This document shows, piece after piece, positions 1-64,000 of a DNA stretch of 64,000 nt. Within the stretch, counting starts at the first letter, position 1. Every line of letters starts with the position of its first letter. The translations under genes and the position numbers were made by a program. The notes under the pieces are model-generated. The model searched no databases. It was given only the letters and a program-made list of their open reading frames with translations, and was not told the origin of the DNA. This stretch comes from a virus. Location: the IMG/VR virus record IMGVR_UViG_3300044535_000472, positions 58,615 to 122,614 of that record, one strand, 5' to 3'.

Positions 1-1680
1 AACTTCTAGACCTTCTTTACTATATTGACTATTAGCACCAACAAGTATAGATTCTCCCAATACTCCTTTGTGAAATTTAAGCGGATCTTGAAACTTGGTA
101 GTGTAGTAGTGGTCAACACCTTTAATAGCAGCCTCTTGGAATAATTCCTGAATACCTTCTGGTACATTTTTACCTAAGTAATCAAGTAGTCTACCAGGAG
201 TTTGCATCATCGCATGTTTTAAATATGCTTTCTTACCCCACCTTTTAATATTATTTTCAATAAGCTCGTAACTAGCTTTACCAGCTGCACCAGCTATAGT
301 AGATTTTACTAAATGCTTGTTATAATTTTTTACAAATTGATCTGCTAAACTTCTTTTTACTGCACCATGTCCAATTATTTTTTCAAAACCAAAAGCGTTG
401 GTCATGTATATAATAGGAAGATTTATAAGCGTAACAGCTTTACCGTTTTGCTCAGCAATAGTTAAAATTTTTGAAGCATCTTCACCAGTTGGTCCAGTAG
501 AAAGTTTTTGCTTAGCATCTATTAACTCATTGTGCAATTGCTCATAACGAGTTTTATCTGTAATCTCATTATTTTCATTAATAAGAGATTGCATTTCTTT
601 ATTAATACTAGCAATTTTCTTTTGTTGAACTGCACCATATTCTTGTCTACCTGATTCAATTTTTTCTAGTATAGCACCACCACCTTCAGTTTGAGCTTCA
701 TTAATACCAAATCTTATACGCTGAAGATCTGCATAGCCTCCACCAACACTTCTCATTATTGCAGCAACCCCATTTAATTCACGAGCTTCATCAAGACCTC
801 TTATTGTATTTTTTAAAGGATTAATTTCTTTTGCAAAACCAACACCCATGCCTTTTATACCACCTAAACCTTTTTGACCTTCCCAGATCATTCTTAATTT
901 AGCCACATTATCTGCTTTGCTAAAAGCGGATAATCCAGTTTTTATAGCCTTACCTCTTTCAATAAGAGAAGGTATACGAAGTATATTTCTAGCAGCTGCG
1001 GCGTCTAATGGTTTTGTTGCTGCAGTAAGTCCCAATCTTGAAGCAGTAAACTTAGTAGCAGCTATAGCACTTTCTTCTATTAACACACCTGCTGCTATAC
1101 CTAATGTAGGAGCTAGGTTTGCAAAAAAGTTTACAGAGCTACCAGCAAATCCTGGCTTACTTGACATCATAATAGACATACCATCTTGGTATGCCTTAGC
1201 ACCTTCTATATCAGGAGTAGCATCAAATAAATCACTAGGCTTTGTATATGGCTTTAAATAATCTTTAGTAAAACCCCACATGGTACTAGGAAGGTATTTA
1301 GCCATCCTAATAAAATCACCGCCCACTCTACCATGCTCATTATAATATTGCTCAGTATCAAAGTTTGCAGGATTAATACCAAGTACATCTACATCAGGAT
1401 GTGCATAATATCTTTTTAAATTAAGACCTTCACTACCAGCACCAAATTGAGTAGGTTGTGAAAAACGCAAAGGATCAACTTTAACACTAGCAATCTCGGA
1501 AATTTTATTGTTCCAATCATTAATTGTTGGTGCTCCCGTATTTGTAACTTTTATTGGCGTTGAGGTTTTTGGTTTAAATTCTGGCGCAGGTTTAACAGCT
1601 GGCTGTTGCGCCTTTGCTGTCATATTATCCCAAAATTCAAAAACAGAAGGTGTGCCTTGCGGAGTTTGTTCGTTTGCCAT
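1..1680 (-). CDS. N-terminal 560 codons of a giant virion/ejection protein, truncated by the window edge; not in the ORF track
   Basis: Manual translation from ATG at 1680 (MANEQTPQGTPSVFEFWDNM...) found no stop in the first ~290 codons or in the last 40 codons at 1-120; the middle was not translated. Starts 2 nt after the stop of the 1494-aa gene. Position matches the giant ejection/virion-RNAP genes of crAss-like phages. Confidence 0.8.
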   Translation of the reverse strand, partial: MANEQTPQGTPSVFEFWDNMTAKAQQPAVKPAPEFKPKTSTPIKVTNTGAPTINDWNNKISEIASVKVDPLRFSQPTQFGAGSEGLNLKRYYAHPDVDVLGINPANFDTEQYYNEHGRVGGDFIRMAKYLPSTMWGFTKDYLKPYTKPSDLFDATPDIEGAKAYQDGMSIMMSSKPGFAGSSVNFFANLAPTLGIAAGVLIEESAIAATKFTASRLGLTAATKPLDAAAARNILRIPSLIERGKAIKTGLSAFSKADNVAKLRMIWEGQKGLGGIKGMGVGFAKEINPLKNTIRGLDEARELNGVAAIMRSVGGGYADLQRIRFGINEAQTEGGGAILEKIESGRQEYGAVQQKKIASINKEMQSLINENNEITDKTRYEQLHNELIDAKQKLSTGPTGEDASKILTIAEQNGKAVTLINLPIIYMTNAFGFEKIIGHGAVKRSLADQFVKNYNKHLVKSTIAGAAGKASYELIENNIKRWGKKAYLKHAMMQTPGRLLDYLGKNVPEGIQELFQEAAIKGVDHYYTTKFQDPLKFHKGVLGESILVGANSQYSKEGLEV

Positions 1681-1682
1681 AA

Positions 1683-4600
1683 TTACTGTATCAATGCTTG
1701 TGGGTCTCTAATTAAATCTGGGTTACTACGCTTCCTATCAATACCCAATTGAGTTATATAACCAAAATTATCTAATCCCTGTTGTCTTAATTGTTCAGCA
1801 AAATAATATCCTGGTATTGTACCTTTACTTGCATATTGTGTTTCAATTTGCTGTGGAGCTACTAATCCTTTAAGATCATCTGCTGTTAATATTTGACCAT
1901 TAAGCACATAGTTATCATACTTATCTTGTGTGATATTAAATATACCAGATCCAGGAATATTAACCGTAGCTTTTCCCATAGCCCAAAGAGCTAAGTCTAC
2001 CCAGTCTGATTTTACAGTGCGTTTATACAATGTATTAACAGCTTGAGATTTAGGTATTAATGCTGTAAATACTAAGTCTTTATTATTATTTTGAAACCCT
2101 AATGATTTAGCTTTTTCACCATTAAGTGTAATCTGATATGCTGTCATGTTAGATGAACCAGCAACTGGATACACTCGTATTTGACCTGCAGCTAAATCAA
2201 GCTTGTTAAAGTTTCCTACATTAGCTTGACCTTTAATATCATTTTCTAAGTTGGATAATAAGCCTAATAATTTATCTGCATTTTTAGAATGATTATCTTC
2301 TAAATCAGCCCAGTCCCAATCATTAATATTTTCGTCGCTTACATCAAGTTTATCAAGAAGTTTTACATAAGGCATGTCAACCAAAAATGATTTTTGATAA
2401 TACTTACCATCTTCTTTTCTACTTGCTATACTACCTTTAAGGTTATTGATAAGACCAATTAAATCTTGGTTACCTGTACCAGATGCTAAGTCTACACCTT
2501 CATTAAAGTTAATAAAGTATGGTTGTGCAGTGATACCACCTTGACCCTTATAGCTATCAGCTAAGATATTTCTAGGACTATATGTTTGCAAATCTGTATT
2601 TTTATCTGCAGCTGCAATTCCATATTCTCTTTTAAATGTATCATAGCCTACTATAGGAATTTCTGGAAACTCTAAATATGCAGGAGCTTGACCTCTTTGT
2701 TGTTGAACCGCTGCATAATCTTGATATACCTGCCATTCAGTAGTTCTACCTTCTGAAGTCCAAGTTTCCATTATTGCTTCTTTTAAAAGCTCTTTACCAT
2801 TAACACCCTTTTCATTTAATCTATTAACAATACTTGCAACCTCGGAAGGATTTCCTTCAAATGCTAAATTATCAAACCATGCATTTGGATCATAGTTTAA
2901 TGCCTTATTTCCTTTTTCTGCAAGTCGTTGAGCAATTTTTGGATTTAATTTATTTTGCTCAAGAACAGCACTACGAACTTCTCCTCCAAAAGTAGGGGTA
3001 TATGCACCACCAATACCGGATAATTGTGATGCCCAAGTACCAGCCATATCTGCTTTACCCTCTAAAGAATTTGTTGTTACAATTGCAGCATCCGCCATAA
3101 CATCTGCAGCAGCCCATATCTTAGGATTGTTGTAAATTTGATCTTTAAACTCCTGCTGTGTTTTAACTGCTTTTAACGGTGCTCCATTAGCTGGACTATT
3201 CTCAGCATTAACAGTACCCATTTGTTTAAAGATGTACTTATCCATAAAGTCTCTTAGCTCGGTACCACTACCATAAGCTAACATACCAGGATTAGTTTCC
3301 ATCTTAGCACCTACTTTTGCAATGTTATATTGGTCTACAATTATCATTGCCTTTTCAGTTTGAGACTGAATATTAGCTAATGAAACTTTGTCCATTATAG
3401 TCGTCTTATCAACATCATCTTTAAACAAAGGATCTTTACTATATTCTGCTACTGCTCTATCAAAGCTATCTGATGTAGTAATTCCTAATTTCATATATGG
3501 GAAGATGTCGCTATTTTTAATTTGACCATCATCACCAATAAGCCCTAATCTATCTGGGCCAGGAAACATTTTCTTTATAGATGCTAATGCACTTTTCTTT
3601 TCACTAGGTGTACCATATGCAACCTTGTCTTGATATTTTCTTAGTAATAAATCTACAGTTGTTCCTTTTACATCATCAAGAATTTGATTCTTGGCATCTA
3701 AGCCAGCAGTTATAGCATTTTTAGTTTGAATGTTTTGAGCTGTTAAAGCAAGTCCAGTATCCCATAAATTTTCTAAAAATGATTTCTCTCCAGGTAGTTG
3801 AATATTTTTATATTCTTGAGTCATTTCAGGACTAACTTCACCAACAAGATTTTCACGAGAGTCATCTTCAGATACTAACGGATTAGGCATTAATGTAGCT
3901 AATACTGAAAATTTATTTAAATCAGTTCCTACAATAGTTTTTCTAGCTTCAGTACGAGTTTGATCCGCTAAATAAGTTGGAATACTATCCGTACCTAATG
4001 CAAACTTTGAATAATCTTTAGCAGCATTTACTATAGCTTCTACAGATGCACTATCCGCATTAGCTTCCAAAAGGGCATCAAATTCTGCCTTTCTTGGATT
4101 GTTTTCAGTGAACATGTAACCAAATGGATTTTGGTATTTATTAAATACATATTCATTAAAGTCTTTTACATCAGCTTCAGTTTTTATTACATCTGCTGGA
4201 TTAGGAGCTTCAATAGGTGCATATTTTTCACTAAAAGCTGTATCTTGAAATGCTGTACGTGCGGTATCGCTAGGAGTCGCACTTGCAGTTTGTGCTGTAG
4301 CTGTACCTGCAGTATCACTTGGTGGAACATAATTACTAGCTAATAACGTATCTGCTACAGTAGATGTAGTATCTGGTGCAACAACTGCTGTTGCTGTAGA
4401 ATCTACTTGTGGAATATTTGTTGTAGAAGCTTGACCTGTACTATCTACAGATGATGGTGTAACTGTAGCTGTAGCTGTACTATCTTGGGGTGTAGTTGTA
4501 GTTTGTTGCTGTGTAGTTTGCTGAGAAGATTCTCCTCCACCAGTACTTACACCAGCTTTTTCAGCAGCTTCTTTTTGAGCACCATCACCATCTAAAAATG

Positions 4601-6167
4601 ATAATTGGCTTTTATCAGTAACACCTAGGGTAGCAAGTTTATCTGTACCCATACTATTCCACACAACCTCACTACCATGTCCTCTTAATTGGTGAATATA
4701 AAACTCAAGTTCATTTTCCTTTTTTTCTTTTTCTGATTTACGAGCATTATCATTAGTTGTAGTTCCCGCATCAAGAATACTTTGCAAACCAAATGGATCT
4801 GCACCTGCATCCTCTAATAATAATTTCTTAAGACTATCATCTAAGAAACCTGCTGATTTTCCAGATCTGCCACCTAATCTACTATCCCAAAGTTTTTTCT
4901 CAAGGTCGTTAGCATAATCATAAGCCGCCTTCTTCCATTGGTTTTCTAGCTCCATTGACTTAAGAGAAACCTGATGTGAAAAGTTCAAGTTTTCTAAATA
5001 TATAGGATCAGCTTTTACATCTTGCTTTTGTGTAAGTTGTGCATATGATGAAGCTGCAGTAGCTAAGTCATTACTTAATAAACCTCTAGCCAAAATAGCA
5101 TCAGCTCTAGCAGCTAATGCACTTTGTGATAATCCCTCAGTTGCTGTAGGAGATGTAATATCTAAAGATTGTGTATAGTAGTCATCAGTTTGCTCAGCAA
5201 CTTGACCATCATCATTTAGTCGACGATAGTACTCAATAAGATCTTTATCAAGTTCTGGGTCAACACCCTTTTCCTTAATATAGTTTTCTGCTACTTCTTT
5301 TTTAGCATTAATAGTTTCTTTATTACTCTGAGCTATCTTTTTATTTTCAAGATTGGCTTTATTTTCAGACTCGATAACTTGGCGTATGTAATCTGCTTCT
5401 GCAGCTTGTGCACTACCAAATTCTGATGCTTTTGATTCACCGTATTGCTTACGTTGTAAATAAGCAGATACATTATACATATCGGCAACTTGCTGTTCAT
5501 TACCGTATTTAGAAAGGAAGTAGTTGTACAATGGAACTTCCATTGGAGTACCATTAGTAGTAGTATAAATATAACGACCATCCGAAGACACCGTTTGCAT
5601 TTCTAGTTTACTAGATGTAGCAAATTTTACAGCATCGTCAACTACGTTTACAAATGGAACATACTTAGGTGAGCTCATTGCTAAAGCTTCTTGCTCAGTA
5701 GAGTTAGCAAAATCTTGTGCTTTATATTGCAAATACTGAACACCACCATCCCAATACTTACCGCCGCATTCTTTTGGATTTAAACAATTTCTAAAGAATT
5801 CTGCACGGTCATACTCATTATAAACATCCTTTGTAAAGTTAACATCTTTGGCAAATAACTTATTGGTTGTCAATGGTTTAAACACCTGAAAAGCAGCTCG
5901 TTGATTATCCTCTATAGATAAATCTACACCAGCTAATCTTTGTATTTCATTATTAGCCTTTGAGAAAAAATCATTTCTCATTGTAGACGTATCCTGTCTT
6001 GTAAGAGGTGAGTTTAATAGTGTACCATAAATGCTGTTAACTCGATCATACCCAGCTTCATACTGCGCATTCTTGGTATCAAGAACAGTTTTATAAAAAT
6101 TAAAATCAGGCTGATACGGTTGTATCTGCGGTATGTATTTATTACTTCCTTGTAAGTACGTTGCCAT
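1683..6167 (-). CDS. Large putative DNA-ejection/internal virion protein (1494 aa)
   Basis: Long ORF. N-terminus MATYLQG..YIPQIQPYQPDFNFY resembles crAss-like ejection proteins. Helical N-half with a central Thr/Ala/Ser/Gln-rich linker. Confidence 0.65.
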   Translation of the reverse strand: MATYLQGSNKYIPQIQPYQPDFNFYKTVLDTKNAQYEAGYDRVNSIYGTLLNSPLTRQDTSTMRNDFFSKANNEIQRLAGVDLSIEDNQRAAFQVFKPLTTNKLFAKDVNFTKDVYNEYDRAEFFRNCLNPKECGGKYWDGGVQYLQYKAQDFANSTEQEALAMSSPKYVPFVNVVDDAVKFATSSKLEMQTVSSDGRYIYTTTNGTPMEVPLYNYFLSKYGNEQQVADMYNVSAYLQRKQYGESKASEFGSAQAAEADYIRQVIESENKANLENKKIAQSNKETINAKKEVAENYIKEKGVDPELDKDLIEYYRRLNDDGQVAEQTDDYYTQSLDITSPTATEGLSQSALAARADAILARGLLSNDLATAASSYAQLTQKQDVKADPIYLENLNFSHQVSLKSMELENQWKKAAYDYANDLEKKLWDSRLGGRSGKSAGFLDDSLKKLLLEDAGADPFGLQSILDAGTTTNDNARKSEKEKKENELEFYIHQLRGHGSEVVWNSMGTDKLATLGVTDKSQLSFLDGDGAQKEAAEKAGVSTGGGESSQQTTQQQTTTTPQDSTATATVTPSSVDSTGQASTTNIPQVDSTATAVVAPDTTSTVADTLLASNYVPPSDTAGTATAQTASATPSDTARTAFQDTAFSEKYAPIEAPNPADVIKTEADVKDFNEYVFNKYQNPFGYMFTENNPRKAEFDALLEANADSASVEAIVNAAKDYSKFALGTDSIPTYLADQTRTEARKTIVGTDLNKFSVLATLMPNPLVSEDDSRENLVGEVSPEMTQEYKNIQLPGEKSFLENLWDTGLALTAQNIQTKNAITAGLDAKNQILDDVKGTTVDLLLRKYQDKVAYGTPSEKKSALASIKKMFPGPDRLGLIGDDGQIKNSDIFPYMKLGITTSDSFDRAVAEYSKDPLFKDDVDKTTIMDKVSLANIQSQTEKAMIIVDQYNIAKVGAKMETNPGMLAYGSGTELRDFMDKYIFKQMGTVNAENSPANGAPLKAVKTQQEFKDQIYNNPKIWAAADVMADAAIVTTNSLEGKADMAGTWASQLSGIGGAYTPTFGGEVRSAVLEQNKLNPKIAQRLAEKGNKALNYDPNAWFDNLAFEGNPSEVASIVNRLNEKGVNGKELLKEAIMETWTSEGRTTEWQVYQDYAAVQQQRGQAPAYLEFPEIPIVGYDTFKREYGIAAADKNTDLQTYSPRNILADSYKGQGGITAQPYFINFNEGVDLASGTGNQDLIGLINNLKGSIASRKEDGKYYQKSFLVDMPYVKLLDKLDVSDENINDWDWADLEDNHSKNADKLLGLLSNLENDIKGQANVGNFNKLDLAAGQIRVYPVAGSSNMTAYQITLNGEKAKSLGFQNNNKDLVFTALIPKSQAVNTLYKRTVKSDWVDLALWAMGKATVNIPGSGIFNITQDKYDNYVLNGQILTADDLKGLVAPQQIETQYASKGTIPGYYFAEQLRQQGLDNFGYITQLGIDRKRSNPDLIRDPQALIQ

Positions 6168-6230
6168 AGTTTATACTGTAAATATACGAAAAACTTTTAA
6201 AAGTTACTAAACTTAAAAAGTTTAACTTTC

Positions 6231-8825
6231 TTAAATTAATCCTCCAAACATATAAGGTAATGCACCTGTACCTGCTGCTTGTGCGTATTGTGCAAATGCA
6301 GCTGCAGCATTTGGATCACCCATATTATACTGCTGTAACATTTTATTAAACATCTCAACCTCAGGATTTCCAGGATCTTGAATGTTCATACCCTTGCCGC
6401 CAAAAATAAGTTGTGCAGCTTTATCTGCAGAAACACCTTTTTTCATAAGATCATTTATCCTTTGTAATTGTGCTTCATACTCATCAAAAGATTTTTGACC
6501 TGTAAGATCTTTACCTTTATTAAAATATACTAAACCTGATGGCTCATCTATAAGAAACTTGTTACCAGACATTGCCTCAAGATTAGCTGATGTAGCTGCG
6601 TTAACGTCCATAGCATTTTTCAATGCGGTTGTTTGAGCAATAAACTCATTTTGAGTTTGCTTATCATTTTGAATCTTTTGCGTCATTTCATCATAGTAAC
6701 GCTTAGAATTTTCTAAGTTATATGCGTTAGTCTTAAACGCTAAATCTGCACGGGCTTTCTCAGCATTGTTATAAATCTCATTGTTAGCATTAAAGTATTT
6801 ACCTAATGTATTAGCAATTTGATTTGATGCTTGAGCTTGTGTTGAAGCAGCAGCGGCGGCATATCCTTGTGGACTTCCGTAAACACCAGCGGCACGTAGC
6901 GCACCTTGTGCTGTACCCTGTGTTTCAGCAACCTCACGACTTGGATCTAAGTATGCTTGGTTAAAGCTTACTGGAGCCATAGGGAAAGATGCAGGCATAA
7001 CATTAGGTTGGTTTGCACCAATAGCTAAGTTAGCTACCATGTTATTTACATCTGGTCCCCAGTACTGTAGATCAGGTGTTGCTTGTGTATATGTAGGAGA
7101 TTTCGGGGTTTCAACTGTGCTTTCAACATCTTTAACATCTTCAAAGCCTACTCCTTCTTCTTTAAGACCTTTTACAAATAAACCTTGTCCTGCAGTAGTA
7201 TTACCAAAGATATCATCAACAGGAGATATTGCACGTCCTGCAGCATCTTGTTGGTCACTCATACCTCTTGGTACTAATGTAAAGTTCTCAAGTGTTTTTG
7301 CATATTCAGGATCATCAGCCGCAGCTTGAATACCCTTATAGGCAGCTTGGAACATTGCAATTTGATCATCATTAAAAATCTCATCATCTTTAAAACCAAT
7401 ATCTTTAGCTGTTTTTCTATAAACATTGTTTTTATTTCCACCACCTTTATCCCAAGTTTTGTTTTTAGTAATAGGATCAATCTTACCTTCTACTTCCGCT
7501 TTAGTAATTGCAAAGACTTGTTTTTGAGCTTTTAAAAAGTTATCCAAAACTTCTTCTGCACTTTTAGATTTTAAAGCAGCTTTTCTAGATGAGCTAAGAC
7601 CTGAGGCATCAACTTGACGCTTGTACTCTTCATACATGCGATCAACAATACCTTTATTTGCTGGATCTTTTAATACACCTTCAACATAAGAATAGTCATC
7701 AATGTATCCACCAAGACGTGGATCTGTAACATTTGATTTTGGCAATTGTTTAGATACAGTAGTTTTAGTTACTCTTTGGTAGCCACCATCAGCTTTTACT
7801 ACATATACCTCTTGCTTGTTTTTTGCTTTACCAAATTCTTCACGTACACGTTTTTGAAAATCTGTATCAGACTCATTTTCATTACGTGTAATAACCGTAG
7901 CATTCTCGCTAGGTTTAAATTTAGTTACAGTAGTAGTACGTCTTGAAGCTGGCTGTTGATTTCCAAATGGTGTATTAATTATGTTACCATAACCATCTAC
8001 AACATAGGTCATACCTGTAACTCTATCTGTGATAACACGTGGCTGATTTTGTGCAGTGCGCAATTGATTAATACGGCGTTGCATTCTACGCATTTTACCA
8101 CTTTGAGCTTTTGGTAATCCACCATAACGAGCCTGTGGCATTTCACCTTCAGCCATTTCATTATCTTGCATAGCTTCCATTTGCTCATTATCAGAACCAG
8201 CTTGCATAGGCATAAGAGCAGAAGGATCTGCACCTACACGCATTAAGTATGGTAATGATAAAGCTGGAATATCTTCAAAACCTTTGCTAGCTTCTTGAGC
8301 TAATGCAATTTGACCTAGTTTATCAATAGAGTTTTTAATATTTAATTCAGCAGTACTAACATCCATTTTAGTAGCATTAGGATCTGCCATTACTTGTCTA
8401 GCATCATTAATAACACTACCATATTTCTTAGCTGCGTCAGCATAAGAAATTTTAGAAGTTTTAGACTTACCCTTTTTAGCAGGGTATCCAAAGTATTCTG
8501 CTAAGTCCTTTGGCATCTTTAGAAATTTACTAAAGATAAAAGAATCCTCGGTGGCACGCATAGGTACTCCACCATCAGCATGGGAAGGACCATTGATGTT
8601 AAAGTGTGCGGGTAAACCTCCTACATTAGGATCAAGAATGGTTTCGCCACCCTCTGCTTCAATATTAGGATTTTCATAATCTGGTTGTACAGATTTACGT
8701 GCTTCCGTTAAAGGCGCCCCTGCAGTATTGTGCACAGACCAAGGTGCAATTTGCATAGGAATATTGGGGTAGTGTGTACCACCCCTTTTCATTTGCGGAA
8801 GTTTCTTAATAGTAACTTTTCTCAT
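6231..8825 (-). CDS. Putative internal virion (cargo) protein, 864 aa
   Basis: MRKVTIKKLPQMKRGG header, an EAEGGE...GPSHADGGVP segment of the kind seen in crAss-like structural proteins, internal RYGG-LPKAQ, C-terminal YMFGG. Confidence 0.6.
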   Translation of the reverse strand: MRKVTIKKLPQMKRGGTHYPNIPMQIAPWSVHNTAGAPLTEARKSVQPDYENPNIEAEGGETILDPNVGGLPAHFNINGPSHADGGVPMRATEDSFIFSKFLKMPKDLAEYFGYPAKKGKSKTSKISYADAAKKYGSVINDARQVMADPNATKMDVSTAELNIKNSIDKLGQIALAQEASKGFEDIPALSLPYLMRVGADPSALMPMQAGSDNEQMEAMQDNEMAEGEMPQARYGGLPKAQSGKMRRMQRRINQLRTAQNQPRVITDRVTGMTYVVDGYGNIINTPFGNQQPASRRTTTVTKFKPSENATVITRNENESDTDFQKRVREEFGKAKNKQEVYVVKADGGYQRVTKTTVSKQLPKSNVTDPRLGGYIDDYSYVEGVLKDPANKGIVDRMYEEYKRQVDASGLSSSRKAALKSKSAEEVLDNFLKAQKQVFAITKAEVEGKIDPITKNKTWDKGGGNKNNVYRKTAKDIGFKDDEIFNDDQIAMFQAAYKGIQAAADDPEYAKTLENFTLVPRGMSDQQDAAGRAISPVDDIFGNTTAGQGLFVKGLKEEGVGFEDVKDVESTVETPKSPTYTQATPDLQYWGPDVNNMVANLAIGANQPNVMPASFPMAPVSFNQAYLDPSREVAETQGTAQGALRAAGVYGSPQGYAAAAASTQAQASNQIANTLGKYFNANNEIYNNAEKARADLAFKTNAYNLENSKRYYDEMTQKIQNDKQTQNEFIAQTTALKNAMDVNAATSANLEAMSGNKFLIDEPSGLVYFNKGKDLTGQKSFDEYEAQLQRINDLMKKGVSADKAAQLIFGGKGMNIQDPGNPEVEMFNKMLQQYNMGDPNAAAAFAQYAQAAGTGALPYMFGGLI

Positions 8826-8836
8826 CCTATAGATAT

Positions 8837-11512
8837 TTATTCTAGTTCATAACCAGCATTAATCAATGCTTGAATTTCCTCATCGCTTAAGTAGTAAGTA
8901 CCACCTTGTTGGTATTGACCACCCATTTCATAAGAACCACCAGATTGACTTCGTGGTCCTATATACTCATCTCTATCAAATCTATTAGCTACTCTATTAT
9001 ATCTATTTTCTAAACGTTCTTGTTGTCTTTCTTCTCTAGGAGATATACCTTGATTATCGTTATACCAAGTTTTTAAAGACATGTCTTTTTGTGCTAATCT
9101 ATCAAGTTTATTACCAATTTCTGTTAAACGATTTGTAGCCTTATCATTTCTAATATCGGATCTATAATTTTTAGCATTATAACCAGCAGGATTAAACTGT
9201 CTTGTCATAATAGGCGCTTCTACATTATTTATCTTAGATGAATTAAAAGTTGGTCCTTGTATAGTATCCCAACGAGATGCTCTATTACGTGCTTTATCAA
9301 TAAAGCTTTGATCATTAGGAGTAACTAGACTACCATCGTTATTATATTGCACATTACCTTGTCCAGGTTGATTAGCTCGGATTCTCATCTTATATCTATT
9401 AGGACCTTGTGTAATATCATAACGGTTAATGTTATTATCTTTAAACCAAGTATTATACTGAGCATTTGCACCAGGACCTGTAACAGGTGTACCAGGTACC
9501 GTAGTTCCAGCAGCACCGGCAGTTCCTTGTCCTTGACCCTGCATATTAATCATTTGCTGAGCCATAGCCTGATTAAATAATGCATTGATGTTACGTTTTG
9601 TTCTAAAACCAAACAAAGGTGTTTTAGTATAACCAGCTGCCATTGCTTGTAATAAACTTTGCATTGCTGGATTAAACTGATAACCACCTGCACCGCCTCC
9701 ACCTGTATTAGTATTGGTGTTAGTATTTGTACTATTTCCACCTGCAGCAGGAGTAGTAGGTTTTGCAGGAGATCCGTAATAGTCAGCAGTAATTTTATTT
9801 GTACTAACTGGATACTTTTTATTTAAAGCATCCATAGCTTTAGCACGCTTGTCTTCAATTGCTTGTAATGTTGCTGCATCTGCGTTGTTCAACATTGCAT
9901 TATCATACTCAGCTTCTGAATCTGCAATAAGAGTTTCTAACTCAGTATCATACTTAGTATCTCTTCCTCCAGCTACAGTATTTGTATTTAAATTTGTATA
10001 ACCCAATTGATTTGGATTATATCCATAATCATATGCCGTTTGTCTTGCTTGATTTACAAAAGCATTTATTTTAGTTTGATCCCCGCTAGCAATAAGTTTT
10101 CCTAACTCGGTATTATACCAAGTTTCAAAATCAGCTTCTGTTGTTTTAGCTGGTCTACCAATCTGGGCTCTAGGAATACCGCCATATTTTGCAGTAGTTG
10201 GTTGTTGTGATTTATTTATCATATCTTGTAGCTTTTGCATATTTTGATAAAATTCAGCATTAGTTTGTTTAGCTTTAGCAATAGGTTTTGAAAATGCATC
10301 TTGTGCAGAACTGTATAATCCTTGCATTAACTGAGAATTAGCTTGCTTAGCTTCATTAGGATCATACATTCCTGTGTAATAAGGGTTAAGAGGATTTTGA
10401 CCATCAAACCCAAACTCTTGAAAATCACTACCACTCATACCCATACCCATTTGAGCCATAGGCATTTCTTGCATCATTTCTTCTGGCATTTCTTGTTGAG
10501 CTTGCTCTTGACCTGCACCTTGAAGTTGCTGAACCACAGCATCTACAATTTGCATAGCTTGCTCTTCAGGGATACCCATCTCAATTAACTTTTGATCAAC
10601 CTCTTCAGGAGTAGCCCCTTGCTGTAAAGCTTGAGCTACCATTTGCATTAGTTGTTCTTGAGAGGTTTGCTCAGAAGTTTGTTGTGGAGCTTGCATTCCC
10701 ATTTGAGCAAATCCCATTTCTTCAGATTCGCTAAGTTGACCTTTACGCTTATTACCTAAAGCTTTTTGAATTACAGCATTAGCTGACATATCTCTTAGAT
10801 AATTCAAAAAGTTATTAGGCTTCTCATAATACTCATAGTTCTCAGTATTATCAGTAAGCTTTTCTGGTGTAAAAAAACCACCACCCTTTTGAGCAGTTGG
10901 TATTCCATAGTGACTACTATCCATTTTTATTGCATTTTGTATAGGAGATCCTGCCCCCATTTCATATTTAGGAAGATCTCCCATTTGTCCAAGTTGGTCC
11001 GTTGAACCGCCACCTTGAAATGCCATATAAAGCTGGCCGCCTTTTTTTGCTGTTGCCATAGGATTTGTGTATGCGCTATTTTGGTAGCCAGGTTCATATA
11101 CAGGAACTTTTTCATTAGGGAAATCTGTAAACTGCCCAGTTGAAGTAAGCCACGGATAAGATCCATATTTTTTCATTGATGAAGTTTGATAAAGATTAAA
11201 AGGGTCATTAAGATAATCCCTTTGAGTCTTCTTCATTCTATTTTGATCTTGGTAGTTAAGAGCCATTGTTGCTCCCGACACAAGACCATGTACAGTATCT
11301 CTTAGATAAGGATGATTATCAATAAATCCGCTCATGCCACCCTTAGGTTTTTTAAGCTTTATATTGAGATTGTTATGGAGATTGTCTAAATTAATATCAC
11401 CAGGTTGACTCAATTTAGCATAAGGATCATTAAGCTCAATAGTATTTGTGGAGTTATAGTCATCCCCAAGAACATCTTGCCACGGACCGCCTGTGTAATA
11501 CTTTTTTATCAT
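8837..11512 (-). CDS. Putative internal virion (cargo) protein, low complexity, many xxxGG motifs (891 aa)
   Basis: Gln/Met/Gly/Asn-rich. Motifs YYTGG, AKKGG, FQGGG, AQKGG, AKYGG, SQSGG, YEMGG, YQQGG. Confidence 0.6.
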   Translation of the reverse strand: MIKKYYTGGPWQDVLGDDYNSTNTIELNDPYAKLSQPGDINLDNLHNNLNIKLKKPKGGMSGFIDNHPYLRDTVHGLVSGATMALNYQDQNRMKKTQRDYLNDPFNLYQTSSMKKYGSYPWLTSTGQFTDFPNEKVPVYEPGYQNSAYTNPMATAKKGGQLYMAFQGGGSTDQLGQMGDLPKYEMGAGSPIQNAIKMDSSHYGIPTAQKGGGFFTPEKLTDNTENYEYYEKPNNFLNYLRDMSANAVIQKALGNKRKGQLSESEEMGFAQMGMQAPQQTSEQTSQEQLMQMVAQALQQGATPEEVDQKLIEMGIPEEQAMQIVDAVVQQLQGAGQEQAQQEMPEEMMQEMPMAQMGMGMSGSDFQEFGFDGQNPLNPYYTGMYDPNEAKQANSQLMQGLYSSAQDAFSKPIAKAKQTNAEFYQNMQKLQDMINKSQQPTTAKYGGIPRAQIGRPAKTTEADFETWYNTELGKLIASGDQTKINAFVNQARQTAYDYGYNPNQLGYTNLNTNTVAGGRDTKYDTELETLIADSEAEYDNAMLNNADAATLQAIEDKRAKAMDALNKKYPVSTNKITADYYGSPAKPTTPAAGGNSTNTNTNTNTGGGGAGGYQFNPAMQSLLQAMAAGYTKTPLFGFRTKRNINALFNQAMAQQMINMQGQGQGTAGAAGTTVPGTPVTGPGANAQYNTWFKDNNINRYDITQGPNRYKMRIRANQPGQGNVQYNNDGSLVTPNDQSFIDKARNRASRWDTIQGPTFNSSKINNVEAPIMTRQFNPAGYNAKNYRSDIRNDKATNRLTEIGNKLDRLAQKDMSLKTWYNDNQGISPREERQQERLENRYNRVANRFDRDEYIGPRSQSGGSYEMGGQYQQGGTYYLSDEEIQALINAGYELE

Positions 11513-11594
11513 ACCGCTAATATAGTCATTATAATATATAAGATACTGATTTCTTTAATAAATTCCTAGCTATCAAAGATTTAACTTTTTAAGT

Positions 11595-13553
11595 TTAGGT
11601 TTTTACAAATACATACTTACCATTGGTATCTGTAAGAATCTGGAAACCTTTATCTTTACGTGAACCTCCTTTCTTAAAACCAGCAGGATTTGGATTATTT
11701 ATATCTATTTCCCATTGTGGCTCAGTTAAGTCAAAATTTCCCCATATTCTACCAGAACCTTTTATTTCTTGCGGAAAACTATAGCCTTGAATATTACGGT
11801 TTAACTCATCAATATGTCTAGGGTATCTTCTTAAAGATGGGGATAAGCTTTTATCATAATTTTCTAAAAAGGTTCCTATACCTTTCTCATAGATACTAGG
11901 ATAGTCTACACCAAATTTTCCTATTTTTCTAATACTTGTACGATCATACATATCTGTAAAAGCTGATTCAGGTATTCCTGAAAGATCTACAACACCAACT
12001 TCACCTGTTGCAGGGTCAAACATAAAGTTGTTTGGATTTACCCAGTCTACAGATATGTCATTATCTTGTAAAAATTTCAATCTTTTTGAAGTATTTGCTA
12101 TTGACTGTGGTGTTAGTTTACTTCTAAATGTAGATAAACCTCCAGGACTTTCTAAGAATCGCATTAGAGGTTGACCTGAAACTTTATTTAACACTTGAAC
12201 AGCAACACCTGGTGTACTTATTTTTGAAACTTGTGTTCTAAAATCAGGAAATACATGAGAAACCTTAGGTAATCCTAAATATGAATCTGCAGAAGATTGT
12301 CCTAATAGACCAAGTTTATCAAAAGTTTCTTGCGTTTCCCAAGGCATTAAGTTACCAACTTTTAAAACTTCAGTTTCACTACCTACAATTGGTAGCACTT
12401 TTCCAAAATAACCAGAAGCCGCATTTTGAAATGAGTTAACGTCAATAGGATAGCGAAGTTTATTCACTGCCTTTTGTAAATACTTATTTTGCAAATTAGC
12501 TATAACATCTATATCAAACGTATTTAGATGATTTCGTGCATTTTTAACTTTTTCTATATACGGTTGTAGATCAATAGTTTCTCCATCAAACTTAGCCATT
12601 CTCGCATTTTGCAACTGATACTCATGAAAATTAAAATCATCTAATGCATCTTTGTACTCAGGTGAGCTTTTAACTTGATAAACTTCATCTTGAAGCTGCT
12701 TACTCCAACGTCTTACATCCCACTCTTTAATGTTTTTAGGATTTGTAAACATACCATTACCATACACATAGTCTAAAAACTTTTGGGTTTTTTCTTTATC
12801 GTATAGTGAACTCTGTTTACTAGAAAGCTTTGGTTCAAAAAGTATATTCTTTACTTCTCCCGTTCTTGTAATAACACTTTTTCCAGCACTCTTTAATAAG
12901 GGTGAAGCAGCCCTTGCAACAGGAACTGCTGCGGCTAAATCTAAATAATTTCCTAGTGCTTCTCCACTATATCTTGGATCAAATAAACCTAATGTATTTG
13001 TTAAACCATATTCTAACGGATTATCAACAAATTTTTCTACTTGTCTACCACCAGCATTTATTACAAAAGCAGGTATACCAGCAGCCATATCTACCACTGA
13101 AGTCATTGGTGATCCTACACCATACCCTTCATAAGGATTATGCATTCCTAGTGATCCACTTGGAATATCGTAACCTCTGTTAACAGCAGCTATAGTTTCC
13201 ATAGGATGGCTTACAGCTGTCCAGGCACGTCTTGCAAATTTTTCAGCATCGCTTCTAGTATCTGCCGTAAGTACATCTTGACGTTTTAATGCTTCTGGTA
13301 AAGCATCATACGCTTCCTGCGCTTTAGCTTCTTCTATAATCTGTTTACCACTTTTATCTTTCCATGTGTCAGGAGCTTTAGGCATATTAGTAGGTCTAGT
13401 AGATTCTGCTACAACAGGTTGCGTTTTAACTTCCCTTATATCCCCTACAAGATTTTGTGTGGGTGCTACTTTCATTTCACGTCTAAGGAAATCTCTCCAG
13501 TCTGGAATATTAGTTTGTGCCTTAGGTAATGATTTTATTTTAACTTTTCTCAT
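11595..13553 (-). CDS. Modular cargo-like protein with C-terminal protein-kinase-like domain (652 aa)
   Basis: Gly-loop ASGYFGKV, beta3 lysine VLKV, hinge VQVLNKVSGQPL, catalytic loop DWVNPN (DxxxxN) and DFG-equivalent VVDLS, in canonical order. Confidence 0.75.
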   Translation of the reverse strand: MRKVKIKSLPKAQTNIPDWRDFLRREMKVAPTQNLVGDIREVKTQPVVAESTRPTNMPKAPDTWKDKSGKQIIEEAKAQEAYDALPEALKRQDVLTADTRSDAEKFARRAWTAVSHPMETIAAVNRGYDIPSGSLGMHNPYEGYGVGSPMTSVVDMAAGIPAFVINAGGRQVEKFVDNPLEYGLTNTLGLFDPRYSGEALGNYLDLAAAVPVARAASPLLKSAGKSVITRTGEVKNILFEPKLSSKQSSLYDKEKTQKFLDYVYGNGMFTNPKNIKEWDVRRWSKQLQDEVYQVKSSPEYKDALDDFNFHEYQLQNARMAKFDGETIDLQPYIEKVKNARNHLNTFDIDVIANLQNKYLQKAVNKLRYPIDVNSFQNAASGYFGKVLPIVGSETEVLKVGNLMPWETQETFDKLGLLGQSSADSYLGLPKVSHVFPDFRTQVSKISTPGVAVQVLNKVSGQPLMRFLESPGGLSTFRSKLTPQSIANTSKRLKFLQDNDISVDWVNPNNFMFDPATGEVGVVDLSGIPESAFTDMYDRTSIRKIGKFGVDYPSIYEKGIGTFLENYDKSLSPSLRRYPRHIDELNRNIQGYSFPQEIKGSGRIWGNFDLTEPQWEIDINNPNPAGFKKGGSRKDKGFQILTDTNGKYVFVKT

Positions 13554-13559
13554 TCTAAG

Positions 13560-16500
13560 TTATTTTAAATTGTCCAATACGCTTCTTGTATATTTATTTC
13601 TTTCACCCAATGGGACTAGCACCCCATCTTTTTTCACATTTCGTATATAGTTCTTAAGCATCTTTTCATAAGCTTGTTTTTTTACAGTAGCATCTTTTGT
13701 TGTAGAATACTGATTTGCTGCTCCAAAAAAGTTAGGATATTCTTCTATAGGAAGACCATTATAAACAAAGTCTAATGCAAGTACTTTTAAATCAGGATGT
13801 AACTTATCAAAAGAACCTTTTCCAAATTTTGTTTCATACTGCTCTAATGTGCGATCAAGATGTTCTTCTGCATCATTACGCATTAACGCAATAGCCTCAT
13901 CTTTAGTAAGCCCTTTAGAATATCTGTTAGTTTTAACATCATCATCTGTTAGCTTATGACCATAACCTATTGTATCATTACCACCTTCTTCAGATGCATA
14001 CTGATAATATCTTCCATCTTTTAAACCTTTATTAACACCATTTTCTTGTTGCATCAATCGTGTATAGTAATCTTCAGGTATTTTAAATCTCACAGGTTTT
14101 GGTTTATCAAAGGCATTCATCACTTGATTATATTGATCTAATAAAGTTGGTGTTGGTTGTGGGAGAATTCCCATCTTTTGCATTTGATCAAAAACATCTG
14201 GTGTTTCTGGTGCGGGCTTATAACCATATTGCTGCATCATATTAATAATGCCACCTCCATCTTGTTTTCTTTCTATATAGCGCATTCTTTGCAGCTCAGG
14301 ATCAAATACTAAGTTTTGATTTTTACCTCCCCAGTTACGGTCATTGCTCAACATAAAGTCCTTATACTCCATCCAACCGGTATCTCCAGGATGGGATTCT
14401 CCCGGTATATGAGACTTTAACCAAACACCTGTATCAGGATTAGTACTAAAGCCATGATACATATTATCATAGGGATCTGGCTGCCAGTGTGGATTCATTT
14501 CTAAAGCTTGCTCAAAATTCTCAGGTTTTCCTAAAGCATTCCACATGTTATAGTGATCATATTGTCTAGGGTTACCATATTGCCACTTGGAGTCAGGTCT
14601 TCTATTTTCAGGCGCTGTTTCACTGTAACATAAAAAATCTTCATAGTCATCCGGCAAGCCACCACCAGTTTGAGCTTGATCTAAATATAACTCGAAATCA
14701 CCTTCATCAAACATTTCATCATCTACAATAATATCTTGAAATGCTCTATTTCTATTTGCAAGTATTTCTTCTTCTGTAGATCCTCCAGCTTGTTTTACCT
14801 TTTTAAATCTTTTATCATTAGGATCAAATGGTGCAGCATCATTTGTATTCCAAATTCTACCATACCATGTATTGTAATATGCATCTGATGGAGTACCATC
14901 GGGTTTAAGATCTATGTTTTGATAATAGAAATCACGACCCTTATTTAATAACTGACGTCTATCATTTACTGAAAGTTTATTAATAGCGGGTGCATATTGT
15001 TGCCACAATTTATCTAGCTCTGCCAACTTTGCCGCTACGGCTTTTTTATCAGCCTTAGCTCCATAATAGTCAATATTAAAACTACCTCTATTAGGTAATC
15101 CAGATTGACCTATGCTTTTTAAATATTGATCTAATTGATATATTCTAGGATCTCTACCAGTATTATATATAAAATCAACAGCTTCAGTTTGCTCTGCTGG
15201 AGTAGTATAGTAAGGTTGTGCGATTGGTAAAACATTAGTCATCATCCAATTTATAGCATCATCCCTTTTAGGATTAGTACCTAGTAAAGGATTTCCATAA
15301 TCAGTTAAACCTGTACCATCACGTCTTCCTCTTGCATATTCGTAATCTGCAATTTTACCTATACCTGTTTTTATATCACCAATTAGTTGAGCCTTTGGTA
15401 ATGATTTTATTTTTATTTGTTTAAGACTTGGTATAGATATATCACCACCTTTTTGCTTTCTAGTATATCTAGCGCTACCCGTTCCCATATGAGCTCTAGA
15501 TGTATTTTGCCATATCTCAGGAGTAACTCTATCAGTCCTAATTACATCAAATATTTTTTCTCCTGGTTGACCTTTAAAAGCATAATGTGAAAATGGATCT
15601 AACTCTCCAAATGCGTTTTGTGCAAAACCACGATAAACTTTTGGATCTAAAAACATTTCTTTAAGAACTACTTTTAACGGAGCAAGCTCAGGCTTAATAT
15701 CATAGTAAGCTCTCATAAAATCATAGTAAGACATTTTAGCATAATCTAATAAGTTAGGGCTATCTTTAAACACAAGATCATCTTCTCCAGGTGTCCAACT
15801 CATAGAACGGCTTTTGTCATAATCAGCTGCCAGTACCCCTCTTCTGTTTTTGGGATTTGTTGCTTTTGCCAAAGCATCTTTCTTATTTCTAAATTTTCTT
15901 TGCATTGGCCACGCATCGGTCTGCGCTTTTCTATATACATCATCAAGACCTTGAGTTAACCTATGTTGTTTCATAGGATCTTTTGTAACATATACAAAAT
16001 CTCTAATAGATGTTGGTAATCTTTTTTGATAGTCATTTGCTACAATACCTGTTCCATATGGGGAACCCCTAAATCCATAGTTAATTGGATATTCATTTGC
16101 TGATATCCAATCTAGTCTATTTGATGATGAGAAATCTGTAGGACGTCTTAAAGTAACAGAATAGCCATCGCCATAAGTATAACCCTCGGCATTAGGTTTA
16201 GAGTTTGATACGTATAGTGCATGTTCCCCTTTCTTTAAACCATATCTACCATATCCAGTTTCTCCTGGTATGTGGGATGCCATATACTCTGCAGCAGCTT
16301 GAGGATTTGTTTCATAGTTAATCCCCTGCGCTTCTAACTCTTTAATTAATTTACTCCAAGCATTTTCTTCACCGAGCCATCTACCACTAAGAGTTTCTTT
16401 AACTTTAGGCCAATTGGTACTAACACCTCTTACAAAAGTGTTATGCCTATTTAACAAACCTCTAAAAGTCATGTCAGTAAGCATATCTGATTTTGCAACT

Positions 16501-17831
16501 CTTTGTATATCAGGTATATTATATCCATACTGTTTTGCCCAATGCTGTAAATTTTGAAGATCTTTAAATCTTCTTCCTGTGCTTCCAATTGCTCCAATAT
16601 TTTTTACCGCATTTAAATCTGAAGATAAATTTTTAGCTCCTAGAAAGTTTAACGCATTGAGACCTCCTTCAAATGCTACATCTCTCCAGTCTCCTTCTCC
16701 AGCATTATATCTAGATACAGCTTGTCTAAAGTCAGATTCTGGATTTAAAAAATTATAAGTACCTACAGCTTGAAATGCTGGATTAACGACATTACCCAGT
16801 GTAACACCAGTACCTAATAACTCCAAACCTAATGTACTAGCAATAGCTGGAGCAGCTGCATATAATCCTACTGCAGCATCTAAAGGTCCAACTGTTGTAT
16901 TTGTTGTACCAAGCATGTTTGCTTTCTGCTGAGAATCTTGCTTATGTTGTTGATAAGCAGAAAATTTTCTACTAAACTCGGTACTATTAATAGCTTTATC
17001 GGCCTGATCTAAAATGTATTTTTTATCTTTTAACTTAGAATTTAATTTCTTTTTTTCTTTTTCATTTTTTGAAAAAGATATATCAAAAGTCAGTTGACCT
17101 ATTTCGTCTTCTATTTTTTGTTTATTGTATGATGCATTTAAATAATCAGTTATGTCTGCATCACTTATTTCACTATTAGTAATATCTTCAGGACTCCATA
17201 AACTCATTCCTCCTATTTTTGGACCTGTACCAAAGCGACTTGTATATGCTGCTTTAGCATAACCAGTTTCTGGATTTACACTTTCTAAATCTTCTTGACT
17301 AGGTGTAGTAAGATGTTTTGCAAAACGTTCTTTTTTCTCCTGCTCTAAAACTTCTTTAGATGGTTGCTTATAATTAGCATCCATCCAGTTTGCAATCTCT
17401 TTACCTCTTTCTAAATTATTCTTATTCTGAGCTGCTGTATTATATGCCCAATTTGCATTTCTATATTCATCTACTGAGTTCCATCCTGCTACCTGTGCTC
17501 TTCTGTTAAGCTCCATATTCTCAGCAGGACTTAAATTAACATCATAGCTAGAATTAAATTGACCTGTAGTTTGGGCTTTTGGTAAAGTCTTTATTTTAAC
17601 TCTTTTAAGATTTGGCATAGAGGTATTACCACCATAAGCCATCATAGGTATTTCATATACGGCAGTACCAGGAAATGTATAGTTACCTCCAGGCTGCATC
17701 ATTTTAGTATTACCTAAATTATCAATACCCAATACAGGGTATGGTACACCCTTCATTGTTATATCACCACTTGGAATAATAGTATCCTCACCAGGATATT
17801 TCCATTGTCCATATTTACTTACTTTAGCCAT
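13560..17831 (-). CDS. Multidomain cargo-like protein: ART-like segment, degenerate lysozyme-like domain, C-terminal GH24-like lysozyme (1423 aa)
   Basis: C-terminal MQQENG...DTIGYGHKL...LTKDEAIALMRND...ALDFVYN matches phage lysozyme motifs. FVRGV...LYVSNSKPNAEGY resembles an ART core. Modules are separated by GG motifs. Confidence 0.7.
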   Translation of the reverse strand: MAKVSKYGQWKYPGEDTIIPSGDITMKGVPYPVLGIDNLGNTKMMQPGGNYTFPGTAVYEIPMMAYGGNTSMPNLKRVKIKTLPKAQTTGQFNSSYDVNLSPAENMELNRRAQVAGWNSVDEYRNANWAYNTAAQNKNNLERGKEIANWMDANYKQPSKEVLEQEKKERFAKHLTTPSQEDLESVNPETGYAKAAYTSRFGTGPKIGGMSLWSPEDITNSEISDADITDYLNASYNKQKIEDEIGQLTFDISFSKNEKEKKKLNSKLKDKKYILDQADKAINSTEFSRKFSAYQQHKQDSQQKANMLGTTNTTVGPLDAAVGLYAAAPAIASTLGLELLGTGVTLGNVVNPAFQAVGTYNFLNPESDFRQAVSRYNAGEGDWRDVAFEGGLNALNFLGAKNLSSDLNAVKNIGAIGSTGRRFKDLQNLQHWAKQYGYNIPDIQRVAKSDMLTDMTFRGLLNRHNTFVRGVSTNWPKVKETLSGRWLGEENAWSKLIKELEAQGINYETNPQAAAEYMASHIPGETGYGRYGLKKGEHALYVSNSKPNAEGYTYGDGYSVTLRRPTDFSSSNRLDWISANEYPINYGFRGSPYGTGIVANDYQKRLPTSIRDFVYVTKDPMKQHRLTQGLDDVYRKAQTDAWPMQRKFRNKKDALAKATNPKNRRGVLAADYDKSRSMSWTPGEDDLVFKDSPNLLDYAKMSYYDFMRAYYDIKPELAPLKVVLKEMFLDPKVYRGFAQNAFGELDPFSHYAFKGQPGEKIFDVIRTDRVTPEIWQNTSRAHMGTGSARYTRKQKGGDISIPSLKQIKIKSLPKAQLIGDIKTGIGKIADYEYARGRRDGTGLTDYGNPLLGTNPKRDDAINWMMTNVLPIAQPYYTTPAEQTEAVDFIYNTGRDPRIYQLDQYLKSIGQSGLPNRGSFNIDYYGAKADKKAVAAKLAELDKLWQQYAPAINKLSVNDRRQLLNKGRDFYYQNIDLKPDGTPSDAYYNTWYGRIWNTNDAAPFDPNDKRFKKVKQAGGSTEEEILANRNRAFQDIIVDDEMFDEGDFELYLDQAQTGGGLPDDYEDFLCYSETAPENRRPDSKWQYGNPRQYDHYNMWNALGKPENFEQALEMNPHWQPDPYDNMYHGFSTNPDTGVWLKSHIPGESHPGDTGWMEYKDFMLSNDRNWGGKNQNLVFDPELQRMRYIERKQDGGGIINMMQQYGYKPAPETPDVFDQMQKMGILPQPTPTLLDQYNQVMNAFDKPKPVRFKIPEDYYTRLMQQENGVNKGLKDGRYYQYASEEGGNDTIGYGHKLTDDDVKTNRYSKGLTKDEAIALMRNDAEEHLDRTLEQYETKFGKGSFDKLHPDLKVLALDFVYNGLPIEEYPNFFGAANQYSTTKDATVKKQAYEKMLKNYIRNVKKDGVLVPLGERNKYTRSVLDNLK

Positions 17832-20800
17832 TAGCGAGGAGATAAAGTTTGTTTCATGTTGTTAATCTTATAAAGCATCTTGGTGTTATTTTGACCAGGT
17901 GCATTTTCTCTAATAAGTTTTAATCTGTTTACATAGTGGCGAAACTTCTTACGTTGGAAAGCTGGCTTACTATAGTTAATATTATTAGGGTTTAACAAAG
18001 ATATATAACCGTTTGCTTGTGTATCCCACATTTGAGTTACAAATCCAGTGTATTCACCACGGTCTCTGGTTAAATCTACAAATTGATTAAAGCGATATTT
18101 ATTCTCTTCTTTAGAATACAATATGTCTACGTATGTTGGTGTATATGTAGGATACTGCATTGCGAGGACCGGGTTATTCTTTGGGTGTAAGTTTAATCGT
18201 AACTCACCAGATACCTGCTCAGAGTTATATACTATAGCTTTATTAAAGTTGTAATCAAGTACATGGAATCTGTCATAACCATCTTGGCTATAAACATAAG
18301 CCTCAAGTATGTACTCCATGCTCTTAATAGATGTAACAGTTTGTCCATTAGAAACTACTTCTTCTACTTCAAATGGATAATCTACCCCATAGAAGTTTGT
18401 ATAGCTTGAAGTACTTTCATTATGCTTCCAAATGTTAGGACCCTTAGTTGTAAGGATACTCATCTTAGATGGCATAATTAAATCAGGATGCCAGTCATGG
18501 AATGAGATAAACGCTTTAGCCTTAGGGTCATAACTTACCGTCCAAGATGCATCTTCAAAGTATAATGGATCACCTAGTGCTACTGTTATTGAAGTAACTT
18601 GACCATTGATAACCTTGTTAAAGATATCCTTCTTATCATAGACAAGTCCTGAAGGCGCATCAATTCTTAATTTAAAATCTCTTTTGGTAAAGTATACTAT
18701 TTGATTTTTATTATCAAATGATGCTTGGCAACCAATACCGGCTATAGGATTTCTTACTAATTCAAAGTCTGGAAAATCTTCTAAAAGCTTATATGGTAAA
18801 TATTTTGCAAACCACCATTTTAAACCAGCTGTAGAAATCTCTTCTAAAGATTGACCAATACCAAATATTTTACCTTGGCTTTGAGCAACATAGTATAATC
18901 CCAAGGGTGTATTAACAACACTTAATGGATCTTGCACTGATGCATACTGATAAGCAGCATCTGCATTACTAAAACTTTGCAATGGTTGTGAAAACAAACT
19001 ACCATCTCCAATATTAAGCTTTGTACCTAAATCTAGTTCAAGATTTTCTACAGTACGTGTCATTACTGGTGAATCCTTTTCAGTAAAAATTATCACACCG
19101 CTTTGGTCATATGGCTTAACAGATATAACTTTAGACCTAAAGTCTTTATAGTTAAATGCTAAAAAGACTTGCCAGTAATCTCTAATAGCTTCTAAACTTT
19201 GTGGTAAAGAATATATAAGACGATTAGGATAATAGGTAAAGCATTTCTCAGCTACATATGGATTGTAACTAATAGGCTGAACATTACCCCAGCTAATTAA
19301 ATCATGATACGTCTTAGAGATACCAAGAGACATATCATACTTAAAGAAATTACCAGCTTTGATAATACTTGGTTCAAATAGTGCTTCAGTATCCGCATAT
19401 CTGTATGGATCATAGAATCTTTGATCATCTTGATTACCCCAATCACGATAACTTATATTAAGTTCTGTTTCTACAAAGAAATCTCTAACCCCAGATTGAA
19501 ATAAATAGAAGAATGCATTCTTTACACCAAATCTAAAGCTAACATTAAAGTTGGTACCACCACCACCTAATGAACCAGAAGGTGAATAGTTTCTTCTATC
19601 TAAATGATGATAGTTAGATGGAATATCCCAAGTATTTGAGCTTACACTACCTAGTGATAATAAATCACCTACCATACTACCAAGAGCTCCCATTGCATCA
19701 TACTCACTTAAATTAGCCCAATATCTTGGATATGATATCATGTAGTGTAATCCATAATCAAACTGAGTACCATCTGGTTGACCGTAAAGCCAATCTCTAA
19801 AATAGAAGAAAGTATTTTTTTCAGTATATCTTCCTATATACACATCACCACCATACACAATAGAACCTGGTACTTTTTTACCCTTATCATTTTGTGTTAG
19901 TGTTAAAAACGTAGTATTGCTACATGAACCAAAATTACCATCAATTGGTTTTACAATAGTTCTGCAGCCTGAAGGAACTTGTAGTATACTATCTATTTGA
20001 CCATAAAGGTTAGGTCTTCTTATTTTAAATCCTGCATAGTATGATGAAGCTGTAGTATCAAAATCTTGTTTAACAATATCTAAAAAATCATATTCATTTG
20101 CAGTTAGTCCTGCTGTAGTATCATTATCAATATCAAATTGAACACCAATTGTGGTAAGAGAATTATCTACTATGCTTGGATCAGCAATATTATTACTTGC
20201 TTCAAACATTACAGCTCTTCCTCTATATAAGTTATTTACTCGATAACTTACTTGTGTACTATCTGATGCTGGAAAAGTCTGTAGCAAATTATCTAAGTAA
20301 TAAGATCGCTCAACTTTACGACGATGGTTACCTATTTGTACATTACCAATAGTGTTATTTGTTAAATCACCATGTGATAAATATCTATAGGCGTACTGTC
20401 TATATTTTGTACTAGCTTTTATAAGTTCTACGAAATTAGAAAGACCCATTCCCCAGTAACTCATAAATGAAACTATACCATAGGATGAAGCAATGCCTGG
20501 GTCTAGCATTTGCTGACCAGATAATTCAAGATCTAAATTTTCACTAAATCCAATTTTTACTTTAGAATCTTTATAAAATTGGTTATCAGAAAGTGTATGA
20601 TAAAAACCAGTTACATCATAGTTTTGACCAAATCCTAAAATCGCATTCCACGCTTGGTTATTACCTCCTAAACTAAATAGGTTATTACTATCATTAATAC
20701 CACTTTCAACAGTATTATCAGATCCTGGACCTTGTATTTGACCGTCTACATATAAAGGAACTTCAAACTTAGCACTATCTGGAATAGGTTCACTATCCCA

Positions 20801-23176
20801 ATATTTATTAGGTGTGCTACCCTCTAAGCCACTTATTGCTCCACCACTTATTGGACTTTGAGTTCCAGCACCCCCTACAACCCACGTACCTCCACCACCA
20901 CTTAATGCATTACCATCAATAGATTCATTATATTGACCTAACCATAGTTCTTTAGGACCTTGTTGCGATCTTGTTTTGCGACCTCTAGCTTTTATCATAG
21001 CTTCTGCCATACCTATAACAACTGCTACTGAAAAAGCTAAATCTGTAATAAGCTTGTGACGAGGATGTTCAGGTACTTCACTAAATGCACCATTAACATT
21101 ATTTGTATATCCTCTTTGTCCATATAAAACAACTTCTTGAGGTGTAAGATATGGCGATATTACTTGTGTATCAGGTGAGTGAAATGTAAATATATCTCTA
21201 AATACTTTACTAGGTGGTGGATAAAGTTGTCCATTATCGCTAGGTCCACCTGGTATGTCTTTAGTAGATAAAGATGGGTCAGGTTGTAAAGAATTATAAG
21301 GATAGTTTTGATAAAGAATTTCATCAGCACCATCTTTATCTTCCTTATAAGATCTTACATTGTTTATAATACCTTTTGCAATAACTGTTTTATTACCTTG
21401 ACGAGAAGATCTTAAAATCTCATAGCCTACAATACCAGGTATAACATTACCTTGATTATCTAATGGTGGTAAGATATTATCAAACTCTACTCCTAGTACA
21501 CGTATTCTAGCAGGTGAATTGTCAGCATTACTTACGATATGATTAGATGCGTCATTATATGATACAGAACCATTGCTATTATAAAATATAATATCAGCTG
21601 GCATTTTATGATGACGTAGTGCTTTACCACATAAATCATAATCACTATTAAGATTAGTGTTTGGGTATGGGTAGGAGGCTGGTGCTGTCCAGGGGTGATC
21701 CGCGTTATTAGCATCCCAAACAACAGGTTGATTATTTGGATAAATCTCAGTTGATTGCCAGTAACCCATTCTCCCCTTAGCTGTTATAATACCACCATCA
21801 TCTTGAGTTATAGATAATCCAGGATCGGTAATAAACGCTGTATTGTATACTTGCCAAACTGCAGTTTCATTATTTATAACATCATTAGTTATAGAAGGTT
21901 GTGCTGTTTCCCAGCCATACGCTGGACGTCCTGGTATATGATATGACGATGATGTATCTCCTGTATTATAAACCCAGCGAATAAAAAACGCATAGATTTC
22001 ATCACGCATATAACCATTAACATTACCACCTTTAAAATAGTAATCTGCAGGATATTCTGTAACTACCCATTTAGCAGATATCTGATTTGCTAAAGGTTGA
22101 TAGTTAAAACTAAATCTAGACTTAGGTGATGTTCTAATTAAATAATCATTTATTGAAAAAATACCCTCAGAAGTTTCTGTTATAGCATTTCTTACTACTA
22201 ATGATGGTAAAGGTACATCTTGTAATGTATCCGGTATTTCAGGAATTTCAACAGTTCTTGAGTTTGTGCTATATAATCCAATGCGCTTAGCAACAGTTTG
22301 TTGATTAACAAACTTTACTATTACAAGCTCAAACTGATCATATAAATCAGTTTCCATATCATTGATTACTAGCTGTAAACCTTCGCTAATATTATCATGA
22401 TTAAACAAAGATTGAATATTGCTAGGTGGATAATAGTCGGTTACACGTTCTCCATTTAAAGCATATGCTACAAATGCAAAGTATGAACCATTAAGTAAAG
22501 TACCTCCTGATAAACTTTTAGTAAGCTCAATACATGGTGTCTTAACAATCTTAGCTATTCTAATTTTTTCACAATCTAGCTGTAATGGATATATTGGTTT
22601 ACAATCTTCACATGGTCCTGAATTTACATCTTGTGTAATATAAGGAACACCAGGCCAAGGTTGTTCAAATGGTGCTACTCTAATATCTCCAATGTTTAAA
22701 GTTCTATCTGGATTATTACCATCTACAAAATATACTTGAAAAGAGCAATCATAGTTTTGCTTTGCCTCACCAATTACAATATTATATTTTGTAAAATTTA
22801 AACAAGGATCATTAACAATAGTATGATATGAACAAGTATTTGCCATGAATAATCCAACTTCTGAATTACCATTTTCTCCTGACGTAATAACCCACTTATC
22901 ATCATAAACATGTATAGCACCATTTATTTGATATGGTGCTGTTGTTTGAGCTCCGGGAGGAACACATAAGGTATTAGAAGGTTCATTACCTAAAACACCT
23001 ACATTACCATCTGTTGAATTATTTACAGCATTACGCGCATGTGACCAGCACGACTCTGGAAAATAAACATCATCGTAATCTTTTACTAAACCTTTTGAAA
23101 AAGTGTCACTTTGTGTAGTAATCATTGTGGTAATACCACTTCCTTTGCCACTTTTACCAGATACTTTCTTAGCCAT
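17831..23176 (-). CDS. Tail stabilisation protein (P22 gp10-like, crAss-type), 1781 aa
   Basis: Size, beta-rich composition, C-terminal WTVSYDP..KAFISFHDWHP segment, and position after ring and IHF-like genes as in crAss-like phages. Confidence 0.65.
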   Translation of the reverse strand: MAKKVSGKSGKGSGITTMITTQSDTFSKGLVKDYDDVYFPESCWSHARNAVNNSTDGNVGVLGNEPSNTLCVPPGAQTTAPYQINGAIHVYDDKWVITSGENGNSEVGLFMANTCSYHTIVNDPCLNFTKYNIVIGEAKQNYDCSFQVYFVDGNNPDRTLNIGDIRVAPFEQPWPGVPYITQDVNSGPCEDCKPIYPLQLDCEKIRIAKIVKTPCIELTKSLSGGTLLNGSYFAFVAYALNGERVTDYYPPSNIQSLFNHDNISEGLQLVINDMETDLYDQFELVIVKFVNQQTVAKRIGLYSTNSRTVEIPEIPDTLQDVPLPSLVVRNAITETSEGIFSINDYLIRTSPKSRFSFNYQPLANQISAKWVVTEYPADYYFKGGNVNGYMRDEIYAFFIRWVYNTGDTSSSYHIPGRPAYGWETAQPSITNDVINNETAVWQVYNTAFITDPGLSITQDDGGIITAKGRMGYWQSTEIYPNNQPVVWDANNADHPWTAPASYPYPNTNLNSDYDLCGKALRHHKMPADIIFYNSNGSVSYNDASNHIVSNADNSPARIRVLGVEFDNILPPLDNQGNVIPGIVGYEILRSSRQGNKTVIAKGIINNVRSYKEDKDGADEILYQNYPYNSLQPDPSLSTKDIPGGPSDNGQLYPPPSKVFRDIFTFHSPDTQVISPYLTPQEVVLYGQRGYTNNVNGAFSEVPEHPRHKLITDLAFSVAVVIGMAEAMIKARGRKTRSQQGPKELWLGQYNESIDGNALSGGGGTWVVGGAGTQSPISGGAISGLEGSTPNKYWDSEPIPDSAKFEVPLYVDGQIQGPGSDNTVESGINDSNNLFSLGGNNQAWNAILGFGQNYDVTGFYHTLSDNQFYKDSKVKIGFSENLDLELSGQQMLDPGIASSYGIVSFMSYWGMGLSNFVELIKASTKYRQYAYRYLSHGDLTNNTIGNVQIGNHRRKVERSYYLDNLLQTFPASDSTQVSYRVNNLYRGRAVMFEASNNIADPSIVDNSLTTIGVQFDIDNDTTAGLTANEYDFLDIVKQDFDTTASSYYAGFKIRRPNLYGQIDSILQVPSGCRTIVKPIDGNFGSCSNTTFLTLTQNDKGKKVPGSIVYGGDVYIGRYTEKNTFFYFRDWLYGQPDGTQFDYGLHYMISYPRYWANLSEYDAMGALGSMVGDLLSLGSVSSNTWDIPSNYHHLDRRNYSPSGSLGGGGTNFNVSFRFGVKNAFFYLFQSGVRDFFVETELNISYRDWGNQDDQRFYDPYRYADTEALFEPSIIKAGNFFKYDMSLGISKTYHDLISWGNVQPISYNPYVAEKCFTYYPNRLIYSLPQSLEAIRDYWQVFLAFNYKDFRSKVISVKPYDQSGVIIFTEKDSPVMTRTVENLELDLGTKLNIGDGSLFSQPLQSFSNADAAYQYASVQDPLSVVNTPLGLYYVAQSQGKIFGIGQSLEEISTAGLKWWFAKYLPYKLLEDFPDFELVRNPIAGIGCQASFDNKNQIVYFTKRDFKLRIDAPSGLVYDKKDIFNKVINGQVTSITVALGDPLYFEDASWTVSYDPKAKAFISFHDWHPDLIMPSKMSILTTKGPNIWKHNESTSSYTNFYGVDYPFEVEEVVSNGQTVTSIKSMEYILEAYVYSQDGYDRFHVLDYNFNKAIVYNSEQVSGELRLNLHPKNNPVLAMQYPTYTPTYVDILYSKEENKYRFNQFVDLTRDRGEYTGFVTQMWDTQANGYISLLNPNNINYSKPAFQRKKFRHYVNRLKLIRENAPGQNNTKMLYKINNMKQTLSPR

Positions 23177-23178
23177 AT

Positions 23179-24090
23179 TTAGACAGCATTATTTGTTCTA
23201 TAATTTGGTGCAAATGGAAAATAAGACTTGAACATATCATAATATTTACCATACATGGCTTTACGGTTCATAGCCCATAGTTTTTCCATTTCGGAGAAGT
23301 TAGGAGTATTAACAATAGTAAGTGCATTGTTTCTAGCAGCTCTATACTCTTGTGATACAAGTTGATATTGTGCTGCTACATTTTCTCCATCCATTACTAA
23401 GTTTTCAAGTATACGTTTTTTAATAGCATACTCATAATACTCATTAAGCATTGGATGATCTGGTATTAATAGGTCACCATTTTCATCCGTAAATGTTCCT
23501 TGATAGTTGATATAAACTGAAGCAGTTTCTAATGTTGTATACAACCAACCATCTTTAATCCAAGCTTCATCAACATGTGAGTGAAAAAGATTTGGCCAAT
23601 TGCAATCTACATATTTAGAATTTCTAAATCTTAAAGGAAAAAAGTTTTTGTACGCTCTTCTTTCAGTATTTACTACTTGAATAATTTGATACTCTGAAGT
23701 TTTTTCACATTTGCTAAAACATACCGGTTGTTGTGGTAATGAATCATTAGTGCAATATGCTTGTTCTACCCAAGGTCTCCATGTTGGCGTAACATCTTGA
23801 ACGTTAGTACCTTGCGCAGGTACAACTAAATCATACCCTTGTGATACAGCAAGAGCATAGTTCATCACATAGAAATCTTCTGGTAAACGTACTCTACCTT
23901 TTTCAACCTCAAGAATAGTTTCTTTAGTCATGTTAATTCTAAGACCTAAATCATAGTTTACACGCATTGCAACTTTGATAAGTTGCGCAGGGTCAATTCT
24001 GTTTTCTAGTGTAAGAGTTCTAAGATCTATCTTAACATCTTCAAGAAGAGACTCAAAGGTTCTATATTTAAGGGTGTAGTTGTAATTCAT
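23179..24090 (-). CDS. Tail tubular/ring protein (crAss-like)
   Basis: 303 aa, helical N-terminus, LEVEKGRVRLPEDF, LLIPDHPMLNEYYEYAI; synteny. Confidence 0.55.
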   Translation of the reverse strand: MNYNYTLKYRTFESLLEDVKIDLRTLTLENRIDPAQLIKVAMRVNYDLGLRINMTKETILEVEKGRVRLPEDFYVMNYALAVSQGYDLVVPAQGTNVQDVTPTWRPWVEQAYCTNDSLPQQPVCFSKCEKTSEYQIIQVVNTERRAYKNFFPLRFRNSKYVDCNWPNLFHSHVDEAWIKDGWLYTTLETASVYINYQGTFTDENGDLLIPDHPMLNEYYEYAIKKRILENLVMDGENVAAQYQLVSQEYRAARNNALTIVNTPNFSEMEKLWAMNRKAMYGKYYDMFKSYFPFAPNYRTNNAV

Positions 24091-24764
24091 TATGGTCTAA
24101 GTATACTTTGTTTATCATCAATTGCGGTATCTGAGGGAATAGCCATGCTAAACTTAAGATCATTATACACCTGGGCTTCAATTTGGCTAAATAAATAATC
24201 CGGTACGATAAGAGGCTGATCTTGTCTTTTAATACAATCTGGTTGAGTATCACATGTATATGGAGAAAGATCCTGCTCAAAGATACCCTCTACAGATACT
24301 GCCTCCCAATCCACATTAGGAAAATACAAGTACCCATTCAAATACCAATAATACTTTTGTTTATTGTATTTGTAGCCTGATGTTTTAGCCATAGAGTTAT
24401 ATAAGGCTGGCTCTGTTTTATATACTTGAGTAGAATCATCTACTGAAGCTACAGTTCTAAATAATGGTCCATATGAGCTATCCATTACTCCGGGAATTTT
24501 ATCTCTAGTGCGCTTTACCATGATGTTTGATTTAACATCGCAGCATGCCTCAACTTTATCTACCTCAATAAGGTCAACGCATGGAAGCCTCCTAAAGAAA
24601 CTATTAAACCTTAATATCTCATTAAGGCTATCTTGCTTCTTAATAAAGAACTTTGCATGTTTCATTATTAAGCTAAATATGTATCTATCTGTAAGAAAGG
24701 CGTCCTCAGTTGAGCCCTTTACTATATTTCTAACTCTAGATACTGCTTCTCCTATTGTAGTCAT
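24090..24764 (-). CDS. Tail ring/adaptor protein (crAss-like)
   Basis: 224 aa; N-terminus and YWYLNGYLYFPN segment resemble crAss ring proteins; synteny. Confidence 0.55.
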   Translation of the reverse strand: MTTIGEAVSRVRNIVKGSTEDAFLTDRYIFSLIMKHAKFFIKKQDSLNEILRFNSFFRRLPCVDLIEVDKVEACCDVKSNIMVKRTRDKIPGVMDSSYGPLFRTVASVDDSTQVYKTEPALYNSMAKTSGYKYNKQKYYWYLNGYLYFPNVDWEAVSVEGIFEQDLSPYTCDTQPDCIKRQDQPLIVPDYLFSQIEAQVYNDLKFSMAIPSDTAIDDKQSILRP

Positions 24765-24769
24765 ATCTT

Positions 24770-25360
24770 TTAAAATTCAAATTCATTATATACTGAAAGT
24801 AAAAAATCATCATCCGGCATATGCAGGTTATAATCAATATACTTTTTAGGATTAAAGTATAGTTGAGATACGGGTTTTGTTTTATCTATACTTAAGTACA
24901 TCTTCCATTTCTCAGGATATACTTTAGCAAACTCACGTTTAAATTGCCGTACTGGATTAAACGCCCATATTTCTCTATCTTTAATCTTATACTTACTATT
25001 ATAGTTTGAGAAAAATATTTTACCTATAGTACCATCTGTTTCCCAGTTCATTGTACTCACTTTGTAACCACACTCAAAAGACTTCTTATAGTCTACAACC
25101 TGCTTTTTTCTTGCAGGACACGCGCCAATAAATACATATCCTAACCCTTCTGGTAACTCAATACCATCTCGTGTATTGATTACCGTTCTCCATATCTTCT
25201 CACAATGTGTTGCTATAACGTTTTTAAACGTTATATAATCCACATCATCATAACCTTTATGCTTTTCTTTAAAAGCATTTAATGTTGCTGCCGTTACTGT
25301 TTTAGTAACAGGCTTTCTAAATCTTGGCGCCTTTAAGTCTGGTTTTCTTATAGGTTGCAT
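24770..25360 (-). CDS. IHF/HU-like DNA-binding protein
   Basis: Basic; helix pair followed by GIELPEGLGYVFI, similar to the IHF LxGFGxF motif. IHF-like genes sit here in crAss-like phages. Confidence 0.55.
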   Translation of the reverse strand: MQPIRKPDLKAPRFRKPVTKTVTAATLNAFKEKHKGYDDVDYITFKNVIATHCEKIWRTVINTRDGIELPEGLGYVFIGACPARKKQVVDYKKSFECGYKVSTMNWETDGTIGKIFFSNYNSKYKIKDREIWAFNPVRQFKREFAKVYPEKWKMYLSIDKTKPVSQLYFNPKKYIDYNLHMPDDDFLLSVYNEFEF

Positions 25361-25437
25361 ATTCTCCTATTATAATTTACAAAATTTCTTCCAGCTTTAA
25401 AAGTAATACTTAATGTGTTGAGAAACAAATATTAGTG

Positions 25438-25465
25438 AAAAACCCCCAAGCCATTGCCTGAGGGT
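25438..25465 (-). terminator. Intrinsic terminator
   Basis: Minus strand ACCCTCAGGC-AATG-GCTTGGGGGT followed by a T-run, downstream of 25505..26047. Confidence 0.7.
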
Positions 25466-25504
25466 CTCTCTTGTTAGTCACGCTAAACCAACAAACGTGG
25501 ACTA

Positions 25505-26047
25505 TTATGCTGTTAATGTCTTTATCATGATAAGAGAACTGATAGAACTGTTTATACCACAAGTTGTTCTTACTCTAAAATAATAGTTAGTATTAGGATT
25601 CAAAAGAGTAAGTGTATAGGTAGGGGTTGTTAAAGTAGATGATGTTGTATAGGATCCTGGTACAGTTCCATAATCTACAGTGTAACTAGTCGCACCAGTA
25701 TCTTCCCAGTTAAGTATAATAGCTGTTGTACCTATATAACTAGGGTGAACATTAATGGGAGGAAGACAAGCTGTATTCAAGTCTTCAACTGACATTGCCT
25801 GGTAAGCATTTTCTAATGATGCTCCTGCTGGTAATGCTGGATAAGAATCGCCACCTGCTAATAATGCTCCAAAGTTAATGATGCTATAGTTACCATGTTT
25901 TACACAAGTATCTTGGATAGTCTCATAGCACGGAGTTGGATCCGGGCAAGTTATATCAGGAGGACATGTGTATACAGGTGCAGTTGTAAGGGGGAGATCC
26001 TTACAACCGCACTTATTATCTGAACAATTACAAGTTTTGCAAGCCAT
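25505..26047 (-). CDS. Cys-rich protein with C-terminal fibronectin type III domain
   Basis: CKTCNCSDNKCGC N-terminus. PPINVH..IGTTAIILNW...SYTVDYG...LLNPNTNYYFRVRT is the FN3 pattern. Confidence 0.75.
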   Translation of the reverse strand: MACKTCNCSDNKCGCKDLPLTTAPVYTCPPDITCPDPTPCYETIQDTCVKHGNYSIINFGALLAGGDSYPALPAGASLENAYQAMSVEDLNTACLPPINVHPSYIGTTAIILNWEDTGATSYTVDYGTVPGSYTTSSTLTTPTYTLTLLNPNTNYYFRVRTTCGINSSISSLIMIKTLTA

Positions 26048-26057
26048 GTTTTATATT

Positions 26058-27569
26058 TTATAAGGTTGTACCAGGATAATATGGTCCAGTTTCGCTAGAT
26101 GAACCAGCTACCATTGTCATTCTAGTTTGATATGTAGTTGCGGTAGTTAAGCTACCAAATGTATAGTTATATGCTATACCTGTAGCAGGATTGTTAATTA
26201 CAGTACTAGCTATAATTCCAGTAGTTGTATTATTCCATAACTCCAAGTAATAAGTTACAGGGCCTATGTACGTTGGAGTAAATGTAGCTCTGAGTTGTGT
26301 AGTTGATACTGGAGTAATAGTTAATGCTGGAACAGCATCGCCTGCTACAAACTCTGTAAAGGTTAGTTCACATTTTTGATTAGTTGTAGTACTTAAATTT
26401 AAATTTCCTGTGATAATTTGATATGCATATGCACCTACACAACCTGTATTAAATGTACCAGGTGCTTCTACTGAAAAATCAATAGTTATACTAGTTCCAA
26501 TTACAGCACATAATGTAGTGCCTATATTATAATCAAAATAAATTCCATTACAGTCTGTAATTCTTATTAAAGCATTACCTGAGCATGTAACACCTGCGGG
26601 AATACTACCTTGAAAATCTACTGTTAATGTTGTAGTTCCCGGATCATATGATGAGTTAGCAAGACTTAACATAACTTGATTACACTCATTACAGCAGTTT
26701 GTAACAACGTTATTTAATGCAGCACGCATATCACATACAGTAATCCATAAGTTTTGTACCGCTGCTGATAATGTATTAAAGTTACCACTTGATGCAGTAA
26801 CCCAACCCGGGATAAGACCCATAGCAGCATATGGTTGTGATAATGGCGCTGCACTTTCTAAACCTTCACATTGTTTAGCTAGTACATCATTAACAACAGT
26901 TTGTGCGATTGCACCATCACCTACTACAGCTGTTTTAAGATCACATAATTCAGCTTCCATTGCTTCTACAAATGTTACAATAGGAATATCTGTAGATGGC
27001 GAGAGGCAACTTGTTGGAACAGTGATTTCGCCGCTATCTGGTGTACAAGGTAATACACAATTTTCAAGAGTTTGTACGCGACTTTGTAATGATAATATAT
27101 CTGATTGCACCGCTGCTAAAGCATCTGCAATTTCACAAACTCTAATACCAATAGCTGTTGCATATTCAGTAAGGGTCATTGTTGTTACTTGCTGACCAAA
27201 TTGGTTTGGATAATAGAAGCAAGGAGCAATAGATACAATACAATTATCAGGGCATACCGGCACATCTGGCGTAGTACCTCCTGAAGCATTTTGCAATTCA
27301 CAAAGTTTATCTATAATAAACTGAATAAGATCATGAATACTTTCAGGCTTAGGGCAGATCGGTGGAAAACATGATACATCAAAACCAGCAATGTCTAGTT
27401 GGTCTATTAATGTACAAAGCTCTGTTGCTACCTTGTAAGTAACATCAGAAATGCTATCCCCTTTGCATAATGTAATGCATGGAATATCTGGTCCCTGCCA
27501 GATTACGCAGTTACTTGAAACAGGATTACATCCTGCCTGTGTATTTGTTGGTTGAATCGGTGTTGCCAT
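26058..27569 (-). CDS. Cys-rich coiled-coil structural protein with C-terminal FN3-like domain (503 aa)
   Basis: Many Cys, a heptad segment, and C-terminal FGSLTTATTYQTRMT (FN3-like). Confidence 0.6.
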   Translation of the reverse strand: MATPIQPTNTQAGCNPVSSNCVIWQGPDIPCITLCKGDSISDVTYKVATELCTLIDQLDIAGFDVSCFPPICPKPESIHDLIQFIIDKLCELQNASGGTTPDVPVCPDNCIVSIAPCFYYPNQFGQQVTTMTLTEYATAIGIRVCEIADALAAVQSDILSLQSRVQTLENCVLPCTPDSGEITVPTSCLSPSTDIPIVTFVEAMEAELCDLKTAVVGDGAIAQTVVNDVLAKQCEGLESAAPLSQPYAAMGLIPGWVTASSGNFNTLSAAVQNLWITVCDMRAALNNVVTNCCNECNQVMLSLANSSYDPGTTTLTVDFQGSIPAGVTCSGNALIRITDCNGIYFDYNIGTTLCAVIGTSITIDFSVEAPGTFNTGCVGAYAYQIITGNLNLSTTTNQKCELTFTEFVAGDAVPALTITPVSTTQLRATFTPTYIGPVTYYLELWNNTTTGIIASTVINNPATGIAYNYTFGSLTTATTYQTRMTMVAGSSSETGPYYPGTTL

Positions 27570-27598
27570 TATATATAATTTACAAAAAAATTTACGTT

Positions 27599-28921
27599 TT
27601 AACTAGGTTCTGGGCAAATAATTGGAGTAGGCTCAGCAGTAATTTGTCCACATGCTGGTGTATAATACGTTGCCGCTAAGTCAGCTAATTCTTTTTTAAT
27701 AAGTATTTTTTCGGTGTTAATATCGCACTCGCTATTAATACCGTACTTTAAGTTCTTAAACATTTTATAGTAAGCATTTGCAAACTGTGTATTAGTTCTA
27801 ATATCACATTGCGAAGGCATCTTATAAAATACTCTATTTGGAGCAGGTATAATCCTGGTATATTTAGGTGGTTCTGGACCAAGGCAACATAAGCAGTCAT
27901 CATAGCCGGTTATTAAAGTAACTTCTTCAGTAGTTACACAATCTTCACCTAAACTTACTTGCCAGCATCCAGCATACTCTTGAATAGTAATTACAGAATT
28001 TACATAGAAAGCTAAGTTACTATTAGTAAATAACTGCTGTTGAGACTTACAATTAGTTAAAATATAGCATGGTTCTGGACAAGGTATTGCACCTAAATCT
28101 GTAACATCTGCTAAATCAATAACTACCGAGTTTAATAAACAAGGTGCAGAATCTAAACAAGGATCAACGACTTCTTCACCTATACAGCAAATACTATCTA
28201 CTAAATATGTTCCTGGATATTCAGGTAAATCTATAGTAATTGTATTACCCACATAAGAATCCCAAGTAGTATACTCAGGAGATGTATCTTCTCCAATATA
28301 AACAGTAATTGGATTACCTCCATCGCATGGTAATAATACAGCACAACATGTTGGATCTGCTGGTGGGGCTGGTTCAAAACAAGGACCTTGTCCTAAGTTT
28401 TCATCAACAGTAGGTGGTATTACAAGTAATGATTGATCTATACCGCATAAAGTGGCTGCAGGAACGCTACAACATACATCACTTAAATAGTATGTTCCAG
28501 AATAACCAGGTGTTGAAAATGTAAGTAACTGACCTTCTAGTGGTAACCATTCTAAATGTATAAACTGATTTTCTGTACCTAATCTTAAATATATAGGTTC
28601 CCCACCATTACATGGTATTAAAGTACCAACACAACTATTAATTACGCAAGGTCCTGATATAACTGTTATATCATCTGAGGATGGTGCACTTGGATAAGGT
28701 CCTGCTGGAAAACCACTTAAACATGCTAACTCACAACATATTGAACTTATGTAATACTCCGTACCTGAAACAAAAGGACTTGTTGTAGATGTAAAATGAT
28801 CTCCAATTAAAGCTTCATAAAATAAAGGCACGGGAGCACCCTGTAATCCTAAATTTAAGATTATTGCATCCTCTACATCATTAGAGCCGCAGGGATATAC
28901 TATTGCATAACAGATTACCAT
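27599..28921 (-). CDS. Cys-rich repeat structural protein (440 aa)
   Basis: Four related units of about 60 aa, each starting C-x-x-x-L/Y-x-[PN]-C and ending in CC. Confidence 0.6.
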   Translation of the reverse strand: MVICYAIVYPCGSNDVEDAIILNLGLQGAPVPLFYEALIGDHFTSTTSPFVSGTEYYISSICCELACLSGFPAGPYPSAPSSDDITVISGPCVINSCVGTLIPCNGGEPIYLRLGTENQFIHLEWLPLEGQLLTFSTPGYSGTYYLSDVCCSVPAATLCGIDQSLLVIPPTVDENLGQGPCFEPAPPADPTCCAVLLPCDGGNPITVYIGEDTSPEYTTWDSYVGNTITIDLPEYPGTYLVDSICCIGEEVVDPCLDSAPCLLNSVVIDLADVTDLGAIPCPEPCYILTNCKSQQQLFTNSNLAFYVNSVITIQEYAGCWQVSLGEDCVTTEEVTLITGYDDCLCCLGPEPPKYTRIIPAPNRVFYKMPSQCDIRTNTQFANAYYKMFKNLKYGINSECDINTEKILIKKELADLAATYYTPACGQITAEPTPIICPEPS

Positions 28922-28924
28922 ATT

Positions 28925-30724
28925 TTATACGCATTGATATTGAAAACAACATTCACAATCAGGATAACTTTGTACTATACTTACAGTAGTAAATTCTCCT
29001 ACACAATTATAAGTTTCTAAAATCGTCCAACACAATCCTGGATATTCAGCTAACTCAACAACTAAACCCGCATAAGCGTTTAAGTTTTGTTGAGTCATTA
29101 TAAATACCTCACCATTATTACAGTTTGTAAGTTTATAACAAGGATTAATCTGAATAGCTTCTTGACACTCTTGACAAGTTGTAAATGAGTCTGTAATAGT
29201 TACTATACCTATTGGAGTTGAGTTAGCACAATTACTAGATACTGTAACAAATAAGCACTCCTCTAAACCTTCAAATACTATAATGCTACCTACGTATGCT
29301 GCTAGATAATCAAATCCTAAATTATTAGTGTTTACAGTTGCATATAGACTACCATCTTTACAGTTAATTAAATCATAACAGCAAGTAGTATAATTTGATG
29401 TTGAGCATTCACACTCACCAGTTGTAGTATTTAAAACGCAAGGGCTGCTACATGCAGTAGGTGTCTCAGTATTTGGACAAAGTAAACTTTGTACTATACC
29501 ATCTTTAACAGCTGCTAAAGATGTAGCATCAAATAATGACATAAAATAATCAGGTCCTCCTGCAATATTATTACTACAAAATCTATCAGTAGACGTGTAT
29601 GTACAAGACCAGTTTACACAAGGATCAAATATTCCACTAGTATTAAGATTACAAGGTGTAGTAGACCAAGCTGGATTTGTAACACCTGATGTACCACCCG
29701 TATTACCTACTAATGAATCTCTTGTTGCGTAGTATTCTAGTGTGCCAGTACCTGTAGTTTCACCAACTATCATTAGTGTTATATCACATGCAACCGGTGT
29801 ACCTGCTGATCCAGACTTTATAGTTTGAGCTAAATCCATAGCTCCTTTATAAGCTTGACATCTATACAGTTGATAGTTTGAATTGGTACAATTTATTCCA
29901 CCTAATGTTGTATTAGGAACCACTGTACCATTGTATGTGCCAGAATAAGCCCAACTTGGAAAACCATCTGTAATAAATAAAATTCTTCTTGCTACAGTAG
30001 GATCTGAGTTTCTATTATTTGGACCAGTGATATTATCATAGCCTACAGATAATCCGCTAACTGTATTTGTACTTCCTGAAGAATATACAACAAAATTAGA
30101 TATAGCTTGTTTTATTGATCCACCTGCAGAACCACTTGCCCATGCCGTTGACCCACCTGATAAGTCTAAAATATTTTGGCCACCTGTTAATTCAAGTGCA
30201 TTGTTAAATCTTACAATACCAATTTGAACATCACCACTAACTATTCTATCTTCACCATTGGTTCCATTAATGTCATCAACTAATGTTACCAAAAAAGCTT
30301 TTAAGTTATCTAGTTCTGTTTGACTTATAGAAGATGATGCGTCAACAACTAGTGTTAAATCCATTTTACAATTAGCTGGTGCACCAACACATAATCCAGA
30401 TGCAGCATTATAAGTATAACCTTCTGGGCATACGGGTGTTGAGCTTTCACATAATTGATTACTAGTATTGTAAGTATAACCTGGAGGACATCCACATTGA
30501 CTAGCTAATGCATCTAAACAATCTTGGCAAATATCAAAAGACAACAATACACCTAATGTTTCAGGTGTAGGTGCGGAATCTTTAATTACTTCCCAACAAG
30601 TATCAGGATACTGTTGAGTATAGATAAATTTACCTTCATAGGTATCTATAGTAGGCGTTAACGTGCTATTTGTATAGATATCTGGTAATAATCCCGCACA
30701 ATCATGTAGTCTATACGTTGTCAT
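28925..30724 (-). CDS. von Willebrand factor A domain protein flanked by Cys-rich repeats (599 aa)
   Basis: MIDAS motif LVVDASSS (DxSxS), GSTNT, ILFITDG; EGF-like CPPGY/CPEGY units. Confidence 0.8.
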   Translation of the reverse strand: MTTYRLHDCAGLLPDIYTNSTLTPTIDTYEGKFIYTQQYPDTCWEVIKDSAPTPETLGVLLSFDICQDCLDALASQCGCPPGYTYNTSNQLCESSTPVCPEGYTYNAASGLCVGAPANCKMDLTLVVDASSSISQTELDNLKAFLVTLVDDINGTNGEDRIVSGDVQIGIVRFNNALELTGGQNILDLSGGSTAWASGSAGGSIKQAISNFVVYSSGSTNTVSGLSVGYDNITGPNNRNSDPTVARRILFITDGFPSWAYSGTYNGTVVPNTTLGGINCTNSNYQLYRCQAYKGAMDLAQTIKSGSAGTPVACDITLMIVGETTGTGTLEYYATRDSLVGNTGGTSGVTNPAWSTTPCNLNTSGIFDPCVNWSCTYTSTDRFCSNNIAGGPDYFMSLFDATSLAAVKDGIVQSLLCPNTETPTACSSPCVLNTTTGECECSTSNYTTCCYDLINCKDGSLYATVNTNNLGFDYLAAYVGSIIVFEGLEECLFVTVSSNCANSTPIGIVTITDSFTTCQECQEAIQINPCYKLTNCNNGEVFIMTQQNLNAYAGLVVELAEYPGLCWTILETYNCVGEFTTVSIVQSYPDCECCFQYQCV

Positions 30725-30727
30725 TAT

Positions 30728-30856
30728 TTATTTTTTTGCTTCTTGCTTTTTTGCTTCATAGGAATGTATGCACTTTGAACATACTTGTTTTCCATCTTTA
30801 CTCACTCTTTTTTGGCAGCCGCAACTTAGGGCTGCTCCACAATTTGCACATTTCAT
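30728..30856 (-). CDS. Small Cys-rich (Zn-finger-like) protein, 42 aa
   Basis: Manual translation MKCANCGAALSCGCQKRVSKDGKQVCSKCIHSYEAKKQEAKK; fills the gap between genes and follows an AAAACCAACA leader. Confidence 0.7.
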   Translation of the reverse strand: MKCANCGAALSCGCQKRVSKDGKQVCSKCIHSYEAKKQEAKK

Positions 30857-30877
30857 AATATGTTGGTTTTTAAATTA

Positions 30878-31435
30878 TTAGCATGTACCGCATCCACACC
30901 CACATGATAATTTGTCTAACTTAGACATCACGTATGTGTATATTGCCATACCCTCTGTAGGATTATGACAATACTCTACTTTTGCTTTAGCTGCTTTTAA
31001 CATTGTCGATAGGAGGTTTATTTCCCGCAACTTTTCTTTCATTGGCCCTACTGGCTCGCAGTTAGGAACATCTAGACAACAAAGCAAGTTATTAATTTTA
31101 TTTAAGGCCTGAGATATACGTAAATGGTTGTATTCTACATATACCACATCATTAGGCGCCACACTGTAGCGAATAACATATACCCCATCTGGTAAATCAT
31201 TTCTATATGAATCACAGTTTGTAAGCTGTAATCCTAAATCACACGCAGTAAGGTTTACTACAAACTCAGTACCCATATCTGTAATCTCTGCACTTGTAGT
31301 AAATCCAGGTGCAGTAATTTGCAACTTAGGACATTCTACTGGTACATTTTGATTATAGGTAGTCATGTCTACTATACGCAGTAAACAGTTACTTAAAGTA
31401 TCTGGAATTTCTAAAGCTAATTGATGTTGTGCCAT
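30878..31435 (-). CDS. Cys-rich structural protein (185 aa)
   Basis: In operon; DLPDGVYVIRYSV beta segment; C-terminal CGCGTC. Confidence 0.6.
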   Translation of the reverse strand: MAQHQLALEIPDTLSNCLLRIVDMTTYNQNVPVECPKLQITAPGFTTSAEITDMGTEFVVNLTACDLGLQLTNCDSYRNDLPDGVYVIRYSVAPNDVVYVEYNHLRISQALNKINNLLCCLDVPNCEPVGPMKEKLREINLLSTMLKAAKAKVEYCHNPTEGMAIYTYVMSKLDKLSCGCGCGTC

Positions 31436-31470
31436 TGTATTACTAAGTTACAAAGATATAGTGTAAAAAT

Positions 31471-31509
31471 AAAAAAGAGGAGGGGATTTTTTATCCCACC
31501 CCTCTTTTT
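31471..31509 (-). terminator. Intrinsic terminator, possibly bidirectional
   Basis: Imperfect GAGGGGTGGGAT/ATCCCCTCCTC stem flanked by A and T runs, after 31527..32846. Confidence 0.7.
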
Positions 31510-31526
31510 ATAAGTTTTAGTTAAGA

Positions 31527-32846
31527 TTATACTGGTGTAACAGGAGATACTGGAGTACAAGTTTCAGGGCACTCATATTCTACTAATCCTACGCAGTCTG
31601 AACCAGCGTTAGTCAACCATGCTGTTACAAAATTTTCAAAAGCTGTATCGCGACCATCTGTTACAATTTCTAACAAGTACTGGTCATTGTCAAATGTTCC
31701 AGTTGGGTTGTTGAAACGTGGCACATTGTGCTGGATATAGTAACGAGTATAGAATGATGTTCTGCTAATTGCATCATATACATCTGTACCGTTAGTAATC
31801 TCACGGATACGCAAGTCTTGACCAGTATAGAAAGGTTGTTGCATGTAACCTTCAGTTAAGATAAGGTCACGGATAACATTCTCTCCAGTTCCTTTCAATT
31901 GGTAAGGCTCGCAAGTGTTATATACACAAAGTCCAGCAAATGCACAAGGATCACCGTTAAGATCTACTTCAGAAGCATAAATTTTAACTGGCTCTAAGAA
32001 TGCAATGATAGAATCATTTGGATAGAAAGTACAATCATTGAAACGTGTATCAACATATGCTCCATTGATAAGGATACCAGCTAATGTGTTTTCATCTCCA
32101 GGAAGAGTTGAAGGGTTTTGGATATATCCTAATAACAAATCTAAGTTTGTCTTAGAAGAAGTACCATCACCTAATTCTAACCAAAGAACACCATCACCAA
32201 GTGTATTGTAAGTAATTTCAACTTGAATATATGGGTTAATCAATGGTGAGTTCAACAATTGGTAAGCCCATTGTACGTATACAATCAAAGGGTTAACTGC
32301 AACTGGTGCAATTGCATCATCTGGGCAACATCCTGTATAACCAGCAGCAGTATAGTAACTGTTACGAGTCAATGTACGCAATGCAGGAGAACCTTTGATG
32401 TCTACACGCAAGTTGTAAGTTTCACCACAAAGGAAAGTTTTGTTGATAACAGTTCCTGAGTTTAAGTTACAAGAACCACCTTCCCAATTAATTTGGTTAG
32501 CACCAACAGATACTTGAGCTTGTTGAGCAGGACAATCATCCACACGATAGAAAGCTGATACATACTTAGGGTTAATAGTCTTAGACTTTACAGTCTCAGA
32601 ATATCCACCGTGGAATTTACCAATTTTGTCATTTGGGTGAATAGAAGTTGAAATTAGCACTAAAGGACAACTTGTGCTTGTTGGTCCTGCTAAGTCACTT
32701 GGTGTTACCCAAGTCTTAGGATCCACAAAAGTAAATTGTCCAGCACGATTTTGTGGAGTAAATGCCGAACTAGACAAACCTCCTGTTGTAGTAAACCCAT
32801 CGGTTCCTACAAACATCTTTTGAAAGGCATGATTAAAATAAGCCAT
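31527..32846 (-). CDS. Abundant virion structural protein (crAss-like head/tail module), 439 aa
   Basis: Synteny near the MCP; followed by its own terminator; codon usage looks MCP-like. Confidence 0.55.
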   Translation of the reverse strand: MAYFNHAFQKMFVGTDGFTTTGGLSSSAFTPQNRAGQFTFVDPKTWVTPSDLAGPTSTSCPLVLISTSIHPNDKIGKFHGGYSETVKSKTINPKYVSAFYRVDDCPAQQAQVSVGANQINWEGGSCNLNSGTVINKTFLCGETYNLRVDIKGSPALRTLTRNSYYTAAGYTGCCPDDAIAPVAVNPLIVYVQWAYQLLNSPLINPYIQVEITYNTLGDGVLWLELGDGTSSKTNLDLLLGYIQNPSTLPGDENTLAGILINGAYVDTRFNDCTFYPNDSIIAFLEPVKIYASEVDLNGDPCAFAGLCVYNTCEPYQLKGTGENVIRDLILTEGYMQQPFYTGQDLRIREITNGTDVYDAISRTSFYTRYYIQHNVPRFNNPTGTFDNDQYLLEIVTDGRDTAFENFVTAWLTNAGSDCVGLVEYECPETCTPVSPVTPV

Positions 32847-32911
32847 TGTTTTTTGTTTTTAAGGGTTATAAATATATATTTAATATAAGAAAAGTATTTC
32901 TACTTTCCAAA

Positions 32912-33415
32912 TTATTTTAAGAAAAGTAATTTGTACTTAGCTGAGTTTATAGCATCTTTAACTAAGTCTAGGTTATTAACTATCTCTGAATAAGGCATCA
33001 TGCCTTGAAGTTTATTGATAGAATTATACATATCTCTAAGATAGGCCACCGCATCTGCTACAGTATCTAATGTGCGAATAGGCATATCTTTATAAGTTAA
33101 AAGCTTTTCAGTTGCTCCCTGATAACCTTCTACAAGAGTATCAGCATAACCATGTAGACCATCATAAAAATCACCAAGAGCTTTATGAGCAGCATAAGAA
33201 CCATCTCCCTTTATCTTTAGATGTAATCTATGAAAACTTACAGCAGCATTCATCATTTCTGTAGAGCAGGCTGCAGTCATGTTATCTAATGAGCTTCCTC
33301 CAACACCTGCATCAGAAGTAGGCATTGGTTTAGCAGCTTGTTCAACACTAGGTCTACTAAGCTTTTTAATAGGCTCAGGATCTCTCTTTAATAAATTTCT
33401 TGGTTGTTCAGCCAT
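32912..33415 (-). CDS. Ferritin/Dps-like four-helix protein (DUF5856-like)
   Basis: HRLHL..GDGSYAAHKALGDFYDGL..YADTLVEGYQG, and C-terminal SAKYKLLFLK. Confidence 0.7.
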   Translation of the reverse strand: MAEQPRNLLKRDPEPIKKLSRPSVEQAAKPMPTSDAGVGGSSLDNMTAACSTEMMNAAVSFHRLHLKIKGDGSYAAHKALGDFYDGLHGYADTLVEGYQGATEKLLTYKDMPIRTLDTVADAVAYLRDMYNSINKLQGMMPYSEIVNNLDLVKDAINSAKYKLLFLK

Positions 33416-33417
33416 GA

Positions 33418-34122
33418 TTAATTGTTTTGTTCAGAAGCTGTAGACTCCCGAGTATATTGATTAAATGATTCTATATCTCCTGCAAGGATTGATGCTGCTG
33501 AATCTACAATTACCTCTACCACATCATCAGGAAATTCACATAACACTTCTTGAGTCGATGTTTGTAGGGTATAAGGATCTGCACAACCTAAAATTTGAAT
33601 TCTAGTTGGGTACTTATAGTAAGTATATTTAACACTTTTTATTTCAAACTCATCATTAGTAAATACCTTGATTTTGTTTTCCATCATGGTTGCAAAAGTC
33701 TCACGCCATTCAAAGCTAGGTTTACGTAAAAAATCATTTAGTAAAACACTAAGGTTAGCCTCTTCTGCTAAATATACCACCATATCTTTCTCCTCATTGC
33801 AACATTTGCTTACTGCTTTAACATCTATTCTTTTAAACTCCATCCAGTCATCTGGTAATACTTCGGTAATAACATATTTATCACCATAAGTAAAAGCAAG
33901 ATCTTCGGATTTAAGCATGATCATAAGATCACCAATCTTACGATTACTTTGCTCATCACCCTGTTTAAGAATATTGTTACCAACAAGTTGACGGCGCACC
34001 CATTCTATTTGAGCTTTATTAAAAGCCTCAACTATTTGCCAACATTCAAAGTTGTCATAGTCTTGGCTATCAAGCTTGTTGAGTCGCTCCTTAATCTTTA
34101 TTTGTATGGTAGTATTATTCAT
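33418..34122 (-). CDS. Tail ring/adaptor protein (crAss-like)
   Basis: 234 aa; WQIVEAFNKAQIEW, YTYYKYPT, CEFPDDVVEVIVDSA pattern; synteny. Confidence 0.6.
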   Translation of the reverse strand: MNNTTIQIKIKERLNKLDSQDYDNFECWQIVEAFNKAQIEWVRRQLVGNNILKQGDEQSNRKIGDLMIMLKSEDLAFTYGDKYVITEVLPDDWMEFKRIDVKAVSKCCNEEKDMVVYLAEEANLSVLLNDFLRKPSFEWRETFATMMENKIKVFTNDEFEIKSVKYTYYKYPTRIQILGCADPYTLQTSTQEVLCEFPDDVVEVIVDSAASILAGDIESFNQYTRESTASEQNN

Positions 34123-34277
34123 TTCTTAGCACCGCCTTTTTTAGCGTAACCCATTTTATTTCTTACTGCAGTTGGAAGTTTAGATAGTCCCGGATTAGCA
34201 CTAGGATTAACAGATTTAAGTTTAGAAGAACCACCAGACTTCATTTTAACTGAACCACAAGTTGCACACTTTTTCAT
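34119..34277 (-). CDS. Small basic protein, 52 aa
   Basis: Manual translation MKKCATCGSVKMKSGGSS...MGYAKKGGAKK; ATGA overlap with the next gene. Confidence 0.7.
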   Translation of the reverse strand: MKKCATCGSVKMKSGGSSKLKSVNPSANPGLSKLPTAVRNKMGYAKKGGAKK

Positions 34278-34289
34278 ATCATTATAGTT

Positions 34290-34535
34290 TTAGCATTTCC
34301 ATTTTCTAAGTGACTTATTAATCCTTGAGTTAGGATCATTAGCCGTTTTAGCACTAGTAAGCTTTTTCTTCATCCCAGACATTCTTGCGCAAAAGCTTTT
34401 CTTTCTAGGCCCACCCTCTGGTTGAGGTGCCTTAATATCATGACCTGCTGCTTTTAAAGATGCACGTCCTTTAGCGTTAAGTCCTCCACTTGGAGACTTA
34501 CCTTCTTTTCTTTGCCATGCTGGACTTTTTGCCAT
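34290..34535 (-). CDS. Small basic protein (DUF6321-like), 81 aa
   Basis: KEGKSPSGGLNAKGRAS...RKKSFCARM...DPNSRINKSLRKWKC, a pattern widespread in aquatic phages. Confidence 0.75.
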   Translation of the reverse strand: MAKSPAWQRKEGKSPSGGLNAKGRASLKAAGHDIKAPQPEGGPRKKSFCARMSGMKKKLTSAKTANDPNSRINKSLRKWKC

Positions 34536-34536
34536 A

Positions 34537-34686
34537 CTATTTCTTTTTAGCAGTCTTAGCAGACTGGGTAAAATCTTTTTTAGTAGGTGCGCCTTTTGCT
34601 CCTACTTTACGCATCTTCTCACCGGAACCTGCGGCTATGCGAGCTCTTTTAGCATGAATGTTAGCGTATAATCCTTGCTTTGCCAT
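34537..34686 (-). CDS. Small basic protein, 49 aa
   Basis: Manual translation MAKQGLYANIHAKRARIAAGSGEKMRKVGAKGAPTKKDFTQSAKTAKKK; 1-nt spacing to neighbours. Confidence 0.75.
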   Translation of the reverse strand: MAKQGLYANIHAKRARIAAGSGEKMRKVGAKGAPTKKDFTQSAKTAKKK

Positions 34687-34687
34687 A

Positions 34688-34828
34688 CTATCTATTTTTA
34701 GCCATTTTTTTAAATGTCATTGCTAATGCTTTCCGTTTAGGGGTGCATGTAGCTTTAGTCATAGGTGTACAATAACCTTTATGTTTAGGATTAACAGCTT
34801 TTTGAATCCACTTTTTATCTTTAGCCAT
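34688..34828 (-). CDS. Small basic protein, 46 aa
   Basis: Manual translation MAKDKKWIQKAVNPKHKGYCTPMTKATCTPKRKALAMTFKKMAKNR. Confidence 0.7.
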   Translation of the reverse strand: MAKDKKWIQKAVNPKHKGYCTPMTKATCTPKRKALAMTFKKMAKNR

Positions 34829-34833
34829 AGTAG

Positions 34834-34959
34834 TTATTTTTTACAACCACAACCAGATTTCTTGGAAGCCGTAGCACCACCTTTTTTATAGGTGGTACCA
34901 TTGGGCTTACCATATGAAATCATTTTCTTTTTTTGCTCTGGTGTTAGTAGAGGGTTCAT
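34834..34959 (-). CDS. Small basic protein, 41 aa
   Basis: Manual translation MNPLLTPEQKKKMISYGKPNGTTYKKGGATASKKSGCGCKK. Confidence 0.6.
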   Translation of the reverse strand: MNPLLTPEQKKKMISYGKPNGTTYKKGGATASKKSGCGCKK

Positions 34960-35141
34960 CCTTTACGCTTTGGGCTTACTTCAGCAGATTTATTTCCACC
35001 GCCTGAGCGACCTTTAGCAACTTTTTGAACTTGTGCAGCAGCGTTTCCGCCACCAACACGTCCACCAGGAGTCTTTTGTACCATAACGGAAGCATTAGGA
35101 TTTTTAACACCGCCGGTCATCATTTTTTTAACCTTTTTCAT
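34956..35141 (-). CDS. Small basic Gly/Lys-rich protein, 61 aa
   Basis: ORF track; MKKVKKMMTGG start; overlaps the next start codon. Confidence 0.65.
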   Translation of the reverse strand: MKKVKKMMTGGVKNPNASVMVQKTPGGRVGGGNAAAQVQKVAKGRSGGGNKSAEVSPKRKG

Positions 35142-35166
35142 TTTAGTATGTTTAATATAAAGATAG

Positions 35167-36186
35167 TTACATATTCCAATACTTCTCCACTTTTTTAGAA
35201 ATTTGTACTAAAACATCTTCATTAAGTGGGTTTTTAAAGAACTCTACAATCTCAGCTTGGTTTCTTCCTAACATTGTATTAGTGTCTCTAGTGTATATAA
35301 TTCCATCTGTTTTTGCAACAATAAACTTATAATAAGTAGCATCTTTTACAATTGCTTTAACTTTAAGTGTTTCCATGTCAGAGTTCGCAGCATCTAAGAA
35401 TGTTTGCGCAGCGCGTATAGGATTTCTTTCTGTACTCTCCCCATTAATAAAGTTATCCATAATATCGTAAATGATATCATTAGGGGTAGACTTTTTATAC
35501 TGGGCGCTCGCGATGTCCACAACTTTTGCAACATAGAACAACTTATTAGTGTTCTTATCATAAAGTTTTTGCAATTCAGCAAGAGCTTTGTTACGAAGCT
35601 TTTTAACCTCAGTTTTAGTTGAAGCTGTTTCTTCGTACTTGTCTAAATAAAAACGTGCGTTCTTATTCATTTTTATTTTAGCATCATCATAGCTTTTAGC
35701 TACAATGCTAAATCCTCCGGCATTAATTGCATAGAGCTTAATAAGATCATAAGCATCTTTCTCAGGCTCTAAAAATACGGGGTCGTTACCACAACGTATT
35801 GTTATTTTATTCCAGAACTCATCATTGTCTGGACGCAATAATTTAATTTTATTCCAGAAATCAGGATCTTCTGGACTTACAACATTTGCAGCTAATTCTT
35901 TTTCAAGCTCAGATACAATTGTTCTAATCTCTTTAATTTTTGCTTCACGCTCTTCAGGATCCGCAATTTTTTTAATCTCAGGAGCAAATTCATTAAGTCC
36001 TGTTAAGTAACGTTTTACACCGTTATTCTCAAGACATGCTAACTGCTCTTCATGGGATACACCTTCAAAAAGTGTTAAACCATATTTCTCAAGACCCATG
36101 TTTGAGTTTTGATTGTTAAAATAAGGTCTAATTGCAATAGGACCTTTCTTAAGGTGTGACACCTTTTCTACTAAAGTAAAGCTCAT
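35167..36186 (-). CDS. Conserved protein downstream of MCP (crAss gene-75-like position), 339 aa
   Basis: Synteny; clean 339-aa ORF with an AAAACCAACA leader. Confidence 0.55.
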   Translation of the reverse strand: MSFTLVEKVSHLKKGPIAIRPYFNNQNSNMGLEKYGLTLFEGVSHEEQLACLENNGVKRYLTGLNEFAPEIKKIADPEEREAKIKEIRTIVSELEKELAANVVSPEDPDFWNKIKLLRPDNDEFWNKITIRCGNDPVFLEPEKDAYDLIKLYAINAGGFSIVAKSYDDAKIKMNKNARFYLDKYEETASTKTEVKKLRNKALAELQKLYDKNTNKLFYVAKVVDIASAQYKKSTPNDIIYDIMDNFINGESTERNPIRAAQTFLDAANSDMETLKVKAIVKDATYYKFIVAKTDGIIYTRDTNTMLGRNQAEIVEFFKNPLNEDVLVQISKKVEKYWNM

Positions 36187-36226
36187 AACTTGTTGGTTTT
36201 ATTTTATTGGTTTTTGTAAAGGTAGT

Positions 36227-36256
36227 AAAAAGGGGGAGGCTTTCAACTCTCCCCCA
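36227..36256 (-). terminator. Intrinsic terminator after the major capsid gene
   Basis: Minus strand GGGGGAGAG-TTGAAAG-CCTCCCCC followed by TTTTT. Confidence 0.75.
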
Positions 36257-36275
36257 GTTTACATATATTCTAAGA

Positions 36276-37916
36276 TTAGAATGATCCGCCAGTGATTGGG
36301 TTACGCATAACGATTTTCAATACTTTGGTTGGGTCTTTAACCCAGATCGCAGGCATTGTTTGCGTCATGAATACACGGTATCCGTTAAATTGTCCAGAGC
36401 TTTGGAAACCTTGGGTACGTCCCATGTAATCCATAGTTCCGTTTTGGTACCACCACTTCAATTGATTATCCCAAGATAACTTCAACAAGAAGATATTGTC
36501 GTTAGTGTTATCTGTGATATCAAAGATAATGAAGCTATAAGAAGACAATGGGAAACCATCAATGATTGGGTTTTCAATGTCATTGGTGTGTAGGTTATCA
36601 AACGCTGGGTTCAACACAAACTTCACGTTAGCCAAGAATGGGATAACATAAGAAGTGAATGCAAATCCGTAGTTCAAGTCCATACCTTTACCAGTGATTG
36701 CTCCAATACCGTTATTTTCAGCAGCTTGGATCAACAATCCTGAAGCCATTGCCTCACGCTTAATTGCTTCGTTAACCATGCGCATACCGCCCATACCGGT
36801 TTGTACAATCAATTGACGCTTAGGATCTGGACCTTGAAACTCAACTTTACCAGCATAGAAGTTGTAAAGCTCAGAGCGGAACAAGTCAAGGTTAAAGTTA
36901 GACTTGTTATAGATACGCTTGAATGAGTTATCCAATTGCTTCCAAAGACCCACAGATAAACGGATATCATCTGGACCATCTTGACGTACACGTCCACCTT
37001 GTCCCCACATTAAGTAGGTCTCGATGTCATTAGCTACTTTAGTCAAGTGAGCTGCTTCCATTGTAGTCATGAAGGTACGAGACAATGAACCATTACCCAT
37101 TGCACGCTTAACATAATCCTTACCCATGCGAGAAACCATGTTGTCAAGGTTAGCAATAGATGGATCAATGTTCTTGTCAAAGTTACGCCAGATTTCTACT
37201 ACTGGTACAGTACCATCTGCATTCATACCACCCTTGATCATAAGATCTGCGCGAGATGAAATAGAATAGTGTACGTGTGCCTCAGCTCCTCCTACGAAGT
37301 TGTAGAACTCGCGGAAACCTGTTGCAGTAACGATGTCTGAGAAACGCTCTCCATACTCGCCACGTGCAGAACCTTTACGGAAGATTTTAGTACCTGGTGC
37401 AAGGATAGAAGTATCCAAACCATAACTATTATCATTGTTTACTAATTGTACGGTGTAAACAAAACCGTCACCTACTGGAACAATGTCATCAGCAGTGATG
37501 TACATTTCAGCACCGTTGTACTTGTCATAAGTGATGATATCACCATGTCCAAATTCACGACGTGAAATTTTGATTTGGAAAGTAGTACCATCAGCACCAA
37601 GTGTTAATGATTCACCTTCACTATCTGATGTTAAAACTTCGTCAACAATGTAAGGAAGATCCATTACAATTGGCGTTTGCCACTTGTACTCTCCACGAGC
37701 ATTATCAACATTAATTACGTTCTTTCCACCAAAGCTAGACATTTGGTACAAAGGCATTTCTACCTTTTGCGCCATTGCCCAAAGATCTACTGGTCCTAAA
37801 TCCATAGGTTCAGCATTCTTGAGCATGTTAACCAAGTGGTAAGAATCTACGTGTGAACTAGCTGCGTAGTTGGTATCGCGTAGAAATATACCATTGTTTA
37901 AAACTGGAGTTGCCAT
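36276..37916 (-). CDS. Major capsid protein (HK97 fold, crAss-like), 546 aa
   Basis: Size, position after portal and scaffold-like gene, own terminator. Segments such as GEYKWQ, FVYTVQL and C-terminal IWVKDPTKVLKI resemble the crAss-like MCP layout. Confidence 0.85.
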   Translation of the reverse strand: MATPVLNNGIFLRDTNYAASSHVDSYHLVNMLKNAEPMDLGPVDLWAMAQKVEMPLYQMSSFGGKNVINVDNARGEYKWQTPIVMDLPYIVDEVLTSDSEGESLTLGADGTTFQIKISRREFGHGDIITYDKYNGAEMYITADDIVPVGDGFVYTVQLVNNDNSYGLDTSILAPGTKIFRKGSARGEYGERFSDIVTATGFREFYNFVGGAEAHVHYSISSRADLMIKGGMNADGTVPVVEIWRNFDKNIDPSIANLDNMVSRMGKDYVKRAMGNGSLSRTFMTTMEAAHLTKVANDIETYLMWGQGGRVRQDGPDDIRLSVGLWKQLDNSFKRIYNKSNFNLDLFRSELYNFYAGKVEFQGPDPKRQLIVQTGMGGMRMVNEAIKREAMASGLLIQAAENNGIGAITGKGMDLNYGFAFTSYVIPFLANVKFVLNPAFDNLHTNDIENPIIDGFPLSSYSFIIFDITDNTNDNIFLLKLSWDNQLKWWYQNGTMDYMGRTQGFQSSGQFNGYRVFMTQTMPAIWVKDPTKVLKIVMRNPITGGSF

Positions 37917-37942
37917 GTTTTTTTTGTTTATTTAAGGGTTAA

Positions 37943-39145
37943 TTATCGTTTAAAAAAGCTATCGTTTCTAGGAATACGGCGTTGTACTTTCTCCTCGCTT
38001 TCAACTACTGGAGAACTTATAGTGCGTCGTGCTTCCTCGGTTTTTAATTGGCGCACAGTTTTTTCAACTTGTGCTTGTTTACCTTGATCTTTAATTCTTG
38101 CTTTATAACCATCTGGGTCAGAAAGCAACCATAAAGCCTCAGCAATTAAGTCATGTCTTGGCTCAACATATTGGTATTTCTCCAATAAGTGTCCTAACAT
38201 GTTAGTTGGTTTACCTGAAATAGAAGGGTAGTTAGGTTGAACAAGACCCGCATATAACATACCTTGTGTCTTTTTATCTAACTTCACTCCACCAAGATCA
38301 CCATTCTTTAATGTTTCATACACATTGTGCATGTATTGTTGAGCAGCAGCTTGCTGTTGTTTTTTCATATGCTCTTGTTGAGCAAGTTTTTGAGCAACAA
38401 CAGATTCTTGCATCTTATCCAACTTTGGCTTAAACTTAAGAGCTTTTGACTCTAAGTCTCCGCGATCACGCCATTGATCAATTTCTTCTTCAATCTCGTC
38501 TTCATTACCAAAGTTAGTAGCTCTTAAGTATTCACGTACTATATATTCTTGATCATTTTTATCTCTAGGATCAAGTTGGCGATGTTCTTCAACTTCCGCC
38601 AAAATTCTAAATAGTCCGCGAAGATCTTCTCCACCATCTGCAACATATTTAGCAGCGGCTTGCAACTCTTCAGGTAGTGCTTCAAAAAATTCACGAGGTG
38701 TATCCTGGCGAACTTTGTTTTCACGTTCACTGAAGTTTGCTTCAAGAAGCTCTTCAAAATCTTTTAGTGTATACTCTTCAATTGGCTTATCATCATCAAA
38801 GGGTACAATTTGTCCTTTGTCAATAAGCTTTTTTACAAGTTCAGCTGTACCACTTTTATCTAACTTAGGACGACCTGTAGCTTTAGGTGCTTCAAAGTTT
38901 TCTTCATCATTAAGTGGTTCATCTAAAAGATTATCTACTTCTGTTTTAGAAATAGGTTTTTCTTTTTCTTCATCATCCTCCTCATTAGGAGTGTCAAGGA
39001 ACGAGGTGTCAACTTTGGGATCCGTGAACACCGACGGCTTTTTTTCTTCAGGAAGCATGATATTATCAGCTCCCGGAATTCCCAATAATTCATCGAGGTT
39101 AACTTCAACTTGTGAAACCTCGGTAGTTTCTTTTTCTGTAGACAT
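37943..39145 (-). CDS. Acidic scaffold-like protein (crAss gene-77-like position), 400 aa
   Basis: Very Glu/Asp-rich and helical; lies between portal and MCP. Confidence 0.6.
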   Translation of the reverse strand: MSTEKETTEVSQVEVNLDELLGIPGADNIMLPEEKKPSVFTDPKVDTSFLDTPNEEDDEEKEKPISKTEVDNLLDEPLNDEENFEAPKATGRPKLDKSGTAELVKKLIDKGQIVPFDDDKPIEEYTLKDFEELLEANFSERENKVRQDTPREFFEALPEELQAAAKYVADGGEDLRGLFRILAEVEEHRQLDPRDKNDQEYIVREYLRATNFGNEDEIEEEIDQWRDRGDLESKALKFKPKLDKMQESVVAQKLAQQEHMKKQQQAAAQQYMHNVYETLKNGDLGGVKLDKKTQGMLYAGLVQPNYPSISGKPTNMLGHLLEKYQYVEPRHDLIAEALWLLSDPDGYKARIKDQGKQAQVEKTVRQLKTEEARRTISSPVVESEEKVQRRIPRNDSFFKR

Positions 39146-39257
39146 GGTTGTTGGTTTTTAGTATTAATGTCTTATTAACAATATACGCAAATCTATTTAA
39201 ATAAATTTAATAAGTTTTAATGTTGCAAAAAAAATTCGGCATTAGATAGCTATACCC

Positions 39258-42014
39258 TTATTTCTTCTTCTTTTCAGTGTTCTTTTTTTGCGCATCAAAC
39301 TTGTTTTTATTCTCCATTGCAATAGCTAATTGGTTATCTGAGATCTGTTTTTGCACAGCTAATTTTTCACGTTCAAGATCCATTTTAGCTGCCTCATTTC
39401 TTGTGCGATTACCTTCTTTCTCACGCTGTAACCCCATTGCTTGCTGGTATTCTTCACCTTTTTGAATTTTTTCAAGCATATCAGCATAGTCACTTTGCAT
39501 ATTCTGATTCATATCTTGCATAGCTCCATAACCTGCAGATTTAATCTCAGCCTCAACAATTCTAGCTTCACGATCTTTTTGATTCTCACTAGCCTCAAAC
39601 TCCATCTTCATCTTCTGCTCTTGTTGCTTAGCTTGGATCATTTGCTCTTGCATTTGTTGTTGTTGCTGCATTTCCTGTTGTCTTTGTTGCTCCATGCGCT
39701 CATCAGACTTCTTAAGGATTTGATCAACCTCAGCAATAGATTCAGCCTTCATGATGTTACCTAGGTCATAGATGCTAGCACCTGAAGTATTATTCTGTAT
39801 AGCCAATTGTTTAAGTTGTTCAAGAACAGCTCTATGATTAGCCTTAGTAGTACAGAAAACATTAAGATCTCTTAATAGTAAATCTGTACCATTCATCTCA
39901 AAGTTCTTTGTTTCTTCGGTGTTAGTGATATATCTAAGACGTAGTGACGGCTTAGTTGAATGGTAATGCTGAGCCAAGTCCGTGCGCATTTGGTGTACAC
40001 GTGGCATCAAGTAATCTGAGTGCTGTACAAATAGCATTTCAGTTTGCGCATAAGATCCTGATACAGCTTGCTCAACGCCGGTTGCTGTATTAGTTTGCCC
40101 AATTTGTTGACCCATACGCTGTGGTGTAATACCAATTACCTCAAAGGCCTGTTGCTTAAAGTAATTAGCCAACTGGATACGAGTCATTAAACGGTTACTT
40201 TGCTCAAGGTCAAGCTTTTGATAATGTTGGAAAGCAAGTGGATTTTCCGTATTAGTAATAGAAGTATCCAATGGTAACATCTGGAAGTTCTTCATTGCTA
40301 CATACGCCTTGGCTAAGTTATTCTTTCCCCAATCCTCTCCTAATGAGTGACGAGGTAAAGAGTTTTGATCTAACAAGATTACTGTACCAAGTTCATCCAC
40401 AAGGATATCCGCAATCTGGTTATTAACAATATTATACCCAATTTGGTAAGGCTTCATTAAATCTACAAGAGCTACAGATCTTGTATTACGGTCTGAGAAC
40501 ACGGAACCTTCTATAGGTAACTTGCAACCATACAATGAATTATCACCCTTGAATTGGAACTTCATAGGTGCAATATTGTTTTGGTTCATTCCTAAATATA
40601 TCGGATTAATACCTCCAGGAGATTTAGTTCCCCAGAATGATGGGTGATGTGGGCCAATCTTAACTCCACCCCATACTTCATTAATCCAAATCCAATCTAT
40701 ATGCTCACCAAATACTAAATTATCCTTAGTCTTATTTTTTACAAGACGGGTATTATAAATAGGTTTATCTACAACTTTATAGTCTTCAGTTACAATATCT
40801 TGTTGTACTGTACCATCATCATAAATTTTAGTAAGGTGTCCTATTTTACGTTGTGATTTCCAATATGCTGTAGTAACACGTAATAAGTTAATTTGTCCAA
40901 AATCAAAAAAGTCTTCTGTATCACGCATGATCCAGTTGACAATATCACCACCAACTAATGTATTATCCCACATAGATGTGTATTGGCGGTACCCTAAAGA
41001 TGGCATTTGTGTATTCCAGTCATGAGTCTTGGTACCATCGTAGTAGCTACCATCATTTTGATAACCCTGAATAGGATAACCTGCAGAACGCACTGGATAA
41101 ATAGCCTCAAGACTTTCTAGTTGTTCTTGTGTCATTAGCCAACCATAGGCGTCAATAACATCCGCTACAGTCATCATATCAAATTTACCTACCCAGCTAG
41201 CATCTGACATGTAGCGGATCTCAGGTGACTTATGATAAAATGTAAGAATAGGATTCCATAATTCAATTTGGTAATCATCTTCCATCATCTTAAAGTGCCA
41301 GAACTCGCGGTCTGTAATAAGCATATCACGGAATCCGCGTTCTTCTAGCTCATCCATTTTAAATCTCTCGGTATCAACTTGAAGCTGATGCTCAGCCCAT
41401 TGCTCTACCATTGACTTGTATGTCTTGCTAAAATAACTTTCAATTTGAGGCAATGACTTAATGCTTTCAGGAGCCATTGCTTGTTGATATTGTTCACTAT
41501 CTTCAGCAAGTCCCATTTGAGATAATGTTAATCTCATTTGCTCTTCAGCATCAGTTATAATTGCTTTTTCTAACTCAGCACGCTTAAGCTCTAACATCTC
41601 ATTATAAGATGTTTCATCAACTCCTCTAAATGTAACACGAGTATTGCGTTTTGCAAACTCTGCTACAAGGGTATTGATTACGTTAGGAATAATAGGATAA
41701 AACTTGAGCTCTAATGCACTTACGTCCTCTTTAGTTAAAGTTTCAATAAGATCTGCATACTCATTATCCTCTTCTACAATGTAGTCACTCTTATCTATAA
41801 TACCTTTTGCAAGCTTATAGTTCTTTAAGAAACGACGTGCATTTCTACGCACTACGCGTAAGCCTTGCCATTCTAGCCAGTCTAGGTTCCAGTTAGCCCA
41901 GTCTTTATCTTTTTTATCTTTAGGTAAAAACTGGATAGGTTGATTAAGAGTACCCATTTTGTTGTACTCAACCTTGGCTCCCGCCTTTACCTGCATGGCA
42001 TTATATATTTCCAT
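39258..42014 (-). CDS. Portal protein, 918 aa
   Basis: Directly after the terminase. QPIQFLPK..KD..W N-terminus, FYPIIPNVINTLVAE, and a C-terminal Gln-rich coiled coil typical of crAss-like portals. Confidence 0.85.
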   Translation of the reverse strand: MEIYNAMQVKAGAKVEYNKMGTLNQPIQFLPKDKKDKDWANWNLDWLEWQGLRVVRRNARRFLKNYKLAKGIIDKSDYIVEEDNEYADLIETLTKEDVSALELKFYPIIPNVINTLVAEFAKRNTRVTFRGVDETSYNEMLELKRAELEKAIITDAEEQMRLTLSQMGLAEDSEQYQQAMAPESIKSLPQIESYFSKTYKSMVEQWAEHQLQVDTERFKMDELEERGFRDMLITDREFWHFKMMEDDYQIELWNPILTFYHKSPEIRYMSDASWVGKFDMMTVADVIDAYGWLMTQEQLESLEAIYPVRSAGYPIQGYQNDGSYYDGTKTHDWNTQMPSLGYRQYTSMWDNTLVGGDIVNWIMRDTEDFFDFGQINLLRVTTAYWKSQRKIGHLTKIYDDGTVQQDIVTEDYKVVDKPIYNTRLVKNKTKDNLVFGEHIDWIWINEVWGGVKIGPHHPSFWGTKSPGGINPIYLGMNQNNIAPMKFQFKGDNSLYGCKLPIEGSVFSDRNTRSVALVDLMKPYQIGYNIVNNQIADILVDELGTVILLDQNSLPRHSLGEDWGKNNLAKAYVAMKNFQMLPLDTSITNTENPLAFQHYQKLDLEQSNRLMTRIQLANYFKQQAFEVIGITPQRMGQQIGQTNTATGVEQAVSGSYAQTEMLFVQHSDYLMPRVHQMRTDLAQHYHSTKPSLRLRYITNTEETKNFEMNGTDLLLRDLNVFCTTKANHRAVLEQLKQLAIQNNTSGASIYDLGNIMKAESIAEVDQILKKSDERMEQQRQQEMQQQQQMQEQMIQAKQQEQKMKMEFEASENQKDREARIVEAEIKSAGYGAMQDMNQNMQSDYADMLEKIQKGEEYQQAMGLQREKEGNRTRNEAAKMDLEREKLAVQKQISDNQLAIAMENKNKFDAQKKNTEKKKK

Positions 42015-42017
42015 AGC

Positions 42018-44231
42018 TTATCTTAAGTTTTTAAATGCTTGTCTTGGTAATTTCATACCATTAAAAGTATGGCCCCCACCGCCAATGTGACGAAAAGGGC
42101 TCTTATTTAATTTACTGAATTTATTAGAGTTATCCAAGTTTTTTGCCAGCCCAGTTTCCTCATAACGTTTTTTATAACCCCTATTTGCTTGTTGCACTTT
42201 AGCAAAAGCAATCAATGCTGCAAATGATACAAGTCTATCCACGTTGACCCCATCACGATATGCCATCATCTCTTTCATCAACATAACATCTGGTATACGC
42301 TCTATACCATAAGTTGTTTTAACAACTTTACCATCATCTGTAGTTTCTTGATGAAGCTCTTCTCTTATGAACTCAATAGCATAACTTATCATATGACTCT
42401 TAAATAAAGTCCCTGTGTTACGCCATCCATATTCCTGAAACACATTTGCATTAGCACCAATATCTTTTAAAAATAAAATTTGACTTCGTGGTACAAGATA
42501 GCGCTGTTTTTTTCTATGAATCATATGTTGAATAAATAAACTAATATTGTTTTCAACAATTGTCCAAGCGTTATACCACTCAACAATCATCTCAAGACGC
42601 TCGTGAGTTTTAGCTATATCATCAAAGCGGCCGCACCAGGCAGCTACTATTTTATCATTTTCAATAAAAGTTTCTACTTTTTCACCATCATTACGTGTTA
42701 CCTCAACTGCTGTTTTATAAACATAAATAGAACACAATGATTCTGAGGTAGTAGTTTTTCCTTCACCTACGGGGTCAATACTTGCATAGTACATCCCAAA
42801 CTCAGGATCTTTGCAAGGTCTTTCCCATACTACCAAAGTACCGGTTTTATCCTCAGTATTTTTAGTAATAGGAAACTCTATGATAGGTAGCTTATTAGTT
42901 TCTCGTGTAGCTATTTGCCCCTTGTCATCCCTATAGATATCTAAAAATTCATAGGAATACATTTTATCTTCTATTCTTCTTATCTGAGAAGTAACTAAAT
43001 GACCTGGGAATACTGATACAGTTCTAAAGTCAAATGCTTCTTTAATATTTCTAGGGTGCTGAGAAATACGGAGTTGGTATTCCTGCGGATCTAATTCTTT
43101 TTTCCAAGTAGCAAATTGCTCATCTAATGCCTTTAGCGACTCTTCTACTTTAGAGTTACCGTACTCATCAATAAATGGTGGCATTGACCATTGTTCAGGA
43201 ATAAATAAACCTGTTCTTCCTATTTGTCCAGTTTCATCTATTAAGTTAGATTCTACTGAATATATATCATTCGCGTCCGGGCGCGTAATCATTTTCTTTA
43301 AAGGTTCACACTGAGATAAATCCCCAACAGATCCTGCTGCTATAAACATACCTGTAGTCATGAAACCTGATTTCATAGCAGGGCGGATATACTCAAATGT
43401 TGTATCCATCTTAGGAGCAATACCAGCTTCCTCGTGGAAGAAGTATTTGCATGGTCCCCCTACCCCGTTAGTCGGATCTTTTTCAAAGGACATCCCTTGC
43501 ATTACGCCTTTAAGACCTACTTCCGATTTACGCTTGCTTAGTGGATCAACAGTTTCAATCTTCTGCTGCCACATCATAACCTTATTAGGGTTCATAGGGC
43601 GGTACCATGCTGTATGTTTATTTAAGAAAGCCTCGTATTCATTTAAGAATTTCCATGTACCTTTCTCATTGATATAATCTTTAAGACTAGCACCCATCTT
43701 TAGGGTAATACCTTCCTCAAACCATATCTGATTAATAAGCTTACCGGCGTGAAAATAGCTAGATGCAATTTGACGTTTCTTTAATATTGCAGAATGTTTA
43801 TAGTTTAATTCTGCAAGTATCTCATATAGCGCCATGTGATATTGTGCATCACGTACATCAGCAAAACCAAACCTTTGAGTCTCCTTATTGAATATTGGTA
43901 GGAAGTTTAGCCACATATAGTAATCACGGGGTATATACCACGCATTACCATTGTTTTTATAAATAGCACCTACCTTACATTTATTCTTTTGGTCATTCCA
44001 ATAAATAATAAAGTCTTTAGTTCCTTGAGGCGCTTTACAGTAAAATCCAATTTCATTAAATATCCTAGCTTGCTCATTGAACATTTTGCTGACCTCATCA
44101 AAATGGTATTGACCAGGCTCCTTAAATATACCTTCTACAAATTCCTTAAAATCATTACGAGTAGGAAAAGTAGTCACTGACCACTCTCCATTTTCCCATG
44201 TAGGAATTTCTATATTATATTCTTTTAGCAT
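42018..44231 (-). CDS. terL: Terminase large subunit, 737 aa
   Basis: ATPase region LKKRQIASSY, Walker B-like FFHEEAG, RNase H-type nuclease YYASIDPVGEG, C-terminal NVDRLVS. Confidence 0.92.
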   Translation of the reverse strand: MLKEYNIEIPTWENGEWSVTTFPTRNDFKEFVEGIFKEPGQYHFDEVSKMFNEQARIFNEIGFYCKAPQGTKDFIIYWNDQKNKCKVGAIYKNNGNAWYIPRDYYMWLNFLPIFNKETQRFGFADVRDAQYHMALYEILAELNYKHSAILKKRQIASSYFHAGKLINQIWFEEGITLKMGASLKDYINEKGTWKFLNEYEAFLNKHTAWYRPMNPNKVMMWQQKIETVDPLSKRKSEVGLKGVMQGMSFEKDPTNGVGGPCKYFFHEEAGIAPKMDTTFEYIRPAMKSGFMTTGMFIAAGSVGDLSQCEPLKKMITRPDANDIYSVESNLIDETGQIGRTGLFIPEQWSMPPFIDEYGNSKVEESLKALDEQFATWKKELDPQEYQLRISQHPRNIKEAFDFRTVSVFPGHLVTSQIRRIEDKMYSYEFLDIYRDDKGQIATRETNKLPIIEFPITKNTEDKTGTLVVWERPCKDPEFGMYYASIDPVGEGKTTTSESLCSIYVYKTAVEVTRNDGEKVETFIENDKIVAAWCGRFDDIAKTHERLEMIVEWYNAWTIVENNISLFIQHMIHRKKQRYLVPRSQILFLKDIGANANVFQEYGWRNTGTLFKSHMISYAIEFIREELHQETTDDGKVVKTTYGIERIPDVMLMKEMMAYRDGVNVDRLVSFAALIAFAKVQQANRGYKKRYEETGLAKNLDNSNKFSKLNKSPFRHIGGGGHTFNGMKLPRQAFKNLR

Positions 44232-44397
44232 GCTTCTTTTTTAGACTATGTAATAAGTCTTTTAGTTCTTTAAAACCTCTAGGTTTTGCTTGCCCATTAA
44301 GATAAGATTCAATATCCTCTCTACGGACAGCATACCATTTTTCTTGAAAGATGTTATAGTGTAACAAGTAATCATAAAGGTAATCACATTTGGTCAT
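44215..44397 (-). CDS. Hypothetical protein, 60 aa (MTKCDYLYDYLLHYN...)
   Basis: 3' part of track ORF 44215..44535; ATG at 44397 overlaps the end of the upstream gene. Confidence 0.55.
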   Translation of the reverse strand: MTKCDYLYDYLLHYNIFQEKWYAVRREDIESYLNGQAKPRGFKELKDLLHSLKKKHAKRI

Positions 44398-44908
44398 ATG
44401 CGAGCCCCGCCCCGCCTCGAGCACGGCTCGCCTGCTCTTCCTGGAGGTCTTTGTACGCGCCTTTGTAGGCTTCGCGGATTTGCTGGAATTTTGCTGCTGT
44501 GTTTGTAAGCGCTGTGATGTTGCCGTCTCTTCCATCTGTGATACTTGTTGTGGCCATGTAGTTTGCTAAACGGTCAAGCATTTGCTTAATACCGTTATAC
44601 GCCCTCATGGTCGGGGTTTCATATAATTGTTTACAAAGCTCTAATGCGCCTGGGATACCGTCATCCTCAGAACTAAACTCTGCTTTTATCTCCGCTAATA
44701 TAATCTCTTCTTTGTCATCTTCAGCAAGATTAAAAAAAGGATTTAAGTCTGGATTAGGACAAGTCATGTAAAACAAATACTGGTATATCTTTAGGTAATC
44801 CTCTGGATAATCATCCATGATTTTCTTAAGAGTACTTATTGTATAACAATGTTCAGTAGGTACAATAACATTGTTTTGTATATCAAATAGTTTGACTATC
44901 ATCTTCAA
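44384..44908 (-). CDS. Conserved helical protein upstream of terL (possible small terminase subunit)
   Basis: 174 aa, helical; position is typical of crAss-like phages. Confidence 0.45.
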   Translation of the reverse strand: MKMIVKLFDIQNNVIVPTEHCYTISTLKKIMDDYPEDYLKIYQYLFYMTCPNPDLNPFFNLAEDDKEEIILAEIKAEFSSEDDGIPGALELCKQLYETPTMRAYNGIKQMLDRLANYMATTSITDGRDGNITALTNTAAKFQQIREAYKGAYKDLQEEQASRARGGAGLAYDQM

Positions 44909-45524
44909 TCTTTTTTATTTCATAATAATAACTATTAGAATCTTCAGATACCCACTTATCAGATTGGGCCTCAACGGACTCTATATGCGTATCTACTTTA
45001 AATGTAGAAGGTTCTACAGGAAATGGCTTTGTAACCCAATTAGAATCTCTCCAGTATATTCTATTATTAGGTTGACAAAGTAAATAACCATCATCTGCAA
45101 TTAAAATATGCCCACATTTATAATCAGATGGCTCATCAGAGTAAGGATTTTTATACCAATCTACTGTCATTAAATATGTAGCCCATATCATACTACCATC
45201 TTTTAAAACTACTTGACAGCGTTTTTCATATAGATAATCATATGTAATAACAGATATATTTTCTGAAAAGCAATCCCATAGTTGTTTAAAATGAAATGGA
45301 ATATCGCTTTTAGGTATTTCCATATATATTTCTGAAATAGGTACTCTTGATCTAAGCATACCGTAATCAGTCATAACATGAAAAGTTAATATTTTACCAG
45401 CTAAAGATTGTACTGCAAAAGCATAAGCTTTATGGTACGTATTATTATCAGCTTCATCTTTTGTAAAATGCGATGCTTTTACATAACACTTAAAAAGTTC
45501 TATATTTTCATTAAGCTTTGACAT
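44883..45524 (-). CDS. Hypothetical phage protein, 213 aa
   Basis: Clean ORF overlapping both neighbours. Confidence 0.6.
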   Translation of the reverse strand: MSKLNENIELFKCYVKASHFTKDEADNNTYHKAYAFAVQSLAGKILTFHVMTDYGMLRSRVPISEIYMEIPKSDIPFHFKQLWDCFSENISVITYDYLYEKRCQVVLKDGSMIWATYLMTVDWYKNPYSDEPSDYKCGHILIADDGYLLCQPNNRIYWRDSNWVTKPFPVEPSTFKVDTHIESVEAQSDKWVSEDSNSYYYEIKKIEDDSQTI

Positions 45525-46332
45525 TTTCCTTTAGTTTATTAATTATGTTTATAACCTCAGTTTTAAGATATGGTACATCATATTGTACAATTTCTTGTAC
45601 AACTGGCTCCCCAAAATCATCATACTTCACAATCCTATTATCATAGGCATCCTTACCGGCTTCTTCAAATAGTATATGCTCAATGATCATTTTACCCGGC
45701 TTTAATCTAGGGTTGTGTTTAATAATCATGTACATATAAAAGCTTAATTGCAATGAGTAATGGTTAAGATTACAGTCATCCAAATGATTGACTGGATCAA
45801 GCATTTTATCAGTAATTCCTTCCCAGTTAGTGTAACCTGTGGTTTTAATTTCTTTATTTGTTTTATAATCATAAATGTTGACCTTGCCATTTACTATCTC
45901 AACTCTATCCGCTTGGCCACATAACCCCGCACTCTTAAGATACATCATATGTTCGGGATATACACCATCACCAAGCTTTTGATCTGGTGCATTTTTAATT
46001 CCATCTATTTCAATAGGTTTAAAAATTGGAACAACAATGTCCTCCCTACTAATAGTGTCACATGATAATAGGTCACGTTCTCTTTGTGCATGGTACCAAG
46101 TACCAAGACTCATAGCTCTATTAGATTCACTTTTCCAAGCTTCTTTAATAGCTTCTGGTGTCATACCATACCACTTGCTTTTTTTGCTCTTAGCTGATTT
46201 AGCAGCTATAGTATCGGCATCAAATGGTTTCTTAAATTTAGATATGACACTAGTTACACTAGTCCATGAGATGTTCTCATTAGGATCAATACTTGTGTAA
46301 CTGTGAGTCTCAGGTTTGAATACTATTGCCAT
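45511..46332 (-). CDS. PD-(D/E)XK (Cas4/RecB-like) nuclease
   Basis: SWTSVTSVISKF, GTWYH, LCGQADRV, IYDYKTNK, HYSLQLSFY motifs. Confidence 0.85.
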   Translation of the reverse strand: MAIVFKPETHSYTSIDPNENISWTSVTSVISKFKKPFDADTIAAKSAKSKKSKWYGMTPEAIKEAWKSESNRAMSLGTWYHAQRERDLLSCDTISREDIVVPIFKPIEIDGIKNAPDQKLGDGVYPEHMMYLKSAGLCGQADRVEIVNGKVNIYDYKTNKEIKTTGYTNWEGITDKMLDPVNHLDDCNLNHYSLQLSFYMYMIIKHNPRLKPGKMIIEHILFEEAGKDAYDNRIVKYDDFGEPVVQEIVQYDVPYLKTEVINIINKLKENVKA

Positions 46333-46336
46333 AGTT

Positions 46337-47200
46337 TTACTTATTATACGGAATTTTATAACTTATGATTTTAAGATCATCTTCTCTACTAAAAAACTTA
46401 ATAAATACTTCGCAAGTATCATTCTGATATGAGTGCATTAAGAAAAAACCTATAGATGGTCTATACTTTCTAAACCAAAATTCAAATAATCTATGGTCAT
46501 ATTGGTATAGTTCATAAATAGTTTGCTTCCAACGTCCATATATATTACATACATTATTTTTATCTAGGGCAGATTGAATAATATCTGCAGCATCATTTAT
46601 AAGTTTTCCGTAATCACCTTCGTCATATATACTACCCTTAGCAATTTTAGTAGCATTCATTGTCTCATAATACTCAACAAGCTCATAATTTTTAAAAAAA
46701 CATGCCTTATCACAAAGGTTAGGTTCATCTAAAAGCTCATCAGTTATATCTAAATTCAAGTTATAATCTTCTTGAGTATATACTTTATTATTAATTTTCT
46801 TAAGTATAGTGGGTTTAAAAAGAGTTTTAGGATCAACAGGTATTTCTACTAGTTCTTCAACAAGTTCATCAATAGGTGATGGCTTTTCACTAGCTTCTAA
46901 TCTTGCAGTTATATCATCCTCTTCTTCTTCGCTCATTACAGCAAACCATCTTCCTTGTGGGCATGCTGATGACATGCTGTAAGTTTTATACTTAAGCGAA
47001 CATCCGCAATCACCACAGCAAGGATGAGTTCCGGGTACCTCACACTTATCACCTTTGAGATCAATAAGAGGACATGTGCTACAGATATCGTACCTGTAAC
47101 TTGCTATTTTTTCAATCTTCTTACGAGTAAAGTAATAGTTAAACATCCCTTCAAGGATTAACCATTTACTCTTCCAGATTTTCTTGATCTTGTTTACCAT
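46337..47200 (-). CDS. Protein with N-terminal Cys-rich Zn-binding-like domain, 287 aa
   Basis: RYDICSTCP...CEVPGTHPCCGDCGCSL...CPQGRW. Confidence 0.6.
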   Translation of the reverse strand: MVNKIKKIWKSKWLILEGMFNYYFTRKKIEKIASYRYDICSTCPLIDLKGDKCEVPGTHPCCGDCGCSLKYKTYSMSSACPQGRWFAVMSEEEEDDITARLEASEKPSPIDELVEELVEIPVDPKTLFKPTILKKINNKVYTQEDYNLNLDITDELLDEPNLCDKACFFKNYELVEYYETMNATKIAKGSIYDEGDYGKLINDAADIIQSALDKNNVCNIYGRWKQTIYELYQYDHRLFEFWFRKYRPSIGFFLMHSYQNDTCEVFIKFFSREDDLKIISYKIPYNK

Positions 47201-47555
47201 ATCGTTTTTCTATAACGGTTTGTTTTATCTCTTTATAACTTTCTAGTTCTTGCTGTATCTCTAGGAGACGTTTAAGTCGACTATCCGTTAAACTATAAGC
47301 CTGGTACTTATTAAAGGTTTTTGGGACAGGTGCTTTTTGGTATTCCCTATAGACATCAATAGTTCTACTTAATGTTTTTGGCATTACTTCAAAAGTACCA
47401 AGATTTATAACATCAAGTCTAGGTGACGTTAAGTTAGTCATTTGCTTTCGTAAGCTTCCCCAATAAAAGTCAAGAACATCTCTAACAAGGTTCTCGTCTA
47501 GTTGAAGATCACTCGCTACTTCGCTGTAAAGGGTTTTCGCTTTCTTGGGATTCAA
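47166..47555 (-). CDS. HU/IHF-like DNA-binding protein
   Basis: LYSEVASDLQLDENLVRDVLDFYW...LDVINLGTFEV, the HU helix-helix-beta pattern. Confidence 0.7.
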   Translation of the reverse strand: MNPKKAKTLYSEVASDLQLDENLVRDVLDFYWGSLRKQMTNLTSPRLDVINLGTFEVMPKTLSRTIDVYREYQKAPVPKTFNKYQAYSLTDSRLKRLLEIQQELESYKEIKQTVIEKRYGKQDQENLEE

Positions 47556-47913
47556 CTCTTACCATTTTATAGTCTAACAAAATATTACCCGTTGTTTGGA
47601 TCATAATCTCTGGGTTAAGCTTAATGCGTTTCTTAGCCTTACCATTTTTAAATACATTTACCAAACCGCGTCGCTGACCTTTAGATATTGCATTTCTTAC
47701 GGATTGGCTATTGCCGAAAATGTTATTATCGGCAACAGCATTACAAAAATCCGCAAGTTCTTTTTCACCTGAGATTGCCAAGTAAGTTAAGCAATTAAGG
47801 TCACGATCAGATACTGAAATGTTTTTTAAATGGCAATGCACATTAAGCTGAAAACGTACTATGTCCCATAGGTTCATACGTACTTTTTTCTGTACTTGAT
47901 TTACTACTGCCAT
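47509..47913 (-). CDS. Possible winged-helix DNA-binding protein
   Basis: Helix, then SQSVRNAISKGQRRGLVNV, then a beta hairpin. Confidence 0.45.
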   Translation of the reverse strand: MAVVNQVQKKVRMNLWDIVRFQLNVHCHLKNISVSDRDLNCLTYLAISGEKELADFCNAVADNNIFGNSQSVRNAISKGQRRGLVNVFKNGKAKKRIKLNPEIMIQTTGNILLDYKMVRVESQESENPLQRSSE

Positions 47914-47919
47914 GATAAA

Positions 47920-48195
47920 TTACTTTTCTTTTCTTAAAACGCGTTTTCTAATCTCAGCCGTTTCTTCTGCAGTCTCCGGTGCATCATCACCTTCTTGTGG
48001 AGCTGGCGCCATAATTTGAGCTTGACGCATTTGAGCTACTAAACGTCTTGCGCGCAACTCTTCAATTTCTGTGGCAAGTGTTTCATAGTCTTTTTGCAAT
48101 TGAAGAACTTCAATTTGCTCACTGTAAAAAGCCATTAACTCAGCTTTCTTCTCCTCAATTTGTTCAGGAGTAAACATTTCTTGTTGGTTTTCCAT
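47920..48195 (-). CDS. Coiled-coil hypothetical protein (likely start MENQQE at 48195)
   Basis: Heptad pattern; a TATATTTG promoter-like element lies upstream. Confidence 0.55.
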   Translation of the reverse strand: MENQQEMFTPEQIEEKKAELMAFYSEQIEVLQLQKDYETLATEIEELRARRLVAQMRQAQIMAPAPQEGDDAPETAEETAEIRKRVLRKEK

Positions 48196-48259
48196 AACTT
48201 TTATATATTTAGGTTTAGACAAATATATAATAAAAAGTTTAAACTCCAAATGTTTAGAC

Positions 48260-48291
48260 AAAAAAATACCCAGGCACGTTTGCCCAGGTAT
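48260..48291 (-). terminator. Intrinsic terminator
   Basis: Minus strand ATACCTGGGCA-AACG-TGCCTGGGTAT followed by a T-run. Confidence 0.75.
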
Positions 48292-48322
48292 CTTAACCTA
48301 AATCATATTAACTTATGTTGAA

Positions 48323-48676
48323 TTAAGACTTTTTACCGTCTTCTTCTCTTTTTGCTTTTATGTATCCAGTAAGTTCTGCAATGTTAGTACTTAACTGTGT
48401 CATATGCGTAGTAAGGTTGTCCATCTTTAGATCAAGCTTCTCGTGTGCAGCCTTCTGATCTTCTTTAAGTATATCCATTCTATTATAGATGCTTGTTTCT
48501 TTGGCCATGAGATCACTTTCTAAAGATACCATATCTCCACCAAGTTTGTCTACTTTCCCTTTTAACTTACCTAGCTCTTGCTTAAGAGCGTAGTATGCAG
48601 ATAGTCCTGATCCTATTGTCATTGCTATCCAGATTACATCTTTGGTGCTAAACATCCATGCTTCTGCTGATCCCAT
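48323..48676 (-). CDS. Holin-like membrane protein (one TM helix plus coiled coil)
   Basis: VIWIAMTIGSGLSAYYAL hydrophobic segment followed by a long coiled coil; lies at the end of the tail operon. Confidence 0.45.
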   Translation of the reverse strand: MGSAEAWMFSTKDVIWIAMTIGSGLSAYYALKQELGKLKGKVDKLGGDMVSLESDLMAKETSIYNRMDILKEDQKAAHEKLDLKMDNLTTHMTQLSTNIAELTGYIKAKREEDGKKS

Positions 48677-48710
48677 AACTTAAATATATATATACTTATA
48701 ATATACAAAA

Positions 48711-48869
48711 TTATTGCTGACTTTTCAAATTTTGAAGCTCTTGGTATATAGCAAGAAGCTGCGCTTCTTTTTGCGCTATCAATTCTTCTTTCGTTGGTTC
48801 TTCTACTTCAATGAACTCAACTCTTACAAGTCCATTTTCGTCATAAATTTCGTTTCTTACTTGTGGCAT
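48711..48869 (-). CDS. Small tail-fibre-associated protein, 52 aa
   Basis: MPQVRNEIYDENGLVRVEF...; true start lies inside the longer track ORF. Confidence 0.55.
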   Translation of the reverse strand: MPQVRNEIYDENGLVRVEFIEVEEPTKEELIAQKEAQLLAIYQELQNLKSQQ

Positions 48870-48873
48870 ATTA

Positions 48874-49527
48874 TTAAGCTTTAGTGATTCCGATATATTG
48901 CAAATTCTGGCTAATAAATGAAGAGCCAGCGGCAAATGTAGCTGGTGTTGGTGTTGCAAAAGTTAACGCATAAAAAACCGAATTTGCTGCACTTGTTACT
49001 CCGTTCATTCTTAAAGGTATTGATTGCGTTTGCAATATGCAAGATAAAGAACCAGCAGTCGCGCCACCATGAAAAGCAAGCCAATATATTGTGCCTGCCA
49101 CAAAATTAAATGTTGTTAATGCTGTTTTTTGTCCAGTTGTTGAACAATCCAAATCACTGCTCACAAATAATCTTGAATTTGGATAACCATCGAGATCGCT
49201 GTAAATTGCTATTCGACATAAAGAGCCAGCAACACCAGAGTTTACGTTAATAAATAAATTCGATGCTGTAAAACTTTGTGCGGGAATAAATGGGTAGGCG
49301 ACTAATCTATTCGCTGTGAAGTTTGTGCTTGACAAAGGGTTAATTGAAATTGTAATCGCACTTGTAGCACCACCGCTTGGCAAAGGTAAAAATGTATGTG
49401 CACCAAATGCACCACCGCTATACTGTGGAATGTTCAACGTAGCACCTGTTAAAGTAGCTGCGCCACTTGTTCCCGTTGTCGTTAAAGTGAGTTTCTCTTG
49501 TCCAATTATGTTAATTTCTGTGCTCAT
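48874..49527 (-). CDS. Tail appendage/C1q-like beta protein, 217 aa
   Basis: TGTSGAATLTGATLNIPQY linker followed by a Thr/Gly-rich beta domain. Confidence 0.55.
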   Translation of the reverse strand: MSTEINIIGQEKLTLTTTGTSGAATLTGATLNIPQYSGGAFGAHTFLPLPSGGATSAITISINPLSSTNFTANRLVAYPFIPAQSFTASNLFINVNSGVAGSLCRIAIYSDLDGYPNSRLFVSSDLDCSTTGQKTALTTFNFVAGTIYWLAFHGGATAGSLSCILQTQSIPLRMNGVTSAANSVFYALTFATPTPATFAAGSSFISQNLQYIGITKA

Positions 49528-49538
49528 ATTAATATGTT

Positions 49539-50789
49539 TTATCTACTTATTTCTTCCCAATCCATTGATACGTATGCTCCTAAAGTTCCCCCAATTGTAT
49601 CTATTGCCATTTCAACTACTATTTCAAGAGGTGTGCTTGTAAAAGAATTTCTCTCTAATTGACTAGCAAATATTGCCTCTTTTAATATATTGATACTTGG
49701 AGAACCTTGGTTAGATGAATTTACATATCCTTGCGCTAAAATTCTACCACCTGAAACTGTAGTTCCTGTAAGGTTATATTCTACAGATGAATCTGCTCCT
49801 GCTGAAACCCAAGATCCTCCTGTTGTTATAGCAGATTGCACAATTCTCCATGCATAGTTTTTACCATTACCAATTCCTAATAAAGATACTGCTGTGGTTA
49901 TGACTACAGCATCCAATGTAGCAGCCTTAAGTCTAATTCCTACCATTGGATAATACGTTCCTGCTGCAGCAAAAGTTTTTGGTGTAGTAATAGGAGTTCC
50001 AACTGCGAGTTGAGCACCCCTAAGTTCATATCCTCCCTCAGATATTACAGTAGAACAAACTTGCTTTAATGTACTAGCACTTGCTGTTGCCCCTGTATTA
50101 GTTATCTCATATCTTAACGGTAGAGATGCGGTAGTAATATAAGTTGAAGTAATTAAATTAGCATGATGAAATTTATGGCAAATATAGAATTGACCATTAA
50201 TTACAAAACCTAATCTAACTGTTCCCACTCCTAGCCACTCAACATCCATGAAAAGTATCTGAGCTTTGGTTATATCTAGGGTAATTCCCGATGGCCCTGT
50301 GCCATTCATCTTATCCACATTCCAAGAAGATTGATCAACAGTAGTTTCTGTAATTGCACCTGTAACTAAAGTCCTTTCTACAAAACTTAGAGTAGAGTTA
50401 TTAAGTTGTAAGTAAAATCCATTATCCCTACTAAAGTAACCTACTCTTTGTCTAAGATTAGTTTTGGTAGGAGCCATTACAAATGTATTCAACACAAGTA
50501 ATGACTTACCTGGTTGATATGAGAATACTTTAAAAGTTTCTCTTAGTACTTGGGATCCGCTTGTTGTATTTACATTTAGGTCTACTAAACCTTGACTTGC
50601 ATTAAATACTGCTGCTCCTCCACTTGCTGTAGCAGTAGCCCATAACCCGTTATCTTTATATCTATGTGAAGAATCAAATAGAGTTAAGGGATTTGATACT
50701 CTTAATCTACCAAACGCATCTGCTAACATTGGATCATTAGCAACTATTGATTGATTAGATACGCTAGAAGTAGATATTATAGTACTCAT
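49539..50789 (-). CDS. Virion structural protein, 416 aa
   Basis: DAFGRLRVSNPLTLFDS motif, familiar from aquatic phage structural proteins. Confidence 0.65.
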   Translation of the reverse strand: MSTIISTSSVSNQSIVANDPMLADAFGRLRVSNPLTLFDSSHRYKDNGLWATATASGGAAVFNASQGLVDLNVNTTSGSQVLRETFKVFSYQPGKSLLVLNTFVMAPTKTNLRQRVGYFSRDNGFYLQLNNSTLSFVERTLVTGAITETTVDQSSWNVDKMNGTGPSGITLDITKAQILFMDVEWLGVGTVRLGFVINGQFYICHKFHHANLITSTYITTASLPLRYEITNTGATASASTLKQVCSTVISEGGYELRGAQLAVGTPITTPKTFAAAGTYYPMVGIRLKAATLDAVVITTAVSLLGIGNGKNYAWRIVQSAITTGGSWVSAGADSSVEYNLTGTTVSGGRILAQGYVNSSNQGSPSINILKEAIFASQLERNSFTSTPLEIVVEMAIDTIGGTLGAYVSMDWEEISR

Positions 50790-51226
50790 TATGTAATTGA
50801 GATAATTAGTAATTCTCCACCTGCTCCTGTAGCGTTGTAAGATACAGAACCTAGTGTATTGTTAATAGCACCAGCGTCAAAGTTCATTGTTTCACCAGGC
50901 TTTAATGTAACACCACCAACTGTTGCGTTGATGGTTCCTACATTAGCAAATGACATTGAGTATCTACCTGCTGCTATAGTACCTGATGTATTAGCAGGTC
51001 TAAGGAAAGTAGGGGTTCTTTGAACACCTGTTCCACCATCTACAGTTATGGAGTTACCACCATCCTGAATGTTTACTGCACCAGCACCACCTGGGTTTAC
51101 TACAGTGACGTCAATGCCAGCAAGAACATTGTTAATGATACTTTGAAGACCTTGCAATACTTTTAACTCATAGTTAAAGTTAGAACCTTTATCTCCACTT
51201 TTTGGGTTTCCGTTTCCTAGTGACAT
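50789..51226 (-). CDS. Tail-associated structural protein, 145 aa
   Basis: In operon; helical N-terminus and beta C-terminus. Confidence 0.55.
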   Translation of the reverse strand: MSLGNGNPKSGDKGSNFNYELKVLQGLQSIINNVLAGIDVTVVNPGGAGAVNIQDGGNSITVDGGTGVQRTPTFLRPANTSGTIAAGRYSMSFANVGTINATVGGVTLKPGETMNFDAGAINNTLGSVSYNATGAGGELLIISIT

Positions 51227-51228
51227 AA

Positions 51229-51606
51229 TTAGAATCTTATTTGTCTTTGGTTATCATAATGCTCGGGACCTTTAGCAACTCTGCAGTTAATAAGACCACT
51301 GTAAATTACTTCATCATCTTGGTTAGTGCTACTAAAGATAACAGCATCAATTAGCTTATATGTTTCTTCATCTCCCAATTCAGGCTTATGCTCAGCATAT
51401 AATGCTTCAATAGTAGCTAACTCAGCTTCAGTAATTTCTCCGTTAGGGTTAGCTGCTAAGTATTCTGTAATAGTTGTTTTTAAAGCTTCTATAGCTGCCT
51501 CATTTTCAGGATCTTGAGAGTTAAGTAACTCTAGTTCCTCTGCGGTAAACGGATAACTATTTGGAGTTGCCCATGTACCTTCTTCAATTGATTTATATAG
51601 TTTCAT
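51229..51606 (-). CDS. Acidic hypothetical protein, 125 aa
   Basis: In operon with 2-nt spacing. Confidence 0.55.
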   Translation of the reverse strand: MKLYKSIEEGTWATPNSYPFTAEELELLNSQDPENEAAIEALKTTITEYLAANPNGEITEAELATIEALYAEHKPELGDEETYKLIDAVIFSSTNQDDEVIYSGLINCRVAKGPEHYDNQRQIRF

Positions 51607-51608
51607 AA

Positions 51609-53435
51609 TTATAGAGTTTTAATAGTGTTAGTGCTATCTATACAAAGTACAGCTTTTGTTCCACCTATAGATGTGTAAAAAGATCCAGTAGTTTTTACAC
51701 AGTAGAATGCTTTACCATTTAATTTTGATAAAAGTGTGGTATCATTATTTCCAAAAGAGTTACCACCTCCTACACAGTTTATAAATGTACCATTTAAGTT
51801 TCCTGGAGGCTTTGATCCAAAGCTACTATCTGAAGCTACACAGTTATAAAAATAACCTGGGGCATCATTAGCTCCAAATGCAGCAGCTAACGCTTTGCAG
51901 TTCATAAAAGTTCCTGTAGCGTTTACACCAAAAGAACCACCACTACTATCGCTTATACAGTTATAAAAACTTCCGCTTGCTGTTCCAAAATATAAGGGGT
52001 TAACAGTAGTTCCAAAACCAAATACATTAAGACCACCTATTGTTCTACAACCTGTAAATACTCCTGATGCTGAAATACCACCAAAGGCACCTTCACCGGG
52101 ACCTCCTGGAAAAATAACTGTACAATCTGTGAAGGTTCCGCTTGCTGTAGCATTATAGTTAGTAGGATTCGAACCAAAACTATAACCATTTGCTGTGCAG
52201 TTAGTAAATGTACCAGCAACAGTTACGTTATTTACACCTACTCCAAATGAAATATAACCTGCTGTACAGTTTTCAAATATTGCACCTGGACCAATACTTA
52301 CACTACCTGACACAGAATTAAATGCTGCACCAAATGAAAATGCACCTACACCTCCGCCTGGTAATTTACAGTTATAAAACTGACCGCCAATTGTTACGTT
52401 TGATGTGCTACCGTTAGTACATCCAAAACTATAACCGAAGGCTAAACAGTTGGTGAATATTCCATTTACAGATACATTACCTGCTTGCGAGTATCCAAAG
52501 GAGCCATTACCACTTGCTGTACAATCTGTATATGTACCATTATTATTTACTATTCCTGTAGAAAGAGCTGCGCCAAATGAGTTACCACCAGATGTACAAT
52601 TTTTAAAACGTGCCGATACGCTTACGCTAACAGTTCCTGAATCGGTTGCTCCAAAAGAACCTGGACCAGCGGTGCAATTTTCAAAACTCCTACCAATTGT
52701 AATAAATGCTGTATTATCAGAGTCTGGAGGTGTTATATACGGAAAAGGAACTGTATTGACCACACAAGATCCAAATGAGTTATTCCCTGCTGAGCAGTCT
52801 TTAAATGCGCAAGATAACCCAAACATTCCGCTTGTTCCTGTTCCAAATGAATAGGGCCCAGCATGACAGTTTGTGAAAGAAGAAGCACTTGCGCCGGTTG
52901 ATCCAATTAATATTTGACCACCAAAGTAAGTATTAGTATCAAGACCCGTGTATTCACACCACATGGCATTTGCGCAAAATGTACTAATTTGCACATCAGT
53001 TCTCCCATCTGCATCGTAATTAGCTGTAAGACCGCGAAGATTAATGTAAGGTTCAGTAAGTTCCCAGCCAAATGTGCCGTTATAAGCAGACATATCATAC
53101 GTTCCTGGAGCTATAATAATAGTAAATGTATTATTATTACTTCTAGGAATACCGTAAGGTGTTGATGCTGCTGCAATATCATATGCAGCTTTTAGTTCTG
53201 CACCGTTTACAGTAGGGTCATTACTACCTCCTTTTACAAGGATATATGATTCACCTTGAAGACCGCCTACAGCTTTTGCAAAGTCTTCTACGGTCATACC
53301 ATATGACTGGTACTTATCTCCGCGTTTAGCAAATGATACATTGCTACCTAGAATAACAAGATCTTGTGTAGGATCTTGTACTTCTTTTTTTATTAGTCTG
53401 TTTTTGAGTAGGTATACCCAGTTTATAATATCCAT
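51609..53435 (-). CDS. Tail fibre/spike with MDIxNW anchor and beta-solenoid repeats, 608 aa
   Basis: About 15 F-x-[ND]-C...[SA]-F-G repeats. Confidence 0.7.
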   Translation of the reverse strand: MDIINWVYLLKNRLIKKEVQDPTQDLVILGSNVSFAKRGDKYQSYGMTVEDFAKAVGGLQGESYILVKGGSNDPTVNGAELKAAYDIAAASTPYGIPRSNNNTFTIIIAPGTYDMSAYNGTFGWELTEPYINLRGLTANYDADGRTDVQISTFCANAMWCEYTGLDTNTYFGGQILIGSTGASASSFTNCHAGPYSFGTGTSGMFGLSCAFKDCSAGNNSFGSCVVNTVPFPYITPPDSDNTAFITIGRSFENCTAGPGSFGATDSGTVSVSVSARFKNCTSGGNSFGAALSTGIVNNNGTYTDCTASGNGSFGYSQAGNVSVNGIFTNCLAFGYSFGCTNGSTSNVTIGGQFYNCKLPGGGVGAFSFGAAFNSVSGSVSIGPGAIFENCTAGYISFGVGVNNVTVAGTFTNCTANGYSFGSNPTNYNATASGTFTDCTVIFPGGPGEGAFGGISASGVFTGCRTIGGLNVFGFGTTVNPLYFGTASGSFYNCISDSSGGSFGVNATGTFMNCKALAAAFGANDAPGYFYNCVASDSSFGSKPPGNLNGTFINCVGGGNSFGNNDTTLLSKLNGKAFYCVKTTGSFYTSIGGTKAVLCIDSTNTIKTL

Positions 53436-53448
53436 CCTGTTTAAGTTT

Positions 53449-53688
53449 TTATTTTAATTTTTGTTCTTTAGCTACTGCTAAAGTACGTAATTCATCGTTA
53501 TAATACACGTTCCCATTTACAATAGTTCCTTTTCTTATTGCAAGTGAAGCATCTGCAGCGTTTCTATAAACAGGAAGGTCATTGATAGTTTGCGCATAGT
53601 TATATGCAAGTTCAAGACGTTTTGTTTGTGAGGCCTTTGCAATTTCTGCTGCTGCTCTCTGTAGGTAGTTAGGAAAAATATTTGCCAT
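53449..53688 (-). CDS. Small tail-associated protein, 79 aa
   Basis: LPVY...G..YY motif of the type seen in tail fibre modules. Confidence 0.5.
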   Translation of the reverse strand: MANIFPNYLQRAAAEIAKASQTKRLELAYNYAQTINDLPVYRNAADASLAIRKGTIVNGNVYYNDELRTLAVAKEQKLK

Positions 53689-53707
53689 GTTTTTTTTTAT
53701 TTTATGT

Positions 53708-54343
53708 TTATCCTTTATTTATTGTTACTTCGTAATAGCTTACTACAGTTGAGTCTGCTACACTAACGTTCTGCATATAGAATATAAAGTACTGATCCTG
53801 AGCCCAGTTTATATTGTATGTGGAAACTGCTGTAGTAGAAACAGAATCATCATCAAAACCACCCGTGTTATAAGGAAATACCTCAGTAGAGGTACTTGAC
53901 TTTACAACAAGTGTTCTCGATAATTGCCCAAATGCAGCATTAGCACCTAAAGCAGCAATGGCAATACCACTACCACCTACAGCATCTGATGTATTTACAC
54001 TTACGTATTGGGCTGTTATTCCAGCTGTACCTGTTTTTCTACAACGAGTTCTTACAAAGATGCTATCTCCTGGAGCTACCGTATTAGCAGGTATGAGTAC
54101 ACTTGCAGATTTAGTTGCTGCAGTAACCCCTGTTACAGTAGTACCATCAGCAGTTCTAATGAACTGCGGGTTAACACCTATTGCTAATGCAAAGTCTTCA
54201 GAAGGCATGGCATAAGATTGATACTTATCACCACGCTTTTGGAAAGATACATCAGCACCTAACACTACTAAGTCTTGTGGACTATCTAGTTTAGTTCTGA
54301 TTAAGTTTTGTTTTTTTATGCCAAGCCAGTTAAGGATATCCAT
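53708..54343 (-). CDS. Tail appendage with MDIxNW anchor, 211 aa
   Basis: N-terminal ~55 aa paralogous to 51609..53435 and 54356..55270. Confidence 0.65.
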   Translation of the reverse strand: MDILNWLGIKKQNLIRTKLDSPQDLVVLGADVSFQKRGDKYQSYAMPSEDFALAIGVNPQFIRTADGTTVTGVTAATKSASVLIPANTVAPGDSIFVRTRCRKTGTAGITAQYVSVNTSDAVGGSGIAIAALGANAAFGQLSRTLVVKSSTSTEVFPYNTGGFDDDSVSTTAVSTYNINWAQDQYFIFYMQNVSVADSTVVSYYEVTINKG

Positions 54344-54355
54344 AATGTTTTAATA

Positions 54356-55270
54356 TTACGATGGGTAAATACGAACTTCTATTGCTGAGTTTGTCATTAG
54401 ACCATCGGTTAATGCGCCAGCAGCATTGTAAGTTTTAATGATTATACCACCTCCATCATAATATCCTACACCATATCCTGCTGTTACTCCATCTTTAGTG
54501 AAGAATGTTAATATGCGAGAAGGAGCTAAACCAGAATAAGCTGGAGCAACCCAAAAATAAACACCTGGATTATTTCTAAACCAAGTTGGTACAACTGCTA
54601 ATGTATTTTCTTTTACTACAACTACAGGATTGCTTGTTCCAGTTTGAAATACGCTTGCAACATATTTTAAATAGTTACCCGCACCACCTGATGCACCTTG
54701 AGGAATAGCTAAGTTCAAAGTTTGAACAGGAGATGATCCAGTAATAGTCGCAGTAGCACTAGAACCTGCTGGTAATGTGGTTACAGTTCCTATAGATAAA
54801 GAGTTACTTGGACCTGCAGGACCAGTTGGACCTTGCAAACCAGTAGCACCTGTAGCTCCAGTAGCACCTTGTGCAGCAAGTAATGCCCAATTAGTAGGGT
54901 CAACATTAGGAGGTGTAGCAGATGGACCTACAGGATCTATACAGAACCACGATGCTCCTGCATAACCCACAGCATCATCTACAACATAAGATGCTGCAGC
55001 AGACCATGATCCTTGCCAGTTTAATCCAGCAGGACCAACAGGACCGGGTGCACCAGCTGGACCGGTAGGACCCGCAACACCCGCTGGACCTTGAGGACCG
55101 GCAGGTAAAGTAGCAGCAAAGTCATTAATTTCCATTGCGTAGTTCTGATAAACATCGCCACGTTTATTAGTACCTACCTTAGCACCAAAGATCATTAAGT
55201 CTTTAGGGTTGTCAATAGAAGTGCGTACAAATTTGTTTTTGGCTAGATAAAGCCAGTTAAGAATGTCCAT
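54356..55270 (-). CDS. Collagen-like tail fibre with MDIxNW anchor and CBM5/12-like module, 304 aa
   Basis: Gly-X-Y repeats; WSAAASYVVDDAVGYAGASWFC resembles chitin-binding type 3 modules. Confidence 0.75.
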   Translation of the reverse strand: MDILNWLYLAKNKFVRTSIDNPKDLMIFGAKVGTNKRGDVYQNYAMEINDFAATLPAGPQGPAGVAGPTGPAGAPGPVGPAGLNWQGSWSAAASYVVDDAVGYAGASWFCIDPVGPSATPPNVDPTNWALLAAQGATGATGATGLQGPTGPAGPSNSLSIGTVTTLPAGSSATATITGSSPVQTLNLAIPQGASGGAGNYLKYVASVFQTGTSNPVVVVKENTLAVVPTWFRNNPGVYFWVAPAYSGLAPSRILTFFTKDGVTAGYGVGYYDGGGIIIKTYNAAGALTDGLMTNSAIEVRIYPS

Positions 55271-55334
55271 GAGTTGAGTAGATTAATGGATTAATATATA
55301 CTATAATATAAGGAATATCTGTAGGATAACCAAA

Positions 55335-55487
55335 TTATTCTACAGGTTCTTCAAACTTAGGTACCTCCTGATTTTGTTCTCTATTAAGTTTAGCAAAGAA
55401 CTCTAGTAAAGGTACTCCATACTTAGTAGGCATCTCATTGATAAAAGTTTCTAAATCTTTTAGGTTTTGTTCTGATAAGTTAATCAT
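55335..55487 (-). CDS. Small tail-fibre chaperone-like protein, 50 aa
   Basis: Manual translation MINLSEQNLKDLETFINEMPTKYGVPLLEFFAKL... Confidence 0.6.
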   Translation of the reverse strand: MINLSEQNLKDLETFINEMPTKYGVPLLEFFAKLNREQNQEVPKFEEPVE

Positions 55488-55621
55488 ATTGTTTGGTTTA
55501 TTATTTTTTCAGTTACTTCTTCCTCTACTACAATGTAGTTTCCCCACTCAATAGCTTCTTGCTCGTTAAGTGTTTCAATGCATCCGTCTTCAGTAAGCAT
55601 TCTGTATTTAATCAGTATCAT
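55484..55621 (-). CDS. Small acidic protein, 45 aa
   Basis: Manual translation MILIKYRMLTEDGCIETLNEQEAIEWGNY...; ATGA overlaps at both ends. Confidence 0.6.
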   Translation of the reverse strand: MILIKYRMLTEDGCIETLNEQEAIEWGNYIVVEEEVTEKIINQTI

Positions 55622-57276
55622 CGTGGTGTTGTGAATTTTTGTTTAAATAGGTAGTAGTCTACTATAAATGTTTGTAAAGATGTTGTACCTACTTGTTTCT
55701 GTACAACGGTTCCCCAGTAAGCGGCTCTTGCAGCTCCAGTTGGTATATTAGTAGTATGTGTTGCAACAAGAGTTCCGTTTATGTAAAATAAAACTTGTGT
55801 ACCGGCATCATTTACTTCTATTCTTAATTTGGTATAAGAACCAACAACTACTACAGAAGTTGTGGTAAATGTTCTTACATTATTTGAGGAGGTAACACAT
55901 TGCCAGTTAGGTGATGCTGTACTTCCACTTGATACACCGCCCTCATCGTATAAAAAGTATGCACCGTCTACTTGGTTGGGTGCTGCAAATACATCAAAAA
56001 AACCAAATATCGCATAATACCTTTCTGCAGGTGAACTTGCCGCATTTCTTTGAAAACCGTATTCATTTACTATTCTACCATTACCTAAGATAAATGGGGT
56101 TCTGGTAAAAATACCTGCAGCACCATTTGTAGTTGTACCAAGTATAAATGTTGTATTACCTTGACCTCTACCTAAAATATTTGCACCTGTATTTAATCCA
56201 GTACCTGCACCACTATTTGTAGCAGTAAAAATTATATCATCTGAACCAATACCGTCACTAAAATAATCTATACCGTTGTTTGCATACCATTGACTATTTG
56301 CATTGACTGGCATCCATCCCCAAAATGTATCAAAGTATTCAACACAACTTGTTGTTGTATTAAATATCTGAAGTCCAACTGCTGGTGAAGTGATAGCATC
56401 TCTTTGTGTTGTGGTCATGCGAGGAGGAAGGAAGCCGCGAGTTGTACTTGTTATATCAAGCATTGCTGAAGCATTTGGTCCGTATGTACCAACACCTAAT
56501 TGACCATTTATAACACCTCCTCCGCTATGTTCAAAATATCCTGTTTTTAACACACGGAATCTCATAACTGCACCAACTTGTAAATTCATTAATTCTGACA
56601 CACTATTACTCGCTGTGTCAGTTATATTTAACTTAAATGCTATTGGTGTTCCTGTTGTGTTCCAAGTTTGACTAATATCCAAAGCACTTGTTGCCGCGCT
56701 TCCTGTCAGCGTTGCAGGTGTTATTGTAGTTGTACCACTTACCCTCGCAGTCCCATTCACGTCTAATCTGAACCCTGCGTCTGTTTGTGTTCCTGTTGAA
56801 AGAAGTAAATTACCTGTGCCAAATAAAGTACCAATAACAGCAACAGAAGAATTGTATAATGTTAAATTAGTTGTTGCTAACGCTAAGTTATTAGCCCATA
56901 TGCTGCCGCAATTTACATTTCTGCTAAACCAACCATCTCTAAATCTTGTTGCAGAAACTCCTATATCATAAGTTGCGCTTGTTTGAGCAAGTATGTTTTG
57001 TGTTGTCGTTGTTCCTGCTATTTGTAATGTTGTAGCAGGCAAAGCCGTACCAATCCCCAACCTATTATTAACTTGATCCCAGAATAGGTTAGATGATTCT
57101 TGTAGTACATTACCTGTGCCTTCAAAGAGTATACGTCCTGCAGTACCACCTGTAATAGGGGTACTATTTACTATAAGCGTTGCTGGAATAACTGGTACTT
57201 TAGGTTTACCGTTTATACCCGTTATCTCAAGACCACCTACACCATATATGTTACCATTAGAATCCGTTAGTTGCAT
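55618..57276 (-). CDS. Tail fibre protein, 552 aa
   Basis: RLGIGT repeat. ASAMLDITSTTRGFLPPRMTTTQRDAI..PAVGLQIFNTTT is a motif common in Bacteroidota and their phages. Lectin-like C-terminus. Confidence 0.75.
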   Translation of the reverse strand: MQLTDSNGNIYGVGGLEITGINGKPKVPVIPATLIVNSTPITGGTAGRILFEGTGNVLQESSNLFWDQVNNRLGIGTALPATTLQIAGTTTTQNILAQTSATYDIGVSATRFRDGWFSRNVNCGSIWANNLALATTNLTLYNSSVAVIGTLFGTGNLLLSTGTQTDAGFRLDVNGTARVSGTTTITPATLTGSAATSALDISQTWNTTGTPIAFKLNITDTASNSVSELMNLQVGAVMRFRVLKTGYFEHSGGGVINGQLGVGTYGPNASAMLDITSTTRGFLPPRMTTTQRDAITSPAVGLQIFNTTTSCVEYFDTFWGWMPVNANSQWYANNGIDYFSDGIGSDDIIFTATNSGAGTGLNTGANILGRGQGNTTFILGTTTNGAAGIFTRTPFILGNGRIVNEYGFQRNAASSPAERYYAIFGFFDVFAAPNQVDGAYFLYDEGGVSSGSTASPNWQCVTSSNNVRTFTTTSVVVVGSYTKLRIEVNDAGTQVLFYINGTLVATHTTNIPTGAARAAYWGTVVQKQVGTTSLQTFIVDYYLFKQKFTTPR

Positions 57277-57277
57277 A

Positions 57278-57598
57278 TTAAACTTCTTGTACTAATACTA
57301 CATACTGTGTACCTGGTGCTGTTGTTATAATATATAACTGATCACCTACATCAAAGCTATATGTAAAAGTATCAGTTAAAATATCCCCAGCCGCTAAATT
57401 TACGGTATATATAGAAGTGGTTACAGGGCCAACTGCTTTTACCTTTCTTAAGGTAACAGAATTAGCTGCTGGATTTTGCAATCTTATAGATTGTGAAAAT
57501 GCAGCATTTAAACCTCCCGGTCTTGTGTAAATAAGGTTACTTCCGGCAGGTAATGTTCCTTCTAATGATATTACTCCCATATATATAAGATACCACAA
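57278..57598 (-). CDS. Small beta-rich structural protein (start may be 57580)
   Basis: First gene of the minus-strand operon. Confidence 0.55.
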   Translation of the reverse strand: MWYLIYMGVISLEGTLPAGSNLIYTRPGGLNAAFSQSIRLQNPAANSVTLRKVKAVGPVTTSIYTVNLAAGDILTDTFTYSFDVGDQLYIITTAPGTQYVVLVQEV

Positions 57599-57671
57599 AT
57601 ATAAAAAATTTCATATAAAAGTGTGTAGTATTAAAATTTTTTCTTAATCTTGTGTAAGATATCCACATCTT

Positions 57672-58673
57672 ATGAATAAGATTACCGCCACTGGCAAACT
57701 CGCTAAACAGTATCTTAAGAAGTATCCTAAGCTTCCTATCCAAACAATTGCTAAAATTATGCTCGCCGAAAATGAACTGCACTTCAATAGTGTAGATCAC
57801 GCGCGCTCACTACTGAAGCGGCATTCAGGCTTAGGTGGTAAGGAAACAAGGAAAAATGTAGATCCAGAATTACAAAGACCTATAACATATAATTATGCAC
57901 CATTTAATGACATACCAAAATCATATAAGTCTGGACCTAATGACTTTGTACTACCAAATGATGCTAATCATATTCTTGTTCTTTCTGATATACACTTTCC
58001 TTATCACGATGAAGAAGCTCTGGGTGCGGCTATTCAATATGGCATACAACAGCAGGTTAATACAATACTTCTTAACGGTGATATTCTAGATTTTTACCAG
58101 CTGTCACGCTTTGATAAGGACCCGAGCAAACCTAAGATGCAAGTAGAACTTGAACAAGGTAGATGGTTTATGAAAGCACTACGCACAGCATTTCCAAAAG
58201 CTAGAATCTATTATAAGATTGGTAACCACGAAGACAGACTTGAGAAGTGGCTAAGAATCAAAGCACCAGAGTGGATTGGGATGGATGAGTTTGAGTTAAA
58301 GATGTTATTACGCTTTGGGGAAAACCAAATAGAACTCATTGATTCAGATGCTACTATTAAAGTAGGTAACTTAAACATTATACATGGTCACGAATATTTA
58401 GGAGGTGGTACCGTAAATCCAGCAAGAAATTTGTATCTTAAAGCTAAGGCCAGTACTATTTGCGGACACTTCCATAGAAAATCAGAGTTTGTTACACGTG
58501 ATATTAACAACAACATTCAAGGTGCTTGGACAACAGGATGTTTATGTGAGTTATATCCCGAGTACATGAAAGGGCATAGCGATTGGGTACACGGCTTTGC
58601 AGTTATTAAGATAGAGAAGGATGGTTCCTTTTCAGTAGATAACAAAATGATTATTGACGGTAATGTAGTATAA
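57672..58673 (+). CDS. Calcineurin-like metallophosphoesterase with N-terminal helical/HTH-like extension
   Basis: Motifs SDIH, NGDILD, GNHE, HGHE, GHFH in order. Confidence 0.9.
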   Translation: MNKITATGKLAKQYLKKYPKLPIQTIAKIMLAENELHFNSVDHARSLLKRHSGLGGKETRKNVDPELQRPITYNYAPFNDIPKSYKSGPNDFVLPNDANHILVLSDIHFPYHDEEALGAAIQYGIQQQVNTILLNGDILDFYQLSRFDKDPSKPKMQVELEQGRWFMKALRTAFPKARIYYKIGNHEDRLEKWLRIKAPEWIGMDEFELKMLLRFGENQIELIDSDATIKVGNLNIIHGHEYLGGGTVNPARNLYLKAKASTICGHFHRKSEFVTRDINNNIQGAWTTGCLCELYPEYMKGHSDWVHGFAVIKIEKDGSFSVDNKMIIDGNVV

Positions 58674-58675
58674 CA

Positions 58676-58897
58676 ATGGCAACAACTATTAAAGCTGGAA
58701 TTTATGTAGACCCGCTTAGCGAGGATGAGTCTACCCCTGAGATCTATATTGATCACAGCATGATCCAGATATATAGTCAGGAGGATATCCTTGTTGTACA
58801 ACTAAGCTATGAAGAACTTCGCGGTGTCTTAGCCATCATGGCGGCAGAACAAGAAAAAACTCACCTGCGCATTCAGGCTATCGGTAGGAATAACTAG
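58676..58897 (+). CDS. Hypothetical protein, 73 aa
   Basis: 2 nt after the phosphoesterase stop. Confidence 0.6.
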   Translation: MATTIKAGIYVDPLSEDESTPEIYIDHSMIQIYSQEDILVVQLSYEELRGVLAIMAAEQEKTHLRIQAIGRNN

Positions 58898-58978
58898 AAG
58901 GCGGGTGTTCCCTCATCCATATTCATATACCATGTAAAGAGTATCCACCTAAGATCATCTGATAACTTAGGTAAGTGG

Positions 58979-59158
58979 TTATATATTTCGTTCAGCTCTT
59001 TCAAGGGCGCGGTTGTATAACTGGTACAAAGATACATTTATTATATCTACTTCAGCTACCCTATGCTCACCAACTAGGTGTATCATAAGCAAGGTAAACT
59101 TATAGTAGTCTAGCGGGTGTTTCCCAACTGGGAGCATTTTAACTATTTCCGGCATCAT
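58979..59158 (-). CDS. Possible small protein, 59 aa (MMPEIVKMLPVGKHPLDYY...)
   Basis: Manual translation. TATATTTG (Bacteroidota -7-type TAnnTTTG) lies on the minus strand at 59166-59173. Confidence 0.35.
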   Translation of the reverse strand: MMPEIVKMLPVGKHPLDYYKFTLLMIHLVGEHRVAEVDIINVSLYQLYNRALERAERNI

Positions 59159-60014
59159 CTCGTAACAAATATATATGTAAAATTGTTACCACACTAAAGT
59201 ATGGAATTGGATACCGTAAACAGATATATTGACCTTTGTGTCTTAAAAGTCATACTATAGTGTGATTTTATACCCTATAAGGGATGTTATCCTATGTGGG
59301 TAATATGACCCGTACCCTGGAGGGTATATATTAGATAGATGTTATAAACCACATCTGTCGCAATTATAGTAAACTTTTGCGACAGCTATTGTGGAAAATA
59401 ATCACCAGAATCAGGCTTTTAGTGGAAAATAATCCCCAACTCCTACTCGCTTACTGGAAAATATTTACCAAACTCTGTAACAAAACATGGACAAACTCGG
59501 AAGTTTCCCGAATTATCTGCATGAATTTTTCCAAATTTTGCATGCAAACAGGGGACCCCTTGGTATAGTACAATATGCAATTACATATAGAACCCTGGAT
59601 CTTGACCATTATAATATGCAGGAGCATATAGTTAGGAATGTCCAGTTTATTGCACAAAAAACTTGACATTACCGGTTCTCCTACATATACCCTCGTAGGG
59701 AATAAGACAATCAACCTACCCCCGGTAGTAAGGTTAGGTGGGGACACCCCCAGGGGGGATGGAGGTAGGGGAAATTTAATGTGGTAGATGATGTGAGGGG
59801 TATACTACAAATCAACCCCCGGCTTTAAACTTTTTAGGGGGTACCCCCCATGAAATTTGAAACATTTCATTTAAAAGTTGAAATCCAAAGAAAACATTTT
59901 ATCTATTGAAAAATGTTTATACGTCATATAACTATGACATGGTTGATTTGAGTTGCACAACAAAGACTTGAGTTGTTGTGTTGTGCCACCCGTCCCCGAC
60001 CACCACCCCTAGAT

Positions 60015-60030
60015 ATGTTGCAAGCAACAT
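60015..60030 (+). promoter_or_regulatory. Palindrome ATGTTGC-AA-GCAACAT upstream of the first early-type gene
   Basis: Perfect 7-bp inverted repeat with a TTGC/GCAA core shared with downstream elements. Confidence 0.45.
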
Positions 60031-60065
60031 CATTGATACAACTTATTATTCATAATCTTAAGATA

Positions 60066-60269
60066 ATGAATAACTTTTTACACTCGCTAGTAGGTCATAC
60101 TGACCTATATCAAGCTAAAAAGCAAGTGATTAGTGAAATCCTTGCCTTCACCAAGTTTCCCAAATCACGCACAAGTCGTGCATATCTTTGGGGCAAAGAC
60201 ATTCAAGACCTTGCGGTAATGCACCGTGAGCTATTGACATATCACACTATGCAATTGGAAATCGCTTAG
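60066..60269 (+). CDS. Early-type hypothetical protein, 67 aa
   Basis: ATG at 60066 after an A/T-rich leader; terminator at the stop. Confidence 0.7.
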   Translation: MNNFLHSLVGHTDLYQAKKQVISEILAFTKFPKSRTSRAYLWGKDIQDLAVMHRELLTYHTMQLEIA

Positions 60270-60282
60270 GCGATTTCTTTTT
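60258..60282 (+). terminator. Intrinsic terminator overlapping the stop codon
   Basis: GAAATCGC-TTAG-GCGATTTC followed by TTTTT. Confidence 0.8.
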
Positions 60283-60325
60283 GCTTTGCAATTAATAATA
60301 CAACTTATCTTTCATAATCATAATT

Positions 60326-60508
60326 ATGAAAAAATTCATGTTAATCATTACAATTATCGCATGGCTAGATAGCCTTGCGCTAATCTTCATTACTAACACT
60401 TTGCCGCACATCAGCAGTAAACCATTAGTTAATGGCTTCCTGATCTTCTGTGCAGGATTCATCTCGTACTTGATATACTATCAATTACGCGATATGAGAA
60501 AGGCTTAG
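60326..60508 (+). CDS. Small two-TM membrane protein, 60 aa
   Basis: Two hydrophobic segments. Confidence 0.65.
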   Translation: MKKFMLIITIIAWLDSLALIFITNTLPHISSKPLVNGFLIFCAGFISYLIYYQLRDMRKA

Positions 60509-60526
60509 GCCTTTCTCTTTTCTTTT
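60496..60526 (+). terminator. Intrinsic terminator overlapping the stop codon
   Basis: GAGAAAGGC-TTAG-GCCTTTCTC followed by TTTTCTTTT. Confidence 0.8.
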
Positions 60527-60588
60527 GCTGCGCAATAGGCAATACACCATATACTAATAAAATCAGTTTCACTTAATTTAAATTTATC

Positions 60589-60960
60589 ATGGTAGAACCA
60601 ATCAAAATTCAAATCGCGTTATCAGATTTATTAGACGTCATCAACGCAAGCAGCAATCCTATAGTTGCAGCTGCTGTTCTTGATGGCTCTTATGCAAGCC
60701 CACTTCAAGATAAAGATCTTGTAGGTCGCTTTCATAAGAACTTTAACATCAAGAAAGATGACGACACGCGTGACCATTATTTGCTCTTGTTCCAAGGCTA
60801 CAATAAATGGTCCGATGAGGTGACATTTAAGAAAGATCACCCCAACGCGTGGTCCGGCAACAACACCATGTCTTTAGCAGAATGGCGTGCTGCCTATGAC
60901 TTTGAGCCTTCTACACTTGGCAAGGCTGATACCAAGGCATCAACCGTTGGCCAATTCTAA
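60589..60960 (+). CDS. Early-type hypothetical protein, 123 aa
   Basis: Clean ORF bounded by a motif upstream and a terminator downstream. Confidence 0.7.
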   Translation: MVEPIKIQIALSDLLDVINASSNPIVAAAVLDGSYASPLQDKDLVGRFHKNFNIKKDDDTRDHYLLLFQGYNKWSDEVTFKKDHPNAWSGNNTMSLAEWRAAYDFEPSTLGKADTKASTVGQF

Positions 60961-60967
60961 GGCTCAT

Positions 60968-60995
60968 GAAACCCCTTCGGGGGTTTCTTTTTTTT
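60968..60995 (+). terminator. Intrinsic terminator
   Basis: GAAACCCC-TTCG-GGGGTTTC followed by T8. Confidence 0.9.
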
Positions 60996-61045
60996 GCTAC
61001 GCAAATAGATAATACTACATATCCTTGAAAATAAATTATCAAACT

Positions 61046-61453
61046 ATGAGTTTAAAAATTCAATTTCAGCGTTCTTACCGCAAGGCCGGTAAAACGCCCG
61101 GCGCGCCTTCTCGCCTAATCTTCGTATATCTTGTAATCGGTACTGCAGAGCAGTTAACCGAGTTCCGAGATATCCAAAGTGCAAATCTGCGTGAAGATGA
61201 AAAGGGAAACCCTTTGTTCTTCACTAGCAGATATGCAGGCGAGACAGCAATGCTTACGCTTAACCATTCGGGTACTGACTACTACGTAGACAATACCGAG
61301 ATGGATAAGCAAGCATCACTGGTTGCACAATTCGGCGGTAATCTTGGTCAAGCAATTGCTATGCAAATTGCAGCCCAAGCCACCGGCCGAGTGCAACAGC
61401 CCGCCCCCGCTGCGGTACCCGCTGACAAGACACAAGGTCTTGGCACCGTGTAA
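61046..61453 (+). CDS. Early-type protein, paralog A (135 aa from MSLKIQF)
   Basis: Roughly half identical by eye to 61893..62285. Confidence 0.8.
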   Translation: MSLKIQFQRSYRKAGKTPGAPSRLIFVYLVIGTAEQLTEFRDIQSANLREDEKGNPLFFTSRYAGETAMLTLNHSGTDYYVDNTEMDKQASLVAQFGGNLGQAIAMQIAAQATGRVQQPAPAAVPADKTQGLGTV

Positions 61454-61464
61454 CTACGCGGTAC

Positions 61465-61494
61465 ACCCTACTCTTCGGAGTAGGGTTTTTTTTT
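61465..61494 (+). terminator. Intrinsic terminator
   Basis: ACCCTACTC-TTCG-GAGTAGGGT followed by a T-run. Confidence 0.9.
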
Positions 61495-61699
61495 GCTCTG
61501 CAAGTTTTTATATCCTATCTCTTGTCCCTTGTCATTGGTACAATAGTAATTGTATATAATTATATCCGTAGGAAGCCGTAAATGTATACACGTATATAGT
61601 TATTCTTGGATTCCTATGTATATACCTCACACGGGACACATACACACTTATACACTGAAACACAATGAGTTAGCGTATATAGATACTTGTAAACCTAAA

Positions 61700-61820
61700 T
61701 ATCGCTCGCGCTTCGCGCTCGCTCTAATGCTTCGCATTTATTTTTAGCTCGCTTCGCTCGCTTTATTCGCTACGCGAATTTTTTAGATACTACTCATCTT
61801 CGCTGCGCTCGATGAGTTTG
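61700..61820. repeat. Cluster of five GC-NNN-GC mini-hairpins
   Basis: GCGC-TTC-GCGC, AATGC-TTC-GCATT, GC-TTC-GC, ATTCGC-TAC-GCGAAT, and GC-TGC-GC nested in an ACTCATC/GATGAGT stem. Confidence 0.75.
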
Positions 61821-61892
61821 CCGAGTACTGAGTACAGGTGAACCGGGTAAGCGTGAATATTAATCAATTTATAATCAATTAATTAGGGGCTT

Positions 61893-62285
61893 ATGAGCAC
61901 ACTACAATTGACATTTGCGCGCCAGTATCGCAAGAAACAAACTGGCAAGTTGGTATTCGTGTATAATGTGAAGGGCACTGCCGCACAATTAGATGAGTAC
62001 CGTGATGCACAGGGTAGTTACCTTGTGGAAGATGAGAAAGGACAACCATTGTTCTTTACATCTCGCTATGTGGGTGAGTCTTGCCCGCTTGTTGCTAACC
62101 ATAACGGGGACGGATTCTATGCCGACACCACGGAGATGGACAAGCAAGCTGCGATGGTGCAGCAGTTTGGTGGTAATTTGGGCCAAGCGTTGGCTGCACA
62201 GATTGCTGCAAGCGTTGCGGGTAAAGGTGTTGCTACCTCACAAGTGGCAAGTGCACCAGTGTCTAAAGGATTAGGCACAGTTTAA
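61893..62285 (+). CDS. Early-type protein, paralog B (130 aa)
   Basis: Shares EDEKG.PLFFTSRY, TEMDKQA, QFGGNLGQA and the terminal GLGTV with paralog A. Confidence 0.8.
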   Translation: MSTLQLTFARQYRKKQTGKLVFVYNVKGTAAQLDEYRDAQGSYLVEDEKGQPLFFTSRYVGESCPLVANHNGDGFYADTTEMDKQAAMVQQFGGNLGQALAAQIAASVAGKGVATSQVASAPVSKGLGTV

Positions 62286-62586
62286 TGCTAACTAATTGAG
62301 TATCAGTGTGTTTGTGAGTTAATAACACACTGATGCTCTTTCTTATTAGTATTGCAATGTACAATGAAGTGCGACAAATGAACGCGCACTAGATAGCTAA
62401 GGGATTGTAGTACGAGTACTCTTCCCTGTATTAATGCATCATAACTTACTTCACAAGGGTAAGCAGTTATTACGTTATGGAAAACACGCGGCTCATACCT
62501 AGTCTTTAAGGACACTATGCCATAATGTGATAACTGAATGCAGAGTGGTACAATAGAATGTTTAACCCTTTAATACTTATACGTAT

Positions 62587-62823
62587 ATGTATATAGGAAG
62601 CGAGAAGGCCCAAGAGTTGGGTAACCGGGCTATTGATAACCCGAGTTTATTGGACAGGCTAGATGAAGATACCTTTATCAAGTTTGTTGTGTGTATATCT
62701 AAACACGATAAGTCATTAGCCTCAAGGGTATTTGACTTAAAGTATGATAAGATATCAGCCCAAGGTAAAGTTTTATTTTGGGAAGCAGTAGGAATGTTAA
62801 CTAAACCAGAAGAGTATGTCTAA
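62587..62823 (+). CDS. Hypothetical protein, 78 aa
   Basis: ORF track; overlaps the next gene. Confidence 0.55.
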   Translation: MYIGSEKAQELGNRAIDNPSLLDRLDEDTFIKFVVCISKHDKSLASRVFDLKYDKISAQGKVLFWEAVGMLTKPEEYV

Positions 62824-63004
62824 AGTCATATTGTTTTTCTACTTGTTAACCGGGAAGGTTGAGAAGGTAGACGGGTTGTATACGATACATACTACTGAGA
62901 GTTCTGTTATTGAGTACGCTTGTGAGGGTGAAGTATTAGAGTATATAGAGACAGGTGTCTTTAGATATGATGATAACCTTGCAAAGCCAGGTGAGTTGGA
63001 ATAG
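62816..63004 (+). CDS. Hypothetical protein, 62 aa
   Basis: ORF track; coupled to the previous gene. Confidence 0.5.
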   Translation: MSKVILFFYLLTGKVEKVDGLYTIHTTESSVIEYACEGEVLEYIETGVFRYDDNLAKPGELE

Positions 63005-63041
63005 GTAGGAAGCCGGGGAGTTTTGTGATGATTTTCTCCCC

Positions 63042-63479
63042 GTGCTGTTCTATATTTTTGAAACAATGTTTAACTTAACACCTAATAAAATGGAAAGAAG
63101 GTCGTTTGCAATTGGGCTTGCTATAGCCTCAGCAATCTGGATTGGTACAATGTGTATGTATTTATATGCACAACCAAGTACAGAGTCTAATGTAGAACCG
63201 CATGTGGTTTATGGATATCCTCCTCACAGTATCTGTGATACTCTTGTAGTTGGAGATAGTCTCTTACAACACGAGAGAGTAGTTTACTACGAGCGTGGTT
63301 ATTTTACTTGTCTTCGTGATGCAAACCCAAGAATGTATAACGCCTATATATTAGGAGTATATCAATTAAAGGGTGTTGAAGATTTTAATGTTATTGACAG
63401 TGTTGTATCTGATTTGGCTTTTCAATATAAGTTTAGCCCTGATGATCGTGAATATTTATACACATTAATAACTGATTAA
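63042..63479 (+). CDS. Membrane-anchored or secreted hypothetical protein (start may be a downstream Met)
   Basis: Hydrophobic AIGLAIASAIWIGTMCMYLYA segment after basic residues. Confidence 0.6.
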   Translation: MLFYIFETMFNLTPNKMERRSFAIGLAIASAIWIGTMCMYLYAQPSTESNVEPHVVYGYPPHSICDTLVVGDSLLQHERVVYYERGYFTCLRDANPRMYNAYILGVYQLKGVEDFNVIDSVVSDLAFQYKFSPDDREYLYTLITD

Positions 63480-63480
63480 G

Positions 63481-63699
63481 ATGACAAGAGAACTTGCTAG
63501 AATTAAGACCATACAGAAGTTTACTAACTTACTTGATGGCACGTTGTTACCAGGATATAGTGTGGCTCAAGTAATTAGTTACTATGAGTCACAGCTTCTT
63601 GGTGTTCCTACTGATAATATTAGTAGGATAGATGGTATCACCGCTAAATTTATGGAGGATTATATAAATAATCTCGATGATGGTGATCAAATATTGTAA
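63481..63699 (+). CDS. Hypothetical protein, 72 aa
   Basis: 1 nt after the previous stop. Confidence 0.6.
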   Translation: MTRELARIKTIQKFTNLLDGTLLPGYSVAQVISYYESQLLGVPTDNISRIDGITAKFMEDYINNLDDGDQIL

Positions 63700-64000
63700 A
63701 GTGAAGAATGCATACAGCACTATAAAAATACTTATGGTAAAGTTAAAACGCATTCTGTATCTTTACAATCTATTATGCATTAACCCGCAAGGGTGAACAG
63801 TTGTGATATTTATCTCGCAGACCTTGTACTAAAGTGGAGTGCCCACCTTGGAAGCTGATAGATATTACAACTGAATGCATAATTATTTATAGCCCATAAG
63901 GGCAAATTTTAAAATTATATACCTTACATTATTCAATTGAAGTTAAATGGTGACGCCTATAATCTATTAGGCTATGTGTATTTACCCGAAGGTCAGTCTA

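Follow-up and report, generated by a model that had tools for sequence, protein, structure and literature searches.

Can a phage carry a finished protein kinase in its particle and hand it to the host together with its DNA? Known phage kinases, such as gp0.7 of phage T7, are made after DNA entry, and among the phages with large compartments for protein cargo, crassviruses are the best characterised. The question is raised by a 652-aa ORF (11595..13553, minus strand) in a 64,000-nt stretch of viral DNA, here called the window, that forms the second half of a 122,614-bp IMG/VR contig judged to be complete. The ORF encodes a kinase-bearing, cargo-like module and is present in a single copy in the 122.6-kb record. 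A first-pass annotation had described a protein-kinase fold at the C terminus of a late, cargo-like protein and had proposed that the kinase may be packaged and injected. We conclude from the analysis below that a ready-made kinase is probably delivered with the phage DNA.

The Kinase Gene Lies in the Cargo Block of a Divergent Crassvirus

The window belongs to a deeply divergent crassvirus. It shows profile matches to Crass_capsid, CrAss_Ring_1 and CrAss_Ring_2 and contains portal and TerL PHROGs; its TerL is ~25% identical to crAss-like phages and has no other matches. From TerL leftward to the window boundary, every gene is on the minus strand. The tail ring proteins (23179..24764; CrAss_Ring_2 at 24090-24764 and CrAss_Ring_1 at 23179-24090) are followed by a 1781-aa gene in the muzzle position (17831..23176), which matches the virion structural protein family phrog_37948, and by a 1423-aa ORF (13560..17831) that contains two junction motifs internally and ends in a lysozyme-like domain. 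The kinase ORF comes directly downstream of the latter, and ORFs of 891, 864 and 1494 aa follow it. The 1423-aa ORF and the kinase ORF are in the same frame with a TAA and two further codons between them. Given the TAA stop and the lack of tRNA genes in the window, we treated the stop as real and rejected recoding or read-through that would join the two ORFs. No minus-strand terminator was found flanking the kinase gene, and sigma-70 promoter-like sites were no more frequent than expected by chance.

The kinase gene sequence was present in lake and freshwater metagenome runs of 17 studies, two of them possibly the source of the DNA, which argues for a recurrent natural virus and against an assembly oddity; none of the runs listed was an RNA sequencing run. 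The virus is an uncultured freshwater one.

The gene order recurs in related viruses. In four contigs (L001, L003, L005 and the contig of P0024), the kinase-bearing gene stands directly after the muzzle gene, and on the P0024 contig it is preceded by crAss_MUZ and followed by Glucosaminidase and crAss_CARG1. In the window and the four related contigs alike, it lies past the ring proteins and the muzzle and before the RNA-polymerase-type giants. The capsid and ring matches in the window, together with the place of the gene after the muzzle in the four contigs, thus support the late, cargo-like setting proposed in the first-pass annotation.

The Protein Is Built from Exchangeable Modules

The protein consists of a basic leader, a conserved N-terminal domain, a helical bundle, the kinase and a conserved C-terminal hairpin. 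The leader, MRKVKIKSLPKAQ (13515..13553, minus strand), is an instance of a junction motif, GG...(V/I)K(R/Q/K)VKI(K/N)xLPK(A/N)(Q/W), that occurs at N termini, at internal joints and at extreme C termini, and is found at three other module starts or joints within the window. The conserved domain behind it (residues 85-232, DVLTAD..RAWT..GMHNPYEGYG..; 12858..13301, minus strand) is 54-62% identical across relatives and is modelled by AlphaFold as long helices at low confidence. Its residues 146-170 form a Gly/Ala-rich, moderately hydrophobic stretch; we rejected a transmembrane helix here, the highest Kyte-Doolittle mean of any 19-residue span, 1.31, being too low. The helical bundle (residues 250-365; 12459..12806, minus strand) precedes the kinase N-lobe and is predicted with confidence (pLDDT about 85-95), and its structural matches are generic helical hairpins only. 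At the other end of the protein, the tail GFQILTDTNGKYVFVKT (11598..11648, minus strand) is predicted to form a beta-hairpin, and a corresponding motif, GFQ(I/V)LTD(A/T)NGKY(V/I)FV(K/N)T, is found at module borders.

These flanking parts are combined with different payloads. Proteins sharing the N-terminal domain have unrelated C-terminal halves: one carries a glucosaminidase and another, of 2926 aa, has no kinase; the C-terminal tail is likewise present on relatives with non-kinase payloads. The kinase in turn is found in several fusions. A single 1651-aa protein (P0012, on contig L005) corresponds to the lysozyme-bearing 1423-aa ORF and the kinase ORF of the window joined together, and another relative (P0023) combines SET, YkuD and ART-PolyVal with two copies of the family kinase, one full and one partial. 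The multidomain proteins are all encoded on crassvirus contigs. The N-terminal domain is a candidate delivery or anchoring module.

The same observations bear on the alternative that survives best, an active kinase that is not packaged. Such an enzyme would act late in the infected cell, where it would, for example, phosphorylate phage assembly proteins or host factors or block superinfection, and its place in the late operon would serve timing only. The window leaves room for this, as its kinase ORF stands alone, separated by the TAA from the lysozyme-bearing protein, and so is not covalently joined to a component whose entry with the particle is obligatory; Benler et al. made a similar case for a HipA-like kinase encoded among the structural genes of other Bacteroidota phages (PMC8008677). 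Against it stand the relatives that fuse the kinase with lysozyme or with ART-PolyVal, SET and YkuD, the N-terminal domain, leader and C-terminal tail held in common with proteins of other payloads, and the fixed position between muzzle and cargo genes in the four contigs. We consider a kinase confined to the producing cell unlikely, and injection the better account of the locus.

Structure Models Point to a Protein-Kinase Fold

The kinase was traced by searching 1.84 billion representatives exhaustively with phmmer, the query being the C-terminal 313 aa of the protein (P0011). At E<=1e-3, the search gave 16 proteins, which define the family as 16 clusters at 50% identity; their alignment (A2) has a mean column identity of 14%. 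The family is not annotated by Pfam or PHROGs, and the window protein itself has no family match in Pfam, PHROGs or NCBIfam. Two members match Pfam Pkinase (PF00069) at E=0.004-0.006, the best score, 16.9 bits where the cut-off is 31.7, coming from relatives, not from the window protein. A search of the PDB with the single window sequence found no kinase; its recA match was rejected as an artefact, its score being the sum of six stretches worth about 2 bits apiece. Neither the whole protein nor the kinase part had a tblastn match in 50,697 deposited phage genomes, even at E<=1. A search of IMG/VR gave no locus for the kinase pattern and one for the N-terminal domain pattern, pattern scans of GTDB genomes and of a metagenome gave no match, and a word-indexed profile search added no new relatives.

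The AlphaFold2 model of the C-terminal 313 aa, computed from A2, has a mean pLDDT of 67 and reaches 80-96 across its residues 40-190; it rests on an alignment of 16 sequences, with roughly one in three of the 313 residues at pLDDT <50. The modelled elements follow the order beta1-3, alphaC, beta4-5, hinge, alphaD/E, beta6, catalytic loop, beta7-8, DFG-like Asp and one alphaF-like helix. A Foldseek search of the PDB, suggested in the first-pass annotation, returned at least 500 matches, and all 500 listed were protein kinases, with NleH1 and NleH2 chains at ranks 1 (NleH2, 4o96), 4 and 8 among the matches listed. VIA-align, which is independent of Foldseek, aligned WNK3 (Z 10.2, 192 residues), NleH1 (Z 9.2, rmsd 4.6, 159 of 160 residues), OspG (Z 8.8, 159 of 169 residues) and Rio2 (Z 8.2), so that the model is superposable over almost the whole of the NleH1 and OspG chains. 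Structure matches in BFVD were viral kinases. A second model, of the full-length, near-identical representative of its cluster, matched kinases again (Z 9.0), and its alignment differed from A2 and had only four kinase-bearing rows. When the A2 profile was searched against the PDB, NleH1 was the sole significant match (E=0.0017), the alignment starting at the hinge, ending at the DFG-like Asp and having a gap of one residue on the NleH side within the catalytic loop. The nearest named clusters in the ESM Atlas, which we take as a lead only, were OspG, YrbL, T7-kinase and Kinase-PolyVal.

Two models built from different alignments, the fold searches and the NleH1 profile match thus support a protein-kinase fold for residues of about 366-565. 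The first-pass annotation had placed the kinase at 11850-12430; the location holds, with a start slightly farther upstream, and the minimal core of ~200 aa predicted by the fold models and searches covers 11859..12458 (minus strand).

A modelled fold by itself does not prove that the substrate is a protein, and a small-molecule kinase of the Kdo, aminoglycoside, choline or lanthipeptide type, acting on a lipid, a sugar or a metabolite, has some points in its favour. The NCBIfam Kdo kinase model matches two members weakly (E=0.029) and LanKC matches two (E=0.037), the reduced C-lobe has no recognisable peptide-binding platform, and Rio2 is among the structural matches. The top matches in both structure and sequence are nevertheless protein kinases and NleH/OspG, and aminoglycoside and choline kinases were absent among the 50 VIA-align rows listed. 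The histidine of the HxDxxxxN motif is typical of aminoglycoside- and choline-type kinase families, and it is absent here. A small-molecule substrate is accordingly improbable, and a protein kinase is the reading that we carry forward.

The Catalytic Residues Are Conserved in a Reduced Kinase

The six kinase motifs reported in the first-pass annotation are all present in one frame of the ORF, and translation confirmed their coordinates (all minus strand). The Gly-rich loop ASGYFGKV (12396..12419) contributes G381 and G384, conserved in 15/15 and 14/15 of the A2 rows covering the column, and distant members have the fully canonical form G-x-G-x-F-G-x-V. The beta3 lysine K398 of VLKV (12360..12362) is kept in 15/15 rows, and D523 of the DFG equivalent VVDLS (11979..11993), which reads D-(L/I)-(N/S/A) in the family, is kept in 15/15 as well. 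The glutamate E406 of WETQE (12336..12338) is present in 13/14 rows and remains a tentative candidate for the alphaC glutamate, as it lies two residues before the alphaC helix of the model, just outside it. Q453 (12/15) and G460 (15/15) are further conserved positions, and the hinge VLNKVSGQPL is at 12165..12194. The ATP-binding and catalytic residue set is thus complete, with the alphaC assignment of E406 tentative. Near-invariance of the catalytic residues at 14% mean column identity indicates that the motifs are not due to chance.

The catalytic loop SVDWVNPNN (12027..12053) departs from the canonical form. Its consensus is (V/I)-x-(V/I)-D-(W/F/Y)-x-N-P-x-N, with D503 in 14/14, N506 in 12/14 and N509 in 14/14 rows. 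The loop had been read as a DxxxxN motif, and the catalytic Asp of that reading stands; the invariant Asn, however, is at +6 (D-x5-N) and not at the canonical +5 (D-x4-N), the Asn at +5 being incidental in the window protein, and the loop is one residue longer than the canonical one. The replaced histidine, noted as S-V-D in the window protein, proves to be a trait of the whole family, which lacks the HRD histidine throughout. Past the DFG-like Asp, only about 40-55 domain residues remain, so that the activation segment, the APE motif and alphaG-I are all missing. The family therefore falls outside the canonical eukaryotic-type kinases (PF00069), having no HRD histidine, the Asn at +6, no APE and a score below the cut-off. 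By its alignment and model, it looks like a catalytically competent minimal kinase of the NleH/OspG type.

A pseudokinase or a purely structural domain of an ejection protein, serving as a scaffold or for binding without phosphotransfer, would fit the atypical catalytic loop (no histidine, one-residue insertion), the missing activation segment and the many pseudokinases among the VIA-align matches (BIR2, PAN3, the JAK2 JH2 domain), but is very improbable given that the Gly loop, beta3 Lys, catalytic Asp/Asn and metal-binding Asp are kept in 14-15 of 15 members at 14% mean identity, the pattern expected for an active enzyme, and that NleH and OspG of the same reduced layout are active (PMC9950578).

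Proposed Role of the Kinase

Taken together, the position in the cargo block, the fusions, and the N-terminal domain and tail that recur on unrelated payloads make an injected effector kinase, carried as crassvirus cargo, the best reading, to which we assign a probability of about 0.6. The kinase would be the payload of a modular cargo protein whose gene is expressed late, together with those of the virion proteins, and the product would be packed in the capsid or the tail cargo space. On infection, extrusion ahead of the DNA, or along with it, would bring the protein into the Bacteroidota host, as described for the cargo of crAss001; refolded inside the host cell, it would then phosphorylate Ser/Thr (or Tyr) residues of host proteins before phage gene expression. 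Plausible targets are proteins of host takeover or defence. The missing HRD histidine, the extra loop residue, the place of E406 outside the helix and the lack of similarity to gp45 of crAss001 count against this reading.

If it is true, a kinase in the particle would be active at time zero, ahead of any response from defences that detect phage DNA or transcription. Injection of kinases within polyvalent proteins is a strategy predicted by Iyer et al., including for a kinase family of Bacteroidetes phages (PMC5512222). We tentatively extend the proposal, at somewhat less than even odds, to freshwater crassviruses having addressed and swappable cargo, in which the leader or junction motif, the N-terminal domain and the C-terminal hairpin form the constant parts and an NleH/OspG-like kinase is one of the injected payloads; as far as we found, this would be the first virion-delivered phage protein kinase. 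The conserved flanking modules could show how crassvirus cargo is addressed to the particle.

Comparison with Known Systems

The nearest precedent for the setting is phage crAss001 of Bacteroides: mass spectrometry of its virions detected the cargo proteins gp45 (C1, crAss_CARG1) and gp46 (Bayfield et al. 2023, PMC10172136). Their slot is the same as that of the kinase gene, directly downstream of the rings and the muzzle and upstream of the RNA-polymerase-type giants. The N termini resemble each other in their basic leaders (MAKKKIKRRGK in gp45 and MRKVKIKSLPK in the kinase protein) and in a low-complexity, partly hydrophobic N-terminal part. No significant BLASTP similarity to gp45 was found for the kinase protein (E>=2.3) or the next ORF (891 aa), and the kinase protein has no Pfam match to crAss_CARG1 (PF25725) at E<=1. 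While gp45 and gp46 have been detected in virions, packaging of the kinase protein is a prediction. In the account of the cargo consulted for crAss001, the roles given are channel-forming and RNA-polymerase-related, with no kinase or other enzyme named there for gp45 or gp46 (PMC10172136).

Phage T7 offers the precedent for the activity. Its gp0.7 (T7K; PF27024) has a kinase fold and a DFG-like motif of non-canonical form; the enzyme targets host proteins and disarms many defence systems by mass phosphorylation (PMC13645617). T7K was among the nearest named ESM Atlas clusters (score 0.94). It is, however, an early product made after DNA entry, its C-terminal domain binds DNA and its sequence family is a different one, whereas the kinase gene described here lies in a late virion operon.

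Kinase-PolyVal (PF18762) is closer in its predicted mode of delivery. For these kinases of phage polyvalent proteins, injection together with the DNA has been predicted (Iyer, Burroughs, Anand, de Souza, Aravind 2017, PMC5512222), and they are C-lobe-reduced enzymes of the Ser/Thr/Tyr type in large multidomain proteins of Bacteroidetes phages and prophages (PMC5512222). The family described here is like them in its reduced C-lobe and in a conserved Gln in the last N-lobe strand (Q453), and the relative with SET and YkuD domains, which also carries ART-PolyVal, has the same multidomain setting in Bacteroidetes phages. The published signature comprises a lost C-terminal subdomain, the Gln, a His with an insert before the catalytic Asp and a Glu before strand 2 (PMC5512222); the His with its insert and the Glu have no conserved counterpart here, the positions being compared by description only. 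PF18762 matched neither the whole virus record at E<=1 nor any of the 16 members at E<=0.1, and the 8 members scanned at E<=10 had no match to it either. As the model detects no member and part of the signature is not seen at the described places, we regard the family as a variant and not as a member of Kinase-PolyVal, set apart by the failed HMM matches and the published description. The paper does not mention crassviruses (PMC5512222). The presence of kinases in the polyvalent proteins of phages had been predicted in 2017 (PMC5512222).

The closest solved structures are those of the type III effector kinases NleH1 and NleH2 of E. coli and OspG of Shigella (PDB 4lrj, 4lrk, 4o96 and 4q5h; models Pfam PF22303 and NCBIfam NF041316), which are active enzymes of equally reduced layout (PMC9950578). 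The minimal kinase layout and a V/F-x-D loop without the HRD histidine are common to them and to the phage family, and the segment from the hinge to the DFG equivalent aligns motif for motif. Sequence identity is 13-17%, and all matches are below the curated HMM cut-offs: the NCBIfam NleH model matches 4 of the 16 members weakly (best E=8e-4) and not the window protein, and Pfam OspG_kinase matches one member (E=0.068). The phage family differs in the extra residue of D-x5-N, in its NPxN signature and in its flanking modules. While NleH and OspG reach eukaryotic targets by type III secretion, the phage kinase would reach a bacterial one through the phage tail; like them, it would be a pre-made effector pushed through a narrow conduit into the target cell, and the family would so connect phage cargo with the minimal bacterial kinases that are injected into eukaryotic cells.

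Junction motif and shared ends of the cargo proteins

Within the window, the motif GG-x(3-8)-[LV]K[RQK]VKI[KN]xLPK[AN][QW] is found where three neighbouring cargo ORFs begin or at joints inside them, with minus-strand copies at 17577-17603, at about residue 810 of the 1423-aa ORF at 13560-17831(-), at 13515-13553 and at 8793-8819. Its position in relatives can be N-terminal, internal or at the very C-terminus (..VKRVKINxLPKNWKTK), and the exact string VKIKSLPKAQ was found in only 3 IMG/VR contigs, with sizes of 84-112 kb. The motif may mark a site of processing, or it may address the protein for packaging. At the other end of the 652-aa kinase ORF (11595-13553(-)), the C-terminal tail GFQILTDTNGKYVFVKT (11598-11648(-)) is predicted to form a beta-hairpin and is kept at the ends of related proteins with or without the kinase (P0004, P0006 and P0012-P0014).

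The 1423-aa ORF carries a lysozyme-like C-terminal domain and is separated from the kinase ORF only by TAA-CTT-AGA (window 13554-13562), with the reading frame shared. In the relatives P0012 (contig L005, 8001-12956) and P0013 the lysozyme-bearing and kinase ORFs make up a single gene. The common frame across this gap, together with the single gene of the relatives, suggests that the two ORFs split recently or that their translation is tightly coupled.

We also found parts of the kinase protein within much larger proteins. The 2377-aa P0023 (contig L003, 10001-17134), a crassvirus polyvalent protein with SET, YkuD and ART-PolyVal domains, contains two kinase copies according to the HMM of this kinase family, one full (residues ~1913-2116) and one partial (~2185-2285). 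A 2926-aa ORF on an 82-kb IMG/VR contig (L004, 730-9510) holds an interior copy of the N-terminal domain of the kinase protein, with 62% identity over query residues 1-263; this ORF lacks a kinase and any domain that Pfam can detect.

Other features of the window

A 167-aa protein encoded at 32912-33415(-) matches phrog_858, "starvation-inducible transcriptional regulator" (Dps-like; E=1e-17), and its gene lies inside the head and tail module, an unusual setting among structural genes. At 57672-64000, the genes turn to the plus strand, G+C rises to 0.38-0.41 and GC skew is positive in two of the window's last four 2-kb bins; this region is probably the border of a replication or early module.

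Comparison with crAss001 gp45

The N-terminus of the crAss001 cargo protein gp45 (locus L009, 1988-2032) reads MAKKKIKRRGKMPPN and resembles the leader of the kinase ORF, MRKVKIKSLPKAQTN, the two having in common the pattern M-x-K-x-K-I-K-x-x-x-K over a length too short to score.

Follow-up and report, generated by a model that had tools for sequence, protein, structure and literature searches.

A repeated arrangement of promoter, small gene and intrinsic terminator, in this order, was found at 60015-62285 of the window, that is, of the whole 64,000-nt stretch of viral DNA analyzed here. It comprises six hairpin sites, and 5-8 nt downstream of each hairpin begins a box of the type (A/G)ATAC(A/T)(A/C)C, which is followed by a small gene. 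Judged from sequence and position, the sites are very probably early promoters, with the phage-encoded polymerase as their probable reader. For the array as a whole we tentatively favor a reading as early cassettes with two-part promoters of hairpin and box, for which an injected two-barrel polymerase would be the most likely reader. The features of the array are as follows:

60015..60030, plus strand: P1 hairpin ATGTTGC-AA-GCAACAT, with a 2-nt loop and a long stem; opens the array and has no upstream terminator
60035..60056, plus strand: P1 box GATACAAC-TTAT, then CATAAT at 60051-56
60066..60269, plus strand: small, putatively early ORF of 67 aa, matching no known family
60257..60284, plus strand: intrinsic terminator 1, stem 60257-78 of 9 bp, TTAG loop, T-run
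60281..60291, plus strand: P2 hairpin TTGC-TTT-GCAA, loop AAA on the template strand
60297..60318, plus strand: P2 box AATACAAC-TTAT, then CATAAT
60326..60508, plus strand: small, putatively early ORF of 60 aa
60496..60524, plus strand: intrinsic terminator 2, stem 60496-517
60525..60535, plus strand: P3 hairpin TTGC-TGC-GCAA, loop GCA on the template strand
60541..60562, plus strand: P3 box AATACACC-ATAT, then TAAAAT
60589..60960, plus strand: putatively early ORF of 123 aa
60968..60995, plus strand: intrinsic terminator 3, stem 60968-87
60993..61005, plus strand: P4 hairpin TTTGC-TAC-GCAAA, loop GTA on the template strand (GAA in near relatives)
61011..61033, plus strand: P4 box AATACTAC-ATAT, then GAAAAT
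61046..61453, plus strand: putatively early ORF of 135 aa; the ORF at 61893-62285 is its paralogue, with 56% identity
61356..61366, plus strand: TTGC-TAT-GCAA inside a gene, a chance or coding copy taken as negative control
61465..61494, plus strand: intrinsic terminator 4, stem 61465-86
61493..61516, plus strand: P5 hairpin TTGC-TCT-GCAA (61493-61503) with a degenerate box, ATATCCT (ATATAC in relatives)
61700..61760, plus strand: cluster of GC-TTC-GC mini-hairpins (GCGC-TTC-GCGC, AATGC-TTC-GCATT, GC-TTC-GC), all with GAA on the template strand
61765..61797, plus strand: P6 hairpin ATTCGC-TAC-GCGAAT (61765-61779) with box GATACTAC-TCAT at 61786
61893..62285, plus strand: putatively early ORF of 130 aa; searches with it as probe retrieved 48 related loci from metagenomes

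Clean intrinsic terminators precede all four sites P2 to P5, which have three-base loops and begin within the T-run or just past it. An initial annotation of this DNA had described five hairpins, those of P1 to P5, and all of them lie where it placed them; P6, which precedes the 130-aa ORF that starts at 61893, is an additional sixth site whose stem carries a double change (TCGC/GCGA versus TTGC/GCAA). The template-strand loops AAA, GCA, GTA and AGA had also been read correctly. The four boxes described there are present (60035, 60297, 60541 and 61011), but the first, given as gatacaaac, should read GATACAAC. The proposed promoter position is likewise borne out: a single copy of the motif lies ahead of each gene, after the terminator and before the start codon, and has the same orientation as the gene. 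P5 stands at the head of an ORF-free stretch of 390 nt. The array itself forms the head of a plus-strand block which runs on into the genes for helicase, primase and DNA polymerase; its own genes are presumably early, and transcription would start at the box. The sequence GCTTCGC is found four times in forward and never in reverse orientation in the whole genome, with three of the four forward copies within 61700-61760. The copy at 61356 has neither terminator nor box, and relatives show no constraint on its loop, which reads TAT or, in L003 and L181, GAT. Rfam and tRNA scans of 57000-64000 returned nothing above threshold.

The observation is real and the hairpin motif exceeds chance, as the following counts show. 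The motif TTGC-N3-GCAA (TTGCNNNGCAA) is present in seven copies in the window, compared to 1.47 +/- 1.16 copies in dinucleotide shuffles of it, and none of 100 shuffles attained seven. Within the whole 122.6-kb genome eight copies were detected; five of these are clustered in 1.2 kb. With regard to early-region restriction, for which a genome-wide scan had been suggested as a check, the motif is restricted to the start of the plus-strand block, the presumed early region. For the longer box pattern ATAC-NN-C-N-[TC]AT, six of the 14 genome-wide matches fall into 59919-61787, all of them on the plus strand. A scan of IMG/VR for the combination of T-run, TTGCTNNGCAA and AATAC gave in-context occurrences on only four contigs, which were all already part of our set, and the other 61 matches are single occurrences, about the number estimated to arise by chance.

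The environmental relatives provided 89 unique promoter-context copies of the motif from about 50 families and allowed the deduction of a loop rule. On the coding strand the three-base loops read TAC (25), TTC (22), TTT (7), TCT (7), TCC (6), TGC (5), TGT (1) and TAT (1). As T-N-Y is found in 74 of the 80 three-base loops, the template strand carries R-N-A, mostly G-N-A (58/80), with A-N-A in 16 (20%) and other sequences, namely GTT, ACT and GCT, in six (8%). The purine-N-A rule that had been noticed for the template strand of the window therefore extends to the relatives. Four-base loops read G-N-N-A on the same strand. Among loops closed by GC/GC, an extraordinarily stable DNA mini-hairpin is reported only for the triloop G-N-A and the tetraloop G-N-N-A (PMC13037366). 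Upstream of the 5' arm, orthologous promoters are unrelated and carry either terminators with compensatory changes or GC-rich repeats, from which it follows that the conserved module starts exactly at the hairpin. The box begins 11-14 nt downstream of the loop center, and the spacing between hairpin and box differs by 3-4 nt among sites. A hairpin is present at 86 of 96 promoter-like boxes; six such boxes (~6%), belonging to the L004/L179/L180/L184 lineage, have no TTGC hairpin.

Covariation of the stem in related phages, which had been suggested as a check, was found for the outer pairs but hardly for the core. Stem pairs five and six vary among sites yet stay paired (G:C, C:G and T:A; TG/CA, AC/GT, AT/AT and TT/AA), changes in a single arm were not seen among the copies except for one T-G wobble, and the double change to TCGC/GCGA occurs at one site. 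Because the stem core TTGC/GCAA is almost invariant, covariation proper is thin. In a formal pair count, in which covariation was modest and owed in part to the selection of the sites, only pairs 5-7 are free of this bias. They form at about half of the sites, and the count gives weak support for the stem and does not amount to proof. At about half of the sites an unpaired T-T stands at position five, and the remaining stem of 4 bp has a nearest-neighbor energy of only -1.6 to -3 kcal/mol. Nearest-neighbor DNA folding of both strands gave -1.6 to -4.8 kcal/mol with the strands alike, energies which cannot settle the stability of G-N-A loops because the model contains no term for them. The hairpin is presumed to form in vivo.

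The genome belongs to a distant crAss-like phage, with portal and large terminase of crAss-like type; the host of the nearest isolate is a cyanobacterium, and a megablast search of 59000-64000 against isolated phages gave no match. A 3322-aa ORF carries a DFDID motif at residue 2302 and matches phi14:2 g066, annotated as 'catalytic RNA polymerase subunit' (tblastn, E 4e-10, about 23% identical over the core), as well as proteins annotated in other crAss-like phages as 'putative RNAP catalytic subunit'. Its assignment as a polymerase is based on tblastn and the DFDID motif; phmmer found no match among PDB sequences for either the 1781-aa or the 3322-aa protein, nor did a PHROGs search for the latter. 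Together, portal, terminase and the 3322-aa ORF agree with the earlier picture of a crAss-like phage with a homologue of a virion-type two-barrel RNA polymerase. This crAss-type two-barrel enzyme was the only polymerase homologue found, for which reason a T7-like single-subunit enzyme of the N4 gp50 family was rejected as reader. A search with PF00940 for a T7-like polymerase gave no match, and as the control genomes were equally silent it is by itself uninformative. No sigma-70 region-2 domain was found in the genome search.

The virion RNA polymerase of crAss-like phages has been structurally characterized, and to our knowledge no promoter has been defined for it so far. For phi14:2 the initial annotation had said the same, in line with the published work, in which no common motif was found upstream of the early transcripts (10.1101/2020.03.07.982082). 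In vitro, phi14:2 gp66 transcribes single-stranded but not double-stranded DNA (10.1101/2020.03.07.982082). Here we infer that the virion polymerase is the reader of the sites, and comparison of sister lineages suggests that the motif follows this enzyme. It is kept in G006, whose polymerase core is 94% identical, and absent from G001, G002, G003 and G005, in which the core is 30-47% identical while the portal (73-76%) and the neighboring phosphoesterase (about 92%) are far more similar. In the close complete relatives G001 to G005 neither the motif cluster nor an excess of GCTTCGC was detected. G003 and more distant relatives possess the same cassettes of terminator, box and gene with other boxes (AAACTCCTTACT, TTACACCCxTTA, TAACCCTCTTTAC and AACCCCTTT) and without the mini-hairpin, and the first 14 kb of phi14:2, its early region, contain no GC-closed hairpins with 3-nt loops of this type. 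Among these sequences the hairpin is limited to one clade and the box is the general element. The hairpin is missing from the sister lineages, from phi14:2 and from ~6% of the boxes within the clade, and it is therefore not a general requirement of the polymerase family.

This distribution bears on a different explanation, in which the ATAC box alone is the promoter, for a phage or a host polymerase, and the palindrome is a duplex site for a regulator, e.g., a shut-off repressor or an injected activator. We regard it as unlikely, although several observations speak for it. The box has the wider distribution, the palindrome is missing from six boxes of the clade and from the cassettes of the sister lineages, and linear, AT-rich promoters serve the two-barrel virion polymerase of P23-45 (PMC10770324). 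The stem bases are moreover near-invariant with little covariation, so that a sequence-specific reading of double-stranded TTGC...GCAA would fit nearly as well as a hairpin. A palindromic operator for a dimeric regulator had already been named as the alternative by the initial annotation. Across copies, however, the loop length ranges from 2 to 4 nt and the arms remain complementary, which counts against such an operator; among first promoters orthologous to P1 (ACTTGC-TTC-GCAAGT, CTTGC-TGT-GCAAG, CTTGC-TGAC-GCAAG) loops of three or four bases (TGT versus TGAC or TCAC) are found between unchanged arms. The half-site centers would be just 7 bp apart, and the center is an asymmetric T-N-Y, whereas a symmetric dimer would prefer T-N-A, as in the non-promoter copies at 448 and 5190. 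At sites without a T-run the stems are also lengthened by covarying pairs. A function of the mini-hairpins outside initiation, either in single-strand initiation or priming of replication or, in read-through transcripts, as 5' stem-loops or sites of processing at the RNA level, is very improbable. Mini-hairpins of the GCGAAGC type are known from replication origins and priming sites (PMC13037366), and a cluster of mini-hairpins lies within the ORF-free region 61700-61780; each gene, on the other hand, has one TTGC site, which lies past the terminator and ahead of the start codon, is gene-oriented and is coupled to the box. The G-N-A rule applies to the strand absent from the mRNA, and no Rfam family was matched.

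Promoters of the host holoenzyme, with the TTG of the 5' arm as upstream element and TAT(C/A)(C/T)T or nATAAT as -7/-10 element, have in our view a low probability as well. Every site offers TTGCTN with TATnnT 19-20 bp further on, nATAAT keeps a fixed spacing from the box, and the middle promoters of phi14:2 are -35/-10-like and read by E. coli holoenzyme (10.1101/2020.03.07.982082). The -10-like hexamer (CATAAT, TAAAAT or GAAAAT) 8-9 nt past the box would allow reading by a host holoenzyme that uses a non-canonical element upstream. The spacing of 19-20 bp between hexamers, or TTG-N22-TA, nevertheless differs from the 16-18 bp of sigma-70, and with none of the six sites reported by a consensus scan a sigma-70 -35/-10 promoter was rejected. 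The same holds for a sigma-54 promoter with TTGC as -12 element, as no site has GG at -24, and for a Bacteroidota -33/-7 promoter, in which the -7 match is poor and the spacing 3 nt too long. Six positions of the Flavobacterium TAnnTTTG element are nearly invariant (T-12, A-11, T-8, T-7, T-6 and G-5; PMC6847099), of which the early sites (TATCTTTC, TATTATTC, TATACTAA, TATCCTTG) match three to five. Full TAnnTTTG elements (Bacteroidota-type) precede late and other genes in the same genome and constitute the host-RNAP promoters P070, P108 and P110 of phi14:2, from which the early sites are distinct. Use of TAnnTTTG at the early sites would imply atypical leaders of 8-10 nt. Finally, the motif is wholly changed between phages whose phosphoesterase is ~92% and whose portal is 75% identical but which differ in their polymerases.

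For the favored reading, two-part promoters of an injected polymerase, we propose the following mechanism. The upstream part would be the inverted repeat TTGC-loop-GCAA, whose template strand may form a mini-hairpin with C:G closure and a loop of G-N-A or, less often, A-N-A. The downstream part would be the box (A/G)ATAC(A/T)(A/C)C-(A/T)TAT, in or beside which transcription probably begins and which would supply sequence specificity. The most likely reader is the injected two-barrel polymerase, i.e., the 3322-aa homologue of phi14:2 gp66, and the extruded hairpin may be contacted by it directly or serve as a single-stranded entry point. The earlier proposal of an N4-convergent promoter for an injected RNAP stands in part: loop rule, position and polymerase gene agree with it, but the hairpin is not general and covariation is thin. 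A bolder version, possible but rather doubtful, is that the sites represent the first defined promoter class for crAss-like two-barrel virion RNAPs, with a start at the ATAC box just downstream of an extruded template-strand G-N-A hairpin, which would mean that an unrelated polymerase arrived independently at the N4 principle and that the box co-evolves with the polymerase throughout a group of environmental phages.

The clade gives a sharply defined and much-repeated promoter candidate, about 45 nt long, of which natural variants exist. A functional hairpin would mean convergence of two injected polymerases that are unrelated, the T7-like one of N4 and the two-barrel one here, on one and the same DNA mini-hairpin; if the box alone matters, the lineage-specific boxes are a first view of promoter-polymerase co-evolution in this phage group. 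These boxes also mark arrays of presumably early gene cassettes, probably for host takeover or anti-defence.

By analogy, the hairpin resembles the solution found in N4, whose vRNAP binds a stable mini-hairpin of the G-N-A type (PMC13037366) and whose promoter has a GC-rich heptamer centered at -11 with inverted-repeat flanks on the template strand (PMC4496689). The P1-P3 promoters of N4 and other Schitoviridae have in common with the present sites a GC-N3-GC heptamer in an inverted repeat and a C:G-closed three-base loop, which in most copies here reads G-N-A on the template strand; in the N4 type this loop contains a sheared G:A pair. The 5-7-bp stem with a 3-nt loop of the N4 type is found here with stems of 4-7 bp, many sites having 4 bp only. 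The presumed start, ~11-14 nt past the loop center, is comparable to that of N4, and both sets lie at the head of the early region in a phage which packages its own RNA polymerase, packaging being presumed here. Supercoiling drives the extrusion of N4-type hairpins, whose promoters also depend on SSB. In contrast, the N4 polymerase is the T7-like gp50 and the present one a crAss-type two-barrel enzyme. N4 has three promoters, whereas six or more are found here, one per small gene and, at P2 to P5, directly preceded by a terminator, with a conserved strong downstream box in addition. A further difference is the 20% of A-N-A loops, a type not reported to give a special mini-hairpin, and the predicted hairpin is absent from sister lineages.

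With phi14:2 gp66 the phage shares a homologous polymerase with DFDxD; in both phages, early genes open the replication-side block and long early stretches are free of ORFs. The single-strand template preference of gp66 makes a hairpin or melted promoter plausible. The two differ in that no common early motif was found in phi14:2, whose first 14 kb lack hairpins of this type, and in that the polymerase here has 3322 aa. Bacteroidota primary-sigma promoters (-33 TTTG/-7 TAnnTTTG, including the phi14:2 middle promoters) are similar in the T-rich upstream element with TTG and in the TA-initiated downstream element, and differ in the 3-5 of six -7 positions matched by the early sites and in a spacing which is 3 nt longer here. 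The promoters of the T7/T3/SP6 group and of P23-45 are alike in that a short box precedes each early unit and changes between lineages with a fast-evolving polymerase. Those are linear duplex promoters, to which one clade here adds an inverted repeat with a strand-specific loop rule.

The initial annotation had described five TTGC-loop-GCAA hairpins upstream of successive early genes; all were recovered at their positions. Its claim of adjacent terminators also held, as four clean intrinsic terminators run directly into four of the copies, and the boxes GATACAAC, AATACAAC, AATACACC and AATACTAC were found downstream of the hairpins. TTGCNNNGCAA occurs seven times in the window with 1.47 copies expected, a number reached in 0 of 100 shuffles. 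The copy at 61356 is intragenic, has neither terminator nor box and was used as a control. The first promoter has a spacer of 2 nt and a stem of 7 bp, and a sixth unit was detected:

61765-79, plus strand: hairpin ATTCGC-TAC-GCGAAT with box GATACTAC at 61786, upstream of the 130-aa gene at 61893

Judged from the sequence patterns, these hairpin-box units are very probably promoters. The fifth site heads a 390-nt stretch without ORF (61504-61892), which holds a cluster of three GC-TTC-GC mini-hairpins, gave no match in an Rfam search and is reminiscent of the early intergenic regions for which strong transcription has been reported in phi14:2. This stretch also carries TATAC-rich repeats. TGGTACAATAG, which occurs twice in ORF-free DNA (61538 and 62548), with GTACAATAG also present in the relatives L002 and L179, resembles an extended -10 element.

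The window is the final 64 kb of a single virus contig of 122,614 bp. A long minus-strand block of the window encodes giant virion proteins together with the portal and the large terminase, and the polymerase homologue is located outside the window:

window 39258-42014, minus strand: portal
window 42018-44231, minus strand: large terminase, in the same block
genome 43430-53398 (locus L005), minus strand: 3322-aa ORF, polymerase homologue with DFDID at residue 2302

The closest isolate by portal is Leptolyngbya phage Lbo-JY46 (32% identity), followed by crAss-like phages of Bacteroides, Flavobacterium and Cellulophaga. The central 1200 residues of the 3322-aa ORF (2180 aa in phi14:2) match the "catalytic RNA polymerase subunit" g066 of phi14:2 (E 4e-10) and the "putative RNAP catalytic subunit" of other crAss-like phages; a sigma-70 region-2 domain was not found across the genome. 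The plus-strand block, with the hairpin-box array at its head, starts at window 57672 with a metallophosphoesterase, passes the contig end and resumes at genome position 1 with helicases, primase and DNA polymerase. A 1.1-kb ORF-poor stretch, about 71% conserved in the relative L015, contains a 21-nt direct repeat in three copies (TGGAAAATAATCACCAGAATC and variants, 59377-59480, spacing 31-32 nt). These copies look like iterons, with comparable TAGTGGAAAAT repeats in L010, so that an origin or a regulator array could lie here. G and C runs at 59700-59860 (e.g., ggggacacccccagggggga, agggggtacccccc) in a genome of otherwise about 35% G+C might conceivably signal packaging or a terminus.

With the 130-aa early protein as probe, four IMG/VR contigs retaining the motif were obtained, and an alignment of the early-protein family (A1) led to 48 metagenome loci. 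In the twenty closest (77-100% amino acid identity), copies of the unit are densely packed, with as many as 13 on 3.4 kb. Two paralogous early proteins of the window (61046-61453 and 61893-62285) are 56% identical and their family has no Pfam match; its members occur on 48 environmental contigs, with identities as low as 37%, in phages with differing early boxes. In total, 89 unique promoter-context sequences of about 50 families were gathered irrespective of loop content. Three-base loops read T-N-Y on the coding strand in 74 of 80 cases (TAC 25, TTC 22, TTT 7, TCT 7, TCC 6, TGC 5, TGT 1, TAT 1), corresponding to 58 G-N-A and 16 A-N-A on the template strand; the six exceptions are GTT (4), ACT and GCT. 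Orthologous first promoters in relatives have CTTGC-TGT-GCAAG, CTTGC-TGAC-GCAAG or CTTGC-TCAC-GCAAG, the four-base loops being G-N-N-A on the template strand. Together with the 2-nt spacer of this phage, these orthologous loops of three and four bases indicate that the arms stay complementary despite a changing distance.

The initial annotation had looked to covariation of the stems in related phages. The formal score lay above that of its shuffles, but this is partly so by construction, as site selection itself demanded pairing of the four core stem pairs; these are near-invariant and thus give little information on structure. At sites without a preceding T-run, the stem is extended by differing complementary bases (pair 5: G:C, C:G, T:A; pairs 5 and 6: TG/CA, AC/GT, AT/AT, TT/AA). 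Over the whole collection, pair 5 forms at no more than roughly half of the sites. One site family has the double change TCGC/GCGA, and among the collected copies no single-arm change was seen except one T-G wobble. Nearest-neighbour folding energies are small and the same for both strands. The sequence 5' of the 5' arm is unrelated among orthologous promoters: it can be a GC-rich repeat or a terminator whose changes are compensatory. The conserved unit thus begins at the hairpin.

A collection anchored on the box instead of the hairpin (ATAC-NN-C-N-[TC]AT) comprised 101 unique contexts, of which about five look coding or chance and 96 are promoter-like. A hairpin is present at 86 of the latter; six hairpin-less boxes all belong to the L004/L179/L180/L184 lineage and are preceded by nothing but a terminator or a GC-TGC-GC element, and four represent the site at 59885-59935, where the inverted repeat is a different one and AT-rich. 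The box is more general than the hairpin. At 59885-59935, some 100 nt before the first hairpin promoter, the inverted repeat AAAACATTTT...AAAATGTTT adjoins the box ATACGTCATAT; L002, L174 and L178 retain this site with a differing loop, and it may represent an additional promoter type.

The TTGC cluster is absent altogether from the complete relatives G001, G002, G003 and G005 and from G004, and no such hairpins were found in the phi14:2 early region. G001, G002, G003 and G005 are about 92% identical to this phage in the neighbouring phosphoesterase, 73-76% in the portal and 30-47% in the polymerase core, which places the 3322-aa homologue among the fastest-evolving genes; G006, with a polymerase core 94% identical, retains both hairpin and box. 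At the equivalent place in G003 (L015:9100-11850), nine cassettes consist of a terminator, AAACTCCTTACT and a small gene, none with a mini-hairpin. Where the early-protein family occurs in more remote relatives, the architecture is shared but the box is TTACACCCxTTA, TAACCCTCTTTAC or AACCCCTTT. Lineage-own boxes after terminators and before small genes were noted in L015, L196, L198, L211 and L194. By sequence, AAACTCCTTACT, TAACCCTCTTTAC, TTACACCCxTTA and AACCCCTTT look like a diverging promoter-box family.

As to the enzyme, host-type TAnnTTTG directly precedes several genes, late ones among them, with one full TTTG-N19-TATATTTG, and also makes up the phi14:2 promoters P070, P108 and P110, which were assigned to the host polymerase (10.1101/2020.03.07.982082). 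The early sites match 3-5 of its six nearly invariant positions (Flavobacterium element, PMC6847099). A TAnnTTTG host promoter was rejected for these sites: the element is not carried, and its use would leave leaders of only 8-10 nt. A sigma-70 scan missed all early sites. Phage-encoded polymerases show a pattern in which a repeated box shifts by lineage along with the fast-evolving enzyme, as is also seen here, and the two-barrel virion enzyme of P23-45 has its own promoter motif (PMC10770324). This argument is circumstantial, as hosts may also differ among lineages, and a -10-like nATAAT hexamer 8-9 nt downstream of the box would be compatible with a host enzyme. On balance we lean slightly towards the virion polymerase as reader of the hairpin-box units. 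Throughout the genome TAnnTTTG occurs shortly upstream of start codons (e.g., window 48227, 39195, 31458, 57603, 63053), the leaders there being A-rich (AAAACCAAC) and without Shine-Dalgarno sequence; both features suggest a host among the Bacteroidota, although the closest relative in isolation is a phage of a cyanobacterium.

In the proposed mechanism, the units would serve as early promoters in which the box confers specificity and probably sets the start site too. In this clade, the inverted repeat just upstream of the box would extrude and its template-strand arm fold into a G-N-A mini-hairpin, which would either be touched by the polymerase or merely open the duplex; the latter would fit an enzyme whose phi14:2 counterpart works on single-stranded templates only (10.1101/2020.03.07.982082). 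A role of the hairpin as a DNA structure is put forward tentatively, as possible but somewhat doubtful. A review of DNA mini-hairpins gives G-N-A as the sole triloop yielding an extraordinarily stable GC-closed form, with G-N-N-A as its four-base version, and N4 vRNAP binds exactly such a GC-closed G-N-A mini-hairpin (PMC13037366). The geometry is alike, with 11-14 nt from loop centre to box here and -11 to +1 in N4 (PMC4496689). Since the polymerase of this phage is unrelated to the N4 enzyme, the likeness would represent convergence and not membership in the N4 family.
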